From: Yuukianura sp. NJ FZ-2021
Lineage: Eukaryota
Length of the DNA: 64,000 nucleotides
Reading direction: 5' to 3'
Assembly (NCBI GenBank): GCA_046563655.1
Contig: CM102283.1
Location: 5,022,001-5,086,000, forward strand
In this document: in pieces, positions 1 to 64,000 of the stretch
Layout of the letters: each line of letters starts with the position of its first letter
Position numbering within the stretch: position 1 is the stretch's first letter
Program-made: the position numbers and the translations under genes
Notes under the pieces: generated by a model
What the model was told of the DNA's origin: nothing
Database searches by the model: none
What the model saw: the letters and a program-made list of their open reading frames with translations, nothing else

Positions 1-135
1 CCTCTTCAGCCAGAAATACTGCACAGCAAGAGCTACATATTCTAAGCAGGTCTGTCCTTCTACAAAATCTGCATCACCCGAACGGAGGATTGTTTGTAGT
101 CATTTGGGAGATGGCAACAATACGTGTACTCTGGA

Positions 136-707
136 TTAACCCATTCCACAAGTGTAGTTCCGATATAATGCTTCTTCAATTGAATCCAACGCATGTTCTG
201 CAAATGCAAGTGCAAGTGACGTAGTAACAATCCCTTTGTAACCATTTGTGAGCAACAAGGCCATCAACAGAAATGTTGCGGTAAACGCTTGTAGCCCCTT
301 GCCCCGTATGCCTGGGATATTGGACAATGATGGTCCGACTTCCAATAAAGTTGCGTAAATAAACAACGGAACTTGATATGATACAGCTTGGTATTGCGGG
401 CAAACAAAGAAAAATATGCAAATAAATGCCAAAGTGGTACACATGACGATCCACGTTCATCTAAGACTGGGTATAATGTTACAGCAGCCGACATCTGGGA
501 AGGGAGATCGACTGTTTTTTTAACACGATTCGAGGCAAACAATTTTTTTAAACAACGAAAAACTACTTGCAGAAAACTGATATCCAAAATTGTTTGCAGA
601 AAATCAAAACTTTGAAAAAACTTTGCGGAGAATCGATATGTACCAAAAAGCTTCCAGGAAATAGAGACGTACAAAGCAGCTTTCAGATAATCGACACGAG
701 CTTGCAA
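136..707 (-). pseudogene. Divergent ionotropic-receptor-like gene fragment, frameshifted; may continue off the window edge
   Basis: ORF 136..444 has hydrophobic segments and LLMALLLTNGYKGIVTTSL, resembling the TM2/post-TM2 signature of arthropod IRs. The coding signal is split across frames (264..707, 136..444). Confidence 0.4.
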
Positions 708-785
708 AAATTCTTGCAGGCTTTGACTTTTTTAAAAGAAGAAGTGCGCATGTGGTACCTCTTTGAGCAGGATTTCATGAATGTC

Positions 786-894
786 TTTTTTTCGGGCGTC
801 TCGATTCTCTAGTTGTTTTTCGGCGTCTCAATTCTCTACGAGTTTTTTTTCGACGTCTCAACTCTCGGCTGGTTTTTCTGACGTCTATATTCTC
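786..894 (+). repeat. Degenerate ~28-bp minisatellite, ~4 copies
   Basis: Recurring unit TTTTTC(G)GCGTCTCAATTCTC with substitutions. Confidence 0.6.
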
Positions 895-1660
895 ATTTAG
901 CATTGAGCTCCTTCCTAAACCATATATTCTCTACATTGCTCGGTAAGCACAAAGCTATCACAACTTCAGGGGGCGGCAAAAATGCCTTAGCGACCAAAAC
1001 CGATTCTTTATTTGTTTACAATTTCACTCACAGTGACGTCACTCCGAGTGAAAATACAGGTTCATCCGAGTTTTTAAGCTATTTTTAAGTTTGCGGCGAA
1101 AGTATTGAGACTAAAATGCTGAAAATTTTGAACAACACTGTAAATGAGTGAACTCGGAGTCAAAGAAATCCCATAGCAACTCAGTTTTGAAAAAACAATT
1201 TTCAACGACCGTACCTATAAGTATTCTATTTACCTTGTCACAACTTGAGATCTTCAGCTGTACTTTATGGAAATAGTACTTAAAGTATGTGTTGTGGATG
1301 TTAGATGTAGATGTTATATATACAAATAGAAATGAAGCTTCGTCACCGCAAATCGTAACGCGTACTACATAGTTTATATATCATCAAGTCATCTTACCGG
1401 TTTTTATATTGCCGGAACTTCCATTGTATGGAGCCAAAAGAAACTCCCGCAATGAGGGTATTAGGCACTTTGCCGTGAGTGGATGAGACAGGGGATAAGG
1501 AGACAGGGACAACTTTTCATCCCCAACTTTTTAAGAATTATCCACGACAGATTGCCGAGGAGTTTTTCGTTAAGGGGATAATTCCAGGGATAACACATCA
1601 CTTAGCTAGAAGCGCGAATTTGATTTGAAATTTGGATCAATTATGTTTCAAGAAAGAAGG

Positions 1661-2043
1661 TGTAGCGTCTCGCACCGCTACTCTCCAGAATATGGCCGCA
1701 GCCACGCCCTCTCAGACTCCGAATAAACTCTGAGTCAGCAGACTCATCAACTCCCGAAAGGCCAGAAACTCACCGAAAACAACAGAACCACATCAGTGGT
1801 TAAATATATAAAATATATTTAATAAACTGATGAATAATCGGTGTGACAATCTCAATCACTAATCATAACTACCTCTGATCTCCTCACTCTCAAAACCACA
1901 AAACCAGACTGATCTAACTCTATACAAAAAGCCTATCCTCGCTCGCTCCTCGCCTCTCTTCAAATCTACCGCGAGCCACATCATCATCTCAACCTGCCCC
2001 TAACCTAACGCTCCACTAACTATATGGACGAGCAGGCGTCTCA
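1661..2043 (-). repeat. 3' LTR of element 1
   Basis: Direct repeat of 4965-5347, preceded on the minus strand by a polypurine tract. Confidence 0.95.
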
Positions 2044-2395
2044 CGTTCCCCCTTCCGATGGATGGCGTGCCAGTCGAACCACGGCCGACATCCAACTGCA
2101 AAACTCCTAGGCGACTGCTCCTCCAGAATCTCGGCAGCTCCGTCACCCTCATCATCATCGTCACCGTCATCATCATCATGGACATCAGCGGAGTCTTCAT
2201 CATGTAATCGTCAACCGCAGCATCGGATTCCTCCCTGATGATCCAACACTTCACACTTTTCACTTTCACTAATTGTTTCAAAATAAGTTCTTGTGGCAAC
2301 CAATCATAACCACTTGATATCAGCCACATTTTGAACATGATTGGAGCCCATAAATGGACTCCATTGCCACTGCATTTCCACAAACTTTCGACTCC

Positions 2396-3376
2396 TCATT
2401 TCATCACTTTCCGGGACAGTGAGACCCTCAACCGTCGCAATTGTAGATAATGAACGTCACTTTGAATTACACACATGACTCCAATTAATTTCACATTTCT
2501 GCACTGCGACCAACGCTGAGTAGCACCTTCCATCACTTTACGGGACAGTGAGACCCTGAACAACTCAGAACTTGGCGCAGAATTAACTTCACAAAGCCAC
2601 AAAATATTATTAAATACTTTCTCAAAATCACAATCACACTTCCACACACTTTTTAAATCTTCATTTTTTGAATTTTGAGGGAATAAGACCCTTTTAACAC
2701 AGAATAGCACCGCAGCACTAACAACTTCACATTTTGAAGCTAGAGGAACGCCGCACTTCAGCATCGTGGCCGGGCTAACGTCCTCTGGAGCGATGTCGGA
2801 AGATTGAGCCCTCGTTCCCGCACATCTCTCTTTTTGAAGGAGCCCGCAGTCTCCTCCATTTCCATTTGTCATAAAATTTTTCACAACACTATGCACTCCA
2901 GATTTAACTTTCTTGATCCTCGGAATTTTGAAGCACAGTACCGCCACTGCAGTTAGCCGATAACTGTCTTCGGGAGAGTCCTGGTCGCAACCATAATCTT
3001 CATCTGACGTCACTGGAGTCCACGAAAACGCGTCCGCTCCCATGTACTGCCAGCCAATCAGAGTCACTCCCCATCTCTTAATTTCCGGATACATCAATTT
3101 CCGTTTCATCATCACTACCACCACATTCCACCAACACAATATGTACAATGGATTGGAGCCGCTAAAGCGCGACTCCTGATGCTCTAACACAAATTTGAAC
3201 TGTACAGACACTTGCACCTCTTTAATAATGAGTGCTTCACAGCACTCAACATGAAAAACAGACACAAAATTTAACTTATAACTTGAAGCACTGACAAGTT
3301 TACTATGTTCGTCCAAAAATTGAGTTATGATTTGGGAAATGATGGACGAAACATCATTCCCCACCTTTAGTTTAAA
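2396..3376 (-). CDS. ORF2, non-Pol, predicted -1 frameshift fusion to Gag; unknown function
   Basis: Open frame overlapping the gag end in the -1 frame (FKLKVGNDVSSII...). Homologous ORFs occur in elements 2 and 3. No D(S/T)G, YxDD or HHCC/DDE motifs are visible. The same frame resumes after a TGA (2000..2383) and runs through the PPT. Confidence 0.65.
   Translation of the reverse strand, partial: FKLKVGNDVSSIISQIITQFLDEHSKLVSASSYKLNFVSVFHVECCEALIIKEVQVSVQFKFVLEHQESRFSGSNPLYILCWWNVVVVMMKRKLMYPEIKRWGVTLIGWQYMGADAFSWTPVTSDEDYGCDQDSPEDSYRLTAVAVLCFKIPRIKKVKSGVHSVVKNFMTNGNGGDCGLLQKERCAGTRAQSSDIAPEDVSPATMLKCGVPLASKCEVVSAAVLFCVKRVLFPQNSKNEDLKSVWKCDCDFEKVFNNILWLCEVNSAPSSELFRVSLSRKVMEGATQRWSQCRNVKLIGVMCVIQSDVHYLQLRRLRVSLSRKVMK
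3308..3376 (-). promoter_or_regulatory. -1 programmed ribosomal frameshift signal: slippery UUUAAAC + pseudoknot (element 1)
   Basis: TAT TTA AAC TAA; 7-nt spacer; stem GGGGAATGATG/CATCATTTCCC; loop TTCGTC pairs with downstream GACGAA. Confidence 0.85.
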
Positions 3377-4638
3377 TATTCTGGATCGTCGTCTTCCTCT
3401 CCATATTCGCCATAGTCCTCCACGACTTCCTCTGAAACGTCCAACTGAAAAGATCCAAGGACGAAATTCACTGGCGTTGGACACTGAAACTGCTTGTGAC
3501 CACGCCCACTACATCTCCAGCAATAAATTTCATCCATATTTCGCCACTGATCACTTCCGGAGCCATTACCATGACTCCTGTTTTCATCTGGAGGCACATC
3601 CACTTCACTCTGACCTCCACTAGCACTAATTTCCTCATCATCTCCATGGCCTTCATCATCAAATGTCACTTCATCTGCAATTTCAGAATGATTGGAGCCA
3701 ATATCATTGACTCCTCCCCCACTGTGCACTTGTTCATCGTCACTTTCCACATTTTCACAATCAATTTCTTCTCGTTCACTACCACTTTTTGCATTTTCAC
3801 AATCACTTTTTTCTTCCTCACCATCACTTTCACTATTTACAACTGAATTTACCTTCACAATTGGAGGTAACTGATTTTTCAATTTGTACAGATCATCCTC
3901 TGCACATAAATTGGCATGAGCAACTCTGCATGCTACAAATAATTCATCAACTGTAGAATAACTTGTTGTTCCTAAGGCTGTACGAAGCCTAGGATATAGA
4001 GCCAGCCTTGCCCGTAGCACGGAATCAGCCTCTGACTGATTAGGATGCACTAACTTGGCACTGCGAACCATTTCATAAATAAATTGTTCCACTGGTTCGT
4101 GCAGTTTCTGTACTCTGGTGTGCAGTAGTCTGGTCCTTTCGGCAACATCAATCCAGTTGTCGTAACGATTAATAAACTGCACCTTAAATTCACTCCACTG
4201 CGTCACTGTACCAAGCACATGATCCAACCACGGTTGTGATTCACTTGGTAAAACTGTTTTAATTAAGTAAAGAAACTGCCCTGTCGAATGACCTTGTGCA
4301 GTAAAATACCGTTCCACTTCCACTAAAAATCCAGCAGCACTCATTTTCTTCATATCAAACTTTGGAACGGGTAATTTTGAATTCAGAGATGTGAAGTTCA
4401 CATTTTGCAGGGCCGTAATCAGCGCCCTCGTTTGGTCACATTGTGTGATTGGAGCCCCCGCAGCGACTCCGACGGAACTTGATGCCACTATTTTTTCCTC
4501 CACGCCTCGCAAGGCTTTAGCTACCGCAGCAGCTACAATTTTATCAACTTCTTCTTTGGTGTATGTAGTCATGGCCGGATCACTCACTTTTGCCGGCACT
4601 GCACTACTTGGAGTGGGAGATGCACTGGGGGTAGACAT
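3367..4638 (-). CDS. gag: Gag protein (423 aa): capsid-like domain, acidic linker, CCHC zinc knuckle
   Basis: Retrotransposon gag-like segment WSEFKVQFINRY...RVQKLHEPVEQFIYEM; CX2CX4HX4C knuckle CWRCSGRGHKQFQC; lies between the LTRs, after the PBS. Confidence 0.9.
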   Translation of the reverse strand: MSTPSASPTPSSAVPAKVSDPAMTTYTKEEVDKIVAAAVAKALRGVEEKIVASSSVGVAAGAPITQCDQTRALITALQNVNFTSLNSKLPVPKFDMKKMSAAGFLVEVERYFTAQGHSTGQFLYLIKTVLPSESQPWLDHVLGTVTQWSEFKVQFINRYDNWIDVAERTRLLHTRVQKLHEPVEQFIYEMVRSAKLVHPNQSEADSVLRARLALYPRLRTALGTTSYSTVDELFVACRVAHANLCAEDDLYKLKNQLPPIVKVNSVVNSESDGEEEKSDCENAKSGSEREEIDCENVESDDEQVHSGGGVNDIGSNHSEIADEVTFDDEGHGDDEEISASGGQSEVDVPPDENRSHGNGSGSDQWRNMDEIYCWRCSGRGHKQFQCPTPVNFVLGSFQLDVSEEVVEDYGEYGEEDDDPEYLN

Positions 4639-4951
4639 TTACCCCGCAAAAAATTTTCCTCCGCGTCGGCAACTAGATCCTCTTCTAGTACCGAAACTGA
4701 CGCTAAATGAACAATTTTTACATCAGCACGTCACTCTTTATCTTCATCTTGGTCATTCGTGACCTTTGACACTGATTGGAGCCCACGAATGGACTCCTAA
4801 ATGACTATGAAAGCCGTCGCAACGACTCTGAACACTTTCACTATGAACAACCGCAGTTGATTATGCAAATTTCACAATTTTTTCCAGATTTTCGGTTCAA
4901 ATCACATTTGACCTTGGATGACCTCCCTGACCTTTGGTAGTTGAGACACGA

Positions 4952-4961
4952 ACGGTCGCCA
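4952..4961 (-). other. Primer-binding site, probably tRNA-Arg
   Basis: TGGCGACCGT is complementary to the ...ACGGTCGCCA 3' end of insect tRNA-Arg(TCG), as used by 412/mdg1-type elements. The same 10-mer occurs at 15238-15247 and 18193-18202. Confidence 0.8.
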
Positions 4962-4964
4962 CTG

Positions 4965-5347
4965 TGTAGCGTCTCGCACCGCTACTCTCCAGAATATGGC
5001 CGCAGCCACGCCCTCTCAGACTCCGAATAAACTCTGAGTCAGCAGACTCATCAACTCCCGAAAGGCCAGAAACTCACCGAAAACAACAGAACCACATCAG
5101 TGGTTAAATATATAAAATATATTTAATAAACTGATGAATAATCGGTGTGACAATCTCAATCACTAATCATAACTACCTCTGATCTCCTCACTCTCAAAAC
5201 CACAAAACCAGACTGATCTAACTCTATACAAAAAGCCTATCCTCGCTCGCTCCTCGCCTCTCTTCAAATCTACCGCGAGCCACATCATCATCTCAACCTG
5301 CCCCTAACCTAACACTCCACTAACTATATGGACGAGCAGGCGTCTCA
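4965..5347 (-). repeat. 5' LTR of element 1
   Basis: Direct repeat of 1661-2043, followed on the minus strand by the PBS. Confidence 0.95.
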
Positions 5348-6579
5348 AAGGGAAAAAGCAAAATCATTTGTGATTTACTTTTTTATTTGTTTGGTTGTTT
5401 ATTTATTTATTGGTTTAGTATATGTTTTATTTTTATACAACAATTTCTTGTATCAAAACATAAGGAATTACCTAATCGACTAAAAGTCGGGAGAAGTTAA
5501 CAATGAGTAAAATGAGAGGTAATTCTAACCCCAATACATTTCATTTCAATTTTACTAACTTAAATAACTAAATTTTAACTGTTACCGCTAAATCTTTTCC
5601 GTTTAGCGTCCCGCCTCCGGAGGCTTTGTATGGCAGGGGTAATTTCAACGCTTGACTACTGGCTATTTAAGCTTAGAATTCTGATTTACATGAAACATAA
5701 GAAGCGAGTGGAAACGTTGGTTCAGCCTTGGATGGACGCACTGACACTACTGTTGTTCTCTGAGGTACTTTAATCCTGAGGTTTAAAACTTACTTATGTA
5801 ATTAAGCTAGATTCTGGTTTTAGAAATGTTTGGTTCCTGGCTCTTGGTACCGAAACACGGTAGGAGTAAGTGGTACTTCATTTTGGCTTCCTTCTGCCAC
5901 TTCATCTTCAAAAACTGCGACTGGCTGTATATTTTCAGCTTCCTCATACCCGACAAGAACTTCGAGTAGTGATTTCGCTTCCGTTTCTACTTCTTCTTTG
6001 CCAGTTCTGAAATAAAGAAAAGCCCAGTGGGCTTGTTTGAAGTTAAATATAAGTTCGATTTGATTTAACCTGATTGGCAGGTATAAGCTTATTTAAATCT
6101 CAGCTGATCACTTTTGTACTTAGGATTTTGAGCAGGAATTTTTAGTCAAACGAATAGCCAAACTTTGGGTTCATGGTGTCGTTGATTATAGACCGTGACA
6201 CTTGATGCTGATGACCGCTCGCTTCTTAGTTTCCTGAAATGTAACAGTGTGTAACGTTCTCCGCGCTACGAAACACTGAAATGGCCGCAGCAACGCCCTC
6301 TCAGACTCCAATCTGAATCCGCAGACTCATGCAGCAGCGACGACGAATGACTCCCTGAAACTCCGACAACAAGATCAGCGAAGATAAATATAAAACATAT
6401 AATTATTGAGCTGATCAATAAAGAATATATACAGAATAAACTGCTCGTGGCAGCACGGACATAACACTAATATGCTCTCAGAGCAAGAACCAAATCCAGA
6501 CTGAGCTCAAAGCTCCACTAACACTAAAACTAACTATCCTCGCGGTCACTCAAATCTCCCTCCTCTAACTCTCCGCGTC

Positions 6580-7035
6580 TCACTCTAACCTAAACTCTAC
6601 GTGGCGGGAACCGGGGCACTTCACCTTCCCCTCTCGAAGGAACGGCACGGTGGGGATAACCTCGTCTGACGTTCCAGAACTGCTGAGTGAGCCCGGTTGC
6701 CTCCGAACTCCTCTTCTCCGCTCGCCATTTCCAGCGTCATCGTCATCGTCATCATCATCAGCGGAGTCTTCATCATTGCTCCAGTCATCATCAGCGGAGT
6801 CTTCATCATTGCTCCCGTCATCAGAATCAGAGTAATCCTCGTGGAACCCGTCATCGTCGTCGGAGTCTTCATCTCTGGATTTTGGCCAACTTTTTGACCA
6901 AATCGAAGCCAACGCATTGGCTCCCTTCGACTTACAAAAGTTCATGGCTCCACATTCCTTCACTTTACGGGACAGTGAGACCCACCAGCCAGAACTTTGT
7001 ACTTCATCTGAAACGCTCATAGCGATTCCTTCCAC
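6580..7035 (-). other. Acidic (Asp-rich) 3' coding segment of element 2, running through the PPT into the LTR
   Basis: VSLSRKV motif shared with element 1 ORF2; DEDSADDD repeats homologous to 2140-2200 of element 1. Confidence 0.5.
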
Positions 7036-7551
7036 CTGTTCGGGAATTTGCTTCCTGTTTGGCAGAGACAGGAATAGGTTACTAACTTTAGTGTAACTTT
7101 AACTTAGAATTATTTTGGAAGAGATGAGACTGAAAGTGAAAGGGTTAGATTTACTTTTAGTGCTATTTACATTTACTTTGATCCACTTGTGTGGAGTGAG
7201 AAAGGGTTAAGCGTGAATCTGGTTCTGCATGCAATTTACTACTGTAAGGACTTGCGCAGTGAGATAGTACAGTAAGTGTAATTTCCAAGTAACCGCTCTC
7301 TTCACATTGCTATAGTGTAAGTCGCCGCTCTTTGGTGTATCTTTACTAATAGTATAAGCAAGGAGGAGTGCTCCTCTACCATATTCATTCATACAACAGT
7401 CTTCGTTTCATCTTCCTACTGTAAGGTCTCTTCTAATGAGTCATCGAGTAGCCATCTTAGGTTTTCTTCTATTTCATCTTTTACCAATTACTAATTAGTC
7501 AAAATAGACACTAAATCAAATCCACTTGACGCTGGAGCGATCATTGATTAT

Positions 7552-8373
7552 TTAGAACCACAGAACATTAAGCATTCTACATTTTACCAGCATAACGTTT
7601 TGTTTTTTCTCATGAATTTCGCTCCTAGCTATTCCTACTAGCACAGCGATGACTTCTTCTTTCTTCATTAGCTCGCCTTGTGGAGCTCGAGTAACACTGT
7701 GAGCTAGTACTCGACTGAGACCTTCCCAGTGCTCTCTATTTTCATATTTCTTCTGCTCTTTTCCTAGAGCTTGAGTAACAATGCGAGCTAGTACTCGTAT
7801 GAGACCTTCCCAGTGTTCTCGGTTTTCTTCTTTTTTCTGCTCTTCTTCTAGAGCTAGAGTAACGCTGCGAGCTAGTACTCTTCTGAGACCTTCCCAGCGC
7901 TCTCTGGAGGGACGTCGGAAGATTGAGGCCTCGTTTCCGTACGTCTCTCCGAATGTGGATCCCGCAGTCTCCATCATTCTTCGTAAAGCCAACTTCATGA
8001 CTTTCTGCATTAGGATACCAACTTCATGGCCATCCTCTTCGTTTTTCTTCTTCTGGATCCTCGGAGTGGTGAACGACAGTACTGCCAGTCGACTTGACAT
8101 GTTACCGCCTTCATGGGAGTTTTGAACAAAATCACAATCTTCATATTCTGGCACTGGACTCCATGAAAGCGCGCAAGCTTCCGCAGAAATCCAGACATCT
8201 TGATGTCTAACTCCCCCTAACTGAATCTGCGGATCCTCCACCTTCACTCCACTTGAGTTGCTACAACGCAACTTCCTACCACTACTACGTCCAAAATGAA
8301 CCGCTTCGTCCCTTTTTAATTTTTGATTAGGGTGAATGATGGACGAACTGTCATTCCCCTGCTTCAGTTTAAA
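7552..8373 (-). CDS. ORF2 of element 2 (non-Pol), with ~28-aa tandem repeats
   Basis: -1 frame begins FKLKQGNDSSSII. Shares WSPV...AVLSFTTPRIQKK with element 1 WTPV...AVLCFKIPRIKK. Contains repeats ENREHWEGLxRVLARxVT. Confidence 0.55.
   Translation of the reverse strand, partial: FKLKQGNDSSSIIHPNQKLKRDEAVHFGRSSGRKLRCSNSSGVKVEDPQIQLGGVRHQDVWISAEACALSWSPVPEYEDCDFVQNSHEGGNMSSRLAVLSFTTPRIQKKKNEEDGHEVGILMQKVMKLALRRMMETAGSTFGETYGNEASIFRRPSRERWEGLRRVLARSVTLALEEEQKKEENREHWEGLIRVLARIVTQALGKEQKKYENREHWEGLSRVLAHSVTRAPQGELMKKEEVIAVLVGIARSEIHEKKQNVMLVKCRMLNVLWF
8305..8373 (-). promoter_or_regulatory. -1 frameshift signal (element 2)
   Basis: TAT TTA AAC TGA; 7-nt spacer; stem GGGGAATGA/TCATTC(A)CCC; loop TTCGTCC pairs with downstream GGACGAA. 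Confidence 0.8.
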
Positions 8374-9663
8374 TAATTTGAAGCATGTCCAGCACCTCCA
8401 TATTCTCCGTACACTTCCCCGTAATCGTCTTCTTCTGGAGCTTCCTCGGAAACTCTCCTTTGAAAAGATCCAAGTGCCCAATCCACTGGCGTAGGAAACT
8501 GATACTGTTTATGGCCACGCACATCACACCTGTAGCAGTAGACGCCATCTGCGTCTCTATCCCTGCCCGAGCCCTCTGCTCGAGTCATAACCTTAACTCC
8601 CCTTGCCACGTGGAGGCATCCCAATGTCACCTCGCCCTCCACTGTCTTCAATTTCCACTTCTTCGTCTTGACCTTCACTGCAGAAGGTCACTTCTTCTGC
8701 ATTTTCAAAATCATTGGAGTCAATTTCCTTGACTCCCTGTTCATTTCCCTCCTTTTCAACTGATACTGCTTCCTTTTCAGTATCACTGTCTTTTTTGTCC
8801 TCCTCAGTTACCTTCACAATCGGAGTTAATTGCTTTTTAATTTTATACATTTCATCCTCCGCACAAAAATTTGCATGTGCCACTCTGCATGCAACGAATA
8901 ATGACTCAACAGTTGCGTAACTGTTGGTTCCCAATGCTGTACGTAGCCTTGGGTGTAGAGCAAGTCTTGCTCTTTGCACTGAGTCAGCCTATGACTCACT
9001 AGGATAAATTAACCTTGAACAACGCACCATATCATAAATAAAATGTTCAACTGACTCGTGGAGTTGTTGGACTCTCGTATGAAGAACACGTGTACGCTCA
9101 GCAACGTCTATCCAATTGTCGTATCTTCTTGTGAACTCAACCTTGAATTCATTCCATTCTCCCACTGTGAGTAATGTATGGTCCAACCATGGATGCGTCT
9201 CTGCATGGCCTTGTGCTGAAAAATATCTTTCTACCTCCACGAGGTAGCCTGCTGCTGACAGTTTCTTCATGTCGAACATAGGAGGTGGTAGTTTGGATGA
9301 GAGGGACGTGATTCTCAATGCATTGATCAATTCCTGAGTCTGGTCCACCCCTCCTTCTAGAGACACCGCAGCGACTCCCTCTTGACTTTTTGGAACTAAC
9401 CTCTGTTCCATGCCGCTCACGGCTTTAGCTACCGCAGTAGCTACTAATCGATCAATACCCCCTTTTGTGTATGCCGTCATGGCACTAGCACTGGCAATTG
9501 CTTGTGCTGATGTAACTGATGGAGGAGAGACACTGAATGCGTGTCTACTTCTTAAATTATGACCCTCAATGTCCGGAGAAAGACCCTCTGTCGGTAATTG
9601 AAAATTTACCGTTGGGTCAATTTGTAACTTTTGTAACTCACTTGGGAGTTTCTTTTCACTCAT
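8364..9663 (-). pseudogene. gag: Disrupted gag of element 2
   Basis: Three pieces (8989..9663, 8593..8979, 8364..8678) align to element 1 Gag. Lesions: in-frame TAG after PSES, a frameshift, a short internal deletion, and a knuckle (CYRCDVRGHKQYQF) lacking its last Cys. Confidence 0.85.
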
Positions 9664-9911
9664 TTATGACCTTATGAACTTGAGTGAGCCAATTAGGGAG
9701 CTGTATGGAACAGCTCCGATGTGAAAAGAAATAAATGATGATTGATTATTTATTGACTTTCGGTGATACACCCTGATCAACAAGTTTGCTATTTTTTAAA
9801 GGCACTTTTTGATTTCTTATGTATTTTTCTTTGTGTCATATGATTACTTTCGTTTATCCTTTTGATTACCTAACGATCTATTCTACTTTCGCTACTTATA
9901 CTTAACTATTC

Positions 9912-12900
9912 TTAACTATACTTAATTGTAATTTGACAAAATGTTGCACATGAATATGTGGAGCGCTTTGTAAGTTTCAAGAAGGTGGGGAGAAGATGCA
10001 ATATTTTCCAGTTGTTTTTCAAAGTTCGTGGCGGGGTGTAATGTATCAAGATGTTTGGCGAACGTTTTTCTGGGTTCGTTTTGTTGCGGGCAGATAACCA
10101 TCGCGTGACGTAAGGAGAGTGTTTCACCACAGTATTTGCAGGGTAGATCGACAAAATCCCCCAGGTTGACCCAGGTCCTTCGATTTAAGACGTTGTTGCG
10201 TTGTAGACGGATTTGGGCGATTCGCGTAATGGCGTAGCTGGGAAAGTTGGCCTTGAAGTAGAATTTTTCAGTGAAGTCCGAGCCAAGAAGGGACTAGTAG
10301 TTTGTCATTGTGTAGGATCGTTCCACTGACGCCATGTCGGCTTTGCCTAGTTTCTCCCTGAGTTGATACAAAAAATTGTTATAAGATCTTATTGCTAAAT
10401 TATAATTATTTGCTTGCCAAATACTGCTCAGTCCTAGCGACTTGAAGATCTCACTCATCTGGGCACACCAGTTCCATTCGTTTGTTGAAATGGGGGACGC
10501 TGTCGCCTTAATCAACTCATGGTACGCTTCTTTTATTAGGGATCCTTCTTGCGCCCGAAGTATTCTTGTCCAGAACAAGTACCCTAACTTAGCCACCGTA
10601 AGTGAGACGTGATGAATTCCTGTTTCGAGTCTAACGAAGTATTTTGGCGTGTTACGTGGAAGGCCAATTAGTTTCTTTAAGAACCTCTGTTGTGTGGACT
10701 CTAATTGTTCGGCGTGGGTCAGCCCCCATATTCCTGCGGCGTACAGTGTGTTCGGTAGTAGTATGGAAGAGAGAAGCGACTTGGATGAGCTCAGGGAGAA
10801 GATTCTAGGAAACTTTAGAACTGCAATGACGGAGGCTCCTGCCGAGTGTCCTTTTGTCACTGCTAGTCCAGCATGCGTCTGGAATTTCCCGTTCGAAGTG
10901 AAAGTAATTCCCAAGTATGTGTATTGTTTCACTATTTTTAGTGCCGTCCTTCTCCAAGTGAACTTGTCAGTCTTGCAAGAGCGACCTGATTTACTGAATA
11001 TTACTACTTGCGTTTTGGATAAGTTGACTTCTAGTGCGCGAGATTGGAAAAAGTTGGATGCCAGAGTAATCTTTTCTTGGAGTGCACGCGCAGAAGGGGC
11101 TATGATGGCGAGGTCATCTGCGTAGAGCAAGTGGTGTATAGTTGTGTTTGAGAGGTTGACACCGGCGATGAACGTTCGTTCGTATATTTTAGAGAGCCCT
11201 TCCATGAAAATATTGAAAAGTGCCGGACTAGCTGACTCGCCTTGTAGTACTCCCCTCGCTATGTTGATTTTTTCGGTCTGCCCATCGTCCGTGAGGATAC
11301 GAGCGGCGGCTTGGTCGTATAGACTTTTAAATACCTTGATAAATTTGTTTGGTACTTTCTCGTTTACCAGGCACCTCCATAGTAAGCCGTGGTTTGGGCT
11401 GTCGAATGCTTGTCTCAAGTCGACGAAGCATACGTAGAGTGTTTTGTTCTTTTTGAATTGCTTCTGAATTAGGGAGTTTAGTACGAAGATGTGGTCGAGG
11501 GTGCTCTTGCCACGTTGAAACCCTGCTTGGAATTTCGAGAGCTTGTTGTTTTTTTTAATCCATGAATTAAATCTGGACACCAGGATCGTCGTGAAAAGTT
11601 TTAGCAGTGTACTGAGTAGGGAGATAGGGCGGTAGTTGCTGGGATCGTCGTGGCATCCTTTCTTGTGAACTGGAATCACGTTGGATTGTGACCATGCGTG
11701 CGGGACGATTCCTGAGTTGTACACGTTTTGGAACAGATTTAGAATTCTTCTAGGGCCGGACCTGACAAAAGCTTCCAGATTTCATTAGGGATGAGATCTG
11801 GACCTGGGGCCTTAGCGTTTTTGAGTCTTTTCAAGGCTAGTTTGAGTTCAAACATGTTGAAGTCCGGATCTAGGATTGGGTCTTTCCCATGTGGGTTGTC
11901 GTATTCGAGGTTGGGTGAAGAAGATTGTTTTTGACACGTGGGATTGTACACCTTCCCGAAGTGGTTTTGCATTCTGTTTGTGTGATACTGGAGTTTGGTT
12001 TTCTTCGGTGCTGGCGGAGTGACTTGACGGCGTTCCAAAACTCTGTCGGTCTGTGAGAGTTGTGCAGGGATTTCTCTTTTACACTGCGTGCTACTTCGGC
12101 TTTCGATTTGCAGAGAGATTTGTATTCGGAATTTATATTGATGTAGTTTTCCAAAGCTTCGCCTTTTTTTCTGCTTTTGTATGGTTCAATTCTTCGGTAG
12201 TGTCTGAGCTGCTTGAGGACTTTGTGCTTCATGCTTTTGCACTCCGCGTCGAACCATTGTGCGAGTGATATGTTTGTGGTTTGCTTTCTGGAGCACTTCA
12301 GTAGCCCAAGGGATTTACAGGTAGTCTTTACGCTGTTGTCGATCGCAGTGGAGAATTGGTTAACGTCGTCCGTGGGTACTATTTTACATATTGCTGAGTT
12401 TAATTGTTTTTTGAGACTGAACAATTGGCTGGGATTTGATGGTGTGATAATTCTTCCGGTCAGATTTCTCTGTAGAGTTTGTTGTCTGGAGATGTTGAGT
12501 TCGGCTATGATCGGGAAGTGAGACGAGTGTGGGAAGTCTAATACTCTGAAGGAGCTGATGAACATAGATGCTGGTAGCGTGTATAGCAGGAGATCGATGA
12601 CGCTGCTGCCGCATTTGTTGCCTGTACGGCTTGTATAGGTTATTTCTCCGTCTAGATCTCCCGCTAATGCCTCATTTCCAATTTGAAAACCGCACTCTTC
12701 CGCTGCTTTGAGCAGTTGTTTTCCTTTGGCGTTTATTCGTGCGTCTTTGCTACACCGTGCTGTCCCTAACTCTGTGTTTAGTTCACCAGTCCATGCGTTG
12801 GCGTCCCCCATTAAAATGATTTTGTCATAGTGTGCCCGATGATGAGTGATCTCTTCAAATAGCGATGTTAACTTTATATGTTTATTGGGGGGAGCAGTCA

Positions 12901-13800
12901 CCTATAATTAGGTGACTGACTCACGCTGAGCATACGCTTATGGTATATTTCAGACCTACCCCTTTAGAAACAGCGTTACTTTTTGTCCTTTATGAGCAAA
13001 TACACATTATGGTAATCTGAATGCTATCACCTTACGGAGGTCGTCCGTATTCCGATAAGCAAATCAGATTGAATGAGTATTTTTGCTTAATGGACTGCTT
13101 CAAGGAGTAGTGATCGGCAACCACCACAAATCCGCGAAGCTCTTACCCGCTGACATTGAAGACCACAGACACCTCTGACTCAAGGTCAGCTCCTTCTGTG
13201 GTCTCAGCAGGCAGTGCTTGCAGATGCGGCACCCCCCAATATACTCCTTTATATAGGGGTGTCCACACAGCAGCCGCTGGAAAGATAGAAGTCCAGCACT
13301 TGCCTCCCTGCTTCGGGACAGGGAGGACCCACGGCCTCGACTTCTTTTTTCTTTCCCGCTGACTGGGTGCGAACCCAGGTCGGCCCGTGGAAAAGCATTG
13401 AAAGCTTAACCACTGAGCCAACTCGCCCCATGTTAACTTAACCGAGTGTGTACTGTCTGGAGATAAATAAAAAAATACTAGTCAGAACGTGATAGTTTGT
13501 GTTGTTAGCCTAACTAAAATATAATATTCCGTATGATTAATTTCTGATACACCTATACCATGCAGTGTTTTTTCCCATCCAAGTACAAGTCCACCTGATG
13601 GTCTTCCACGTTTTGGTCGGTAGCCGGGAACCACTACCAAATTGTAGTTTTCAGCTAGTATTCTGTGGTAAGGAGATTGGCTAGAAGACATAGTCTCCGA
13701 CAGGCAAAAGATTACTGGTTTAATATTTATCAAATTAGTGTAAAAATCGAGACTTTTGTTAACTAAACCTGATACATTGTAGTAAAATAGTGAAACTGGG
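9912..13800 (-). pseudogene. LINE ORF2 (AP endonuclease - reverse transcriptase - C-terminal CCHC), broken by stops, frameshifts and a SINE
   Basis: APE motifs YNVSG, CLSET, GRPSGG, MGDANA, SVIDLL, SSHFP. RT motifs KAPGPD, YRPISLL, FVDLRQAFDS, GVLQGESASPALF, YADDL. C-terminal CKYC...H...CP near 10085-10140. Confidence 0.9.
12875..13429 (-). mobile_element. tRNA-derived SINE (555 bp) inserted in LINE ORF2
   Basis: 10-bp TSD ATGTTAACTT at 12865-12874 and 13430-13439. 5' head GGGGCGAGTTGGCTCAGTGG (A box) ... GGTTCGCACCC (B box). 3' AATAAAC tail. Removing it restores the APE reading ...SVKLT|SLFEE. Confidence 0.9.
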
Positions 13801-13925
13801 ACTGCGTAGCGTAAATGTGGGGAAATTGATTGTCATTGTGATCTATCTGGAGGTATCGGATTTATGTGACGTCCAGAGTTCTCTTCTCGCCTTTTTTAGC
13901 TTCATCTCGAAGTATTTTTGACCTG

Positions 13926-14675
13926 TCACTGTAGACGGCGATAGTGGGGTGTCTGAACTGTCTGGCGGAGGCAAAAACAGTGTCCCCTCTGAGCGAAGTC
14001 CTTGAAGAGTACCGATGTGGGTCTGGGCCTACCGGCGTCTGGGTTAGTTCTCCCCAATTTACGAATTTGTAATGGAGTTATTGATTTCTGGTTCAGTGTA
14101 ACTTGAATGTAATGCAGAACCTGGGCTTCGATAGTGTCTTGAGGACCTTCAGCGATACCTTGGAAAATGAGATTATTCTTCCTGGCTTCCGCAACGGCGT
14201 GAGCTGCGGTAATTTGGAGAGATCCTGTTGCGCTTTGGAGATTTGAGACGTCATTTTTAAGTGCAGAGAGTCGGTCTTCGTTCGTACTGACTCGGGAGTT
14301 CAAGGTATAATTGTCGTGTTGTAGTGCTTCAACGAGAGACGTGAGGTTATGTACATTTGCTTTGACTGACGAAATTTCCGCTTGCACGCTCGCAACAAGT
14401 TCCTTTTGATTGTTTAGAATTTCGGACGTATGGGCCTTCATCTGTGCCTCCATTTGTGTGTTGAGCTTCGTGACGATTAGTTCGACAAATTTTTCGTCGT
14501 ATACTGGCGCGATACGTTGTGATTTGTGCGGAGTGAGTGCGTCAGTGTCTACTAGCGGTCTTTTTCCGCTGCCATCGGGACGTTTCGGGGTTCCCTCGAA
14601 ATTCAATATCGATTGTCGCAATGTGCCTTGTGTGGGCGTTCCAATTTCTTTTCCTGGAGACCTTTCTACCGGCAT
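13926..14675 (-). CDS. LINE ORF1 (coiled coil + RRM-like); 3' end probably frameshifted
   Basis: Heptad-rich segment followed by RKNNLIFQGIAE...RKLGR...RPRP, typical of LINE ORF1. Confidence 0.75.
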   Translation of the reverse strand: MPVERSPGKEIGTPTQGTLRQSILNFEGTPKRPDGSGKRPLVDTDALTPHKSQRIAPVYDEKFVELIVTKLNTQMEAQMKAHTSEILNNQKELVASVQAEISSVKANVHNLTSLVEALQHDNYTLNSRVSTNEDRLSALKNDVSNLQSATGSLQITAAHAVAEARKNNLIFQGIAEGPQDTIEAQVLHYIQVTLNQKSITPLQIRKLGRTNPDAGRPRPTSVLFKDFAQRGHCFCLRQTVQTPHYRRLQ

Positions 14676-16212
14676 TTGTTGGCACTGGCAATGACAAGTG
14701 TTTGCTGAAAATGTAGAGATTTAGTAGTAATCGTTTCCAATCTCTGATTTTAGGATTTTTGTAACTTAACTTTGTTGGTTCTCGAATTGCTTGGACTGGG
14801 ATATAGATATAGGCATGCAATAGCAATACCATATATCCCAAATGTGAGTTAGGTTAATCGGTGAATTCGTCCAGTTTCCGTTGATATGGCACAGATTTGT
14901 GTTGTACGTTCCTCACTGTGAGGTGGTGGAGTAACGTCGGTTGTGATAGATTGTTGTTGATCGCGATTAATTAAGTTAAAGTTTAATTGTACAGGAGCAT
15001 AAGTTCTCTCCTCCCTCCCTCCTTCAGTACTGTCAAATTACTGTAATTGAAGATTAATAGAAACCTACAAAGGGCTGCTCTTACGCAAGGGAGGACACTA
15101 CAGACCTCCCAGGAACCTTACAAGCACTCGAAAAGAAATAAAGAAAGTTACCACGGCAACTTTGTAATTTCACAATTTTTTATGTCACTTGACCCGTGAC
15201 CTCTTCACTCGAACGTCGTCACTGTAAGCACTCACAAACGGTCGCCATCTGTAACGCCCTCCGCGCTACGGAACACTGAAATGGCCGCAGCCACGCCCTC
15301 TCAGACTCCAATCTGAATCCGCAGACTCATGCAGCAGCGACGACGAATGACTCCCTGAAACTCCGACAACAAGATCAGCGAAGATAAATATAAAACATAT
15401 AATTATTGAGCTGATCAATAAAGAATATATACAGAATAAACTGCTCGTGGCAGCACGCACATAACACTAATATGCTCTCAGAGCAAGAACCAAATCCAGA
15501 CTGAGCTCAAAGCTCCACTAACACTAAAACTAACTATCCTCGCGGTCACTCAAATCTCCCTCCTCTAACTCTCCGCGTCTCACTCTAACCTAAACCCTAC
15601 GTGGCGGGAACCGGGGCACTTCAAGTGAAAACGTTAGTTACTGCCAATTACTATCAACCATTGAAGAATTACGCACATTTTAGGTGATACCTACCTTGTC
15701 CATGCTTGGTGACTCCAATGGATCCGTGTGTGTTCAGAGATGATAGTTAAGATTCAAGTACTTAATGATAGTTAAAATAAAGATGTTATATGTTAAAAAC
15801 AATTAAAATTGTTCAAAACAATGTGATCTGTAAAAGATATTTCCAGTAGAATTTTAGCGAGTTTTGATTTTGAAAAACCTGAGACTGTTTTGTAGGGAAA
15901 ATTAAAAGTTAGTTTTATCCCTGTGTCTGGCCAGAGACAAAAACCCAACTTTTATCCCCGCGACAAGAAATTTTGGAGAGGAGACAAGAAATTGGGGGGG
16001 GGGGGAGTCGGGATAACTTTCTGTTTCTTGTCTCCTTATCCCCTGTCTCATCCACTCCCGGCAAAGTGTCTATTATAAACCTAACCACATATGGATCTTC
16101 TCCCATGTGTGGCGATAGCTTCTTAGATATGGTTTGAAAGGCTCGTTTTTGAACACTCAAATCTATTCATTATAAATTCAAAAATACCATATCTTGTAAG
16201 AATATTCCCTTG

Positions 16213-17271
16213 CTAATGAGTAAAGACACCATTTTTGCTACCAATATTTTCTGAACACTTCAACCAAACTACAGCCAATAATTTCACATCATCACATTTG
16301 CACGAACTTTTGACTTTTCCAATTTTTAAATTTTGAGGGAATGAGACCCTGAACAACACAATGCATATAGCACAAGAAACGCTGCGAGCCAGCAATGCCA
16401 GGACAACGATCTTCAATTCAATTTTAAATTCACTTCCAATTTCTTCTTTCTCATCACTTAGTACCGCAGCACTATAACTCTCACTTTTCAAAACTTGAGT
16501 AACGTTGCACTTCAGCACTGCCGGGCTAACGTTCTCCATAATTTTAACTTTCACAATCGACACTTTCCCTAAAAACTCGCTTTTCGAAACTTGAGTAACG
16601 CCGCACTTCAGCACTGCCGGGCGAACGTTCTCCTTAATTTTAACACTCAGAACTAACACTTTTTGTAAAAGCCCACTTTTTGGAGCTTGAGCAACGCTGC
16701 GAGCCTCGCCGATTGTGGCTGGGACAACGTTCTCTGTCTTGGTAACTTTCATACCGAAGACTTTCTGTAGAAGCTCTCTTTTTGGAGCTTGACTCACGCT
16801 GCGAGCCTTGTCACTTGCGACCGGGACAACGTACTCTGGAGCGACGTCGGAAGATTGAGGCCTCGTTCCCAAACATCTCTCCTTAATGAGGACTACTTTC
16901 AACCCCTCATTCTGCGTCAGTATGCCACCCCCCTGGTCATACTCTTCTTCTTTGTTAACACTTCTCACTACACACTCCACTTCTCTTCTCACTTCCTGGA
17001 TCCACACTATATACAAATGATGCCAGTTGCTAAAACGCAACTCATTAGGCACTAACACTAACACTATAACTAACTTCAACTGTACAAAAATTTTTACAAG
17101 AATGAGTGACACACAGCACTCAATGACTACTTCAACCAAAACTTTTGACACAAAACTGGAAACACTCTTCACTTTTCCAAAACTGTTCAAAAACTGAAGA
17201 ATTTCGTCCGCACTTAACTGTACACTATGGAGAATGATGGACGAACTGTCATTCCCCTCTCTTAGTTTAAA
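16213..17271 (-). CDS. ORF2 of element 3 (non-Pol), with ~30-aa repeats
   Basis: -1 frame FKLREGNDSSSIILH... is continuous with ORF 16213..17190. KERCLGTRPQSSDVAPE matches element 1 KERCAGTRAQSSDIAPE. Confidence 0.6.
   Translation of the reverse strand, partial: FKLREGNDSSSIILHSVQLSADEILQFLNSFGKVKSVSSFVSKVLVEVVIECCVSLILVKIFVQLKLVIVLVLVPNELRFSNWHHLYIVWIQEVRREVECVVRSVNKEEEYDQGGGILTQNEGLKVVLIKERCLGTRPQSSDVAPEYVVPVASDKARSVSQAPKRELLQKVFGMKVTKTENVVPATIGEARSVAQAPKSGLLQKVLVLSVKIKENVRPAVLKCGVTQVSKSEFLGKVSIVKVKIMENVSPAVLKCNVTQVLKSESYSAAVLSDEKEEIGSEFKIELKIVVLALLARSVSCAICIVLFRVSFPQNLKIGKVKSSCKCDDVKLLAVVWLKCSENIGSKNGVFTH
17203..17271 (-). promoter_or_regulatory. -1 frameshift signal (element 3)
   Basis: AAT TTA AAC TAA; 7-nt spacer; stem GGGGAATGA/TCATTCTCC; loop TTCGTCC pairs with downstream GGACGAA. 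Confidence 0.82.
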
Positions 17272-17849
17272 TTCTCTTGAACATTGTCATCTTCGGCACA
17301 ATCACTTTCCTCTCCATACCCCTCTAAAACACTTCCAAAATAACTTCCAAGAAAACCTCCACTTCCAAAAATTTTCGTCGAGCGGAAGCCAACGCTGTTG
17401 ACTCCCATCAGTTTTGAATAATTGCCATAATTTTTGTTGATTTCATGTGCCACCATAATGTCACTATTCACTTTTCTTGAATTAGAATTTTTTGATGGCA
17501 CTTGGTCACATTTGACACATTTCTTGTTCACTTGTTCACATTTGTCACGTTTCTTGTTTACTTCAACTTTTGAATCACTGAACTTTTTCACATTACTGAT
17601 AGACACTACTGCCAACTTCTTACTAGTGGCAGACTTTGGAACTTTCGACTTGGTTGGTGCCGAAGTGAGTTGCACGCTTTGCAGGGCCGAAACCAGCTCC
17701 TCTGTCGAAGGTGCACATTCACTTTCACTAGAAGCCACCGCAGCGACTCCATCTCTCACTTCTTGAACTACATCCTGCATGCTCTCCATGACTTTGTGCA
17801 ATACCACATGCACAATTTTTTCTACGTTACCTTTCATGTATACTGCCAT
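17262..17849 (-). CDS. Internally deleted Gag-derived ORF (195 aa) of element 3
   Basis: N-terminus aligns with element 1 Gag (GVAA...ELVSALQSVQLTS...VPK). The capsid core and CCHC are missing. Ends ENLN* on the slippery site. Confidence 0.65.
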   Translation of the reverse strand: MAVYMKGNVEKIVHVVLHKVMESMQDVVQEVRDGVAAVASSESECAPSTEELVSALQSVQLTSAPTKSKVPKSATSKKLAVVSISNVKKFSDSKVEVNKKRDKCEQVNKKCVKCDQVPSKNSNSRKVNSDIMVAHEINKNYGNYSKLMGVNSVGFRSTKIFGSGGFLGSYFGSVLEGYGEESDCAEDDNVQENLN

Positions 17850-20800
17850 GCTTGTCCTTGCTTCCTCTATTCACTGACGCACTACAATGAATGACATGTT
17901 CTACCGCAGCAGAAACTAGATCCGTCTTCGGTACCAAAATGGTACTAATTAATCACTTTTTTATCTCGGAACTTCACAGATTACACTGATTCTTGGTCAT
18001 TCGTGACCTTTGACATGAGCGGAAGCCACTGTTAGTGACTCCCATTTGACACTAAACGATAGCCGCTGAGAGCGACTCTATGAATGTGAATCACATGAAC
18101 AAACACTTTTTTGAGCCACAATTTGTACAATGTTTTACTCACTTTATCCTCTTGACCTTTGGTGACCTCTGAATCACTGGATCTGCACACGAACGGTCGC
18201 CATGTGTAACGCCCTACGACGCTAAACAACTGAAAAACACAACTGGAGCAAACACTGCCGCTCCGCACCAGACTACTCTCTGAGTCCGCAGACTCACAGA
18301 CCCAAATGACCCCAAACAATCACCACTGCTCACAACTACATCGGCGAATAAATATATAAAATATATTTATTCGTCCTAACCTAACCTAACCAATGCAATA
18401 CGTCTGCAAGTATGTTCTATATGTATATTTTAAGTAACAGTGAAAACCTAGGTTAAATCATGCATGTTTTATAATTTTGAATTGTTCGGAGAAAGAACCG
18501 AGTTTAATATTTTATCGTTTAGGCATTCCTCAAAGATTGTGGGATTGGAACAGTTTTCGAAATTGTCTGTGTGTCGATTATTAAAGGAAGATGCATTGCA
18601 AGTTTTCGACAAAGTTCAACTATTTGAAATAGTCATGAGGTTAGAGAATTTGTAATTTTTAGTGAAAATGTTTCTGGATCTGTAAATCTAGGTAAAATTC
18701 AAATGGAAGCTACCTAACAAAAATGTATATTTTAAAGCTGGGCCCATTCGTAGGTAAATCGACAACGGGCATTATCGACACCAAAAAATTTGAGATCTGC
18801 TTAGGAAAAAGTTATCTCATTGATTCGATTTCCGCAAATGACACAAGCGGAGTTCACCATAAAAGTGATCGCTTCCCAAGTTCTTTCAACTGATGGAGTT
18901 GTCGCAGCATCACCTTACTTCAACGTTCCTAAAGATCTAAGGTCGACTCATAAATATTTTTAAATTTCATTTTTTAATTTAATTTAAAACTCATCGGCTA
19001 TTTTTAAATTTTATTCTTTTTAAGATAAATTTAATATAAATTTTATTCACAAATTTTAACCTTCAAACATTTTTATCCGTAGTTCTGACAGATCTTTTCT
19101 ACCACGCGGACTGCTCAACGCAGAAGAACGTTTAAACTCTTGGAGCAGTACAATGGGAAGGAGCGCAAAGTTTCAAAGAAACACGCGACAATATTCACTC
19201 ATGAACTAGTACTTCCGAAAACAACTGCTGTCACTGATTGTTCTTGCGCCCTAAGGTAATAAGTAATTTTGTTATACGCTATTCAGTATTGCTTGATATA
19301 AACCTTTTTTTAGCATTTTGTCTCGGAAATATGCATTGGATAAGTTGGTAACTCCGCATAAAATCCAGTTTCCGAAATTGAAGTTCATCCGGGAGAAACC
19401 AATATTCGAATTTCCCTTAACAAGTTTTTTCTTAACAAGTTATGCCGTATTTCATGTTTCCAAAAACTGATTTTTTTTTATTTTTTGTCTGCAAAATTCA
19501 CCTCACTCTATGAAAAGTTAATGGGATTCGTGCAAAGTTCATACAAAAGTTGTAAGTAAGCGTCCCAAGTTTTGGCCAATTTTAAACATCCGTGCATTGA
19601 CAATTTACAATCTATATTTTTTACTCGATAGGAAATGATCAAAGCCTAGCACAAAAATGAAATTTTTTTTGGCTTTCTTATTTATATAATGAACTTTTTT
19701 TTATTGTTTCTGGTGTCGCTTCATTGACCACAAGATATATTTAAACATATTTAGCGTTTTCACAAAACAAAGACCGCATAAAACCTTCAAAAATAAAGAT
19801 ATGCCAATTCTAAAGCAAACTGAAATACGCTTTATTAAATCTGAAAAAAAACCGCTTCAAGTAAATTTTTTTTTGGCATTTTGACATCCAAGCACGACCT
19901 ATCACATGCGATACATGCTAGACCTTGATAATCGGTTCAATGGCATAATCTATACAGCAAAAGCCACGCTCAATAACAGCTGAAGAAATAAGAGCACCCA
20001 AGTAAAAACCGCCTTTTTTGGAAAACCGCCACTCCAAAAATACTCCGAAAATGTTTTACACTTCGTGTTTAATTTCAAATCTTCCTGCGATGTTCCATTT
20101 CCTTTCATTTCTACCGCTCTTGTGCTCCTCTGTGCACAATGGAATGTTGACTATGAAGAGTTATTTGCAGGAATCTGCTTTCTGATAATCGCCGTCGAAG
20201 TTAGTTGTGCAACCAAAAATAATGCTAAAGATAAAGCTTTGCATGAAATAACCCAATTTAATACTAATACATCTAGACCATTCTAACAGAATTTTATAAA
20301 AAGTTACTTGTTGCCATGTTGCGTATGGCTGTGCTACCTATTCGCTCTTCAAATTGTGGAAAGTTGCGCGTAACTGCAATTTGTCCTTCAAATCCGCTCT
20401 AATTTCTGCATTACTTGAACTTTTAGAAATTTAGAATTTGCAAAACTTTTCAAAGAATCAGTTCCATTTCTGCAAAGAAAGTATAGTTAACAAACATAGT
20501 GCAATATTTGTACTTGGTAAATCAGTTTATGTCATTCCAGCAATAGTGTTGCACATTAAATTATTCTTTGTATACAATTTGTCTTGACAGCCAAAAATAT
20601 TCGAACCAAAAATATGCGTGAAAAATATTAGACGGGTAAGTTTTGAGTGCTTGATTGCTACATAAAAGTAATTTGAATTCATGGAAAGAAAAATCTCAAA
20701 TAATCATAGTTTTATTGAATTATTGTGTTACTCATTACGTAATTTGTTAACTAGTCTTGAAAGATCTTCGCCATTTAGTTATTTCATTAAAACACAAGAA

Positions 20801-20854
20801 AAAATTACATCTAACAAACAAATTTGTTACAGAATATCAAGCGTTGCTTTAATA

Positions 20855-23800
20855 ATGTCCCGGAATGCATCGAATTGGTTTCGAGGAGAAAAGCCGTAAG
20901 TAGCTTTACAATCTAGTTGCAATGAATTTAAGCAAGCTAAGAATGTGAACTTGAAATTGAAGGCGCATAAACTGGGTTTCATGTTCCGACAACAAACCCA
21001 AGAACCAGTTATTCGACGGTACGCTTAAGTAGGTTAGGTTAGTGACGTTACAATAGCAAAGGACTGCGAATTGTTAACCATAAAATACTCTGTAGCAAAC
21101 GGTAAAAAGAAAAAACTTGAGCTTTGTCTCGAAAACAGCCCGTTGAGTTCCAAACGATGGATATGTGCTCAAGTTTTTTTTGTTACTAGAGATACATATT
21201 GTCGTTTCTTGATCTTTTAACCCACCCATTTGACCCTTAATAGTAAACCCTCGAGCAACATAATATTTATTAGTAAAAATGGCTAAGAGAGGTTGAGCGA
21301 TTTCCGTCATACTAATTCCCGCCATTACCCGGACAGACAGACAATTTGAAACCATGAAGTTGATATCGTTATTACTAAACATGACCATCAATTAAGTATT
21401 TCGAGAACGCTGATGCTACTTTTTCTTGCAGAGACGAGAGGAAACAATCGTTCCAATTTGAACCAACTTTACCCAAGGATGCTACGTCAACCAACATTGA
21501 AAATATTTTTCCAAATATTTTGGATTTGGCATACCTTGCCCAACTGGCGTACGAAAGCTTCGATGCCTCTTCGACAACTCCAGAATTTTCCACCGAATGG
21601 AAGAGAATCGCCACTGCAATTTGCGACGATGGATTTCGTGCAGCCGCATTTTATTGTCCACTAACTACGCACCTTGTCATTGCCGTTTCAGGAACGAAAA
21701 AAAATCATGGATTCAAAACTTTGGGAAAAGATCTTATGGCTGACATTCGTGGCGTCGTTTTTTCCAAGGAAGTCTCTCAAGTATTTTCAGCCATTTTATT
21801 TACTCAAGAAGTACTTCATCGTTTCGGGAGAAGTTGCGTCTCCACATCCATCACTGGACATTCTCTCGGAGGATACTTGGTTCAAATTTGTACATTGTAC
21901 GCAGATTACCCCGGTTTACTCTTGAGGAAAGCTATCCAGGACAAACTTCAAAAGCGCATATCCTCATTAATGCCATTATCAATTCGCAATGTCAATGACA
22001 TTACTCCGTTTCACCTTCACTGCATTGCATTTGACAGTCCAGGATGTGAGGAAATCTTTAAAGAAATTCTGGACTACAAGCGCGTTAAGCGATATAATGA
22101 AGATGAGCATGAAAGATGGAGAAGGACTTTAGATTCTTTGGATATATGTGTGATGCTGGCTGATTCAAATATCGTCAACACATCTAAGTATCACCTTCAA
22201 CGTATCCAATTGCTAAGTATTATCAGTAATCCAAGTTCACAATTTATATCTTCACACGCTTTACAAGGAATTATTGAAAGCTTGAATGAGGAAAGCCTCA
22301 AGATAGAAGAATTGTACGAAACACGTCTTTTCGGTGAACACATGCGCGGTGAGAAGGAGATTTTTCTAAAGAACTGGTACGTTGGGCGTATGGATTCATG
22401 CAGAATCAATTTTTTAACAAAACAAGAGATTAATTTCTTAGAAAAGTTCTTAGAAATTAATCGTTGTGTTCATCCAGAAGGTATACAACACAATAGCAAA
22501 TTTTTAGCAAAAGATGGTGACAAAATACTCCAATTTTGTACTAAATTGGAAAAGCGTAAAATAACTTGTGACATCCTCAACGGAATTTGGATTGAAGGAA
22601 AAATATTGTCATTTAGAAATCCAACGGAAACAATTTCTTTGTTTGAAGTAATTTCTGGCTTAAAAATTGTTTTGGCTGAGCAACCAAGTATTTTAGATGG
22701 AAAACTGCTACAAGGGATATTTACGAACTTTGGAATTCAAGTCTTGGTCAAGTCAATTTCTCGGGAATATTTGCAAAAAATTCCAAAAATTAGAAAAGAT
22801 GTAGCTAGCCGTTTGTACATATCGAAACAAGTGCATTGTTTGCATATTGTGGCTGGAAGTATTCCTATTTCTTTGTGCATGGGTTATATTGCTCATGATT
22901 TACAAAAAGTTAGAAAAACCAAAGTTATGTTTTGCGATACGGCTTCAATAATTCGTTGGCAGGAGGCACTTAAACCAGAAAAAATATTTTCAGAGTTGGA
23001 CACCGAAGTTGTTGTGGTTGAAGTAGAGTCCAACTCAGACACGGTTCTTGATTTATTTTTAAAAATGCAAGAAAGTGCGCAGAATTCCATGAAGTTGTTG
23101 ATACTTGTATCGGAGACTTGGTGTCAATGTTCATTCGTTGCGTCAAATAATTGTTACGAGTATGGGAACTTCCTGTTAAAATCTTTAGGTCAAAAATGGA
23201 CTTGGAGTGAGCTAGATGAAAAATCCAAAGACGTATTGTGGAATTACAGGCTAAATATATATGGCACCAATGTCGGGGTCAAGGACATTTTTGGTGGTGA
23301 GAAGAAACATTTTGAAAGGTTTCAGCAAGACGAAAGAGTTTGGTTAGAATTAATCGCTTATGCTTACACTGGAAATACGCTTGAAGTTGTGGAAAACCAA
23401 AAGCCGCTGCCATGCTATATTTCGAGACAATTTTACAATTTGTATTTGGATCTAGATCGTTTGCAAAAGTCACCGACAGGAGTCTTAAAGGGATTACATT
23501 TGTTTGTCAGTTGCTCCAAAGACGAAGTTCCTTATGTTATATCTATCATTTCTTCGTCTAATAAATTCCGTTTAACACTCTTACATAATGATGCCACAAA
23601 AAATGAATTTTTGAATACATTGGGTGCTGCTGATCCGTCCGTTTCTTCATCTCAGTGGTTTCGTTTCATTGACAGCAAATTTGTTTGGCAGGCTTCGGCA
23701 TTTACCTCTTGTCCAAGGTTGTTAAAATGTGGTGGAGAAATGGCTGAAGCTAAAGTTTTTGATTTGGAAAGTGATTGCCTTATTTTTGCAGATGAACCAG

Positions 23801-26424
23801 GCATGGGAAAATCTGCATTTCTGGAACAACTGTATTATAAATACAAGGAAAATTGGCGTTTAATTTCCGAAGTATCATACTACTGGCCAGTACTTGTAAA
23901 TTTAAATCATTATGAAAAGGACCTTACACGGAAGGGTGAAAATTGGGACTCTCTTGATTCGATTTGTGATTTCTTCCTTCGACATGTAATAAAATTCGAA
24001 TCCGACCTGTTACGTCAATTATTCGAATACAATTTCAGAACGGGTAAAAATATTGCATTTTTCATTGATAGTTTTGATGAGTTGTCAAACAAAGGGCAAA
24101 GTAATGTATTAGAAATGTTGAAGACATTGAGGCAATGTCCATCCTTCAAGTTCCTAGTAGCCACTCGAATTCATGCAAAAGATTCCTTGGAAGAAACATT
24201 ATGTACAACTGCATACAAGTTTATTCCATTGGATAGATTCAAACAAGTCGAGTTTCTTCTTAAACGTTGGAATTTGCATTTTCAAAATGAGCGTCGTTTT
24301 TCTATTTTTTGTCAACAGTGGAAGGATCATAAGACAACATTGGAAACATTTGCAAATCAAGTTTTAGACAACATTGAAGGAGTTATAGGAACGGAAGATT
24401 CGTTTATCGGGATTCCACTACAGCTTGTTTTGTTAGAGGAAGTGCAGCGTAGTGGGTTTGAAAAGTTTTGTGAAGATGTATCCAAAGGTGAACTAAAGGA
24501 CAGTGAAACTTATTTGTACAAGTTTCAGAGTAAATTGGCACTGTATGATGCATTTGTGAAGAAAAAAATTGACATTTACATTTCAGACAAAAATGTACAA
24601 AGCCCTACAGAATATTATGGTGCAGAAGATAGTGCTCGTGGCCCGTATCAACTCCATTCCGCGACTGCTATGTTGTATCTGAAAGAATCGATGTTTAAAG
24701 ATAATTGTGAAATTATTGTTAAAGATGTCGATGCTTCTGAAATAGAAAAAATTAACAGAACGGGTATATGTGAGATTTGTTCCACGATCGATGGTTCGCG
24801 CAGTTACAGGTTTGTTCACGAAACCCTAGCTGAATACTTTGCTGCAAAATATTTAGTATCCGACTTGAAAGTCAATAGGGATGTAGTTATTAATTTCTTA
24901 AAAGGGCACTACTGTGAACCCTATTTTAGAAAAGTTCGATTCTTTTTCGACAGTATGTTGTTCGAGGCTTGCAAAGTTTCCTCCATTTCCTGTCTCGATG
25001 TGTTGCAGAGAAGTATCGACGAAAGGGAGTACTTGAAGGGCGAAGAAATACGCGATGACAACGACACGCCGGCACCACGTGACCCCTTAGGTAGAACACT
25101 GTTGCATTACGCAGCGGCCTATGGTTGCCTTGAGGACGAAACGTTATGGAGGGTAGTACTGAATAAGAAAAACTTATCCATTCAACTAGAAGATGCGTTA
25201 GGTGCAACCGGTTTCTCTTACACAATATTGTCATCGTCTTTTCAAAATGCAGAATATCTGCGGAACTTCGACGATGGAGGTTTTTTCTCTCTTATTGTGT
25301 CTATTGCAAGCCATCACACAAAACCAAGCAATAGGTATTTCAGCTATCATTCCAAACTAAGCTATCATATCATACCAAACACGCCAAAATTTGTTTGGAG
25401 TGCGAGTCAGTACATTGAATGCCAATTAGATGAACAATTTCACTCAATCCTTCCCAGGAGATGGCCTGAAGAATGGGTATGGTTGGCATTCGCCAACGTA
25501 TTTGTTGCGCCCTTGAAATGCAACATGCAATGGCTAATTTCAAACGCTTCTCACTTTCTGGAGAGCAGTAAGTTGTGGGATTATTTGTTACCGAGCTCGG
25601 AAGTAAAAAGGATGAACCACTTTTTCGGCTTGTTTAAGAACTGTAAATTCAACGTGCTTAACGCTACCACAAAACTCGTGGATAGCCTATTTGAAATATC
25701 TTTACTTGCTCAAGTACACATGACAATGGAACAAATTTTTGAGTTGTGGGGTGAATTCACCGATTTTCAACGTCTACTCGTGATCGGACCGCTGCAACGT
25801 ACAAACTACTTTCAATTTGTGGAAGGCGAACGCCTTTGCCACCTCCAACTAATGAAAATGATACTTCAATTTTTGCAACCTCTGTACAACACGCCTTGCC
25901 CGTTAACAGTTTTTCTTTGCTGTATGTTTCACGTTGGCGTGAAATATTGCAATGCAACATTGTGCAACGATGTTAGGGAGTTATTGAAAGAAACGGACAA
26001 AGACGTCCTTCTAAATGAAGTTTGGAAGTGGAACTTTCTTACTAAAATTGGAAATGAAGCTGCAGCAGGACTCAAAGACTATCGACACGCATGCGTGCAG
26101 ACAATTTTTAATGGTGATCATGAAACATACATATTGAAAAAAGAAAGAAATATTCCCCAATTGCATATCAGTTACATGCGCAGGATTATTCTAGGATTAG
26201 AGTTCACGAGAGATTATGAAACTTTTAATACAGGGTTACTCAAAGAGATCGATTATGTTATGAGATCTTATACTTGTAACTTTGACGAACACGACTCTCG
26301 GTTTCGCCGCGAGGAGGAGCCAGAGCCTAGGTTCGTAGGGAGGAGTCGGAGCAAGAGCTGGAGCGGAGTCAAAGTAGGCTCCAAATCAGTGAGGAGCAGG
26401 AGTTGGAGCCGGAATGAATCCTGA
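20855..26424 (+). CDS. Class-3 lipase / NACHT (STAND NTPase) / ankyrin-repeat protein, ~1677 aa, NLR-like; predicted exons 20855-20895 and 21432-26424
   Basis: Lipase: LVIAVSGT, GHSLGG nucleophile elbow (21856-21873), FDSPG, SSH. NACHT: Walker A ADEPGMGKS (23788-23814), Walker B FFIDSFDEL, VATR, IPLQL, FVHETLAEYFAA. Ankyrin: DPLGRTLLHYAAAYG. A phase-compatible GTAAGT...TTTCTTGCAG intron supplies an ATG. Confidence 0.85.
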
Positions 26425-27872
26425 GCTCAGCTCTGGTACGGCTCTTCTAGCTTTGCTACGTTGCGTTCAGATAAGGTTTGACAAGCTCTTATGAATTGTA
26501 GGGTTAGTTGTAATCTGAATGTATAAACCAAATAACAATACTTATTTTACTAACTTGCATAGTCCATCGGTTAAAACCGATTTCTGAAATAATTTTTAAT
26601 CATTCTTTTGTGCTTCACTGATTTTCCGCGCTATTACTGTCTTGCTTTACTGCACTGATTATTTTGAGAATTAATGTGACCCAAACTTTTGGGTTTTAGT
26701 TTGCGTTTTTCTGTGTTTCTACAATTTATTAGCTAAATTTCTAACTTTATTATTCTTATTATATACAAATATATTCTTATTATATTCTTTATTATAAACA
26801 GACTTGGCGAATTAAGGGCAACTCCTACCATTGTTGAAATTATAGTATTCTAGCTTTGTACAAGCATTTTGCGAGAGAGAATCAAAGAAATAAACATCGA
26901 AAAGTCTTAGAAATGACCCAAAATAAACGTTTTACGTGAGAAACTATGAGTAAAAAGGCGCAGCTCCGGCAACTGCATTAGCCGGAGTTGAGCTAAGTTT
27001 ATGGCACCTTGCTTTGCCAGGAGTAGGAGGCAATAAAATAAGAACTGCTACTTAGAGGCCCGAGCAGGTGTCAGGAGCGTGTAACAGGAGCCGTTCATTA
27101 GTTTAGTTAGTTTTGTAGCGGGACGGTACACCACCCACACCCACCCCCACTGGACAACAGGTGTATTACATAATCTAACGTAAGGTAGATTAGGGAGATG
27201 TGTGTCAGTCCTTATCTGGAAGTGAAATAAAGAACTTCTCAAAGCAGATCTCTCTGGACGCAAGGTCCACAAAGCAGTTTAGATCGCATTTATTGAGTAG
27301 TTCAGCTTCCGGTCACGGGTCACAGGTCATCTTATCACTCAGCAAACCCCAGTCCGCCGCAGTTTTAACTCGTTATATAACACTTTATTTTCTGCCTCAC
27401 TGTGAGACGGAAACGGATGCGGAATCTCCCTGGTGGCTGCTCGGTGGAGCCGAGGTCAGCCAGAGATGAGGTCAAATGAACAGACAAGAGACACGGAAGA
27501 GCTTGTTGCTCTGCAAAATGCTATATTGAGACTGAATCCCTCACTCATACATAGCTATGTAATCTGTGTATACCTATCATAACCTATGGGGTAGTTGGGG
27601 GTGCGGTCATCCACCGCCACACATTCTGCCGCGAAGAAAGTGGGCCTCCTTCTGGGGGTATCCTGGGGGTCTCCTGGGGGTCCTTACCGGCCTCAGTGGG
27701 GTCCTCAATGGCTCGAATTCGTATTCGAGAGAATACCAATTAGCGTAGAGTGGGGAAATTAAATTTTTTATTTTGATAATTTTATTTTGATTATGTATTT
27801 TTTTTTTGAGATTTTATTTCTTTTGATACATTTTTTTTGATAATTTTTTTTGATAACTTTATTTTGATAATT

Positions 27873-28160
27873 TCATTTTCTTGCAAAATTGGAAGGTTTT
27901 GAAGAATGTTTTTCATACTTATCCCGACATTTTTTGAAGTAATGGGGATATTGTTTTTCAAGAATTTGTCTTCTGTTTTTCCTTTCTTTTTGGAAGGAAA
28001 GAGACATGCGAATTTCTGGAGTGTTGTTCGGACACTGTCGGCGAACATGATCAGATTTGAAGCAAATGAAGCAGCATGGGGGAATAAATTGATGCTGAGT
28101 TGGAAGTTGATTTTGAGGTGGTTCAATGATTTGAATTTCAGGGGAACTTGGATCAGGCAT
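27873..28160 (-). other. Short ORF with a CCHC zinc knuckle, probable retroelement gag/ORF1 remnant
   Basis: CFICFKSDHVRRQC fits CX2CX4HX4C; the downstream Lys-rich segment is in another frame. Confidence 0.4.
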
Positions 28161-29589
28161 TACAGTTACTGTGTGGGTAGAGGTGCAACTTCCAACCCAA
28201 CACACAAATCAAATAGGTAACGGTAAACGCTAATTCAATTACCCTAAATTCCTAACTGTAGGGGGGAAGAAACACACAAACAAGTTGTCCTTGAGGACAA
28301 CGAGAAGTTGGCTCCAAACGTAACTAAAATTTTTTTCAATGCAATTTGAAAACTCCTATGGATATTTAATTTATTCCTCTAGTTTGGGTCGGAGTTAGCG
28401 GTAAAATTATCACTTACTCAGCGGAACGAGAACGGGCAGGGGAGTCACTCAAAAAGCACTGCAAAGACCTGACATTCGCCATAAATTATATACCTATTAC
28501 CCGCATTTCAATTATCTGTTATTTCAAACGTTAGTGTAACTTCACGGCACTAGCCGACACAACTTAAGGTCTATCGCTGAGGATGGGTTTCATTTTGCAA
28601 GACAAGCGATTTGTCTTTGGTCATTGAGTACACTGATGTTGCTGAACTCATTGCCACGCCATTCAGTTTTGCGGCAAAAACTAAGTTGCTGCGTTTCAAA
28701 ATCGGGTGAACACTAATGAATGACACTTGGGTTACACCTTCAGTAGTTGGAGGTAGTGGAGCTTATTGGATAACGCGCAACAAAAATAGCATTCGTCCAT
28801 GTGGAGTTTGCATCAAACCACACTAACTAATGTACTGTTCCGATCATTTAACAAATGTAAAAAAAAACAAATTGCGACAAAGGCTTTCCTCCCATAAGAA
28901 GAGGAGTCTCACAAGAAGATCCTCGCTCCCTCCTTCATTCATTAAGAAAAGAGTGAATTTCTTTCCTGACACCTGGCCTTTCCAAAAACTTCCGAAATTA
29001 GAGTTTGCGCGGCAGGCACATTTTAACGTCCTTAAATAATTGAACAAATTATTCCAACAATAATTAAATACTACAATAAATCTGTATATATTACTATATA
29101 TATTATACTGTATATATTATATAAACAACAAAGTTATTGCGACTTTAATTATGAACCCCATGTCGCAATCGACATCGAATTTCCAACTGCCGCATGTGCT
29201 ATGCAATAACTTTGTCTTACGTCGTAGATAGCAACATATATACATTTTCGGAATCAGGAGCTCAAGCCCGTTCCAACGACATGCTGCTTGTATGGGGTCG
29301 TCATTGGATGACATGGTGACCTTTGACCCCTGTGACCCGTGACCTATCGTTTCTAGGAGTTTGAAAATTTGCAAATATAATCCCAGTATTGACCTCAACA
29401 ACTGGTAAAAATTTCATTCGAATACCACGGTGCCAACTTTCTTATGGACTTTGTGTCACGCCCTTCGATTGTTATTAACAACGCGATAATTGGAACGGGA
29501 TTCACGTTGCAAATTTTAGTTTGTTATGTACGCCGAAAAACTGGGTATGAAATTCATGCCGCGGAATTTCACGGCGTGAATTTCTGAAT

Positions 29590-29990
29590 AACGAGGTAGT
29601 GACTTCCCACCATTTCCCAGTGATGGGAAGTAATGAACTAGATTCTGGGAAGTCACTTGCCACTTGCTTGGCCAAAGTTATTCTAACTTCAGACATTAAA
29701 AGTTATACCCCCACCCCTCACAACAAAGAGGTAGTTTCTCGCCTAGTCACTTCCCACCATTTCCCAGTGGTGGGAACCAATGAACTGGATGCTGGGAAGT
29801 CAGTTTTGTGATCTTCCAGCATTTCCCACCTTCCTAGCCGAAGTTATCACAACTCCAGACAGCAGAGTCCCCCCGCCCCCCTAATAAAGAGGTAGTTTCT
29901 CTCCCTATGACTTCCCATCATTTCCCAGTGGTGGAAAGTGAAGTAACAGATGCTGAGAACTCAGTTTTGTAACTTTCTAGCATTTCGCAG
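29590..29990 (+). repeat. ~150-160-bp tandem repeat, ~3 copies, each with a palindromic core
   Basis: ACTTCCCACCATTTCCCAGTG(A/G)TGGGAA recurs near 29602, 29749 and 29910. Confidence 0.75.
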
Positions 29991-30075
29991 CTTGCTACTA
30001 GCCAAAATTTCACGAATACAAATGCGATTTCTGTGGAATCCGCGGAATAGTGGGTCCACTTCAGACAGTAACTTC

Positions 30076-30778
30076 GGTTGAAGTAAACTTTGAGTCGGAT
30101 CATTGTACCCAACAAATTGCATTGTATTGTACCCCCATGTGTTAATCCATCGCGGGAAATTCAAAAAAACAACAAATCGCACCCTCTAGTGTTTGTTTCT
30201 TTAGTTGCACAGAGATTTTTTCACTGTACCCCCTCACTGTACCCCCCTTTGTATTTAGGAAGTGGCAACGCCGGAGGTTTTGAAAATATTGATTGAATTG
30301 ATTTGTTATGCGAATTATTTCAATTTCAATATTCAATTAAATTAGCCGAGCGAAGCGAGGCTAGGTTAGGTTAGGTCAATTTACGAAATTGCTAACCTAA
30401 TACTGATTTCTTCGTTTTTCTGGTCACAACTGTAATTAATGCAATCACTATTTCGCAAGTTAACCTAACCTAGCCTCGCTTCGCTCGGCTAATTTAATTA
30501 AACATCAGAATTGAAATTATTTACCAGAAACTGATTGTGTGCAGAGGGGTACAATGTGACAAATGATTTAAAAAAATTCCAGCGTTGCCACTTCTTAAAC
30601 TCAATGGAGGGGTACAATGAGGGGGTGCAAAGCAAAAAATTCTTCAAAACGGAAGACAGTTGCACTAGAGGGCGCGATTTGTTGCTTTTTTGAATTTCCC
30701 GCGATGGATTAACACAGGGGGGTACAATACAATGCAATTTGGGGGGTACAATGACCCGACTCAAAGTTTACTTCAACC
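30076..30778. mobile_element. Non-autonomous DNA transposon (MITE/foldback) with GG-terminal long TIRs; Merlin- or Mutator-like
   Basis: TIRs GGTTGAAGTAAACTTTGAGTCGG... extend ~200 bp; 8-bp TSD GTAACTTC at 30068-30075 and 30779-30786. Confidence 0.88.
30335..30499. mobile_element. Small inverted-repeat element nested in the centre of the MITE
   Basis: Near-perfect ~38-bp IR AATTAAATTAGCCGAGCGAAGCGAGGCTAGGTTAGGTT and its reverse complement. Confidence 0.65.
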
Positions 30779-30977
30779 GTAACTTCAGAAAGGGATTTTG
30801 TCTGTCGGTTTTGTTTGTGTCTTGTTCTGCAGGTTAGTTTTTTTCCCCTTCGTTTTCTTGATTGTCTTTTATGTACTGTGACAAACACAAAAATAATTAT
30901 AATTGATCCGTAATTAAACTGTAAAGTAGAATCTGTCATCGTGCTGATCGTGAGTATTCAATCCGGCATCTAGAATC

Positions 30978-32481
30978 ATGGCCAACCGCACGGTGAAGGA
31001 TGCAAAATCGATTAAAGGAACAAATCCGCAATATTTGGTCCGTAATTTCTATTCTCATTTTCAACTAAAGTGCAAATAGGATATAAGCGGAATATTTGTG
31101 TAATTTGTGCAATTGCAGATTGAAAAAATAATTCGGAGTAGGATATACGACTGCAAATACTGGAAGGAAGAATGCTTCGCTCTGACAGGTAAAATAAAGC
31201 TGTTTTGAGCTTCCAAGTTAACACTGCCAAGAAATCAAACTGAACGCTGGCTTTGCCATATTTTTCTTAGCTGAACTTCTGGTGGACAAGGCCATGGAAC
31301 TTCGGTTTGTAGGTGGCGTTTATGGTGGGAATGTCAAACCTAGTCCATTCCTTTGCCTCACTCTGAAGATGCTTCAGATTCAGCCAGAAAAAGATATAAT
31401 TGTAGAATTCATCAAGAACCAAGACTACAAATATGTTCGAGCGCTTGGGGCTTACTACATGCGACTTACGGGTACCTCGCTGGACTGCTATAACTATTTG
31501 GAACCACTGTACAACGACTATCGGAAGCTACGGCGACAGAACAGGGAAGGAGGTATGTGGACCATACTGATGTTTTGTAGGAATTGGTTTTATGGATTTT
31601 AATTAGTTGTGCCGTGTGGACAAATCAGAGCCATGGAATTGTTTCAGAGACGTTTAACCTTTAACGTTAAAAGCAGGCTTCTTTCTAACATTCGAATCGA
31701 GTTTGTCGTCTCTATTTGCGTTTAAATTTAAATTACGTGCTGGAAATGGAAAAATGTGCCTAAAACAGTTTTATATTCTTCCTTTTCCATAGCATATGAA
31801 CTCATTTTCATGGACGAATTCATTGACGAATTGCTTCGGGAGGAGCGCGTATGTGATGTCATACTACCCCGACTTCAGGTAATCAAAACTATCACAGCAA
31901 TAAGTTCCTTACAGGAACAAACGAAAATTATCACGGAAGAAATGTCGTGAAAATACGTAATGTTTATAGAAACGACAAATTCTCGAGGAAAATAATGAGT
32001 TACAACCACGTATTTCGTTGTTGGAAGATTCTGATGACGAGGACTTGGAGCAGGAGGACCTTGGAGATGAGGAACTGGAAGAAAGCCGGGGGTTGAAACC
32101 AGAGCAAAAGAAACGTAGGACGGACACCAGTGATAGAAAATCCTCCAGACATGACCGCGAGCGAAGACATCGCCGCCGATCAACGTCGTCATCCGAGAGT
32201 TCCACTTCTGACTCCAGTAGTGAATTTCATTCTTTTAAACTCATCCGTAGTTTGTAATTTGATTTGTTTCGCCTTCAGGTCCTGAACGACATCGAGAGAG
32301 AAGGAGGGGCCAAGAACGAGATAGACGGAGTAGTAGAGACCGTAAGCAAGATCGAGACCGTCGGCGCGAATCATCAGCGGACCGCGAACGCCGGCGCCAT
32401 CGTGATCGCGAGGATTCACGTCGGGATCGTGAGGAACGAGGTCGTGGAGACCGAGACCGACATCGGTCTAGTCGTCATTAA
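30978..32481 (+). CDS. PRPF38A: Pre-mRNA splicing factor 38A (multi-exon)
   Basis: MANRTVKDAKSIKGTNPQYL, IEKIIRSRIYDCKYWKEECFALT, GGVYGGNVKPSPFLCLTLKMLQIQPEKDI, MDEFIDELL, RS/RD-rich tail; GT-AG introns. Confidence 0.95.
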
Positions 32482-32822
32482 CCTTCTTCAAATTATTGTT
32501 TTGTATAGGTTTTTACTTATTTAGTGTATGCGAGCGTGTTTTATTTGTTTTTGTAGCCAAAAGTAAAGGCTCTCTTTTCTAAATTAAACATAAGCTTTTG
32601 AGTATCCGATTTAGTTTTCACTGCAGGATGTTTTTTTTATAATGTTACTTCCGTTTCCAAACCAAACCAACTTTGAACGTGTGAAATGCTTATTTTGTTA
32701 TCACTCCGCAAGTACCTTACGATGTGAGAGACGTCATGAATGTAAGCCTTCTGTCACGAAAGATCTTCCTGCACGACCTCGTTCTTAACTCGGGACAACG
32801 ACAATGGCTCCTTGGTTAAAGC

Positions 32823-33545
32823 TCAGACGTATGGCATCCAATTACTCCCATCGGCCGGAGTCAAGTAGCCATTAATAAGCAGTACAATGTCTACTAACCA
32901 CCAGACTCCAGCTCCACCCAAAGTCAACAATTTCCCGACACCTAGTAAAAATAAATAAGTTCAATTCGAGTAGCCATTTTCTAACAGGCGATTGATAGAA
33001 AGTAAAGTAACGGTACATACCTGTGCCGGTATGACCCAGGCAGAATCTGTCGATGCCTAGAAATCCCAGAAAGATGGAGAATAGGAGTGTGGACAGGAAG
33101 TAATGACCAGAATATTTGACACAAGGAACGCCGTCCTTCGGAAACGTTTTTAGACCGTAACAATCAATCCCTGGGAGCACCGCGCAGTACACAGATGTAA
33201 GCTCTACGTCCCCTACATTCTCACCTCCAAACTAGCAAACATAAACATCAAAGAAAATTAAAAATTAAATCCCGTGCACATGGATATTTGAAACGTTACC
33301 TTCAGACAACCGTATCCCATGAGCTTTCTGGAAGTAACATTTCCTTTATGGTCAAATGGCTTCTCGCAATCCAGAAAGTCCGAATCCAAATAATCACATC
33401 GGACCAAAGGCCCCAGCGGACGGAACTCCAAACTTTGGTTAATAGTGGTGTTCTGCGATGCAGCAAGGAACAATAATTGCTCATAAACACTAATCAATAC
33501 GAAGAATCCCGTGATGGGAAATGAGTTCAATGCTAACCAGCCCAT
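32823..33545 (-). CDS. TM2D2: TM2 domain-containing protein 2 (3 exons)
   Basis: PLVRCDYL...GYGCLKFGG...[11 protein letters not shown]...[63 protein letters not shown]. Confidence 0.9.
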
Positions 33546-34483
33546 GAGACCATTAACAAGACGTTGTACGTTCGGAACAAACCATTAGAAGGTAATGTTA
33601 ACACGTAACGTAAGTCAACAAGTACACGACACCTGTAATCGTCAATTAATTGAACCCTGAACAAAACGAAACAAATATGCTAAATAGGTTAAATCCAAGC
33701 GATCATCCTCTTCCTGTCCCCAGTCCCCACTTAAGAAGGTTGATAACGTAAGGATTAACGACAATCATTGTAGTCACACAGTGTAGCCACTCTGGATGGA
33801 AATCGCTTGTGGCTACAATAGGCGGTTACAACTTTACGACAACTCCGGTAGCCACATAAATCTAACCTAAGGTGGCAACATACTACATACGAAGCCGCAC
33901 ACAGCCGCTACGTGGTCGGCCACACAATGCGGGCACAACTAACCTCGTTAAGCCTTACCGCAAGCAATTTTTGTTTTTGGTTGTGAACATTCATCAATCT
34001 CTGACTTTGAAGTCTGAAGGACACGGTTGAAATGTAGAACTCCTCGCATGAACAAAGATTTACGTCATGTACAGCGAGTAAATAACTGTTTTGACACTAA
34101 AAAGAATACAAAAATTCGCGTGCGGCAATAATGTATTCTTTAATTTGATAATAAAGCATCTGCAATGGTAAGTTGTGTTTTAAAATTCGATAAGTTAGCT
34201 CGTATAGAAACTCCAGAACTGGTTCTTGAGACCCCGACAATGTCGGGCCGAAATGTCTGTGACTTGTCAGTTGTTTGCCTAATTAGCTAATCACCCCTGT
34301 ATGCCGTCGTGCTGGTTCTCACTTGTGAGCTAAGTGACGTCTCTCGGCTCTACGGTATAAAGTTGAGTTTCAGGTGAGGTCGTTACAGCACGGTTTTTCT
34401 GGAATCAGTTCGCTTCGGCGCAGTACAAAATTAGTCGGACGTGTCGAAAAACGGTCATAATTTGACTATTTGACGCGATATCG

Positions 34484-36426
34484 CTATGTAAACTGACACA
34501 GTTTCTTCAGTCGCTTGCTCATATTTTTTACGCGAGGTACAGGTCGTCGAATCAGTTTCTGACGAAGTTTCGGGGTGAGAATAGAGGCACACGCGGACGT
34601 AGATGTGTTCTTCCAGAGAGCCCAAATTTGACGCATCTCGGTAGGATCGATCATATGTGAACTAACCTGAGTTTATGCAGGCAAAATGTGTCACGTTTGT
34701 TGCTTTTAGATTTTATCGTGTAGAGTTTATAATGTGATTTACCATTTCCTTGAGGACACACATGTCCTTGGAACTGATTTTGAGGTACGTGAAGGCAACA
34801 GAGTCCTCCGGGAAGATCCCAGCATTCTTCGCCACAATTCCAGTCATGTAGATATCCTTTAAGAATTTGTTATCAAATTATATACGTTAGTAATGACCAA
34901 CACGTAGCCTGGGTGCCTAGTAGCTGATATTACCTCCATGTGGACGAGAGGCGTGGTGAGAGCTGTTTCGAGTAAAGTCGTCACCGCGCTACCAGTGACG
35001 ACGTAGGCAGTACCCGACAAGTATCCTGGATACATCCTGCCAGGAAACAGGTACTGCGGCATAAATAGTTTGGAATTTTTATCGTTGATTGGCTCAGCTC
35101 CGCAAATTAGTCTCCCACTGCAACAAAGTGTAGCAAATGTCAATTTTTAGTAATTGAGAGATGAGTAACGCTGAGAGTACGCTATCAGTATCAACTAAAA
35201 TAATAGCTAACGCTGTCAGAATAACTGCAAGTTCTGTGCTTTGTGTGGGTTTAATTTTGATTACGCAAAGCTAATAAGTAATACAACGAAACCAGCGATA
35301 GTACAGTATTTCATTTCATATCTATAACGGCTATGATTTTGAGAGGCTGTTTTACTTACATCATGTGGGCTCCAGGCATTTGGTGTATCACATCGAAAAG
35401 ACGGTTAATGTTGACAAAAATATCGTCATCTACTTTAAGAACGTGTGGGGGCATGCTGGTTGCGTTTCCCGTGAAGCAGGTGAGGTTGATCCACTTGAAA
35501 ATACTGGCAGTTTTTAGGGTTAAGTTGTGGTAAGTGTCTGCAAAGTCCTCTTCTAAAATGTCCCCAAAATTAGCAGCTTCACCGGCAACTTCCTCCTAAT
35601 CAGTCAACACACAACAATATAGACTCTCCGACTATTAGGACAAAATAAATAACCGAATAAATAAAGTGCAAGAATAGTGTAGTGAGTACTAAATAGGACT
35701 TGGAGTACTCACATAACGAGTTGGTTTACGAAAAAAAAATAAAAGCTGGGAGTGTAGTGAATTACCTCTTCGGTGTCATTCTGACTTCTGCCGAGGGCGA
35801 AGAACAGCTTGACTAGCTTCGGTCTCAATTCCTCTGCTGCTCCCCATGTGTCTCTAATGGCTTGTCGCTGCACGAAGTGCCCAGGCGCAGAAGTGACCAG
35901 AATGAGAATCTTTACCCCTGTCCCGCAGAAGGAAGCCAAATTGCTTGCGTTGCGCCGAGCTACGTCACGTGGCTGCCAAATGAAGCTGTTTATGTCCTGT
36001 GTGTCAATGTAATCTTGCAACTGTAGAGACTGGTTCGAAGGCCAGGAAAGTAGCTCCGCTGTAATTCAAATAAATAGAAGTTAATACTCCTAACTCAGGT
36101 ACCCCAACTGTAATTAAATACTAAATACTAAATTAAATACTAATTAAATTAAAGCTTTCGAGATTTTCTACCGGGTAGACCAATCCCTATAGTTTTGTAT
36201 CTCATCATCCGCATTCTGATTTCGTTAGAAATAAGAACATTTGTTTTGAGCATAGCGACTAACCTGTTCTGTAGCGCCCATTGTGAAAACCGTGCTGAAC
36301 TTTACTGGTAAAGAAGATGAGGAGGAAGCAAAACGTTGCGACGACTAGACATACGCTGGCAAACGTACCCAAAGGACATCGCCTACCACTTCTTCGCGTC
36401 ACGAGGATCGGCCCCATGCGTGCCAT
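34484..36426 (-). CDS. Beta-1,3-galactosyltransferase family (GT31) type II membrane glycosyltransferase
   Basis: N-terminal TM anchor; ILVTSAPGHFVQRQAIRDTWG, DFADTYHNLTLKT, LKVDDDIFVN, YPGYLSGTAYV, HMEDIYMTG; GT-AG introns. Confidence 0.9.
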
Positions 36427-36926
36427 CTTCCTTTTGAGGTTCCTATGATTAAAGTAAATGTCATATTTAGAGCATTATTCGAAGAAACCTGAACCTGACT
36501 TCATTCATCCAACATCCGTCTCCGTCGAAAAGCCAACTCCAATGTTCAGTGTTAATTTTGTCGCCTCAGTATAAAATGAGCCTACAGCCTACTCCTACTG
36601 TAATCGCTGAATAAATTTACAATTACTCAAATGATCTGACTTACATCTCCATACATAACAGGAACCAGTGCTAATTACTACAGAAATACTCTCGAGTCTC
36701 GACACCTCCCGTCCTTAGTTCCAGCATGCGATCCCAACCTCATACGTCACTCCTTACTAAGGCCAGCCCCAGCCGGAGTCCGTGACTTATCGTTTATATG
36801 TCGTTGGGATGCACCTAACATTCTTCGTATCACACAACAGAAACGAAACGAGCACCATATTTAATAAAAACAAGGTTAACCAGATCAAGTCGAATGGCAA
36901 CAGACAGCAGACGTACAAGTTAATGT

Positions 36927-38520
36927 GGCTGAGTTGCAGTTTTGTTCTGAAGCCTCCGTGGCGGCTGTCGGCTGTCGGCTGTCGGCTGTCGGCTGTCGGC
37001 TGTCGGCTGGCGGCTGTCGGCTGTCGGCGGCGGCTGTCGGCTGTCGGCTGGATATATACTTTTTAGGTTAGGTTAGTTAACCTTAGGTTAGTTAACTGGT
37101 AAAAGTGCAGAGTAATTGGTAAGTTCCGATTTGCATGAAATTTATTTCCCAGACTAATTTCGGGTTGCTGAACTCGAATCTGGAATCAAATTTAGGCTGA
37201 CTCCTCAAATAACGAAATGACTTTCAATTTCCCGCGCCGAAGGCGCGGTGTTAGGTTTGGTTAAGTTGACAATAGTGATTCCATTGGTAGGTTTAGTCTA
37301 GGTTACTGAGTTTATAATACTTTTTACGCATATCGGAGGCGAAAAGCCATTCAAAAAAATTTTTTTTTTAAATTTTCAAAAAATTTGAAAAAGTGGTTGG
37401 TAAAAATTTTTTATCATATTCGTGTTCAGCACCTTCAAATTAGTCTAGAAAAAATTTTTCATGCAAATCGGAACTTACCAGTTACTCTGCACTTTTACCA
37501 GTTAGTTAACTAACCTAAGGTTAACTAACCTAACCTAAAGACTATATATCCAGCCGACAGCCGACAGCCGCCGCCGACAGCCGACAGCCGACAGCCGCCG
37601 CCGACAGCCGACAGCCGACAGCCGCCGCCGACAGCCGACAGCCGACAGCCGCCGCCGACAGCCGACAGCCGACAGCCGCCGCCGACAGCCGACAGCCGAC
37701 AGCCGCCGCCGACAGCCGACAGCCGCCACGGAGGCTCCAAAAAATTCTAAATTAAAAAAAAGTTCAAAATTTCAAAAAAAATTCGAAATTTCAAAAAAAT
37801 TTCAAAATTTCAAAAAAAAATCAAAATTTCAAAAAAAAATCAAAATTTCAAAAAAATTTCAAAATTTCAAAAAAAGTTCAAAATTTCAAAAAAAATTTCA
37901 AAATTTCAAAAAAATTTTAAAATTTCAAAAAATTTCAAAATTTCAAAAAAAATTTCAAAATTTCAAAAAAAAAATTCAAAATTTCAAAATTCTTTCAAAA
38001 TTTCAAAATTTTGAAAATTTAGCCACCAGCCGCCGCCGACAGCCGACAGCCGCCAGCCGACAGCCGACAGCCGACAGCCGCCGCCGACAGCCGACAGCCG
38101 ACAGCCGCCGCCGACAGCCGACAGCCGACAGCCGCCACGGAGGCTCCAAAAAATTAAAAATTTCAAAAAAAATTCAAAATTTCAATAAAATTTCGAAATT
38201 TCAAAAAAAATTCAAAAATTCAATAAAATTTCGAAATTTCAAAAAAATTTCAAAATTTCAATAAAATTTCAAAATTTCAAAATTCTTTCAAAATTTCAAA
38301 ATTCTTTCAAAATTTCAAAAAAAAAAAAAATTTCAAAATTTCAAAAAAAAATTCAAAATTTCAAAATTCTTTCAAAATTTCAAAATTTTGAAAATTTAGC
38401 CACCAGCCGCCGCCGACAGCCGACAGCCGCCAGCCGACAGCCGACAGCCGCCAGCCGACAGCCGCCAGCCGACAGCCGACAGCCGCCACGGAGGCTTCAG
38501 AACAAAACTGCAACTCAGCC
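36927..38520. mobile_element. Non-autonomous DNA transposon with GG-terminal TIRs and internal satellite arrays (Merlin- or Mutator-like)
   Basis: TIR GGCTGAGTTGCAGTTTTGTTCTGAAGCCTCCGTGGCGG at both ends; 8-bp TSD GTTAATGT at 36919-36926 and 38521-38528; GCCGACA and AAAATTTC arrays inside. Confidence 0.9.
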
Positions 38521-40362
38521 GTTAATGTTTATGACGTTACACAACAGGATTTGCCAGATACGAATAAAACATTTCGGGAAAGCCTAAGGAGGGGTTAGAC
38601 GGTGATAGACTTTACATATCAATTAGTAACTTACTAACCTATGTAGGAATGATCTAATAGTTACTAAATAGTTTAAATATAATGTGTATCACGTGTTCGC
38701 TGTTCTATGTTCTTTCTGGAATCTGGATAAAAAAAAACCAATGCATTTTCCCTATTGAACGGGCGTGCCTAAAACGCTGATTTTCTCTCAATGTGTTCGC
38801 ATTAAAATGCACCGTACGGACTGCGGTGTGGTTTCCCTAAAACGCAGATCGCGGATTCCGCGGATTATCGCGCACTGCACTGTACATATTAGAAAAAAGT
38901 TAACTACTCAAAGTTAGGTTTGATCAAAGACCCTGGGTAGCAAGGAGATGATAATGTTCTTGGCAAGTTGTTGTTGATGTCCAGTCCAATCAATGAACAC
39001 TCATTTCACAAATATGTGCGCTATGCGTGATTCGAAATTTCCTTGAAGCTTAATTTGTCATCACCGAAAGTGAACTCCGTGTTTTAGGCAAACCCAGTTG
39101 ACAACATGGCAATTTGCTCCCTTATTTTATTTTGGTAACTTCACATATCACACTAATCTCCGGACTGCGAGACATGGGACGGTCAATCTGAATAATGAAT
39201 TGGCTTGCTTACTTTATATGGGGCGGAGGTACTAATAGTCATTTAAATTCCAAGATCTGTTAACGCAAGAAATAACAGGCGTTTCTTGTGCAATGTGCTC
39301 AAAAGTTAACTTCGTCAAGCGTTTATGCGGAAAGGGTGCGGATTCCGTAGAATAGTGAGTCATTTGGGTGCTATTGGTGGTCGTTGTAGTGCTTAATAGA
39401 TGTACTTTGGCAGGGCAAGAAGGAGCGAAGGAAGTACTTCTTGAGTTGTAATACTACTTCTATGTAGCAGACGAGAGGCTATACAGACAACATATGATAA
39501 GCTTAGGACTAATTAGCTAAAAAAAACTAAATAGGTTTAGAGTAAGTGGGTTATGTTTCAATTTCAACGTAGCCTCACTCTACTACATACTAACCCAACA
39601 AACGAAATCCGACTCATACACTTCCGGAGCTGAAGACGTCGGGGTCGCACACGGTACTAAATCTTGTTCTAAAATTATTGTACACTGATACCGATACCGA
39701 AACAGAGGCTCGGTTTCGGTATCGGTCGGTATAATCATTCAAAATGATTCTGTGTTTCTGAATTCTAATTTTTGGAATTATCCTATGCTGTAGATGGGGG
39801 ACTTGAACGTGAAATGGAGTGCGATGATAGTGGAACTGGGGACACTGGGAATTGGTATGGGTGTTTGATCGTTTACAAACATTGATCGCCATTGAGAAAT
39901 TGAACTATGGTTGGTGGGAACGGGACGCACTAGGACAGAGGCTACTAATTTTTTTTTAGTACGAGCACGCAAAAGGAGAGCATTTCTCGCTCTCAAGACT
40001 TCAGTGGAATGCTTTTCCAGTTCGATGCGACGCTCATTTCCATTTCCATAACCCACATAGCCCTGTGCTGTGCTTACATGTTAAGGTCAAATGGTACTTA
40101 CTAAATGTGGGATTAACCCCTCCTACCTAGTTTTCTAAAGTTCTGTAATGAAAAGTTCAAAATCGGCAAACAAATACTTACTATTATTTCAGTCGAAATT
40201 CGAACAACACCACCATATTCCAATTTCGCCGGGTTGGATCGGTGGGATTTGTGCTCCGAGCCATAAATACGTTGTGTTGCTCTTAAATGAGTATGAATCC
40301 CACACCGCTGCTCGTGTTTGTAGTATTTGGTTTGTAATTTTTGAATGATGAATCCTTCGTAG

Positions 40363-42332
40363 CCGGGAGTGTAGTGACACTAATTAGACGACGCTTTACG
40401 CCGTTTCGCCGTGGCGTCTTCTGCGGAGATGAAACCATAGCGTTCCCCTTCCAGTCAAACCCAACCTTCAAATCCAGCTCAATCGCCGTCATCTGCGCCC
40501 TCATCTCCTTCTCCACGGTCAATCCATTCTTTCGATTAATCTCTCTAAATTATTTTCACAATCATAGTTCTTAATGCTTTCCCTGCTTCATCCTTACTAG
40601 CGATTAGGAAACCATGTACTGATGTACAAGGTGGGGAAAAAAAACTTGGAAGTTTTTGAGAGAGATTGTTAACGATACTCCGGCTGCAGTAAACCATGAG
40701 CGTCATTGTTTGTAACGTCCCATTGTAATGTCTCTGTCTTCGTCGGAACATCTTTCTCTAATGAGGAAATGTGGCTAACATTGAAGAGAATCGGCACATT
40801 GTAGTTGCAGCATAACTTGCAATGTGCCTGCGCTTTTGTAAACTTTGCCACTGACGATTTAACACTTTTGAGCAATGGCTTTGGGAGTGATTATTCTTAG
40901 ATTTTGTTTTTATGACGTAGGTGGGATAATTCTGCTAATTTACGTTACGGTTGTGACTCCTACGCGTCGTGGCCTTTACTGTGACGATGAGAGCATCCAA
41001 TACCCTTTCCATCCATCGACCATTCCGAACTACCTTCTCTACATTTACGGCTTCACGATTCCTCTCGTTCTGGTTCGTTTCTTTTATTTTACTCTTATCG
41101 ATCACCTTTCGTTTTTCATTTTTTAACAAACCAGCCTGCTGCGCTGCATGCTAAGTCACAACGAAGCCAACCCATCAGTCACAAATTAAAGGATCAAACT
41201 TTTGCTATACGTGCGAGTTCCAACTGGCTGTTTTGGGAACCGTTATGAAGTTCTGATGTGCGGAATGACGGAACTTTATAGTGGACGTTACAAGCCAGAC
41301 TCTGTTTTACTCTGACGATAGCTTTGGCATAATGTTTTGCATCCAGCGCATGGGTGTTCTGACACTACTTTATTAACATTAATTAGACAATTGTTTCCTT
41401 CCATCACATTTTGATATTTAATGGTCAATTCGCAGCATTAAATAATTAATGTGTGTTAATCATGCAGATTATTGTGACGGAGGTGTTTGTGGGCAGACGC
41501 AGACGTGGTAAAGGGACGTTCGTAGGACTCAAGGCACCTAATTGGGTTCTGTCCTTTTACCGAAGTTTAGTGGACTTTACATTCGGAATGGTGGCGACAC
41601 AGCTGATTACGGATATCGGCAAGTACTCAATTGGGAGACTGAGGCCTAACTTCATCGATGTATGCAAACCTAACATCGACTTCTCCAATTGCGCAAGTAA
41701 TTTTTGCCTCACGGTTACATTGAATTTACTCCTAATAAATCTAAAACTAACGATTTACTGATTTGATGTTGACGTCGCTGAGTTTTCTAGGTTACAACCA
41801 TGCCTATATTGTGAATTACACGTGCACAAAGACCGACAACGATGCCGTTGAAAGCAGAGTTTCGTTTCCCTCGGGTCACTCTTCGTTCTCGGCCTACACG
41901 ATGCTGTACTGTGCCATCTTCATTCAGGTCAAGTGGAAAGTCGGGGAGTCCGGTATGCTGAGGATTGTCAAACACACTGTTCAAGTCGTCCTCATTCTCC
42001 TCGCTTACTTCACTGCCGTATCTCGAGTCATGGACAACAAGCACCACTGGTCAGATGTCACTGCGGGTGCCCTGCTCGGTTGCATCGTTGCGTCACTCAC
42101 AGTAAACGACCATTTAACTTAAACATTTTCAATTTAAACTGAGGGCTTAACTTTTATAGTAATTATTTCGTTTTTTGCGTAACAGGCCAAATATGTTGCA
42201 AAACTGAGTCCCAAGAGATCTGTCGGGAGTGGGAATGGAGAGGAACAATTCGAAGGGATCACAATCAACGACGAGGAGAGTGGCAGCAGGACACGGACGC
42301 CAAAAGAGGACTCTGCTTCTCGTCCTACTTAA
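40363..42332 (+). CDS. Lipid phosphate phosphatase (PAP2/wunen/PLPP family); first coding exon not located; two alternative versions of one exon
   Basis: RRGLYCDDESIQYPF, KYSIGRLRPNFIDVCKP, SFPSGHSSFS and SRVMDNKHHWSDVTAG (the three PAP2 catalytic motifs are present). Confidence 0.88.
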
Positions 42333-43224
42333 GTCCATAAAGGACATCGCAATTCTCATGGACGAAGTCCCTTTACAATTGATTCCCGCAGTTTTAAAAG
42401 TACCCCCTTCCTAAACGTTGTCAGGATCCCCTTTCCTCTGAAGTTCCAGTGCTGGTCAACGATTTAATAGGATTTTTAAAGACTCGACTTACTATTAATG
42501 ATGTGTTCTACTTCTACAAAAGCTTAAGCAATTTACTAGCCCTCAATTACGAAACAAACATTATTCAACTCACAAATACACAACTTTGCATGTACTACTA
42601 GCAAATACTAGTAAGATGCGAGACAGTCAAACAAAGGACTACACTATCCTTACAATTTGTTTCCGTTAATAGACCGTCCAACTGCCAAACAGTCAAATTC
42701 ATCCTGCAAATGACTGCTAGCGACCAACTCATCCCGGTTACAAATACAATTAATGACGCATCATCTAAAAAGCCAGCCAGCAACTTTTAGTTCTCTTCAG
42801 TATTCACTCTCCTCAAATTACCTTTACCATTCGTAATTCTTTTACTTAAGTTTAGGCCTTCAGTCTCAGAAAAATACAGTGCGACATTCTAGATATTACT
42901 ATTAATTAGTACAGTAAACACATTTGACCTCTTATGATGAAATAAAACTGAGCTTTGATGACGATTCGTTTGAATACTTTCAATGACAATCTAAATGTTT
43001 CAGAATATTTGAAATTCACTTTATTACATTACAGTAGAATTAAGCAACAAACGCGACAACCCCGTTACACCGTGCATTTTTTCAATTGTTTCATATCCAA
43101 ATGTGAAATGTAGGTCCAGCGCATGAACCTGGATAAGAAATACGAGATCAAATTAGATTGGATTTAGCCAATTCCGTTGATTGATGGTTGGTTAGCTAAG
43201 CAAAAGCAGTAAGGAATACCTTAG

Positions 43225-45104
43225 TTAGTGCGGTTGCACCGTTGTTTGATGAGCTGTGGGGTCGTAGAGGCGCACGTATGGATCTTGTCCCGTGGACACA
43301 GGAGTTGGGGTTCCCATGGGATTGAAGAGCGTGAGGTTCTGAGGAAGCAGTTGTGGTTGGTGGTAATTGGCCGGCGCAGTCGGGATTTGGGCCGGTGGAC
43401 TGAAGTACCCATGAGAAGAAGGCGGAAGGGCATATGGATTTGAACGAGTCTGCTCCGTATTGCTTGTAGTTTGTGCCGTTGTTGGAATTATCGGCGGCAT
43501 TACCATAGTCGTTGACACGGTGATTGGTGGCATGCCAGGGATGTTGAGAGGAGTCGTGATCGTTGGTGGGTGTGGTATGGGTGGAGATTGCGCTGTCTGT
43601 CCATTGTAGGAGGATGGAAGCCCATCACCGACGTTACCGGGAGTAACGGTACTGCTAAGCCGCTGCTCGTCTTCTGCGTGGGGAGCGTGGATATTACCAT
43701 GAATACTACTTGTCGGAGTTACTACTGGAGCGCCTCCCTTCTCTGCTAATAAGGCTGCTTGTACACCACCATCCAAATGTGGAGGGTGCTGATGCTCGTG
43801 GTCATGGCCATGACAAGTGTCGTGGGTATGCCCATGGGCGTGCGAACTCCCGTGATCATGAACGTGGTCACCACTACAACTTGAAGCGCCAGAGCCCTCG
43901 GAGTGACTTGCGTCAATTCCTAGCACAGACGAAAACGTTTTCTTGGGTTTCGGAAGTTGCCCTGAGGGCGCAGACTGTGATTCCAATTCGTTCGTAGCAG
44001 TGCTTCCTCCTTCCAAAGGTACATAATGTGGAATTCGATGTAAGTAGCCGTATCCAATTCCACATCCCAAACTAATAACAAATGCAAAGAAAGTACAAAA
44101 CATGACGACATGACCAAGATTTACTTAAGTGTGATTCATTACCTTCCTTCCCCACCCCATTTGGGGTCCGGAGTAATTGTGACATCCCGAGTTCTGTCCG
44201 TATCCAAATTATAGACATACAGTTTTAGAGCACGATTTTGATGGCTTTCAACTAAACTGAAGAAGTCTTCGGACTCATGCAGAACTGAGTCAGCGCCGAT
44301 GACGTAGTCCTGAAAAGCTACGAGGCCAGCGCGATCAGCCGGCGAATTTGGTTGAACCTGTCCAAAGTCATGAAACTTGTAATTTAGAACCATAAGATAA
44401 AGTCTACGTTTTGGTTTTTACGCAAAGAAACTTACATCCAGAATCCTCCAAACATTTTCTGCTGCATTTTGAAACGAACAAAATCGAATTGATACGCCTA
44501 ACAGCCCCTGACCTCCCCATAGGGCTGACGGTTTGATTTGAACCGAACGAACCATCTGCGTCTTGCTCGAATAGACACACATTTCAATGGTTTTCTCTGC
44601 ATTGTTTTTAAGGATCTCCTTAAGCGTATCGTTGTCTTGGTCAAGTCGTGTTCCATTCAGAGCCACAATGAAGTCGAAAAAAGCCTGGCAAGAAGAATCA
44701 ACAAATAAGACAACACATAATTTTATAGTATGCATATTTTATATCTTAATTAATAGACGACAAAAAGTGATCAACTGTAAATACTCATTGAGCTCAACAA
44801 CTAGGTTGTAGAGGTCAAGCTTGTAGAGGTCATTTTTTTTTGCTTATAAGAGGCAGGGGGTCATATCACTTGTTTGTAAAAATAAATAAGCAAATCTTTA
44901 TCTTTGCTGCAACCGTAACGGCCATCTTTAATATAACCATGACGTGTCCCTTATGTTCATCAACGTTTCGATTACATAATTTAAAACATGCTGACTACGT
45001 ACCTCCAAACCAGCATCCCCTCCTGGACTATTTTCTTGAACTCTGAGGACGTGGTAGCCCTCGGTTCCACCGCCTGGAACTTGAACGCTACTGGCATTGC
45101 CCAT
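43225..45104 (-). CDS. GORASP2: Golgi reassembly-stacking protein (GRASP55/65)
   Basis: Myristoylation-type start [72 protein letters not shown]; Ser/Pro-rich tail. Confidence 0.92.
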
Positions 45105-47597
45105 GTTGTTGACTCCCAACTAATTTGATGAACTTTGACTTGTTGACAGTTTCACCCGTGAACTCTTTTACGTGACGTCGACGTAGGCTTTATTTACAAG
45201 TTGCAGTAGTGTTGTACGGTGCTACAGCTGTTTCACATGACACTTCCAACAAAGCAAATTAACACGCGCTGGATTTTGCGCAAATGAGAATCGATGAATT
45301 GAATCACCTCAACCGGAACACATATGGTCGTCCGTCACCCGAATGACAACAACGATAGTGTAAAACCTCTCCCTCGGTCTCACTAATCCTCTGACTTTTC
45401 ATCTAGGACAAGTCTAGTCGAAGTTTAGTTTAGACAAAATGATTCATGTGGCATTTTAAACGCTTTGTTCGTCTTGGTTCTTTCTTCAAATTAAGGTTAA
45501 AACTAATACCTATATTCCATTGTCGATTGAACAAAAACATGCTTTCGCCCTGTTTCTAAAACAGAAGCTACAGTAACAGGTTACTAACTAAACAAGAGGA
45601 CTGCGATTATTAGGGTGTCGGCCTTAACGATAAACCACCTTTACCTTTAGTGAATTTCAACAAGGTGACAGACCAGACTCTTTATAGTGGCAGGGTTACG
45701 TAGAATAGAAAAACTTTGATAGCCCTTGCCTTAACGTTCACCAAAGCAATCGACCTGCCGTTCATGTAAACAGACAAAAGACATACGTTTTACAATTCAT
45801 TTTCTTTGCAGTAATCTAATCGCTTAAGAGCAACGAGTAACCCCAACTCTTATTAAATGTGCCGATTAATTGTTGGTTACTGTCTTTTCCCCCCATGTTA
45901 ATCGAGTTGAAATACCAAACAGTAATTAAATACCATAGAGCTAGGAATTGTTAAAAATCGCAAACAGCATGCAGCAGTAAGACATTTTGAAAGGCAGTAT
46001 GTGAACCACTGTAATAAGTTCCGTTCTGGGTTCGTGAGTTGGCTAGAGTCAAGGGAAAGAATGGCGAGAGGGCATAAAAAGTGGCTGGATTGGATTGGGC
46101 TGTGCAGAGCCACATAAGGCATGGCATTTCACAAGGCAGAGCAAATCAAGCCACAGAACAGGAACGCTCAACGCTCTACTCAGACTCGCAAGGCAAGAGG
46201 AAGGGGAATCTCCAACGTTACGGGGGTTACCCAATACGGCAGACCCCTGCACCTACCATTCACAATATCCATATGACAAAATCCTTAGATTTCTTGACAG
46301 ATTTAAAAAATATGAATTATTCCTTTCTACTGTTTTTGAGTTATAGTATTTACTTTAAACTGCGCATGCCTGATGTGTTTTAAGCTACCTCATTCTTCTA
46401 GAAAATGGCTTCGGAGAAGTGAATTACTCGGTAGAAAATTTTGAATTACTTCGTAAACGCGGTGAAAAATATTTTAACTTGTCTAGTCTAACAATTTGTA
46501 TGTTAGAAATTTAAAAAAAATGCGTTATGACTGGATCAATGAAGGCATCAATTCCCCTAACACCGTCAATTTATTACGAGGGCCTTAACGATATTTTATT
46601 TCGCCATCAAAACATAATTTTGACATAGTTTAAGCCCTAACCCTTGAAGGTTAATCCGAATTCTGGCTTAGTAGAATTCCACCACGCAATAGCAGTATTC
46701 CTTATTTTTAAAAAATTCACAGTAGTTAAGGCGATTAGATAGCGAGAAGCCTGACTGGTATGGTGGAAGATTGAGCCGTTGCGTGATGATGGTGCAGCTG
46801 TCTGTCTTTTTGTCCATTAGGTTGCCTATGCCTCTTCATAGCTGCATCTCTGCCTTCTCGTTGGGAAGGAAGACTGGGAAGGGAAGCGTCGCTTTGCAAT
46901 GCTGAAAGTGCACAAAAGCCCATGCCCCTGCCTTCTCCGTTGAAGTGAAGCCAGGCAAAGTACAGGGAAAGGAACCTACATCTCTCTCCATACATTTCAA
47001 GTTGACTGTATTCTTGACGTTCAAGGCACTCAACTGATCACTACGTTATTCAAGGGACCCGGATTCCTACGTCATCTTAAAGGTCAGTCTTTGCGCTTTC
47101 TTTTCCATCCAAAATCACTGCTGAAACTGGCCGTTGACCCTTGGAAATCGGTTTTAAACTGGAGAAGTGTTGAGAGTGTGAGGAAAGGATTGGCCATTTG
47201 CAATAATAAAATCGAAGCGCAGAAGGGAGTAGAGAGAGGAGGGAGAGGGAACAAGGAGGCAGCTCACTGCTCCACTTCAATCCCACCGAATCCAAACAGT
47301 CAAAAATGTTTTCCCGCCGTAGTGCTTGAATCCTCAAAGCCCGCTCACTTCCTGTCACTTTGCTTTCTAACCGTTTCTTTCGTAACGAAACATTAAGGGC
47401 ACTTTTAACAACAGTAACAACGATTAAATCAGCAGTTAAATAAGTTTTTTCAATTAAGCTAGTCAACGTTATTTGTCCTCTCGGAAAGGGTGTTGTACGT
47501 ATCCGCTTCACTTATCGGCTGTTTTGAATTTCTCAACGGACTTTCATTAGGAATTCTAATTTTTGTGTTGGATATTTGATTACAGAATTACTGAAGG

Positions 47598-48380
47598 ATG
47601 CCACGTTCAAAGAACGAAGCAAAGCCGCGAGGGCGCATGACATCCTACGCATATTTTGTTCAAACATGTCGAGAGGAGCATAAGAAGAAACATCCGGATG
47701 AAAACGTCGTATTCTCTGAATTTTCGCGCAAGTGTGCTGAGCGCTGGAAGGTAATCATTGAATTTTACTTATCCTGAACGGCTAACGTTAATTAAAGCCT
47801 AATCCAAATCCACTAACATCATGCTTAGGTTCTATAATAATGACTGTTTCTCTTTTGTTGTAGACAATGTCGGAGAAAGAAAAGAAACGCTTCCAGGAGA
47901 TGGCTGACCGCGATAAAAGTCGTTACGAGAGCGAGATGCAACACTACGTGCCACCAGTTGGAGAGAAGCGCGGGAAAAAGCGTGCCAAGGACCCCAATGC
48001 TCCTAAACGCTCTCTCTCCGCCTTCTTCTGGTTTTGCAATGACGAAAGAGCAGCAATTAAGCAGACAAATCCGGAGTTTCGAGTCGGTGACGTTGCTAAA
48101 GAATTGGGAAAATTATGGGCGCAAGTGGAGCCAGAGGTCAAACGGAAGTACGAAGCTATGGCAGAGCGGGACAAAGCTAGATATGAGCGGGTCAGTGTAG
48201 CTCCTATCTTATGGGGATATTCTCGTTATGTCATTTGGCAAACAAACTGATTTTATTATAAAAATTGTTGTTTTACAGGAGATGTCAGCTTACAAGAACC
48301 GCGGCAAGATGCCGATGCAAGCGGACGGAGAAGAGGAAGAAGAAGAGGATGACGACGAAGGAGACGACGACGAGTACTAA
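47598..48380 (+). CDS. High-mobility-group protein with two HMG boxes and an acidic tail (HMGB/DSP1-like), 3 coding exons
   Basis: [52 protein letters not shown] tail. Confidence 0.95.
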
Positions 48381-48961
48381 GGCGGAGAAGAGAGATGAAA
48401 AGGATCTCATCGTTTTAGCATTTAGAAAAGCCTGACTTTGGCTGGGATTGTATAGGCTCTGTCGCCGTAATACGCAGGCGATTCTTTTACACAGGATTAC
48501 ACCGATTGTTTTTAATTAATCCATTTTTGCCGATTCTTCCATAATTTGAGTTGTACTGTTAAGCAGAAAATATAATTGATAAGTTGGCTTTCCAAGTTCC
48601 AACTGTTGTGTGTCGGTCGATGTATCAAATATTTAATGGACTTACTTTTAGGATAACTGCGTCATTTAATAAGAAAGCGGCTTTCATTTTTCCAACAGAG
48701 TCGGGTGATTACATACAACAGGCATATAAGAGTTTATTTAGTCTAAAAAAGTGAAAAATTCAGATGCATAAGTACGAAACGTGCCAACATCAGTACTTGC
48801 TCTTGTCACTCTAGATTCACCATCATCTTTTCTTTCAGTAATGGAGTAATTATTATTATTATTATAAAAACAGAAACACAACAAAGAACAACAGCATATG
48901 GGTTTGAAAACTCTTAACTTTGTATAAATGAATGGAATCCGTCGCTTCTTGATGGGATTTA

Positions 48962-51900
48962 TTAGAAGAATGAGTCGTCGGGCGACGCTGCATGTGGATC
49001 CCATGCTCTGGAATTAGCCAAAGCTCGATTCAAATGTGCACACCAGGCATCTCGTTCCTCTCGTGTGTCGGCGGACAGCAAGTGGCGAATGGCAGTCCGA
49101 TTTCCATGACAACTCACAATCAGAGAGTTCTTGTCACTTTCATCCGCCTCTCGCGTCGTCACTAACAACAAAGTGTTCGATCTTGCGCAGACGTCTCGAT
49201 GGACTGGAGAAACACGCGTTGTGACGACATTGCGTAGAGAGATTTCATCCACGGGAAACTGCAGGAAAAAAAAACATTTTTTTGTTTGTATGATGACAAC
49301 AATTTTTGCGTAGGGCGCATTATAGTGGCACGCCGCGCCGCCGTCTCTCCGAAGCGAATTGTCACAAAACCATATTCTGCGAAAGACGGTTTGCTCCGAA
49401 ATTGAATTAATTTACAGTAGAGTGCATAGAGGGTAGGTTAAAATCATAAGGATAGGTGTGGGTGTAGGTAAAAATCTTAAGATTACACTTGGCTGAGTTA
49501 TTATAAGCCATTATCTTAGCTTAAGCAAAGCTCACGCATGTTCCGAGCAATTTGCTACTCGGAGCAATTGGTTTCCTGTGAATTCATTCGGGCAATTCGC
49601 TTCGGAGCAATGGCATGCAACCGTGGCAATGAGCTACATACTTTTCCATCCTGTTCATCTTCAGGGTACATCCAGAAGGAGATGTGATTTGTGCTAAGTC
49701 TGCTCCAGCGCCGGTGCCACGCCCCAAATCCAGAGATGTCATCAAACAGTGTGAGGAACCCGGTCATTTCCTCTCCGCCTTCTGCGCTACATTGTAACTG
49801 GAATGAAACGGATCCCTCAACGGGAGAATCCAACCGCACCCCATCCAGTGTCCGAATTCTTCCTCTGGTTGCCAACGTAGAAATGTTGACTGTGAGACGG
49901 CCACAGATTACAAAGTTGGGACTTCGCACTGCGTCAGGACCAGCAGGACTCATCGGAACAGCACGGCTCAATTTGGACTCCGCTTTCAATTTCCTTGGTG
50001 TCGTCACCTTTGATTCCTTCTGACACATAACATCATGTTGAATAAGATTTAGATATGATTTAGAAAAAGATATGAGAACTCACCTTCTTAATGTGGTATT
50101 TAGTTTCGTGTGGAAGGAATTCCCTCTGCGTTTGAAGTACGAACACTTCTAGCTCAGCCTTAAAATCCGGCTCAAGTTTTTCCAGTCGAAAGGTGTTAGG
50201 GAAGTGCAGGCAGTTGTTGGAGTCGAGCACTTTAGCGTTGTTTTTACCACTGCCAATTGACACGAGTGAGCTCATCTCCACTCGATGTTTCTCCTTCAAC
50301 AGGACCAGAAAGTGATAAACGTTGTCTCCGTTCGTAACTTTGTTTCGGATGAACGCCTCTTTCAATTCAACGGCAATTCCACTGATGGTTAGGTTCCCGC
50401 GACATGAAGGACCCAGGTCATTCCTGCTTGCAGAAAAACATGGTTTCTGGGATAGAACTCCTTCAGTTCGCAGGCGCGTCATTTCATTCAAAATCGCATT
50501 TCTCTTCTGACCTAAAAAAAAATAAAAACGGTTTTTTTTTGCCATTAAAAATATATTGTTATCCGTTTTAGTAGGTACTCATGGAACTAACTTGTCATAT
50601 GCCCTCGCAGTAGACTTAACGCATTTGATATTCGTACTGAAAGTTTAAGCAAAAGCAACTTACATGCAAACAGTAAAACTTTTTCACATTCGACGTTTTC
50701 TGTTGAGTCTGAGAACTCAATCGTAGATTTGCACAGGTTCAGCGCTTTACTCACTTGAGCAATGGACTTTACTTGAGCTTCCAACTATTCAAAACCAAAC
50801 AAATCAACAAATGAACGCGGATATAGTACTTTGAAATATTCCTCGAAAGCAACAAATACTAAATGAAAATAATAGGCTTACCTCATCGTCCAGTTTTTTG
50901 ATTTGTTCATTAATGGACTCGGTACGAAGTATATCCGACTCTAAACCAGGCGTTTCTAGCAATTCCGGCTCATCCGTACCAATAATCCCCGCAGAAACAG
51001 TTGCCCCAGCGGTCTTTTTTGGCGTGACACACATTTGTTGCTCCTGTTTCCTAAAGAAACTGACAGAATGAAGAAGCGGAGTTGCGGATGCGGTATAGCC
51101 ATCTCTCTCTCGCGGATACAGTGGTGACGACGATTCCAAGGGACTCGCATCCTGAAATTCAAAAACAATCATTTATTTATTCCAACAGTGAAAACACGAA
51201 AACAGAATTGATTTCGATTTAGATTACCTCCATAATTGTGTCCATGGAAAAGCTCTGCCCATCTAGGGCTGAGTCAATCATGGCGTCGATTTGATGACAC
51301 ACAAGTGATGCACTGAACTGCATTTTAAAAGAGTTCGAATCAAAGCAATATAATTAGGAATTACAGTTCCTCAGATCGCACACACAAAATAGGCGCAAAA
51401 CTAATTCAATAATTTAATCCCTTTATATTATCGGTAATTTATTTTTAGTTGTTTAAGTCACCTCTTCCGTAGGTCTGTAGTGTGGACGACGGGGCGTCTT
51501 TCCAATGTTATCAAATCGCTCCAAATGAATGGGACTACTAGGATCTGCATCCGAAACTACGTTCGCTTTGGCCATTCTTTGGATTTGCGACCCGAGACTT
51601 GATCCCGGGCTAACCTCTTCTTCCTCGCAAAAGGTTGCGTTCGATGTATCCGCGTCTTGGCTGTCGATATCACCTTCTGCCTCGGTTTCTGCTTCCGTTT
51701 CCTCCTCAGTGGTAGCTTCAATGTCAGTGAGAGAGGGATAAATGTTTCCGGGTTTGGGTTCATTCACTTTGATCCGTTTAACGTCGCAAGCTCCAGCATA
51801 CTTTTTGTCTGGGGAAGGGGAACGACGAAAAGAGGGTGACGCAGCTCGCTTCGGTGTCGTACTTTGTATAGGGATACACTTCTGTGGAGAACTGGAGCGT

Positions 51901-53707
51901 GAGCGAGACTTGCTCGAACGACGTCGGCGTCTGGATTGGGACCCTCGAGATAGATTAGTCTCCACAATGGTTGTTTCGAGCGAGTTGAGTGCGCTGAAAC
52001 TGATAGACTCGTCGGATTCCGTTTGCTGTGAACATGAAGAAGTGGAGCAAGGAGTGGCATTGTCGTCTTCGTCTTGGTCGCCCCGTCCGAAGGTATTAGT
52101 GATCCCTTGAGCATGGATTGCAGTCTGCATCTCTGTGTTAGAAGTGCAGGTTCTTTCATCCTTTTCGTCCATTGCTTCCTCATCTTCGTCCAACCTTCCC
52201 GGTGTACTCAAACCTGCTGCTTCAAAAAGACGTCGAGAGCTCTGAACCTTTCCGTGCGGAATGGTCATCGAAGAACCTAGTAGTTATATAAAATAATTAA
52301 ACTCACACTCCGGCTTTTTCTTTCTGTAAAAAACAAAAACAAAACTAAATCGTAAGATGAATAAACTCACGCCTTGGTTTTGCAGTTATACAGGCTACTG
52401 CTCCAGGAATAATGGCTGCGGGAGGCACGACTTTGGTCTTCGATGCTTCAAAAACAGTTTCGAATGGCTTCGGAATCGGAATGTTACCTTGCGATTTTTG
52501 TTCAAATAATTTGGCTCTCTCTGCAACAGATAAAGACGACGACCCAGCAAGTGTCGTATTCAATTCCACCCTCGACCCCTTCACTTCCCACTTCTTCGGC
52601 AGACCGGACGTTGGTACGCTAAAATTTGGTACATTCTGATTGATGATGGGATGAGAAGTAGCCATGGACATAGTTACAGTAGGCTTAGGTTTCGGTTGAC
52701 TTGGTGCTATAATATTCTGCACGGAAGGTTCGGAAAGTACGCACACTTGATTAGGAGTTTCTCGAATTTCTGATGCCTTTGTATTCTGGCACTGTGTTCC
52801 TGATGTTTTCTGCGGCGAAAACGATTTGAAGGGATCCACGAGTTGAAATCTTACTTCCTTTGGTGAAGATGTTGCGTTACTGCTCTGCTTCGTGGGCGAA
52901 GCAAGATTGGTGGTTGTTTGTGAAATATGAAACTGAGTCGAAGATCGATGGAAACGAGGTGAGCTTTTTGGTGGAGAAACATTGAAGCGCGATGCAGGTG
53001 GAACATAGTGGGTCATGTCGTCTTCCCACTCGTTGATTCGTTTCGTAAGGGATTTGAGTCGAGAACGACGCTCTCCTTTACCTGACTCCACGGAAACATA
53101 CTCATCCATTTCGATTCCCTCTGGTATAGTGTTACTGTTGTTATCGTCCACGAAACTAGAAATTTAAATTAGCGGTTAGTTTTGACTTCATGAACAGTTT
53201 CCGTTAAAAATGAATCAGGGTACTGGGTACAATTATTATTATATTAAAAAATTTATGAACTATGATTTAGGTGAGAGATTGAAGAAATAACAGTCATAGA
53301 GAATAAAAAAGAAGAAGGGCTGCAAAGCGGTTGAATCCGAAAGAAGTTACATCATTACACAATCACAGTGACAGTGACACTAAATATAACTCAAATCACC
53401 TACTCTGTATTTGAAGCTTGAATTTCTTTCAGAGGAACGATAAGTTTGGGCAATGTAATTGGTAACTCTTTAGCTTCACTCTCGTCAGATTCCATTTCCA
53501 ACGTGTCCATTTCAGGTCCTGCGATAGCTCCCTTTCGTACCTTCGCTCTTTCTAAAAGCATCTGTGAACACGGACTATTAGTACATAAAAAGTAACATTA
53601 ACTTGAATTAAATACAGTAAATAAGTAGCTCTGACAGCTACTATTTACTTATGTGATCTTACTTGAGCAAAGTCAGCAATTCGTTCCGGACTTTCGGGAC
53701 CCGGCAT
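48962..53707 (-). CDS. ANLN: Anillin (actin-binding cytokinesis scaffold), multi-exon
   Basis: RLKSLTKRINEWEDD, SVAERAKLFEQ, IAQVSKALNLC...STENVECEKVLL, anillin-homology domain (LTISGIAVEL...LEVFVLQT), PH domain GFLTLFDDISGFGAWHRRW...RHLLSADTREERDAWC. Confidence 0.92.
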
Positions 53708-56695
53708 TATGTTATGGCTTGCTTGGCGTGTTAGTTAGCTGCTGTGTGAATGAGGCGAAGGTGACCCCCGCTAGGCTGTCAGCGACACTGTCGTTTCGTC
53801 GGCCTTGTCTGGTTGTTTTTGTCGATTCGTGACACGTAATTGTACAAAGGATTCGAACGCACGCTTATAAGTCAACTAATTTTGAATAATGATTGATTAG
53901 TAAACCGTCGGTTAAATTCATGGACAGCCGAGATAAGGTGCAGACAAACTGAAGAAAGTCAACGGCTAAAGAAATTACTAATAACGGTGAGCGGGGGAGA
54001 GTCGGCGGGAGTAAAGGGATTTTGAGGTTGTCCCAGAAACCAACCGACAAAAAAGGGAGACAAAAAAAAGACAATTTAAGACGAAAGAGCAGTCAGGCAA
54101 AGTCGCTCCTGGCTGCGACCCAGTCTCCAGCTGAAAAGTCGCAAGACTCTGAGACTGGGTCTCCTCCTCTATCGACTCCTGTCACTGGGTCGCAGTCCCA
54201 AGAGACCCAGCCTCTGCTCCTAGCGACTTAATTTAGTTTTTCGGTGTTAGGACGGACTTCCCACCGAGAAAGGTACTGTTTTCTTTCTTTTAATCGATAG
54301 AAAACGTAATTTCGCAACTTTGCATCGTTGGCTTTTCCGTCCTTGACCCCGTGGCCCAAGATATTCAAGTTTTCTTTTTCAAACACTAATTTCAGAGTGT
54401 TAGGAAAAAGCTTTTTTGGCGAATTTGACATCAGTCGATGCCAAATTTTGTCTACTTTTTAAAACAGTAATTAGTTTTAGATTAATTTAAGCATTAAGAA
54501 GGAATCACACATGGCAACGGGGTGTCTCGTTTCGCCTCAAATTAATTAACTTTAAGGTCTAATTAGAATTCACAGGTATAACGCAGAAATGTGTACAAGG
54601 GCTCTAAAAATTCGTCTTTATCTGTAGAATACAGAGCAGTAATCGGAATTTGAATTTTTGTTGGAAAATGGTACTAAAAATTGAATACAAAGTTCAATAT
54701 TTCCTAAACGTCGAATGATACCAAAATTCGGGAATTTGGTCAAGGCGACTTAAGCGCCATGGTCTTCCGGATTTTTAGACACCTCAAACGCATTTCTAGG
54801 TCTTATAATGAACATCTAATTAGCCAAAGTAGATGAAATTCTGCAGTAATTTACAAATTTGCAAATGTCGGCACTGAAATTAGCCGTCTCTATGGGAACA
54901 CGTTGATTGTTTTGTTCCAGCTTAGTTGATATGTTGTACTGTGGAAAACTTTGACTAGTCAACCATTCGAAACAGTGCCGACTTTTGCAAGTTTGAGCAG
55001 TGATTTTGCTTTGTTACTAACGGCAATGGCTGACACCAAATCGTAAACAAACGCTGCCTCTTACCCGTCCTTAATCCGAAATATTTAAGGAAAATTCTAG
55101 TCCAATCGACATAGTCGCAGTGACGGGAGGCCGGGTCTCCACAGGCTGCGACTCACCCGCAAAATTTTTATGAAAAGTGGCAACGCTGTATCCATTCGGA
55201 ATGCATTGAAAATCAATGAAATTGCACATGGGGTACAATTTCAATATTTGGTTGTCAAATTTTGATTTCAGTTATGGCAGTTTTTCAACATTTCTTTTAA
55301 CTAAAAATTACTAATTAATTTAATTAGTATTGTATATAATTAAAATCTTAACGCCTTTGTTGCCCATTGAATACATTTTAGAAACCATTTTTGAAAATTA
55401 CGGGAATTTTTCCCTATGAACTTCTGATAACAAAAACAAAAGTAAATTTAAAAAAAAAATTGATTTAAAAAAAATTCTTTTCCCTCAAAATTTCGAAAAA
55501 AAAAAAAAAAAAAAAACTTTCTCCGATATCAATGTAAATCGGTTTGTTAACTAGCTTAAAAATGCTGAACATGAGTCTGGAAGAATTTCCCAAAAAAAGG
55601 TGTAAAACTAAACAGTTAAAACTTATTAAAATAAACTCTTTTTTTAGCCTACATCACAATTTGTAAAATGGTTCCCGTCTTTTTTTCGTGGTGTATATAG
55701 GGATGCATTGAAAATAACCTCCCAAGCCTCGTATAGTTTTGCATTAAATGCTCACTTTTTTGTGTTAGAACAGGTTTCTTTCCGTATATGATACACTTGT
55801 AAGTTTGCAATCCAATTCAAAAACTTGCAGTTGAAACATTAAACAAAAATAGCCACAGTGCTACGCTAGAATAAGCCCATAGAAAATACATGGGAATTAT
55901 AGGCAACACTGCAATGACCAATTTCTGAGACCGGGTCGCCGCTGGCTGCGACCCGGGTGTGGTTCCAGTAGTTGCCACAAGATGGGTCTGAATGGGTCGC
56001 TTGGAGAAGAGACAGGACCGCCTCCTGTAGCGACCCTGGGTCGCTACAGGAGGCGACCAGGACTCTTCCACGGGAGACTTTTCCTGACTGAAGAGGGTTG
56101 ACGTAACCCAACCGTCCTCATTGTGCTCTCGACTATGATTATGATTGCTCAACTCTCCATTAGTTGCCAAGGGGATTTTTCGTTTCTCTGTTTAACTAGA
56201 GTGGACATTAGTAGTGGTGATGTTGTCGGTTGAGCCATTTTAAATGTTATGTTAGTTAGTTAATTATGTTATCGTTAGTTGTTTTAGATAGTTAAGTGAT
56301 TAATATAATAATATATAAATAAAAAAAATGCCCCTGTATGTGTGCTATGTGTGTGTGGGTGTCCATGTCTTCCCGCGTGTTAGAAATAGCGGGTAACAAA
56401 ACAAACAAGGTAGGGCGATGCTCAAGGGTTGAGGATTGGTCTTCTGGAGGGAGTTGGCAATTGATGTGGCTTTTAGACCGGCTATCCGCGAACGCGTTCA
56501 AGAAAAACGTTAAGAAACCGTTTTCACGAGATTTATGCAACGAAACTTCGCTCATAATCTTCAGTGCAGATTTGGGGCGTGTTTGTACACAATTGCACTA
56601 AAATGTGAAAGAACCGTTTGCATAAAAATGTTGTTCAAAAGCTCAGTTTTCACTCTGTTCAAATCCTTTGAAGCACAACATTTTAACGTCAAATT

Positions 56696-59600
56696 TTAAA
56701 TTTTATTCAACATTTAACGAAAAACATGCACCTGCCAATGGCAGGTTGAAGACAAATTTAAGCAATTAAAAATATAGCTAAAGATAAAATAATTGATCCA
56801 AATCTTTTCCTGGTGGAAGGGTTCCCAGGATCGAGGCGGAGTTCCCTCTCTGAATTGCAATGCTAATATTTTGAAGCAGAAAAGTAGTGGCTCTGTGTTC
56901 TCCAGTGGCTTCTGCGATTCGTTGACCAATTGACTTGATGAGTTGTAGACCCTCAGCTCCAAAAACACCCGTAGTTTCTACTGCAACGATGGAGACGATG
57001 AATTGATGATGAAAGTCGTCGTAGAGTCTGTGTTTCTGAGTTTCAGCCAAGGAGGCAGGGTAACCACTGGTACAAGAAGAGTTGGTAATGTAGGAGTTCG
57101 CAAACGTGTCTCGACATGTTACATCCCAAACCAAACATCGTCCAGTTTTCCATGGGATCAAAGTGATTCCGTCTGGTCGTTTCCCATCGGAGCGAGAACA
57201 TCCTGGTGGTTCCTTCAAGCAGGGAATACCGGCTGAATGGAGAGCTCGAACAATAAGGTCATTGATTGAATCATGTCTCGAGTGTCTCCCTGCGCTTTTG
57301 ATACAACTCAGTCCGTGAAGACCGTTACCATCGACAGGGGCGCCACAGCGACATCGGTGAGGTAAACAAATTTCGCAACCAAGCCGTAGAGAGCAGGAAA
57401 TCCTAAAACAATCGTTAGACAGAAGTGTACCAAGTTGAGAAGACGGCAACACCTTCAGCCAATCACCGGAGTGAGGGGCAACAGCAGCAATTAGTCGTGC
57501 TTTGTCAGTCAAAGTAGTGGAATTCTCGAGTAATGTCTTGTAAGTTTCGGTTGACACCAATTTCTCCCAATCTTTTTGTATCTTGCAATTAACTGGAAAT
57601 TGGAAGCCGTTATTGGACCATTGCAAAGTTGCTGAATCAGTAGATGCATCGAATGGAGAGAGGTGAAGTGGCAGGAAGGTGTTGATCAGGTCAGCACAAC
57701 TGTAGATTGAAGCCAAAAACGAGAAAGTAGCACAATCTGTAGCATGCCGGATTCCAAGGCCACCTTCGTCCACAGGTAGGGAAGTTTGAGTCCATGCAGA
57801 GTCTGTTAAGTTGATGTTCAGAATTTTTTCGATGACTTCCCGAAGAGCTGCATCATAAGCTTTCAACAGATCTCCTTCCAGAAAAGATGGTGCGCACCGC
57901 AGGAAATATGACAGTCTTGGAGTCGATATTGAGGCTCTTAGTAAGAAGAATGCCACGTGAGAGGGTAGGGCTAAGAGCTTAGGCGAAAGTTTTTCAAAAT
58001 CATCTGTCTTGACTTTCAAAATACGTCGACCAGACGCCTTGTATAGTGGGGCCCCAAGAAGTTCAGCATCTGATTCATCACATATGTGGATTTCTGGAGC
58101 GAAGGATAGAAAAGAGTCCGCAATGACTTGAGATTCCGTTGGATCAGCGCCTATGATGATGATCTCGCACTTTTCCATGTTGATCTGAAGTCCAAAAGAA
58201 GCTGCATTGTTGACGAGCTGCTTGAGATGATTGAGGATTACTTCAGGAGTATCTGCAATGGTTCCATCATCAACATACCAAACATTGAGTGCTGAGTTGA
58301 TTGAAGTGGCAAGAGGGTGAATTGTGAGAGCAAAGAGGGCTGGACCAAGTGCATCACCCTGTTGGACACCGAGACTTGACTTGATTATGGATGACCCGTA
58401 GAATAAATTGGACTCTGCAGAATAGGCTTGATAGATGTAGTTGTAGAACTCTGGAAGGTGCAGCTTTACAGAATGTAGCATTACATCTCTTAGGATAAGA
58501 TTGAAAGCGTTCTTGAAGTCGATTTTCAGCATGACCTTGCTGGCTGAGTGTGAGGAATTGACATAAATCCTTGCGGCGTGGGCTGTAGCTTCTGCTCCGT
58601 TTTTGACTCCAACACCATTTTGTACTGGGCTCAAGTATGGAACAATGTTTTTCATGGATTTTGACAGTACAAGCTTTGATGTCAGACGACGCCAAGTTAA
58701 CCCAATTGCGATCGGACGAATCCCTCCCTTCTTTTTCTGAAGAGCAATCAATGAGGCCCCGTAGAAAATTGGACGGACGAGGTCGGGAATGACGTTGTTA
58801 ATGATAAGATTTGAGAGCTTTGTAATTGAAGAAAGCAGTTTCTGACCAGCATCTCCAGTAACCTTTGAAGTGAGTTCTTTCAAAATTTGGGGACGTAGGC
58901 AGTCGAGACCACCCGCTGAACCATTAGGAAAGGAAGAGATTGATTTCAGTACTTCATGTTCGTCGAAAAAAACTTCAGTTGGTTGGGGAGGATCTGGAAG
59001 ACTGATTGGAGTTGGATGAGGAGGATGAAGTTTGTGAAGGGCGTCTAATGTCGATGAATCTTGATAGGCTATTGAATCGTCTGAGCATAATACGCGAACT
59101 GCGCCGTGAATATCTCCGTCAGCAAGTTTGGCTTGAATAATGGATGACTGATTGGAGGATTGCGGATCACGTGGTCTGCTTGAGGTAACGAAATCTAGTG
59201 TTGGGAAGTCGAGGACTGGAAGAGATGAAGCACGGCAAATGTTAGATTTCACCCAGGAAGTGAGATTTGTGACGTGGTCAGTCTTTTTTGGTAATGCAAA
59301 AGCTGAGAATGGGAAAAGAAGAAGGTTGGACCAGGATTCGACCGAGTTGGTTGAAGTGACTTGATCAATGAAATTTGAGAGACACGAAGCAGCAGTTACC
59401 CTTGCGCCTTTAGGAATGTGTTTCAGGGTGTGCGTAGATTGCTTGAGCTTGGAGAGAGTACTTCCTAGGTCAAAATGTGGAGAGTTAGTAGACGTAGAAC
59501 CAGAATCCTTCCAAGCGATGCCAGAGTAGGATTGATCGGCATGACGGCGACCTCCAGCTCGAGTAGTCGACAAAAAAGGAAAAGCCTTTCGTAGTTTGGC

Positions 59601-60620
59601 ACCGATGGTGGCGTCCACAACTGGACGAATCTTCAAGGAGTCACAGAATTGGTGGTATTTGGATTTGATGTCAAATTTTCTGATTGAACCATCAGGAGTT
59701 GAAACAATGTTGTCAGCAATCCATTTATCTGTTATCTTCGAAATCTGGAATCTTCCAGGAGGAGAGGGAGGATTGGAGACGTGTAAATCGAATACTGGAA
59801 CTGAGACGGAATAGGAGACGATGTCTTCGTTAGGTTCAGGAACTGGCGACAAACTGGAAGCAACTTCATTGGAGACAGAAACTGAGGATAAACTGGAACC
59901 ATCTTCATTGTAGACTTCAACTGATGACAAACAGGAACGGGAGTAATTGGATAATGGAATTGATGACACGATAGAGATGTTTTCATTTGGTTCAGGAACG
60001 GGCGACAAACTGGAAGCATCTTCATTGGAGACAGAAACTGAGGACAAACTGGAACCATCTTCATTGTAGACTTCAACTGATGAAAAACAGGAACGGGAGT
60101 AATTGGATACTGGAATTGATGACACGATAGAGATGTCTTCATTTGGTTCAGGAACTGGCGACGAACTGGAAACATTGTCTTTGGAAACAAGAACTGGCGA
60201 CAAACTTGAAACGGCTTCGTTGGAAACAGCAGTTGACGACAAATTGGGAGTAGTTGTGATGTTGTTTGGAGCTGATGACGAAGGAGAAACTGCGATGGAG
60301 ATTGATTTCATTTTACTTCTGTTTTTTAATTTCCGTTGAGGCATATTAGTTGTTATGGAGATGAGTTTAAGGGTCCACGGAGATGTTGAAAACTTTGAGA
60401 GTTGTTGGTGAAGAGAATGGCACTAGTCGTCCAAGTGACGAAACTGGTCCAGAAAGGCTGAGGTGGTGACGATTCTTCTGAAACTTGTCACAAATGGATA
60501 AGCAGGCAAAGTTGTTCCGGATGATATGAGCAAAAGTTGTATAAATGATGAATAAATGTTGCAACAAACTGGAAAAGTGAAGAGCAAAAATTTCGTGTTT
60601 TTGTTTGTTGATGTTTTTCA
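56696..60620 (-). mobile_element. Intact CRE-like non-LTR retrotransposon with a restriction-like endonuclease
   Basis: 11-bp TSD AACGTCAAATT at 56685-56695 and 60621-60631; single long ORF; AATAAA near the 3' end. Confidence 0.92.
56778..60344 (-). CDS. Retrotransposon polyprotein (1188 aa): Ser-rich repeats, RFX-like winged helix, RT, CCHC, RLE
   Basis: RT motifs GIRPIAIG, IDFKNAFN, GVQQGDALGPALF, WYVDDG; zinc motif CRCG...HGLSC; RHD; PD-(D/E)xK-type RPDG...WDVT...AETQK. Confidence 0.92.
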   Translation of the reverse strand: MPQRKLKNRSKMKSISIAVSPSSSAPNNITTTPNLSSTAVSNEAVSSLSPVLVSKDNVSSSSPVPEPNEDISIVSSIPVSNYSRSCFSSVEVYNEDGSSLSSVSVSNEDASSLSPVPEPNENISIVSSIPLSNYSRSCLSSVEVYNEDGSSLSSVSVSNEVASSLSPVPEPNEDIVSYSVSVPVFDLHVSNPPSPPGRFQISKITDKWIADNIVSTPDGSIRKFDIKSKYHQFCDSLKIRPVVDATIGAKLRKAFPFLSTTRAGGRRHADQSYSGIAWKDSGSTSTNSPHFDLGSTLSKLKQSTHTLKHIPKGARVTAASCLSNFIDQVTSTNSVESWSNLLLFPFSAFALPKKTDHVTNLTSWVKSNICRASSLPVLDFPTLDFVTSSRPRDPQSSNQSSIIQAKLADGDIHGAVRVLCSDDSIAYQDSSTLDALHKLHPPHPTPISLPDPPQPTEVFFDEHEVLKSISSFPNGSAGGLDCLRPQILKELTSKVTGDAGQKLLSSITKLSNLIINNVIPDLVRPIFYGASLIALQKKKGGIRPIAIGLTWRRLTSKLVLSKSMKNIVPYLSPVQNGVGVKNGAEATAHAARIYVNSSHSASKVMLKIDFKNAFNLILRDVMLHSVKLHLPEFYNYIYQAYSAESNLFYGSSIIKSSLGVQQGDALGPALFALTIHPLATSINSALNVWYVDDGTIADTPEVILNHLKQLVNNAASFGLQINMEKCEIIIIGADPTESQVIADSFLSFAPEIHICDESDAELLGAPLYKASGRRILKVKTDDFEKLSPKLLALPSHVAFFLLRASISTPRLSYFLRCAPSFLEGDLLKAYDAALREVIEKILNINLTDSAWTQTSLPVDEGGLGIRHATDCATFSFLASIYSCADLINTFLPLHLSPFDASTDSATLQWSNNGFQFPVNCKIQKDWEKLVSTETYKTLLENSTTLTDKARLIAAVAPHSGDWLKVLPSSQLGTLLSNDCFRISCSLRLGCEICLPHRCRCGAPVDGNGLHGLSCIKSAGRHSRHDSINDLIVRALHSAGIPCLKEPPGCSRSDGKRPDGITLIPWKTGRCLVWDVTCRDTFANSYITNSSCTSGYPASLAETQKHRLYDDFHHQFIVSIVAVETTGVFGAEGLQLIKSIGQRIAEATGEHRATTFLLQNISIAIQRGNSASILGTLPPGKDLDQLFYL

Positions 60621-61491
60621 AACGTCAAATTGTTCTCAAGTATACACAAAATTAGAATGCCCTTAAATCTGTTCATGTAAATGCACAATTATTCGGATGT
60701 AATCACCATTCTAAAAGATGTATGTGCAGTTGTTCTCCAGTATTCACAAATTTTAAAATAGCAACGTCCATTGTACAGCGTCAGAATAATTGCGCAATTC
60801 GACATTTATGTGCATCTACGTATAAGTGTGCACAAACTTGAACGTTGAGGGGCAGGGGTCAAATACAGCTTCCTTAAAATCAAACTCGGTTCAAATAGAT
60901 GCACCATGTGTTAAATTAAGTGTATAAGTTATAGAGTCAAATGTCACTTTTATTAAAATCGAAATTATAAAATGTTCTTGTACACGCAATTTTGAACCCT
61001 GTCATTCACTGTCTACATGTTACAAATTTAAGCCGGAATTTCTAATATTTAACTAGGCTTAATTTAACAACACAATGAAACTAACTGTCAGAAAATGACC
61101 AGATCAAAACTTCGTTGTGTAAATAAATTTTTAGTGTAATCGAAACCAAAACATTTCTGCGAGCCACGAAACTGCGGGTACGTAAATTAGCCGCTAACTT
61201 CTACGTTGTTAATATAACACTTTGAGTGCAATGCAGACCTAATGAGAACATTTGTGCCGTACAGAACCCCCCAACTGCGATGGGGCTGATGTTTCAGTGG
61301 AAAGGGTCCTGAAAAACGTGACAGACAGAAAAGTCGTATCAATAGTCTTCTTCAGCATGTCGTAGACATGCGTCTCCAGAAGACTAAAACTACTTAGTGA
61401 CGAATGAGTAAGTGACACTGTTCAATCTGTGTTACATGAGACTAATATGAAATTATATAAAATTTTATTAACATAAGACTTGGATCCCATC

Positions 61492-62490
61492 CCGGGTGGG
61501 AAACAACAAGGTAGGGCAATGCTCAAGGGTTGAGCATTGGTCTTCTGGAGGAGTTGGCAATTGATACGGCTTTTAGACCGGCTGTCCGCAAATCCGTTGA
61601 AGAAAAACGTTAAGAAACCGTTTTCACGAGATTTATGCAAAGAAACGTCGCTCATAATTTTCAGTGCAGATGTGGGACCTTTTTGTGCACAAGTGCACAA
61701 AAATGTGAAAAAACCGTTTGCATAAAAATGTTGTGCAAATTTAGCTCAGATTTCACTTTGTTCAGATGTTTTGATGCACAACGTTTTGTATCAAAGTGCT
61801 CTCAAGTATGCACAAAATCAGAATGGCCTTAAATCTGTTCATGTAAATGCACAATTATTCGCAGGTTATCACCATTATAAAAGCAGTATGTGCAGTGGTT
61901 CTCCAGTATGCACATATTTTGAAATATCAACGTTCATTTTCCATGGTCAAAATAACTGCGAAATTCGACATTTATGCACATCTACGTGTAACTACGTGTA
62001 AGTGTGCACAAAATTGAACGTTGAGGATCAGTGGTCAAATATAGCTTCTTTAAAATCAAAATCGGTTCAAATACTTGCACAATGTGTTAAATCAAGTGTA
62101 TAAGTAATAGAGTCGAATATCGCTTGTTAAAATCAAAATTATAAAAATTTCTTGCAAAGGTCAAATTTTAACCCTGTCATGTTTACATGTTACCAATTTA
62201 AGCCGGATTTTCTACCGTCTAATCAGTCTTAATTTAACAACGTAACTAAACATACTGCCAGAAAATGACCAGATCAAAACTCCGTTGTTTATAAATATTT
62301 TGAGTGCAATCGAAACTAAAACAGTTTTGCGGAGCCACGATACTGCGGGTACGTAAAGTAGCCGCCAACTTTTACGTTGTTAATTTAACACTTTGAGTGC
62401 AATGTAGACCTACTGAAAACTCTTGAGCCATACATAACCCCCGACTGCGATGGGGCTAATGTTTCAGTACAATGAGTCCTAAAAAACGTG

Positions 62491-62524
<34 letters not shown>

Positions 62525-62581
62525 AAAGTCGTATCAATAGTCTTCTTCAGCACGTCGTAGACGTGCGTCTCCAGAAGACTA
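61492..62581 (+). mobile_element. ~1.1-kb non-autonomous repeat, copy B (HINE/Helentron-like, tentative)
   Basis: Tandem paralog of copy A; (GACA)n at ~62490-62525; terminal AGTCTTCT..GCACGTC-GTA-GACGTGC..AGAAGACT followed by an A run. Confidence 0.6.
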
Positions 62582-63178
62582 AAAAAACGGGACGACAAAC
62601 ATGCGAAGTGAAATTACACAGAACAATATCAAAACTACTTTGTACTTTCACCTCGCCAACTTGTCCGTTTTTGCTCCCACACGGAAGAAGGGATTCAACT
62701 TTCTTGCTTTCAGTTTTAATTTGCCGTTTGAAGGTAAACCATCCGAATATGGGAATCAACCCACTGAACATGGCAGGAGTCATCCCTGTGGAAGACACCG
62801 AAATCGAGCGTCAAAGAAAATCTGTTCCGAAGAAAGGAAAATTTCAATGTCCGCATTGTTGCGATATGTAGCAAATGATCAGTTAGGGAGAGCAATTGAA
62901 AATGATTTTATGACTTTGATTTTATTTAGTTACTAAAAAAATACTTAATAGTGAGAAGTTGTTTTAAAGTGAAATTGAATTGAGTGACTGAATGAATGGA
63001 AGTGTAAGTAAAAGACTATGACTTGTATTCCTATGATTATGATATTGAGATGTTGTGTATTGAGTGTTTTGTTGACCGTTAGACGCTACAGTAACCTAAG
63101 GCTAAAAGTCGACGCTATGCCTATTTTAAGCTACACAGTAGACGCTATTCTAAAGTCTATGTTTTTGTTATTTCTAAA

Positions 63179-63585
63179 ATGTACAAAGTAAAAAGCCACA
63201 ACACGCATTGCCGAAAACGTCTTACACGAAAGTACACCCTTCAGCGCCATATTCAAAGCGTTCATAAATCCCAAAAGGGCAGGGGATTTTTAGAAACACA
63301 AATCGTTATGAAGACCCTGTTGGGGAAAGTGACTTGGATGGCAGTGATTCAACTGTCCCAGATAATACATCGCAAGACGAATCCGATCATACTGGGGATG
63401 AAGCCGACACAGAAGACTCCAACAACAAACAGTCGGATTCTATAGACGTAAACGACGAAACAGAACTGTCCATCGAAGGAATCAAATTAATTCAACATCT
63501 TTTAAGAAACGCTTTGGCTGGCTCACAGTCAGTTCTTAAAAACCTATTGTACACATTAATCTCGGAGGCTCAGCCTACACTTTAA
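63179..63585 (+). pseudogene. Degenerate C2H2 zinc-finger + acidic ORF fragment
   Basis: HCRKRLTRKYTLQRHIQSVH, followed in another frame by a D/E-rich stretch. A second partial finger (FQCPHC) lies at ~62840-62860. Confidence 0.3.
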
Positions 63586-64000
63586 ATACTTCACCTGTGT
63601 ACTGGAAAATATTCTACACGTTTCTACAACTATTTGCAGGTCGAAATGTATTAAAAGAAATTTTAAATCTACACTTTCTAACCCTTAAATAATATAATGA
63701 ATAAAAATAAACAAAAATAAATAACAATTATAAATAATAAAAAATAAAGTCAGTGCAATAGATATCAAACCGAAAATTGTATTAAATAGCAACAAAGCAC
63801 AATAAATTAAAAATTTAACTTAACTTTAACTTAAATTTAACTTTAGTACATATTGTTGTATTTTAGTACACTTTATTGCATTTTTTTTGCACTCTATTTC
63901 ACTTTATTGCACTGCATTGCACATTGTTTCACATTTTTCTCATACGCCCGTATTTAAAACACACCACCCACAGTGCAAATTGATTTTTCGGAATCATAAT

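Follow-up and report, generated by a model that had tools for sequence, protein, structure and literature searches.

Three related small LTR elements, all on the minus strand, are present in the window (the whole 64-kb stretch of DNA that was analysed), and it is fairly likely that they are members of a single gag-only, non-autonomous LTR retrotransposon family with many copies in an animal genome, derived from Ty3/gypsy (Metaviridae) by loss of pol, in which a −1 frameshift probably still leads into a decayed pol frame that has been kept open. What is unusual is the combination: the elements no longer have pol, their recoding signal is perfectly preserved, and the long −1 frame looks non-coding in sequence, yet is free of stops. 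The comparison covers the three window copies (E1, E2 and E3), one distant metagenome contig with a related gag (L001), and variant tables from contigs of DNA sequencing runs. The element sequence was found in five DNA runs from two studies, and no RNA run was among the sequencing runs listed as containing it.

From the LTRs, E1 (1661..5347, minus strand) is a structurally complete non-autonomous element. Its LTR pair (1661-2043 and 4965-5347, minus strand; 384 nt, 99.7% identity) has TG...CA ends and is bounded by the target-site duplication (TSD) CCTT (1657-1660 and 5348-5351), and a PBS-like TGGCGACCG starting at 4961 and a purine tract at 2046-2056, both on the minus strand, were, like the TSD, read directly. 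E2 (6250..15623, minus strand) also has an LTR pair (6250-6623 and 15250-15623, minus strand; 374 nt, 98.4% identity) and a TSD, CACT (6246-6249 and 15624-15627), with a non-LTR retrotransposon (APE and RT domains at 10294-12901) nested upstream of its gag. The direct repeats with TG...CA ends and the short TSD of Ty3/gypsy elements are thus present in E1 and E2; E3 (16213..18371, minus strand) has a partial 5′ LTR only (~18120-18371), and a 3′ LTR was looked for there and not found. As the sequence-only reading had it, none of the three −1 frames (ORF2) contains a PR, RT, RH or IN domain detectable by Pfam (E ≤ 1). Since Pfam finds none of this PR-RT-RH-IN set in the window elements, and the set is present in L001, the former are derivatives and not autonomous members. 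With LTRs, PBS, PPT and TSD intact, gag present and pol absent, the mobility of E1-type elements must, on this anatomy, depend on a helper.

The gag of E1 (3367..4638, minus strand; 423 codons plus stop) runs from a methionine start to EYLN* and carries a capsid domain with two lobes as well as a CX2CX4HX4C knuckle, as judged from the translation and an AlphaFold (AF2) model; the knuckle motif was read directly from the translation, the Pfam score for zf-CCHC being sub-threshold only. Residues ~90-255 were modelled with a pLDDT of 76-91, and Foldseek matches this predicted capsid best to the capsid domain of Arc (E 2.8e-5, target TM 0.69), with dArc1 and HIV CA also matched by the predicted model. 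Homologues of this gag include P0006 (E 6e-50) as well as P0007, in which PF03732 is present. The gag dN/dS is 0.26 over 303 codons (dS 1.04), with differences by codon position of 73/62/144. Thus, by its dN/dS and by a predicted capsid fold that matches Arc, the E1 gag is a real gag. The retroviral-type capsid and CCHC knuckle are found together in E1; in the frame map, an in-frame stop and a single change of frame interrupt the E2 gag, and ORF1 of E3 (17262-17870, minus strand; 202 codons) is without the capsid and knuckle parts. The L and N residues at the gag end are invariant in 5/5 aligned gags.

It is at this gag end that the frameshift cassette lies. In all three elements TTTAAAC stands in the register U-UUA-AAC with the gag frame (ends EYLN*, NYLN* and ENLN*), and the 0-frame stop follows directly 3′ of the heptamer (TAA in E1, TGA in E2, TAA in E3). 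The layout is a 7-nt spacer, stem 1 (S1, 9 bp), L1 (3 nt), stem 2 (S2, 7 bp), one junction A and the L3 linker (19 nt). In E1 (3308..3376, minus strand), the heptamer occupies 3370-3376 and the spacer 3363-3369; S1 pairs GGGGAAUGA (3354-3362) with UCAUUUCCC (3334-3342), S2 pairs UUCGUCC (3344-3350) with GGACGAA (3308-3314), and L1, the junction A and L3 are at 3351-3353, 3343 and 3315-3333, respectively. The E2 (8305..8373, heptamer 8367-8373) and E3 (17203..17271, heptamer 17265-17271) cassettes, also on the minus strand, follow the same register, with one bulged A in S1 of E2. The heptamer with its stop, the 7-nt spacer, the stem and the loop pairing with GGACGAA had all been described in the sequence-only reading, and each was recovered in 3/3 copies, the linker being 19 nt long.

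Between the copies the spacer, L1, L3 and flanks vary and the paired segments are essentially fixed: 3 of the 19 linker columns are invariant as against 7/7 in GGACGAA, in agreement with the earlier observation that pairing was kept across a changing linker. In the three-copy alignment 47 of the 48 pair cells hold standard pairs, as compared with 40-63% when the partners are slid by 1-3 columns; 14 of the 16 pairs never vary, and two vary on one side (G-C to G-U). No pair has changed on both sides in a compensatory way among the three window copies, so that what supports the pairing inside the window is conservation rather than covariation. The pattern TTTAAAC-N7-GGGGAATGA is present at exactly three places in the 64 kb, once per element, and allowing up to three mismatches gives four matches, a number reached by 0/100 shuffles. 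The loop-to-downstream duplex has a predicted energy of −11.3 to −11.9 kcal/mol; when the 45 nt downstream are shuffled, 4, 29 and 34 of 2000 sequences do as well. The S1 hairpin is predicted at −9.2 to −15.8 kcal/mol and the 7-bp S2 at −9.1 kcal/mol. Ordinary MFE folding of 87-nt pieces, a method that cannot score a pseudoknot, is unexceptional (z −0.7 to −1.7).

The canonical −1 PRF layout claimed from the sequence is accordingly there, conserved as an island at the RNA level: an in-register X-XXY-YYZ (3/3 and L001), a predicted structure within 5-9 nt and an overlapping open −1 frame without its own start. By itself, the cassette is an ordinary, well-preserved example of a Gag-Pol frameshift signal, and frameshifting probably still happens there, as far as sequence can tell. 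Animal Ty3/gypsy and retroviral Gag-Pol sites are built of the same parts: the gag end has an X-XXY-YYZ, a stem or pseudoknot stands 5-9 nt beyond it, and the −1 frame overlaps; the difference is that the −1 frame here has no enzyme, only a decayed remnant, and is neutral in sequence but open. One review places pol in the −1 frame for 28 of the 51 animal elements that it surveyed, and describes heptamers with a −1 frame pol as common in animal LTR elements (PMC5009743).

The closest parallel is L001, whose gag is 31% identical and ends DHLN* on T-TTA-AAC followed by TAA, the same heptamer at the same position, and whose −1 frame is a 1219-aa Ty3/gypsy Pol with PR, RT, RH and IN domains. Downstream there is a stem with a loop-downstream pairing, unlike the window copies in sequence: the ACCCC of the hairpin loop forms a 5-bp S2 with a GGGGU further along, and 59 of 2000 shuffles (3%) do as well. 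MAFFT could not put these stems in register with the window copies, so that L001 is compared by architecture only. The metagenome scan for gag relatives gave two loci, the other (L002) being a partial gag that ends before the gag end and has no junction; among viral contigs there were 46 pattern matches and no gag relative. Judging by the shared position and heptamer, the cassette appears to be inherited from an autonomous Gag-Pol ancestor.

The label 'coronavirus-type', given to the cassette from the sequence alone, is apt as far as the heptamer and the overall H-type plan go, and no further. The coronavirus frameshift elements (IBV and SARS-CoV types) have the identical heptamer, an H-type pseudoknot, a long S1 and a long L3, but there is no similarity of sequence or model, and the structure here is two-stemmed with a 7-bp S2 and a single junction A. 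An Rfam search over 1600-18600 (E ≤ 1) gave five matches, none at the cassettes and none to a frameshift family, and an autonomous Ty3/gypsy relative uses the same heptamer for Gag-Pol. The lineage being that of a retrotransposon, the likeness is convergent or generic.

ORF2 spans 2396..3508 in E1 (370 codons from stop to stop, 324 past the slip site), 7552..8508 in E2 (318 and 271 codons, with three 84-nt tandem repeats) and 16213..17286 in E3 (357 and 350 codons, with 96-102-nt tandem repeats), all on the minus strand. Past the slip site there are no stops in the −1 frame as against 18-33 in each other frame, and a stop-free −1 frame was seen in 0/20000 shuffles and in 1-3 of 5000 runs of simulated drift at 0.25 substitutions per site, although the tandem repeats of E2 and E3 inflate the number of 'independent' stop-free codons. 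Counted from the stop upstream, the first ATG comes only 87-172 codons past the slip site, meaning that ORF2 can be entered only by frameshifting.

This openness, seen in 3/3 elements far above chance and reachable by frameshift only, might be taken to mean that ORF2 is a new functional domain that replaces Pol, with the frameshift metering a Gag-ORF2 fusion into particles as it does Gag-Pol; the E1 and E3 ORF2s also align over 355 residues (28% identity). We nevertheless consider such a function unlikely, and the novel capsid-tethered protein of the sequence-only reading is not upheld. HMMER found no ORF2 homologue at E ≤ 0.001 among 1.84 billion representatives, Pfam gave no family (sub-threshold chance matches to the repeats only), and a language-model atlas had no usable match (recognition 946); the sole similarity is to a segment of Pol (below). 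AF2 predicted no fold (pLDDT 29), from a three-sequence input that cannot exclude a disordered functional tail. The ORF2 dN/dS values are 0.88, 1.25 and 0.81, measured in BLAST-alignable blocks of 29-135 codons only, some of them tandem-repeat paralogues, and the differences by codon position (27/26/21 and 31/28/29) have no third-position excess. One conserved nucleotide block is even read in a different frame in E2 from that in E1 and E3. The ORF2 dS is 0.22-0.43 as compared with 1.04 in gag, which suggests constraint at the nucleotide level that could mask protein constraint. ORF2 thus combines neutral amino-acid evolution with a non-neutral absence of stops, and selection would preserve the −1 frame as something that can be translated, whatever its sequence.

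Other genomic copies were available as contigs from four DNA runs (83-295 contigs per run), with 40 of 556 variants and 12 of 31 indels listed. Among the variants listed, those in ORF2 fall 12/12/8 by codon position (7 synonymous, 25 non-synonymous and 0 stops), and those in gag 2/1/6 (6 synonymous and 3 non-synonymous). All 12 of the listed indels keep the frame, a point that would also suit a functional ORF2.

The conservation at the nucleotide level, third positions included, could alternatively mean that the cassette no longer recodes and is kept as a cis-acting RNA element for helper proteins (packaging or dimerisation), or is a young relic, the open −1 frame being a by-product. E3 has the cassette without a capsid-coding gag, further short ORF2 blocks are nucleotide-conserved with high word depth in the runs, and retroviral pol regions are reportedly able to hold cis-acting RNA signals. 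This account is improbable in our view, since it leaves unexplained why the heptamer register with gag, a spacer of precisely 7 nt and a stop immediately beyond the heptamer are kept in 3/3 copies and L001, and why there are stop-free −1 frames of 271-350 codons. With the −1 frame open far past neutral expectation, the signal is more than a dead relic.

What remains of pol in ORF2 is slight. In E1, a remnant of the RNase H C-terminus and the RH-IN linker (2855..3100, minus strand, ORF2 frame), with a decayed ADALSR-type motif, matches the L001 Pol (BLASTP E 5e-4), is the best tblastn match of Pol in the whole window, and is matched weakly by an 18-Pol profile (hhalign E 5e-4, probability 32%). 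A still weaker RH C-terminal remnant in E2 (~8038-8184, minus strand; hhalign E 0.009, probability 5%) falls on the same Pol segment and in the same frame; with the same profile none was found in E3, and nothing past this one short segment in the ORF2s. A decayed pol, which the sequence-only reading had set against its own proposal, is thus partly borne out, by one segment in E1 and E2, and not in the sense of a mere relic. That each element is a separate recent deletion from a different intact autonomous element, its ORF2 open as recently functional pol pieces, would fit the remnant lying in the ORF2 frame but is very unlikely, since Pfam (E ≤ 1) finds no PR, RT, RH or IN, the elements have in common blocks and tandem-repeat units that are peculiar to ORF2 and missing from Pol, and the differences among them lack the third-position excess that diverging functional pols would leave.

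Taken together, the anatomy, the conservation pattern, and the position and heptamer shared with a real gag-pol junction are what the sequences show, and a frameshift into a decayed pol frame is the probable reading of them. The U-UUA-AAC at the last two gag codons, the adjacent stop, the 7-nt spacer and the H-type pseudoknot would all be inherited from the ancestor; on the element RNA, a minority of the ribosomes, held up at the pseudoknot, would move back by one base and go on in the old pol frame. ORF2 would be the residue of pol after internal deletion and decay, with the RNase H C-terminal motif alone faintly visible, kept stop-free though not conserved as protein, and the product would be Gag with a 270-350-residue tail of unconstrained sequence. 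Since E3 keeps the cassette though its ORF1 has lost the capsid, the ratio of Gag to fusion cannot be the selected trait in that element. We put forward, tentatively and as a possibility rather than a probability, that the frame is kept open for translatability alone, slipped ribosomes having to traverse ~1 kb past the gag stop with no selection on the protein. Ribosomes in transit might strip decay factors from an otherwise very long 3′ UTR and so shield the genomic RNA from nonsense-mediated decay (NMD); the use might instead lie in a Gag whose bulky tail could have any sequence. According to a review, NMD can be inhibited by readthrough or frameshifting of low efficiency (PMC7566565). If the frame is indeed kept open for translatability alone, the Gag-Pol frameshift serves the RNA in cis, apart from making Pol; if this holds across many genomic copies, it separates enzyme dosing from something that translated RNA itself needs, and offers a natural system for testing ribosome-transit protection of retroelement RNA.

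Gag-Pol frameshifting in retroelements is textbook knowledge, and gag-only non-autonomous LTR elements are known as the TR-GAG type, described in plants, LARD and TRIM being more reduced. The TR-GAG elements resemble those described here in their intact LTRs, PBS, PPT and TSD, retained gag and absent pol; the host here is an animal, and a recoding signal and a long open −1 frame are retained. A limited literature search found no description of gag-only elements with both. PEG10, a domesticated Ty3/gypsy gag-pol gene, likewise combines an ORF1 that comes from Gag with a −1 PRF that has been kept and an ORF2 that is a truncated piece of pol, but such genes are single-copy, without LTRs and with a conserved protease in ORF2, whereas the present elements are multi-copy, bounded by LTRs and TSDs, and their ORF2 is not conserved. 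ZCCHC5 is mentioned with domesticated gag-pol genes in the survey of animal elements (PMC5009743). For annotation, a good frameshift signal followed by a long open frame need not mean a functional protein.

Two further candidates were rejected. A longer ancestral ORF beyond the E1 stop (2000-2395; E2 tail 6580-7098) is a GAT-rich tract, poly-M in E1 and poly-D in E2, in which two of the three frames are nearly stop-free by composition, so that its openness is uninformative. The five Rfam matches, all sub-threshold, lie in this tract and elsewhere. A protease remnant just past the cassette (LDE/LNS, as against LDTGS in L001) has a slip-site offset that differs by ~15 residues, and hhalign is silent there. 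The conserved D-E just past the cassette is encoded by the S2 strand GGACGAA.

From the minus-strand sequence, it is clear that the gag frames of E1, E2 and E3, three related LTR elements, end in EYLN*, NYLN* and ENLN*, respectively, all on a T-TTA-AAC heptamer (3370-3376 in E1, 8367-8373 in E2 and 17265-17271 in E3), with the 0-frame stop adjoining the heptamer in all three. In each element, GGGGAATGA starts 7 bases past the heptamer and pairs with TCATT(T/C)(C/A/T)CC to form stem S1, which contains G-U wobbles in E1 and E3 and, in E2, a bulged A. S2 joins TTCGTCC, which lies in the loop, to its complement GGACGAA, located 19 nt beyond S1. The layout described in the sequence-only reading was thus recovered in every element, and a search of the 64 kb for the composite pattern gave these three sites only. 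The claim that the linker differs between copies while the paired segments are kept was also borne out by an ungapped three-way alignment, where conservation forms an island: the heptamer and both strands of S1 and S2 are invariant, and variation is seen in the spacer, in L1 (UGU or CAG), in the flanks and in the linker, where 3 of 19 columns are unchanged.

Pairing and covariation were checked on the named pseudoknot. The pairing part held, with 47 of 48 cells able to pair, as compared with 40-63% for slid partners; the covariation part did not, since two pairs alternate between G-C and G-U and two-sided changes number zero among the three copies. The loop-downstream duplexes have energies of about -11.5 kcal/mol, equalled in 4, 29 and 34 of 2000 shuffles. 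Plain MFE folding of the cassette was unremarkable, which is to be expected of a method that cannot see pseudoknots. The cassette is a genuine, non-random feature.

The best gag homologue, P0006 (31% identity), lies on a 7677-nt metagenome contig (L001), an autonomous Ty3/gypsy relative. Its gag ends in DHLN* on T-TTA-AAC, followed by TAA, and its -1 frame encodes a Pol of 1219 residues that contains protease, RT, RNase H, integrase zinc-binding and integrase core domains. A 13-bp interrupted stem is found 3′ of the heptamer, with a loop (ACCCC) able to pair with a GGGGU 16 nt past the stem, a pairing equalled in 59 of 2000 shuffles. L001 and E1-E3 therefore share the cassette architecture but differ in their S2 letters. 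Since this gag-pol junction matches, and all 5 of 5 aligned gags keep the L and N of the gag end, E1-E3 share the recoding architecture of an ordinary Ty3/gypsy Gag-Pol site; the coronavirus-type signal proposed earlier finds no Rfam family match. The cassette is therefore a Ty3/gypsy Gag-Pol frameshift site that was kept after the loss of pol. According to a review, pol lies in the -1 frame in 28 of the 51 animal LTR elements surveyed (PMC5009743). L001 also has, 3′ of pol, a third ORF (501 aa; 6061-7566, plus strand) with a DNA_pol_A_exo1 3′-5′ exonuclease domain (E 4e-26); an accessory gene of this kind is unusual in LTR retrotransposons.

In E1 (1661-5347, minus strand) the 384-nt LTRs share 99.7% identity; the element also shows TG...CA ends, a CCTT target duplication, a PBS-like TGGCGACCG and, ahead of the 3′ LTR, a purine tract. 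In E2 (6250-15623, minus strand) the LTRs are 374 nt long and 98.4% identical, and the target duplication is CACT. Nested between its 5′ LTR and gag is a non-LTR retrotransposon (10294-12901, minus strand) that encodes an endonuclease and an RT, and the E2 gag is broken by a single in-frame stop and a single change of frame. E3 retains only a partial 5′ LTR, its ORF1 is without capsid and knuckle, and a 3′ LTR was not found. Nucleotide identity among the three is about 60-75%, with homology extending over LTR, gag and ORF2. Pieces at at least 80% likeness numbered 83-295 in the contigs of four DNA runs from two organisms, and the family is therefore high-copy. A GAT-rich tract ahead of the 3′ LTR (2100-2330 and 6740-6830), read in the ORF2 frame as poly-Met in E1 and poly-Asp in E2, attracts spurious C/D-box snoRNA matches.

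The E1 gag is genuine. Its distant homologues include one family with PF03732, it contains a CX2CX4HX4C knuckle, and its predicted helical core (pLDDT 76-91) resembles the Arc capsid domain (E 2.8e-5, target TM 0.69), with dArc1 and HIV CA also matched. Between elements, gag differences fall 73, 62 and 144 by codon position (of 313 each), with a Nei-Gojobori dN/dS of 0.26 over 303 codons; the best-supported variants in other genomic copies fall 2/1/6 (6 synonymous, 3 non-synonymous).

ORF2, the open -1 frame past the slip site, evolves as follows. Differences between elements are 27, 26 and 21 of about 76 and 31, 28 and 29 of about 98 by codon position, and dN/dS is 0.88, 1.25 and 0.81 over 84, 135 and 29 codons (Nei-Gojobori), values that come from alignable blocks only, with signs of nucleotide-level constraint. 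A 64-nt block (48-56 of 64 identical) lies in a different phase in E2 from that in E1 and E3, and the best-supported variants in other genomic copies fall 12/12/8, with 7 synonymous, 25 non-synonymous and no stops. Taken together, these patterns suggest that the ORF2 amino-acid sequence is under no detectable constraint. Short blocks within or after ORF2 (2770-2833, 7889-7952 and 16821-16884; also 2524-2573 and 6951-6997) are kept at the nucleotide level (75-88%) whatever the frame, and coincide with word-depth peaks in the DNA runs (bins 2471-2620 and 2771-2845). Possible explanations are cis-acting RNA/DNA signals, or a module common to other repeats.

The -1 frame is nevertheless open for 324 (E1), 271 (E2) and 350 (E3) codons past the slip site, each other frame containing 18-33 stops. 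None of 20000 shuffles was stop-free, and when neutral drift was simulated at 0.25 substitutions per site, only 1-3 of 5000 sequences remained open. All 12 listed of 31 indels in other copies keep the frame, four as multiples of three and the remainder as four +1/-1 pairs a few bases apart. The first ATG of ORF2 lies 87-172 codons beyond the slip site, so the frame can be reached by frameshifting only. The simplest reading, predicted from these patterns in three copies and one distant relative, would be that the frameshift still operates and that the propagating copies are those with a translatable -1 frame, whatever its sequence. A candidate benefit is that ribosomes passing the gag stop would shield the RNA from nonsense-mediated decay; according to a review, this decay can be inhibited by frameshifting or readthrough of low efficiency (PMC7566565). 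An open, unconstrained -1 frame in a pol-less family would be a modestly novel variant.

As to what ORF2 is, the only similarity found was to Pol. Residues 142-198 of the E1 ORF2 match residues 632-689 of the L001 Pol (BLASTP E 5e-4), a stretch that covers the end of RNase H (RW...ADALSR) and the linker after it; this segment is the best tblastn match of Pol across the whole window, and E2 weakly matches the same Pol segment. Against a profile of 18 Pols, the RNase H-end segment gave weak matches in E1 (E 5e-4, probability 32%) and E2 (E 0.009, probability 5%), and the E3 ORF2 gave none. ORF2 is thus probably decayed pol at least in part, its Pol remnant weak and still lying in the pol frame. 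ORF2 might instead be a quickly evolving or disordered functional tail. The novel capsid-tethered protein once proposed finds no support in the AlphaFold score of the three ORF2s (pLDDT 29), in the dN/dS values or in the searches, which returned nothing credible in Pfam, no HMMER match at E <= 0.001 among 1.84 billion representatives and no usable match in the language-model atlas (recognition 946). Tandem repeats lie in ORF2 at 7657-7905 (E2, 84 nt) and 16480-16838 (E3, 96-102 nt), all multiples of three.

Elsewhere in the window, a 1214-aa open frame (56778-60422, minus strand) with a reverse transcriptase domain and an RFX DNA-binding domain, flanked by diverged repeats (56399-56684/61501-61787 and 60625-61326/61791-62496), belongs to a further retroelement, whose DNA-binding module is odd. 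An uninterrupted 1679-aa frame (21385-26424, plus strand) with sub-threshold NACHT and ankyrin matches looks like an intronless NLR-like gene beside the transposon cluster. Dense short tandem and inverted repeats of about 88-100% identity occupy 36927-38520 and are satellite-like. Two neighbouring open frames (49555-50578, minus strand) match the anillin homology domain and are probably two exons of a host gene, a match that favours an animal host, or one that is at least an opisthokont.

Follow-up and report, generated by a model that had tools for sequence, protein, structure and literature searches.

Non-LTR retrotransposons that carry a restriction-like endonuclease are being developed for gene insertion, and it is their DNA-binding N terminus that one would like to exchange. 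The locus examined here, in a window of 64,000 nucleotides from Yuukianura sp. NJ FZ-2021 (contig CM102283.1, positions 5,022,001 to 5,086,000), raises the question of what an RFX-type winged helix does at the head of such an element. A sequence-only reading had proposed that the domain was captured and gives the element a different targeting mechanism. The features concerned, numbered from the first letter of the window, are the following.

56685..56695, minus strand: 11 bp target-site duplication, copy beyond the 3′ end
56696..60620, minus strand: whole non-LTR retrotransposon, 3,925 bp, between the target-site copies
56727..56746, minus strand: 3′ UTR hairpin of 7 consensus pairs
56778..60344, minus strand: single ORF, 1188 aa
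57120..57353, minus strand: CCHC knuckle and restriction-like endonuclease motifs (RHD...E...RPD...D)
58155..58739, minus strand: reverse transcriptase core, PF00078, aa 536-730
59283..59471, minus strand: conserved helical segment ahead of the reverse transcriptase (RT), aa 292-354
59508..59735, minus strand: RFX-type winged-helix DNA-binding domain, Pfam PF02257, aa 204-279
59736..60344, minus strand: Ser-rich low-complexity head, aa 1-203, with 156-nt repeats of 39-nt sub-period
60349..60362, minus strand: X-box-like 14-mer ATCTCCATAACAAC in the 5′ UTR, 4 nt ahead of the ATG
60577..60598, minus strand: candidate initiator/promoter block, a conserved 5′-terminal motif common to full-length copies
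60621..60631, minus strand: 11 bp target-site duplication, copy ahead of the 5′ end

Both copies of the 11 bp duplication announced by the sequence-only reading were located, and the element lies in a host repeat, of which an empty copy is present at about 61500-62580. RT followed by CCHC and PD-(D/E)xK motifs within one ORF places it among the restriction-like-endonuclease non-LTR elements. The element had also been called intact: the frame is indeed open over 1188 aa, but at 7 columns that do not vary among 9 intact relatives its residue differs, R618L and L691V being among the changes; the relatives themselves, however, show 0 to 15 such differences each. The family includes 5′-truncated copies and A-rich 3′ tails, and a 10-15 bp duplication was found by rule at 45 of 77 3′ ends, versus 4.4% of mismatched pairs. 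Scanning the element against Rfam yielded no match at E≤1, hence no known ribozyme or rRNA. The 3′ UTR hairpin shows compensatory changes in 3 of its 7 pairs (9 copies compared) and is a candidate RNA recognition element. The helical segment ahead of RT is present in RFX-less relatives too, and by its position would be the counterpart of the RNA-binding NTE-1 of R2.

The identity of the winged helix was confirmed. The match to PF02257 (RFX_DNA_binding) coincides exactly with 59508-59735, covers profile positions 3-78 of 79 and reaches 37 bits (E 5.3×10−9), above the curated cut-off of 27 bits; 9 of 9 further family members score 31.7-47.6 bits. The AlphaFold2 model of the domain (pLDDT 90) superposes on RFX5 (8zjr) at 1.4 Å and on RFX1 (1dp7) at 1.6 Å rmsd, and these two are the only ones of 500 Foldseek matches to reach E≤0.001. 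A D5/primase-type origin was rejected, as Pox_D5 did not match the window's protein and ASFV PrimPol reached only E 0.41 with Foldseek; a single one of the 23 homologues scanned matched Pox_D5, at 22 bits versus 47 for RFX. The other regions of RFX factors are absent from the element protein in the Pfam scan. Nine residues of RFX1 contact DNA (R19, K45, R48, R57, R58, G60, R62, K66 and Y67; PMC12311785). In the window copy R48, R58, G60 and R62 are identical, R19 is conservatively replaced by K, and K45, R57, K66 and Y67 are altered, a mixed loss that fits relaxed specificity. Among 34 element domains, the base-reading arginines are kept in 29 (R58) and 22 (R62). In a tree of RFX domains 33 of these 34 fall with RFX5/7-type domains (UFBoot 98), so that the captured domain appears closest to this type, a weakly resolved placement given ~75 columns, one outlier and long-branch neighbours that leave the donor unproven. 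The host genome itself encodes two RFX1-3-like genes and one intron-split RFX5/7-like gene.

A Pfam scan of the N-terminal 203 aa returned no family, so C2H2, Myb and PHD are all absent, in agreement with the earlier statement that no C2H2 finger or Myb domain is present there. The Ser-rich head occupies the place held by a PHD finger in older branches. PHD precedes RFX in 8 of the 23 homologues scanned, as well as in 2 copies from the same genome; the window copy and most other copies there are devoid of it. Ancestrally the head consisted of PHD and RFX together; the branch of the window copy later lost PHD. Within the genome, 39 of 44 RFX matches belong to such elements, and the domain was found in 39 of 39 elements checked. 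Relatives elsewhere, in which the PHD finger is frequent, include Folsomia candida. They were retrieved with a PHD-bearing copy as query and by profile search; a word-based search that used only the RFX region of the window scored none of 77 candidates, and the ESM Atlas gave no usable match. Multi-RFX proteins among the profile matches were discarded, having no RT and being unrelated to the element. The slot directly before the conserved pre-RT helices holds RFX here and C2H2, OTU or PHD modules in relatives. In the RT tree, one clade of 34 (support 0.92) holds 23 rows labelled RFX, with 3 zinc-finger elements nested between them, so RFX and zinc-finger modules look interchangeable. The first half of the earlier proposal thus stands, as capture by one CRE-like lineage in the zinc-finger slot; its second half, sequence-specific targeting, is not supported.

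This second half was examined on 45 insertion sites, whose alignment had been suggested as a way to a target consensus. The sites are dispersed, and their only common feature is a short A/T motif. A is present at −3 in 36 of 45, and AAA lies within −5 to −1 in 23 (5.3 expected), position −1 (A in 30 of 45) and the first A's being partly set by the way the duplication is delimited against the A-rich tail. TTT is found just beyond the far end in 18 sites (7.0 expected), which points to a similar context at both nicks. The loose X-box consensus was counted 7 times within 50 nt and 52 times within 300 nt, for 10.2 and 55.5 expected, and the strict consensus not once at either distance. Among the columns at −60 to −7 none stands out after correction for 240 tests, the top k-mers nearby are A-runs, and no conserved motif was seen 22-34 nt upstream. 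Tandem arrays on C4, C10 and C17 were also considered as target arrays, a reading abandoned since their units include flanking DNA and look like segmental repeats. We conclude that insertions of this family are not site-specific.

The RFX domain is under constraint in the protein. In 5 disjoint pairs its dN/dS is 0.06-0.13, close to that of RT (0.08-0.13), and in 5 of 5 pairs it is below that of the adjacent linker (0.17-0.49). The domain is thus under purifying selection, besides being RFX-type and lineage-wide. Selection of such strength would be easier to reconcile with a task carried out for the RNA that encodes the protein than with a service common to all copies.

Outside the protein, and unexpectedly, the 276-nt 5′ UTR carries a conserved block resembling an X-box. 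It is kept in 13 of 13 aligned 5′ UTRs, 222-244 nt from the 5′ motif, and is the best X-box window in both UTR groups, themselves only 39-47% alike. Column shuffling equalled its conservation in none of 1000 trials and pattern permutation in 14 of 20000, and positions 1 and 9 are always purines, as in the RFX consensus. It falls in three different reading frames, its distance from the ATG varying between 4 and 86 nt, so that it is no by-product of coding or of the start codon. The block persists through 5′-end swaps between lineages, and of the three metagenome relatives with a 5′ region, two (L140 and L139) score 11/11 and 10/11 near the ATG; L142 has no box. X-boxes were scored here by consensus patterns rather than by a weight matrix: the published loose consensus is exact in 7 of the 13 boxes and one base off in 6. 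A second box 55-70 nt downstream reached 9-10 of 11 in no more than 4 UTRs of the 13, is absent from the window copy and does not count as conserved. The UTR profile, run with nhmmer against 7 metagenome loci, detected nothing similar. The conserved upstream box is a hint that host RFX proteins, or the element itself, may exert control here.

What, then, may the domain be doing? That it is a relic in decay is refuted by the comparison with RT and linker and by its presence in every element checked; the drift of several DNA-contact residues and the members with a zinc finger instead speak for this idea, to which we give practically no credit. Direction of insertion to X-boxes, or to another fixed motif nearby, is very unlikely. 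A good X-box does lie close to single sites, and within 800 nt the strict motif (4 versus 1.4 expected) and the element-type motif (5 versus 1.4) are slightly commoner, but this excess is based on only 4 background matches, and the shorter distances show no excess; for existing copies, X-box targeting is already largely refuted. A PHD-RFX head might instead steer the particle to certain nucleosomes, or open them, in the manner of RFX5. The heads with PHD ahead of RFX would suit this, as does the best solved-structure match, a nucleosome-bound RFX5 (PMC12311785), and 12 of 45 sites match at least 2 other fetched loci versus 3 of 200 control windows. This control is however unmatched, most fetched loci being themselves insertion sites, survival in repeats would explain the excess too, and the window copy and most of its genome's copies have no PHD. 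Old insertions are filtered by selection and could hide a chromatin preference; we hold such a tether to be improbable.

A more serious competitor is that the domain binds the block in the element's own 5′ end, either on genomic copies, feeding back on the internal promoter in competition with host RFX or in aid of it, or on the freshly made double-stranded copy during completion of the 5′ junction. The conservation, purines, frames and persistence of the block all speak for this. On the other side, the loose consensus is often missed by one base, three further UTR blocks that are not X-boxes are equally conserved, L142 is boxless, one identical RFX domain goes with two box variants (L065 versus L069), and host RFX accounts for the box equally well. 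We see this as possible, with odds clearly below even. A LINE protein reading its own internal promoter or new 5′ end, self-regulating and wired into the host RFX (cilia) circuit, is likewise a tentative picture.

Our preferred reading, to which we give a probability of about 0.5, is that RFX is a low-specificity DNA grip in place of the zinc finger, and that the 5′ UTR box serves host RFX. On this view the element, a full-length LINE with one ORF and a restriction-like endonuclease, would spread through target-primed reverse transcription to dispersed positions rich in A and T. An RFX DNA-binding domain would once have been captured in its lineage behind a PHD finger, the latter being shed later in the branch of the window copy; the domain would grip DNA with low specificity, taking over the zinc finger's role, and the X-box-like block would be used by host RFX factors. 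The Pfam, PDB-sequence and fold matches and the position before the pre-RT helices favour the grip. Against it, R58 and R62 are kept although a generic grip would not need base-reading arginines, and it would be a coincidence for one element to hold both a conserved X-box and a captured RFX domain if the two never met.

The family amounts to a swap made by nature: a winged helix has worked in place of the zinc finger long enough for many diverged subfamilies to arise, and the same clade shows returns to zinc fingers. Possession of a transcription-factor DNA-binding domain is also separable from site specificity in an element family. The block raises the further question of whether a LINE is driven by RFX factors, with its own protein feeding back on the promoter.

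The nearest named group is presumably that of the animal CRE-like families. We found no published description of the PHD/RFX-RT architecture; two Folsomia candida entries of the element's lineage, the PHD-RFX-RT protein OXA58286.1 and the fragment OXA42729.1 with an RFX domain, bear the automatic names 'Pol polyprotein from R2DM' and 'DNA-binding protein RFX7'. By the descriptions of CRE-clade elements (CRE1/2, SLACS, CZAR, Cnl1, MoTeR, FoTeR) in PMC12278014 and PMC12857005, the element shares with them a single ORF with RT, CCHC and restriction-like endonuclease, internal repeats, variable target duplications and an A-rich tail. It departs from the same descriptions by RFX with or without PHD where they have one or two zinc fingers, by dispersed sites where they target spliced-leader genes or telomeres, and by endonuclease spacers of 9, 8 and 15 for published values of 7-8, 9-10 and 12-14. 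All residues of the SLACS/CRE endonuclease consensus, drawn from protist elements, are present, with 3 of 7 spacers off by one. With a tree that has no named clade anchor, and with fixed target and zinc fingers absent, we call the element CRE-like and not a CRE member.

With R2 (R2Bm, R2Tg), as described in PMC10499050, it shares the succession of N-terminal DNA binder, pre-RT helices, RT, linker, CCHC and endonuclease, and a structured 3′ UTR. According to the same source, the R2 zinc finger and Myb bind 22-34 nt upstream of the site; the element has neither module, no motif at −34 to −22, and no rRNA target, the 28S rDNA site of the R2 clade included; its duplications are 10-15 bp long. With the RFX factors themselves (RFX5, RFX1) it has in common the fold and the wing residues R58, G60 and R62, but identity is about 30%, the four contacts named above are changed and the domain is fused to RT. 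A precedent is offered by NeSL and Utopia which, according to PMC4640811, captured a Ulp1 protease or RNase H as a new N-terminal module in a restriction-like-endonuclease element; there an enzyme was added and the zinc fingers stay, whereas here a transcription-factor DNA-binding domain replaces them.

The RFX-type domain that the sequence-only reading had placed in the retrotransposon of the window was recovered by a Pfam scan. The features placed on the sequence, the 5′ UTR block discussed below among them, are:

56778-60344, minus strand: single open ORF, 1188 aa
59508-59735, minus strand: RFX_DNA_binding, aa 204-279 (Pfam E 5.3e-9, 37 bits, cut-off 27)
aa 536-730 of the ORF: RVT_1 (Pfam)
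60349-60362, minus strand: X-box-like block, window's copy, ATCTCCATAACAAC

A 13-member family profile matched the solved structures of RFX5 (6e-13) and RFX1 (1.3e-7), with ARID2 at 0.05 only. An AlphaFold2 model of aa 200-354 (pLDDT 90), submitted to Foldseek, had 2 matches with E<=0.001 among 500, RFX5 (rmsd 1.4 Å) and RFX1 (1.6 Å). The open ORF and the 11-bp duplication flanking the element, on which its apparent integrity had been based, were both found again, and the proposal that the N-terminus has neither C2H2 nor Myb domain agrees with our Pfam scan of the first 203 aa, which detected no family; Ser-rich repeats make up this segment. CCHC and endonuclease motifs lie downstream of the RT, and the 3′ end forms a hairpin with compensatory changes. 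The element splits a host repeat, an empty copy of which is found 1 kb off. This 1.1-1.2 kb non-coding dispersed repeat has two adjoining copies, 82-97% alike in blocks, at 56404-56695 + 60621-61390 (the interrupted one) and 61505-62584, and its fragments also border other insertion sites, e.g. those of copies L003, L063 and L078. Open frames at 51453-53109 (minus strand) presumably resemble exons of an anillin-like gene.

Searching the 98.7-Mb genome with PF02257 gave 44 matches: 2 canonical RFX genes, 2 exons that belong to one further, RFX5/7-like gene, 1 match under the cut-off, and 39 element-borne matches (some of them tandem or probable assembly duplicates), all of which have the same pre-RT segment (a conserved helical stretch) and an RT downstream. 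The endonuclease end has 96 matches. In two genome copies a PHD-like finger, under the Pfam cut-off, precedes the RFX domain. Head-to-tail arrays of mostly frameshifted copies with flanking DNA were seen at G000:C4:9091000-9109000, G000:C17:11000-32000 and G000:C10:771000-780000; those of C17 and C4 hardly differ and might represent a single locus that was assembled twice.

Outside this genome, the closest named relatives belong to the springtail Folsomia candida. Among 272 proteins fetched, 23 have both RFX and the pre-RT segment and 201 the segment without RFX, many of the latter being incomplete at the N-terminal end. When 23 homologues were scanned, RFX was above cut-off in 17, and PHD was matched in 8 (4 above cut-off). 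A midpoint-rooted RT tree of 142 sequences, chosen by likeness to an RFX-bearing query and with at least 230 aligned RT residues, places 23/23 RFX-labelled rows within one 34-member clade (FastTree support 0.92), together with 3 zinc-finger and 8 truncated rows; the labels of P0014 and P0019 were set by hand, and P0005 and L139 are one element. The simplest reading is a single RFX capture, with PHD-RFX ancestral, PHD lost later and some reversions to zinc fingers. The donor appears to have been of RFX5/7-like kind, although this is weakly resolved.

Several observations concern the front end of these elements. The 5′ UTR and protein head were exchanged between lineages (L065 versus L069-L071; L074 versus L076), with the junction directly before RFX, and one type of UTR, combined with a Ser-rich repeat head, occurs on at least 4 RT branches. 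A short Gly/Asp/Cys motif lies between the PHD position and RFX in L061, L062, L064, L076, L079-L082 and L140; it is retained in PHD-less branches and is not present in the window's copy. In related elements (P0017, P0025, P0034, P0088, P0095, P0107, P0119) the precomputed Pfam annotation includes OTU, ubiquitin hydrolase or PHD alone, which indicates that the front end of the group is highly exchangeable. One protein family (870-1090 aa; P0129-P0136, P0161; ENA, Logan assemblies) carries 4-5 tandem RFX-like domains without RT.

Selection acts on the RFX domain of this lineage. Estimated from 5 disjoint pairs of intact elements, with dS pooled from RFX to stop and close to saturation in 2 of the 5 pairs, dN/dS is 0.06-0.13 in RFX, 0.08-0.13 in the RT, 0.09-0.13 in the endonuclease and 0.17-0.49 in the linker. 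That the domain is a relic is therefore hardly credible. Compared with RFX1, in which 9 residues contact DNA (PMC12311785), the window copy keeps R48, R58, G60 and R62, has R19K, and is changed at K45, R57, K66 and Y67.

What does not stand is the claim that the domain provides a different targeting mechanism. By a fixed rule, a 10-15 bp duplication was found for 45/77 3′ ends, versus 67/1522 mismatched pairs. The rebuilt target sites are rich in A and T: their GC content is 27% within 20 nt, compared with 38% for 200 kb of background. They have A at -3 in 36/45, AAA in -5..-1 in 23/45 (5.3 expected) and TTT just beyond the far end in 18/45 (7.0 expected), position -1 and the first A's being partly an artefact of how the duplication is delimited. 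Both nicks thus have a similar context, consistent with the action of the endonuclease and with priming on a tail rich in A. The alignment of these 45 sites yielded this A/T-rich context as its only consensus: none of the columns between -60 and -7 is conspicuous in 240 tests, whereas in R2Bm -34..-22 is read by a zinc finger and Myb (PMC10499050). Targeting to X-boxes, the binding sites of RFX factors, is very improbable: the loose consensus occurred 7 times within 50 nt (10.2 expected) and 52 times within 300 nt (55.5 expected), and the strict one at neither distance. Within 800 nt there were 4 strict and 5 element-type matches for 1.4 expected, a figure derived from just 4 background hits each. 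We conclude that the RFX domain confers no special target and that insertion is non-specific.

An X-box-like sequence is found in the element itself. All 13 aligned full-length 5′ UTRs share a 14-nt block without gaps, which reads RTYNCCWNRNCAAC apart from a few exceptions and lies 222-244 nt from a conserved 5′ motif. Scored in 10 representative UTRs against the strict consensus with 2-nt spacer (PMC2375033), it reaches a mean of 9.2/11, the next-best window 6.7; 0/1000 column shuffles and, with the alignment kept intact, 14/20000 permuted patterns equalled it. It is the top window in both UTR groups, mutually just 39-47% alike. The block occurs in 3 reading frames, in one case ahead of an in-frame stop, and its distance to the ATG ranges over 4-86 nt; it can therefore be put down neither to coding nor to start-codon context. 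It was retained across 5′-end swaps (L065/L069, body 99% and UTR 53% alike; L074/L076, 89% and 52%). Among the three metagenome relatives that include a 5′ region, L140 has an 11/11 match 96 nt before the ATG, for a background of 0.015 per kb, and also a loose one 3 nt before it, L139 a 10/11 match at -21, and L142 none. Against the X-box reading, 6/13 blocks are one base off the loose consensus, which by itself predicts little (PMC2375033), three further UTR blocks are equally conserved, a second box is not conserved across UTRs, and the copies have common ancestry. Two blocks at ~60420-60450 and 60510-60525 (minus strand), as strongly conserved in both groups, had no Rfam match.

The slot occupied by RFX, its alternation with zinc fingers, selection as strong as on the RT and the drift of base contacts speak for a domain that would stand in for a zinc finger as a putative low-specificity grip on target DNA, while a host RFX factor would read the box; we give these two parts jointly a probability of about 0.5. 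Recognition of the box by the element's own domain, for feedback or during 5′-junction completion, is a possible but less probable arrangement, and a role in chromatin tethering is unlikely. The self-contained association of RFX domain and X-box is the part worth testing.

Among the freely accessible papers searched, we found none that reports an RFX domain from an element of this kind; the RFX-RT architecture is already present, unremarked, in NCBI and UniRef entries. The element works as a restriction-like-endonuclease LINE does. It is CRE-like but was not assigned to CRE, because 3/7 of its spacers miss the endonuclease spacing published for SLACS/CRE and the zinc fingers and fixed target of CRE are both absent; the RT tree contains no CRE reference protein. 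Captures of N-terminal domains are already known in Utopia and NeSL (PMC4640811), and relatives of the present element carry OTU, PHD and C2H2 heads.
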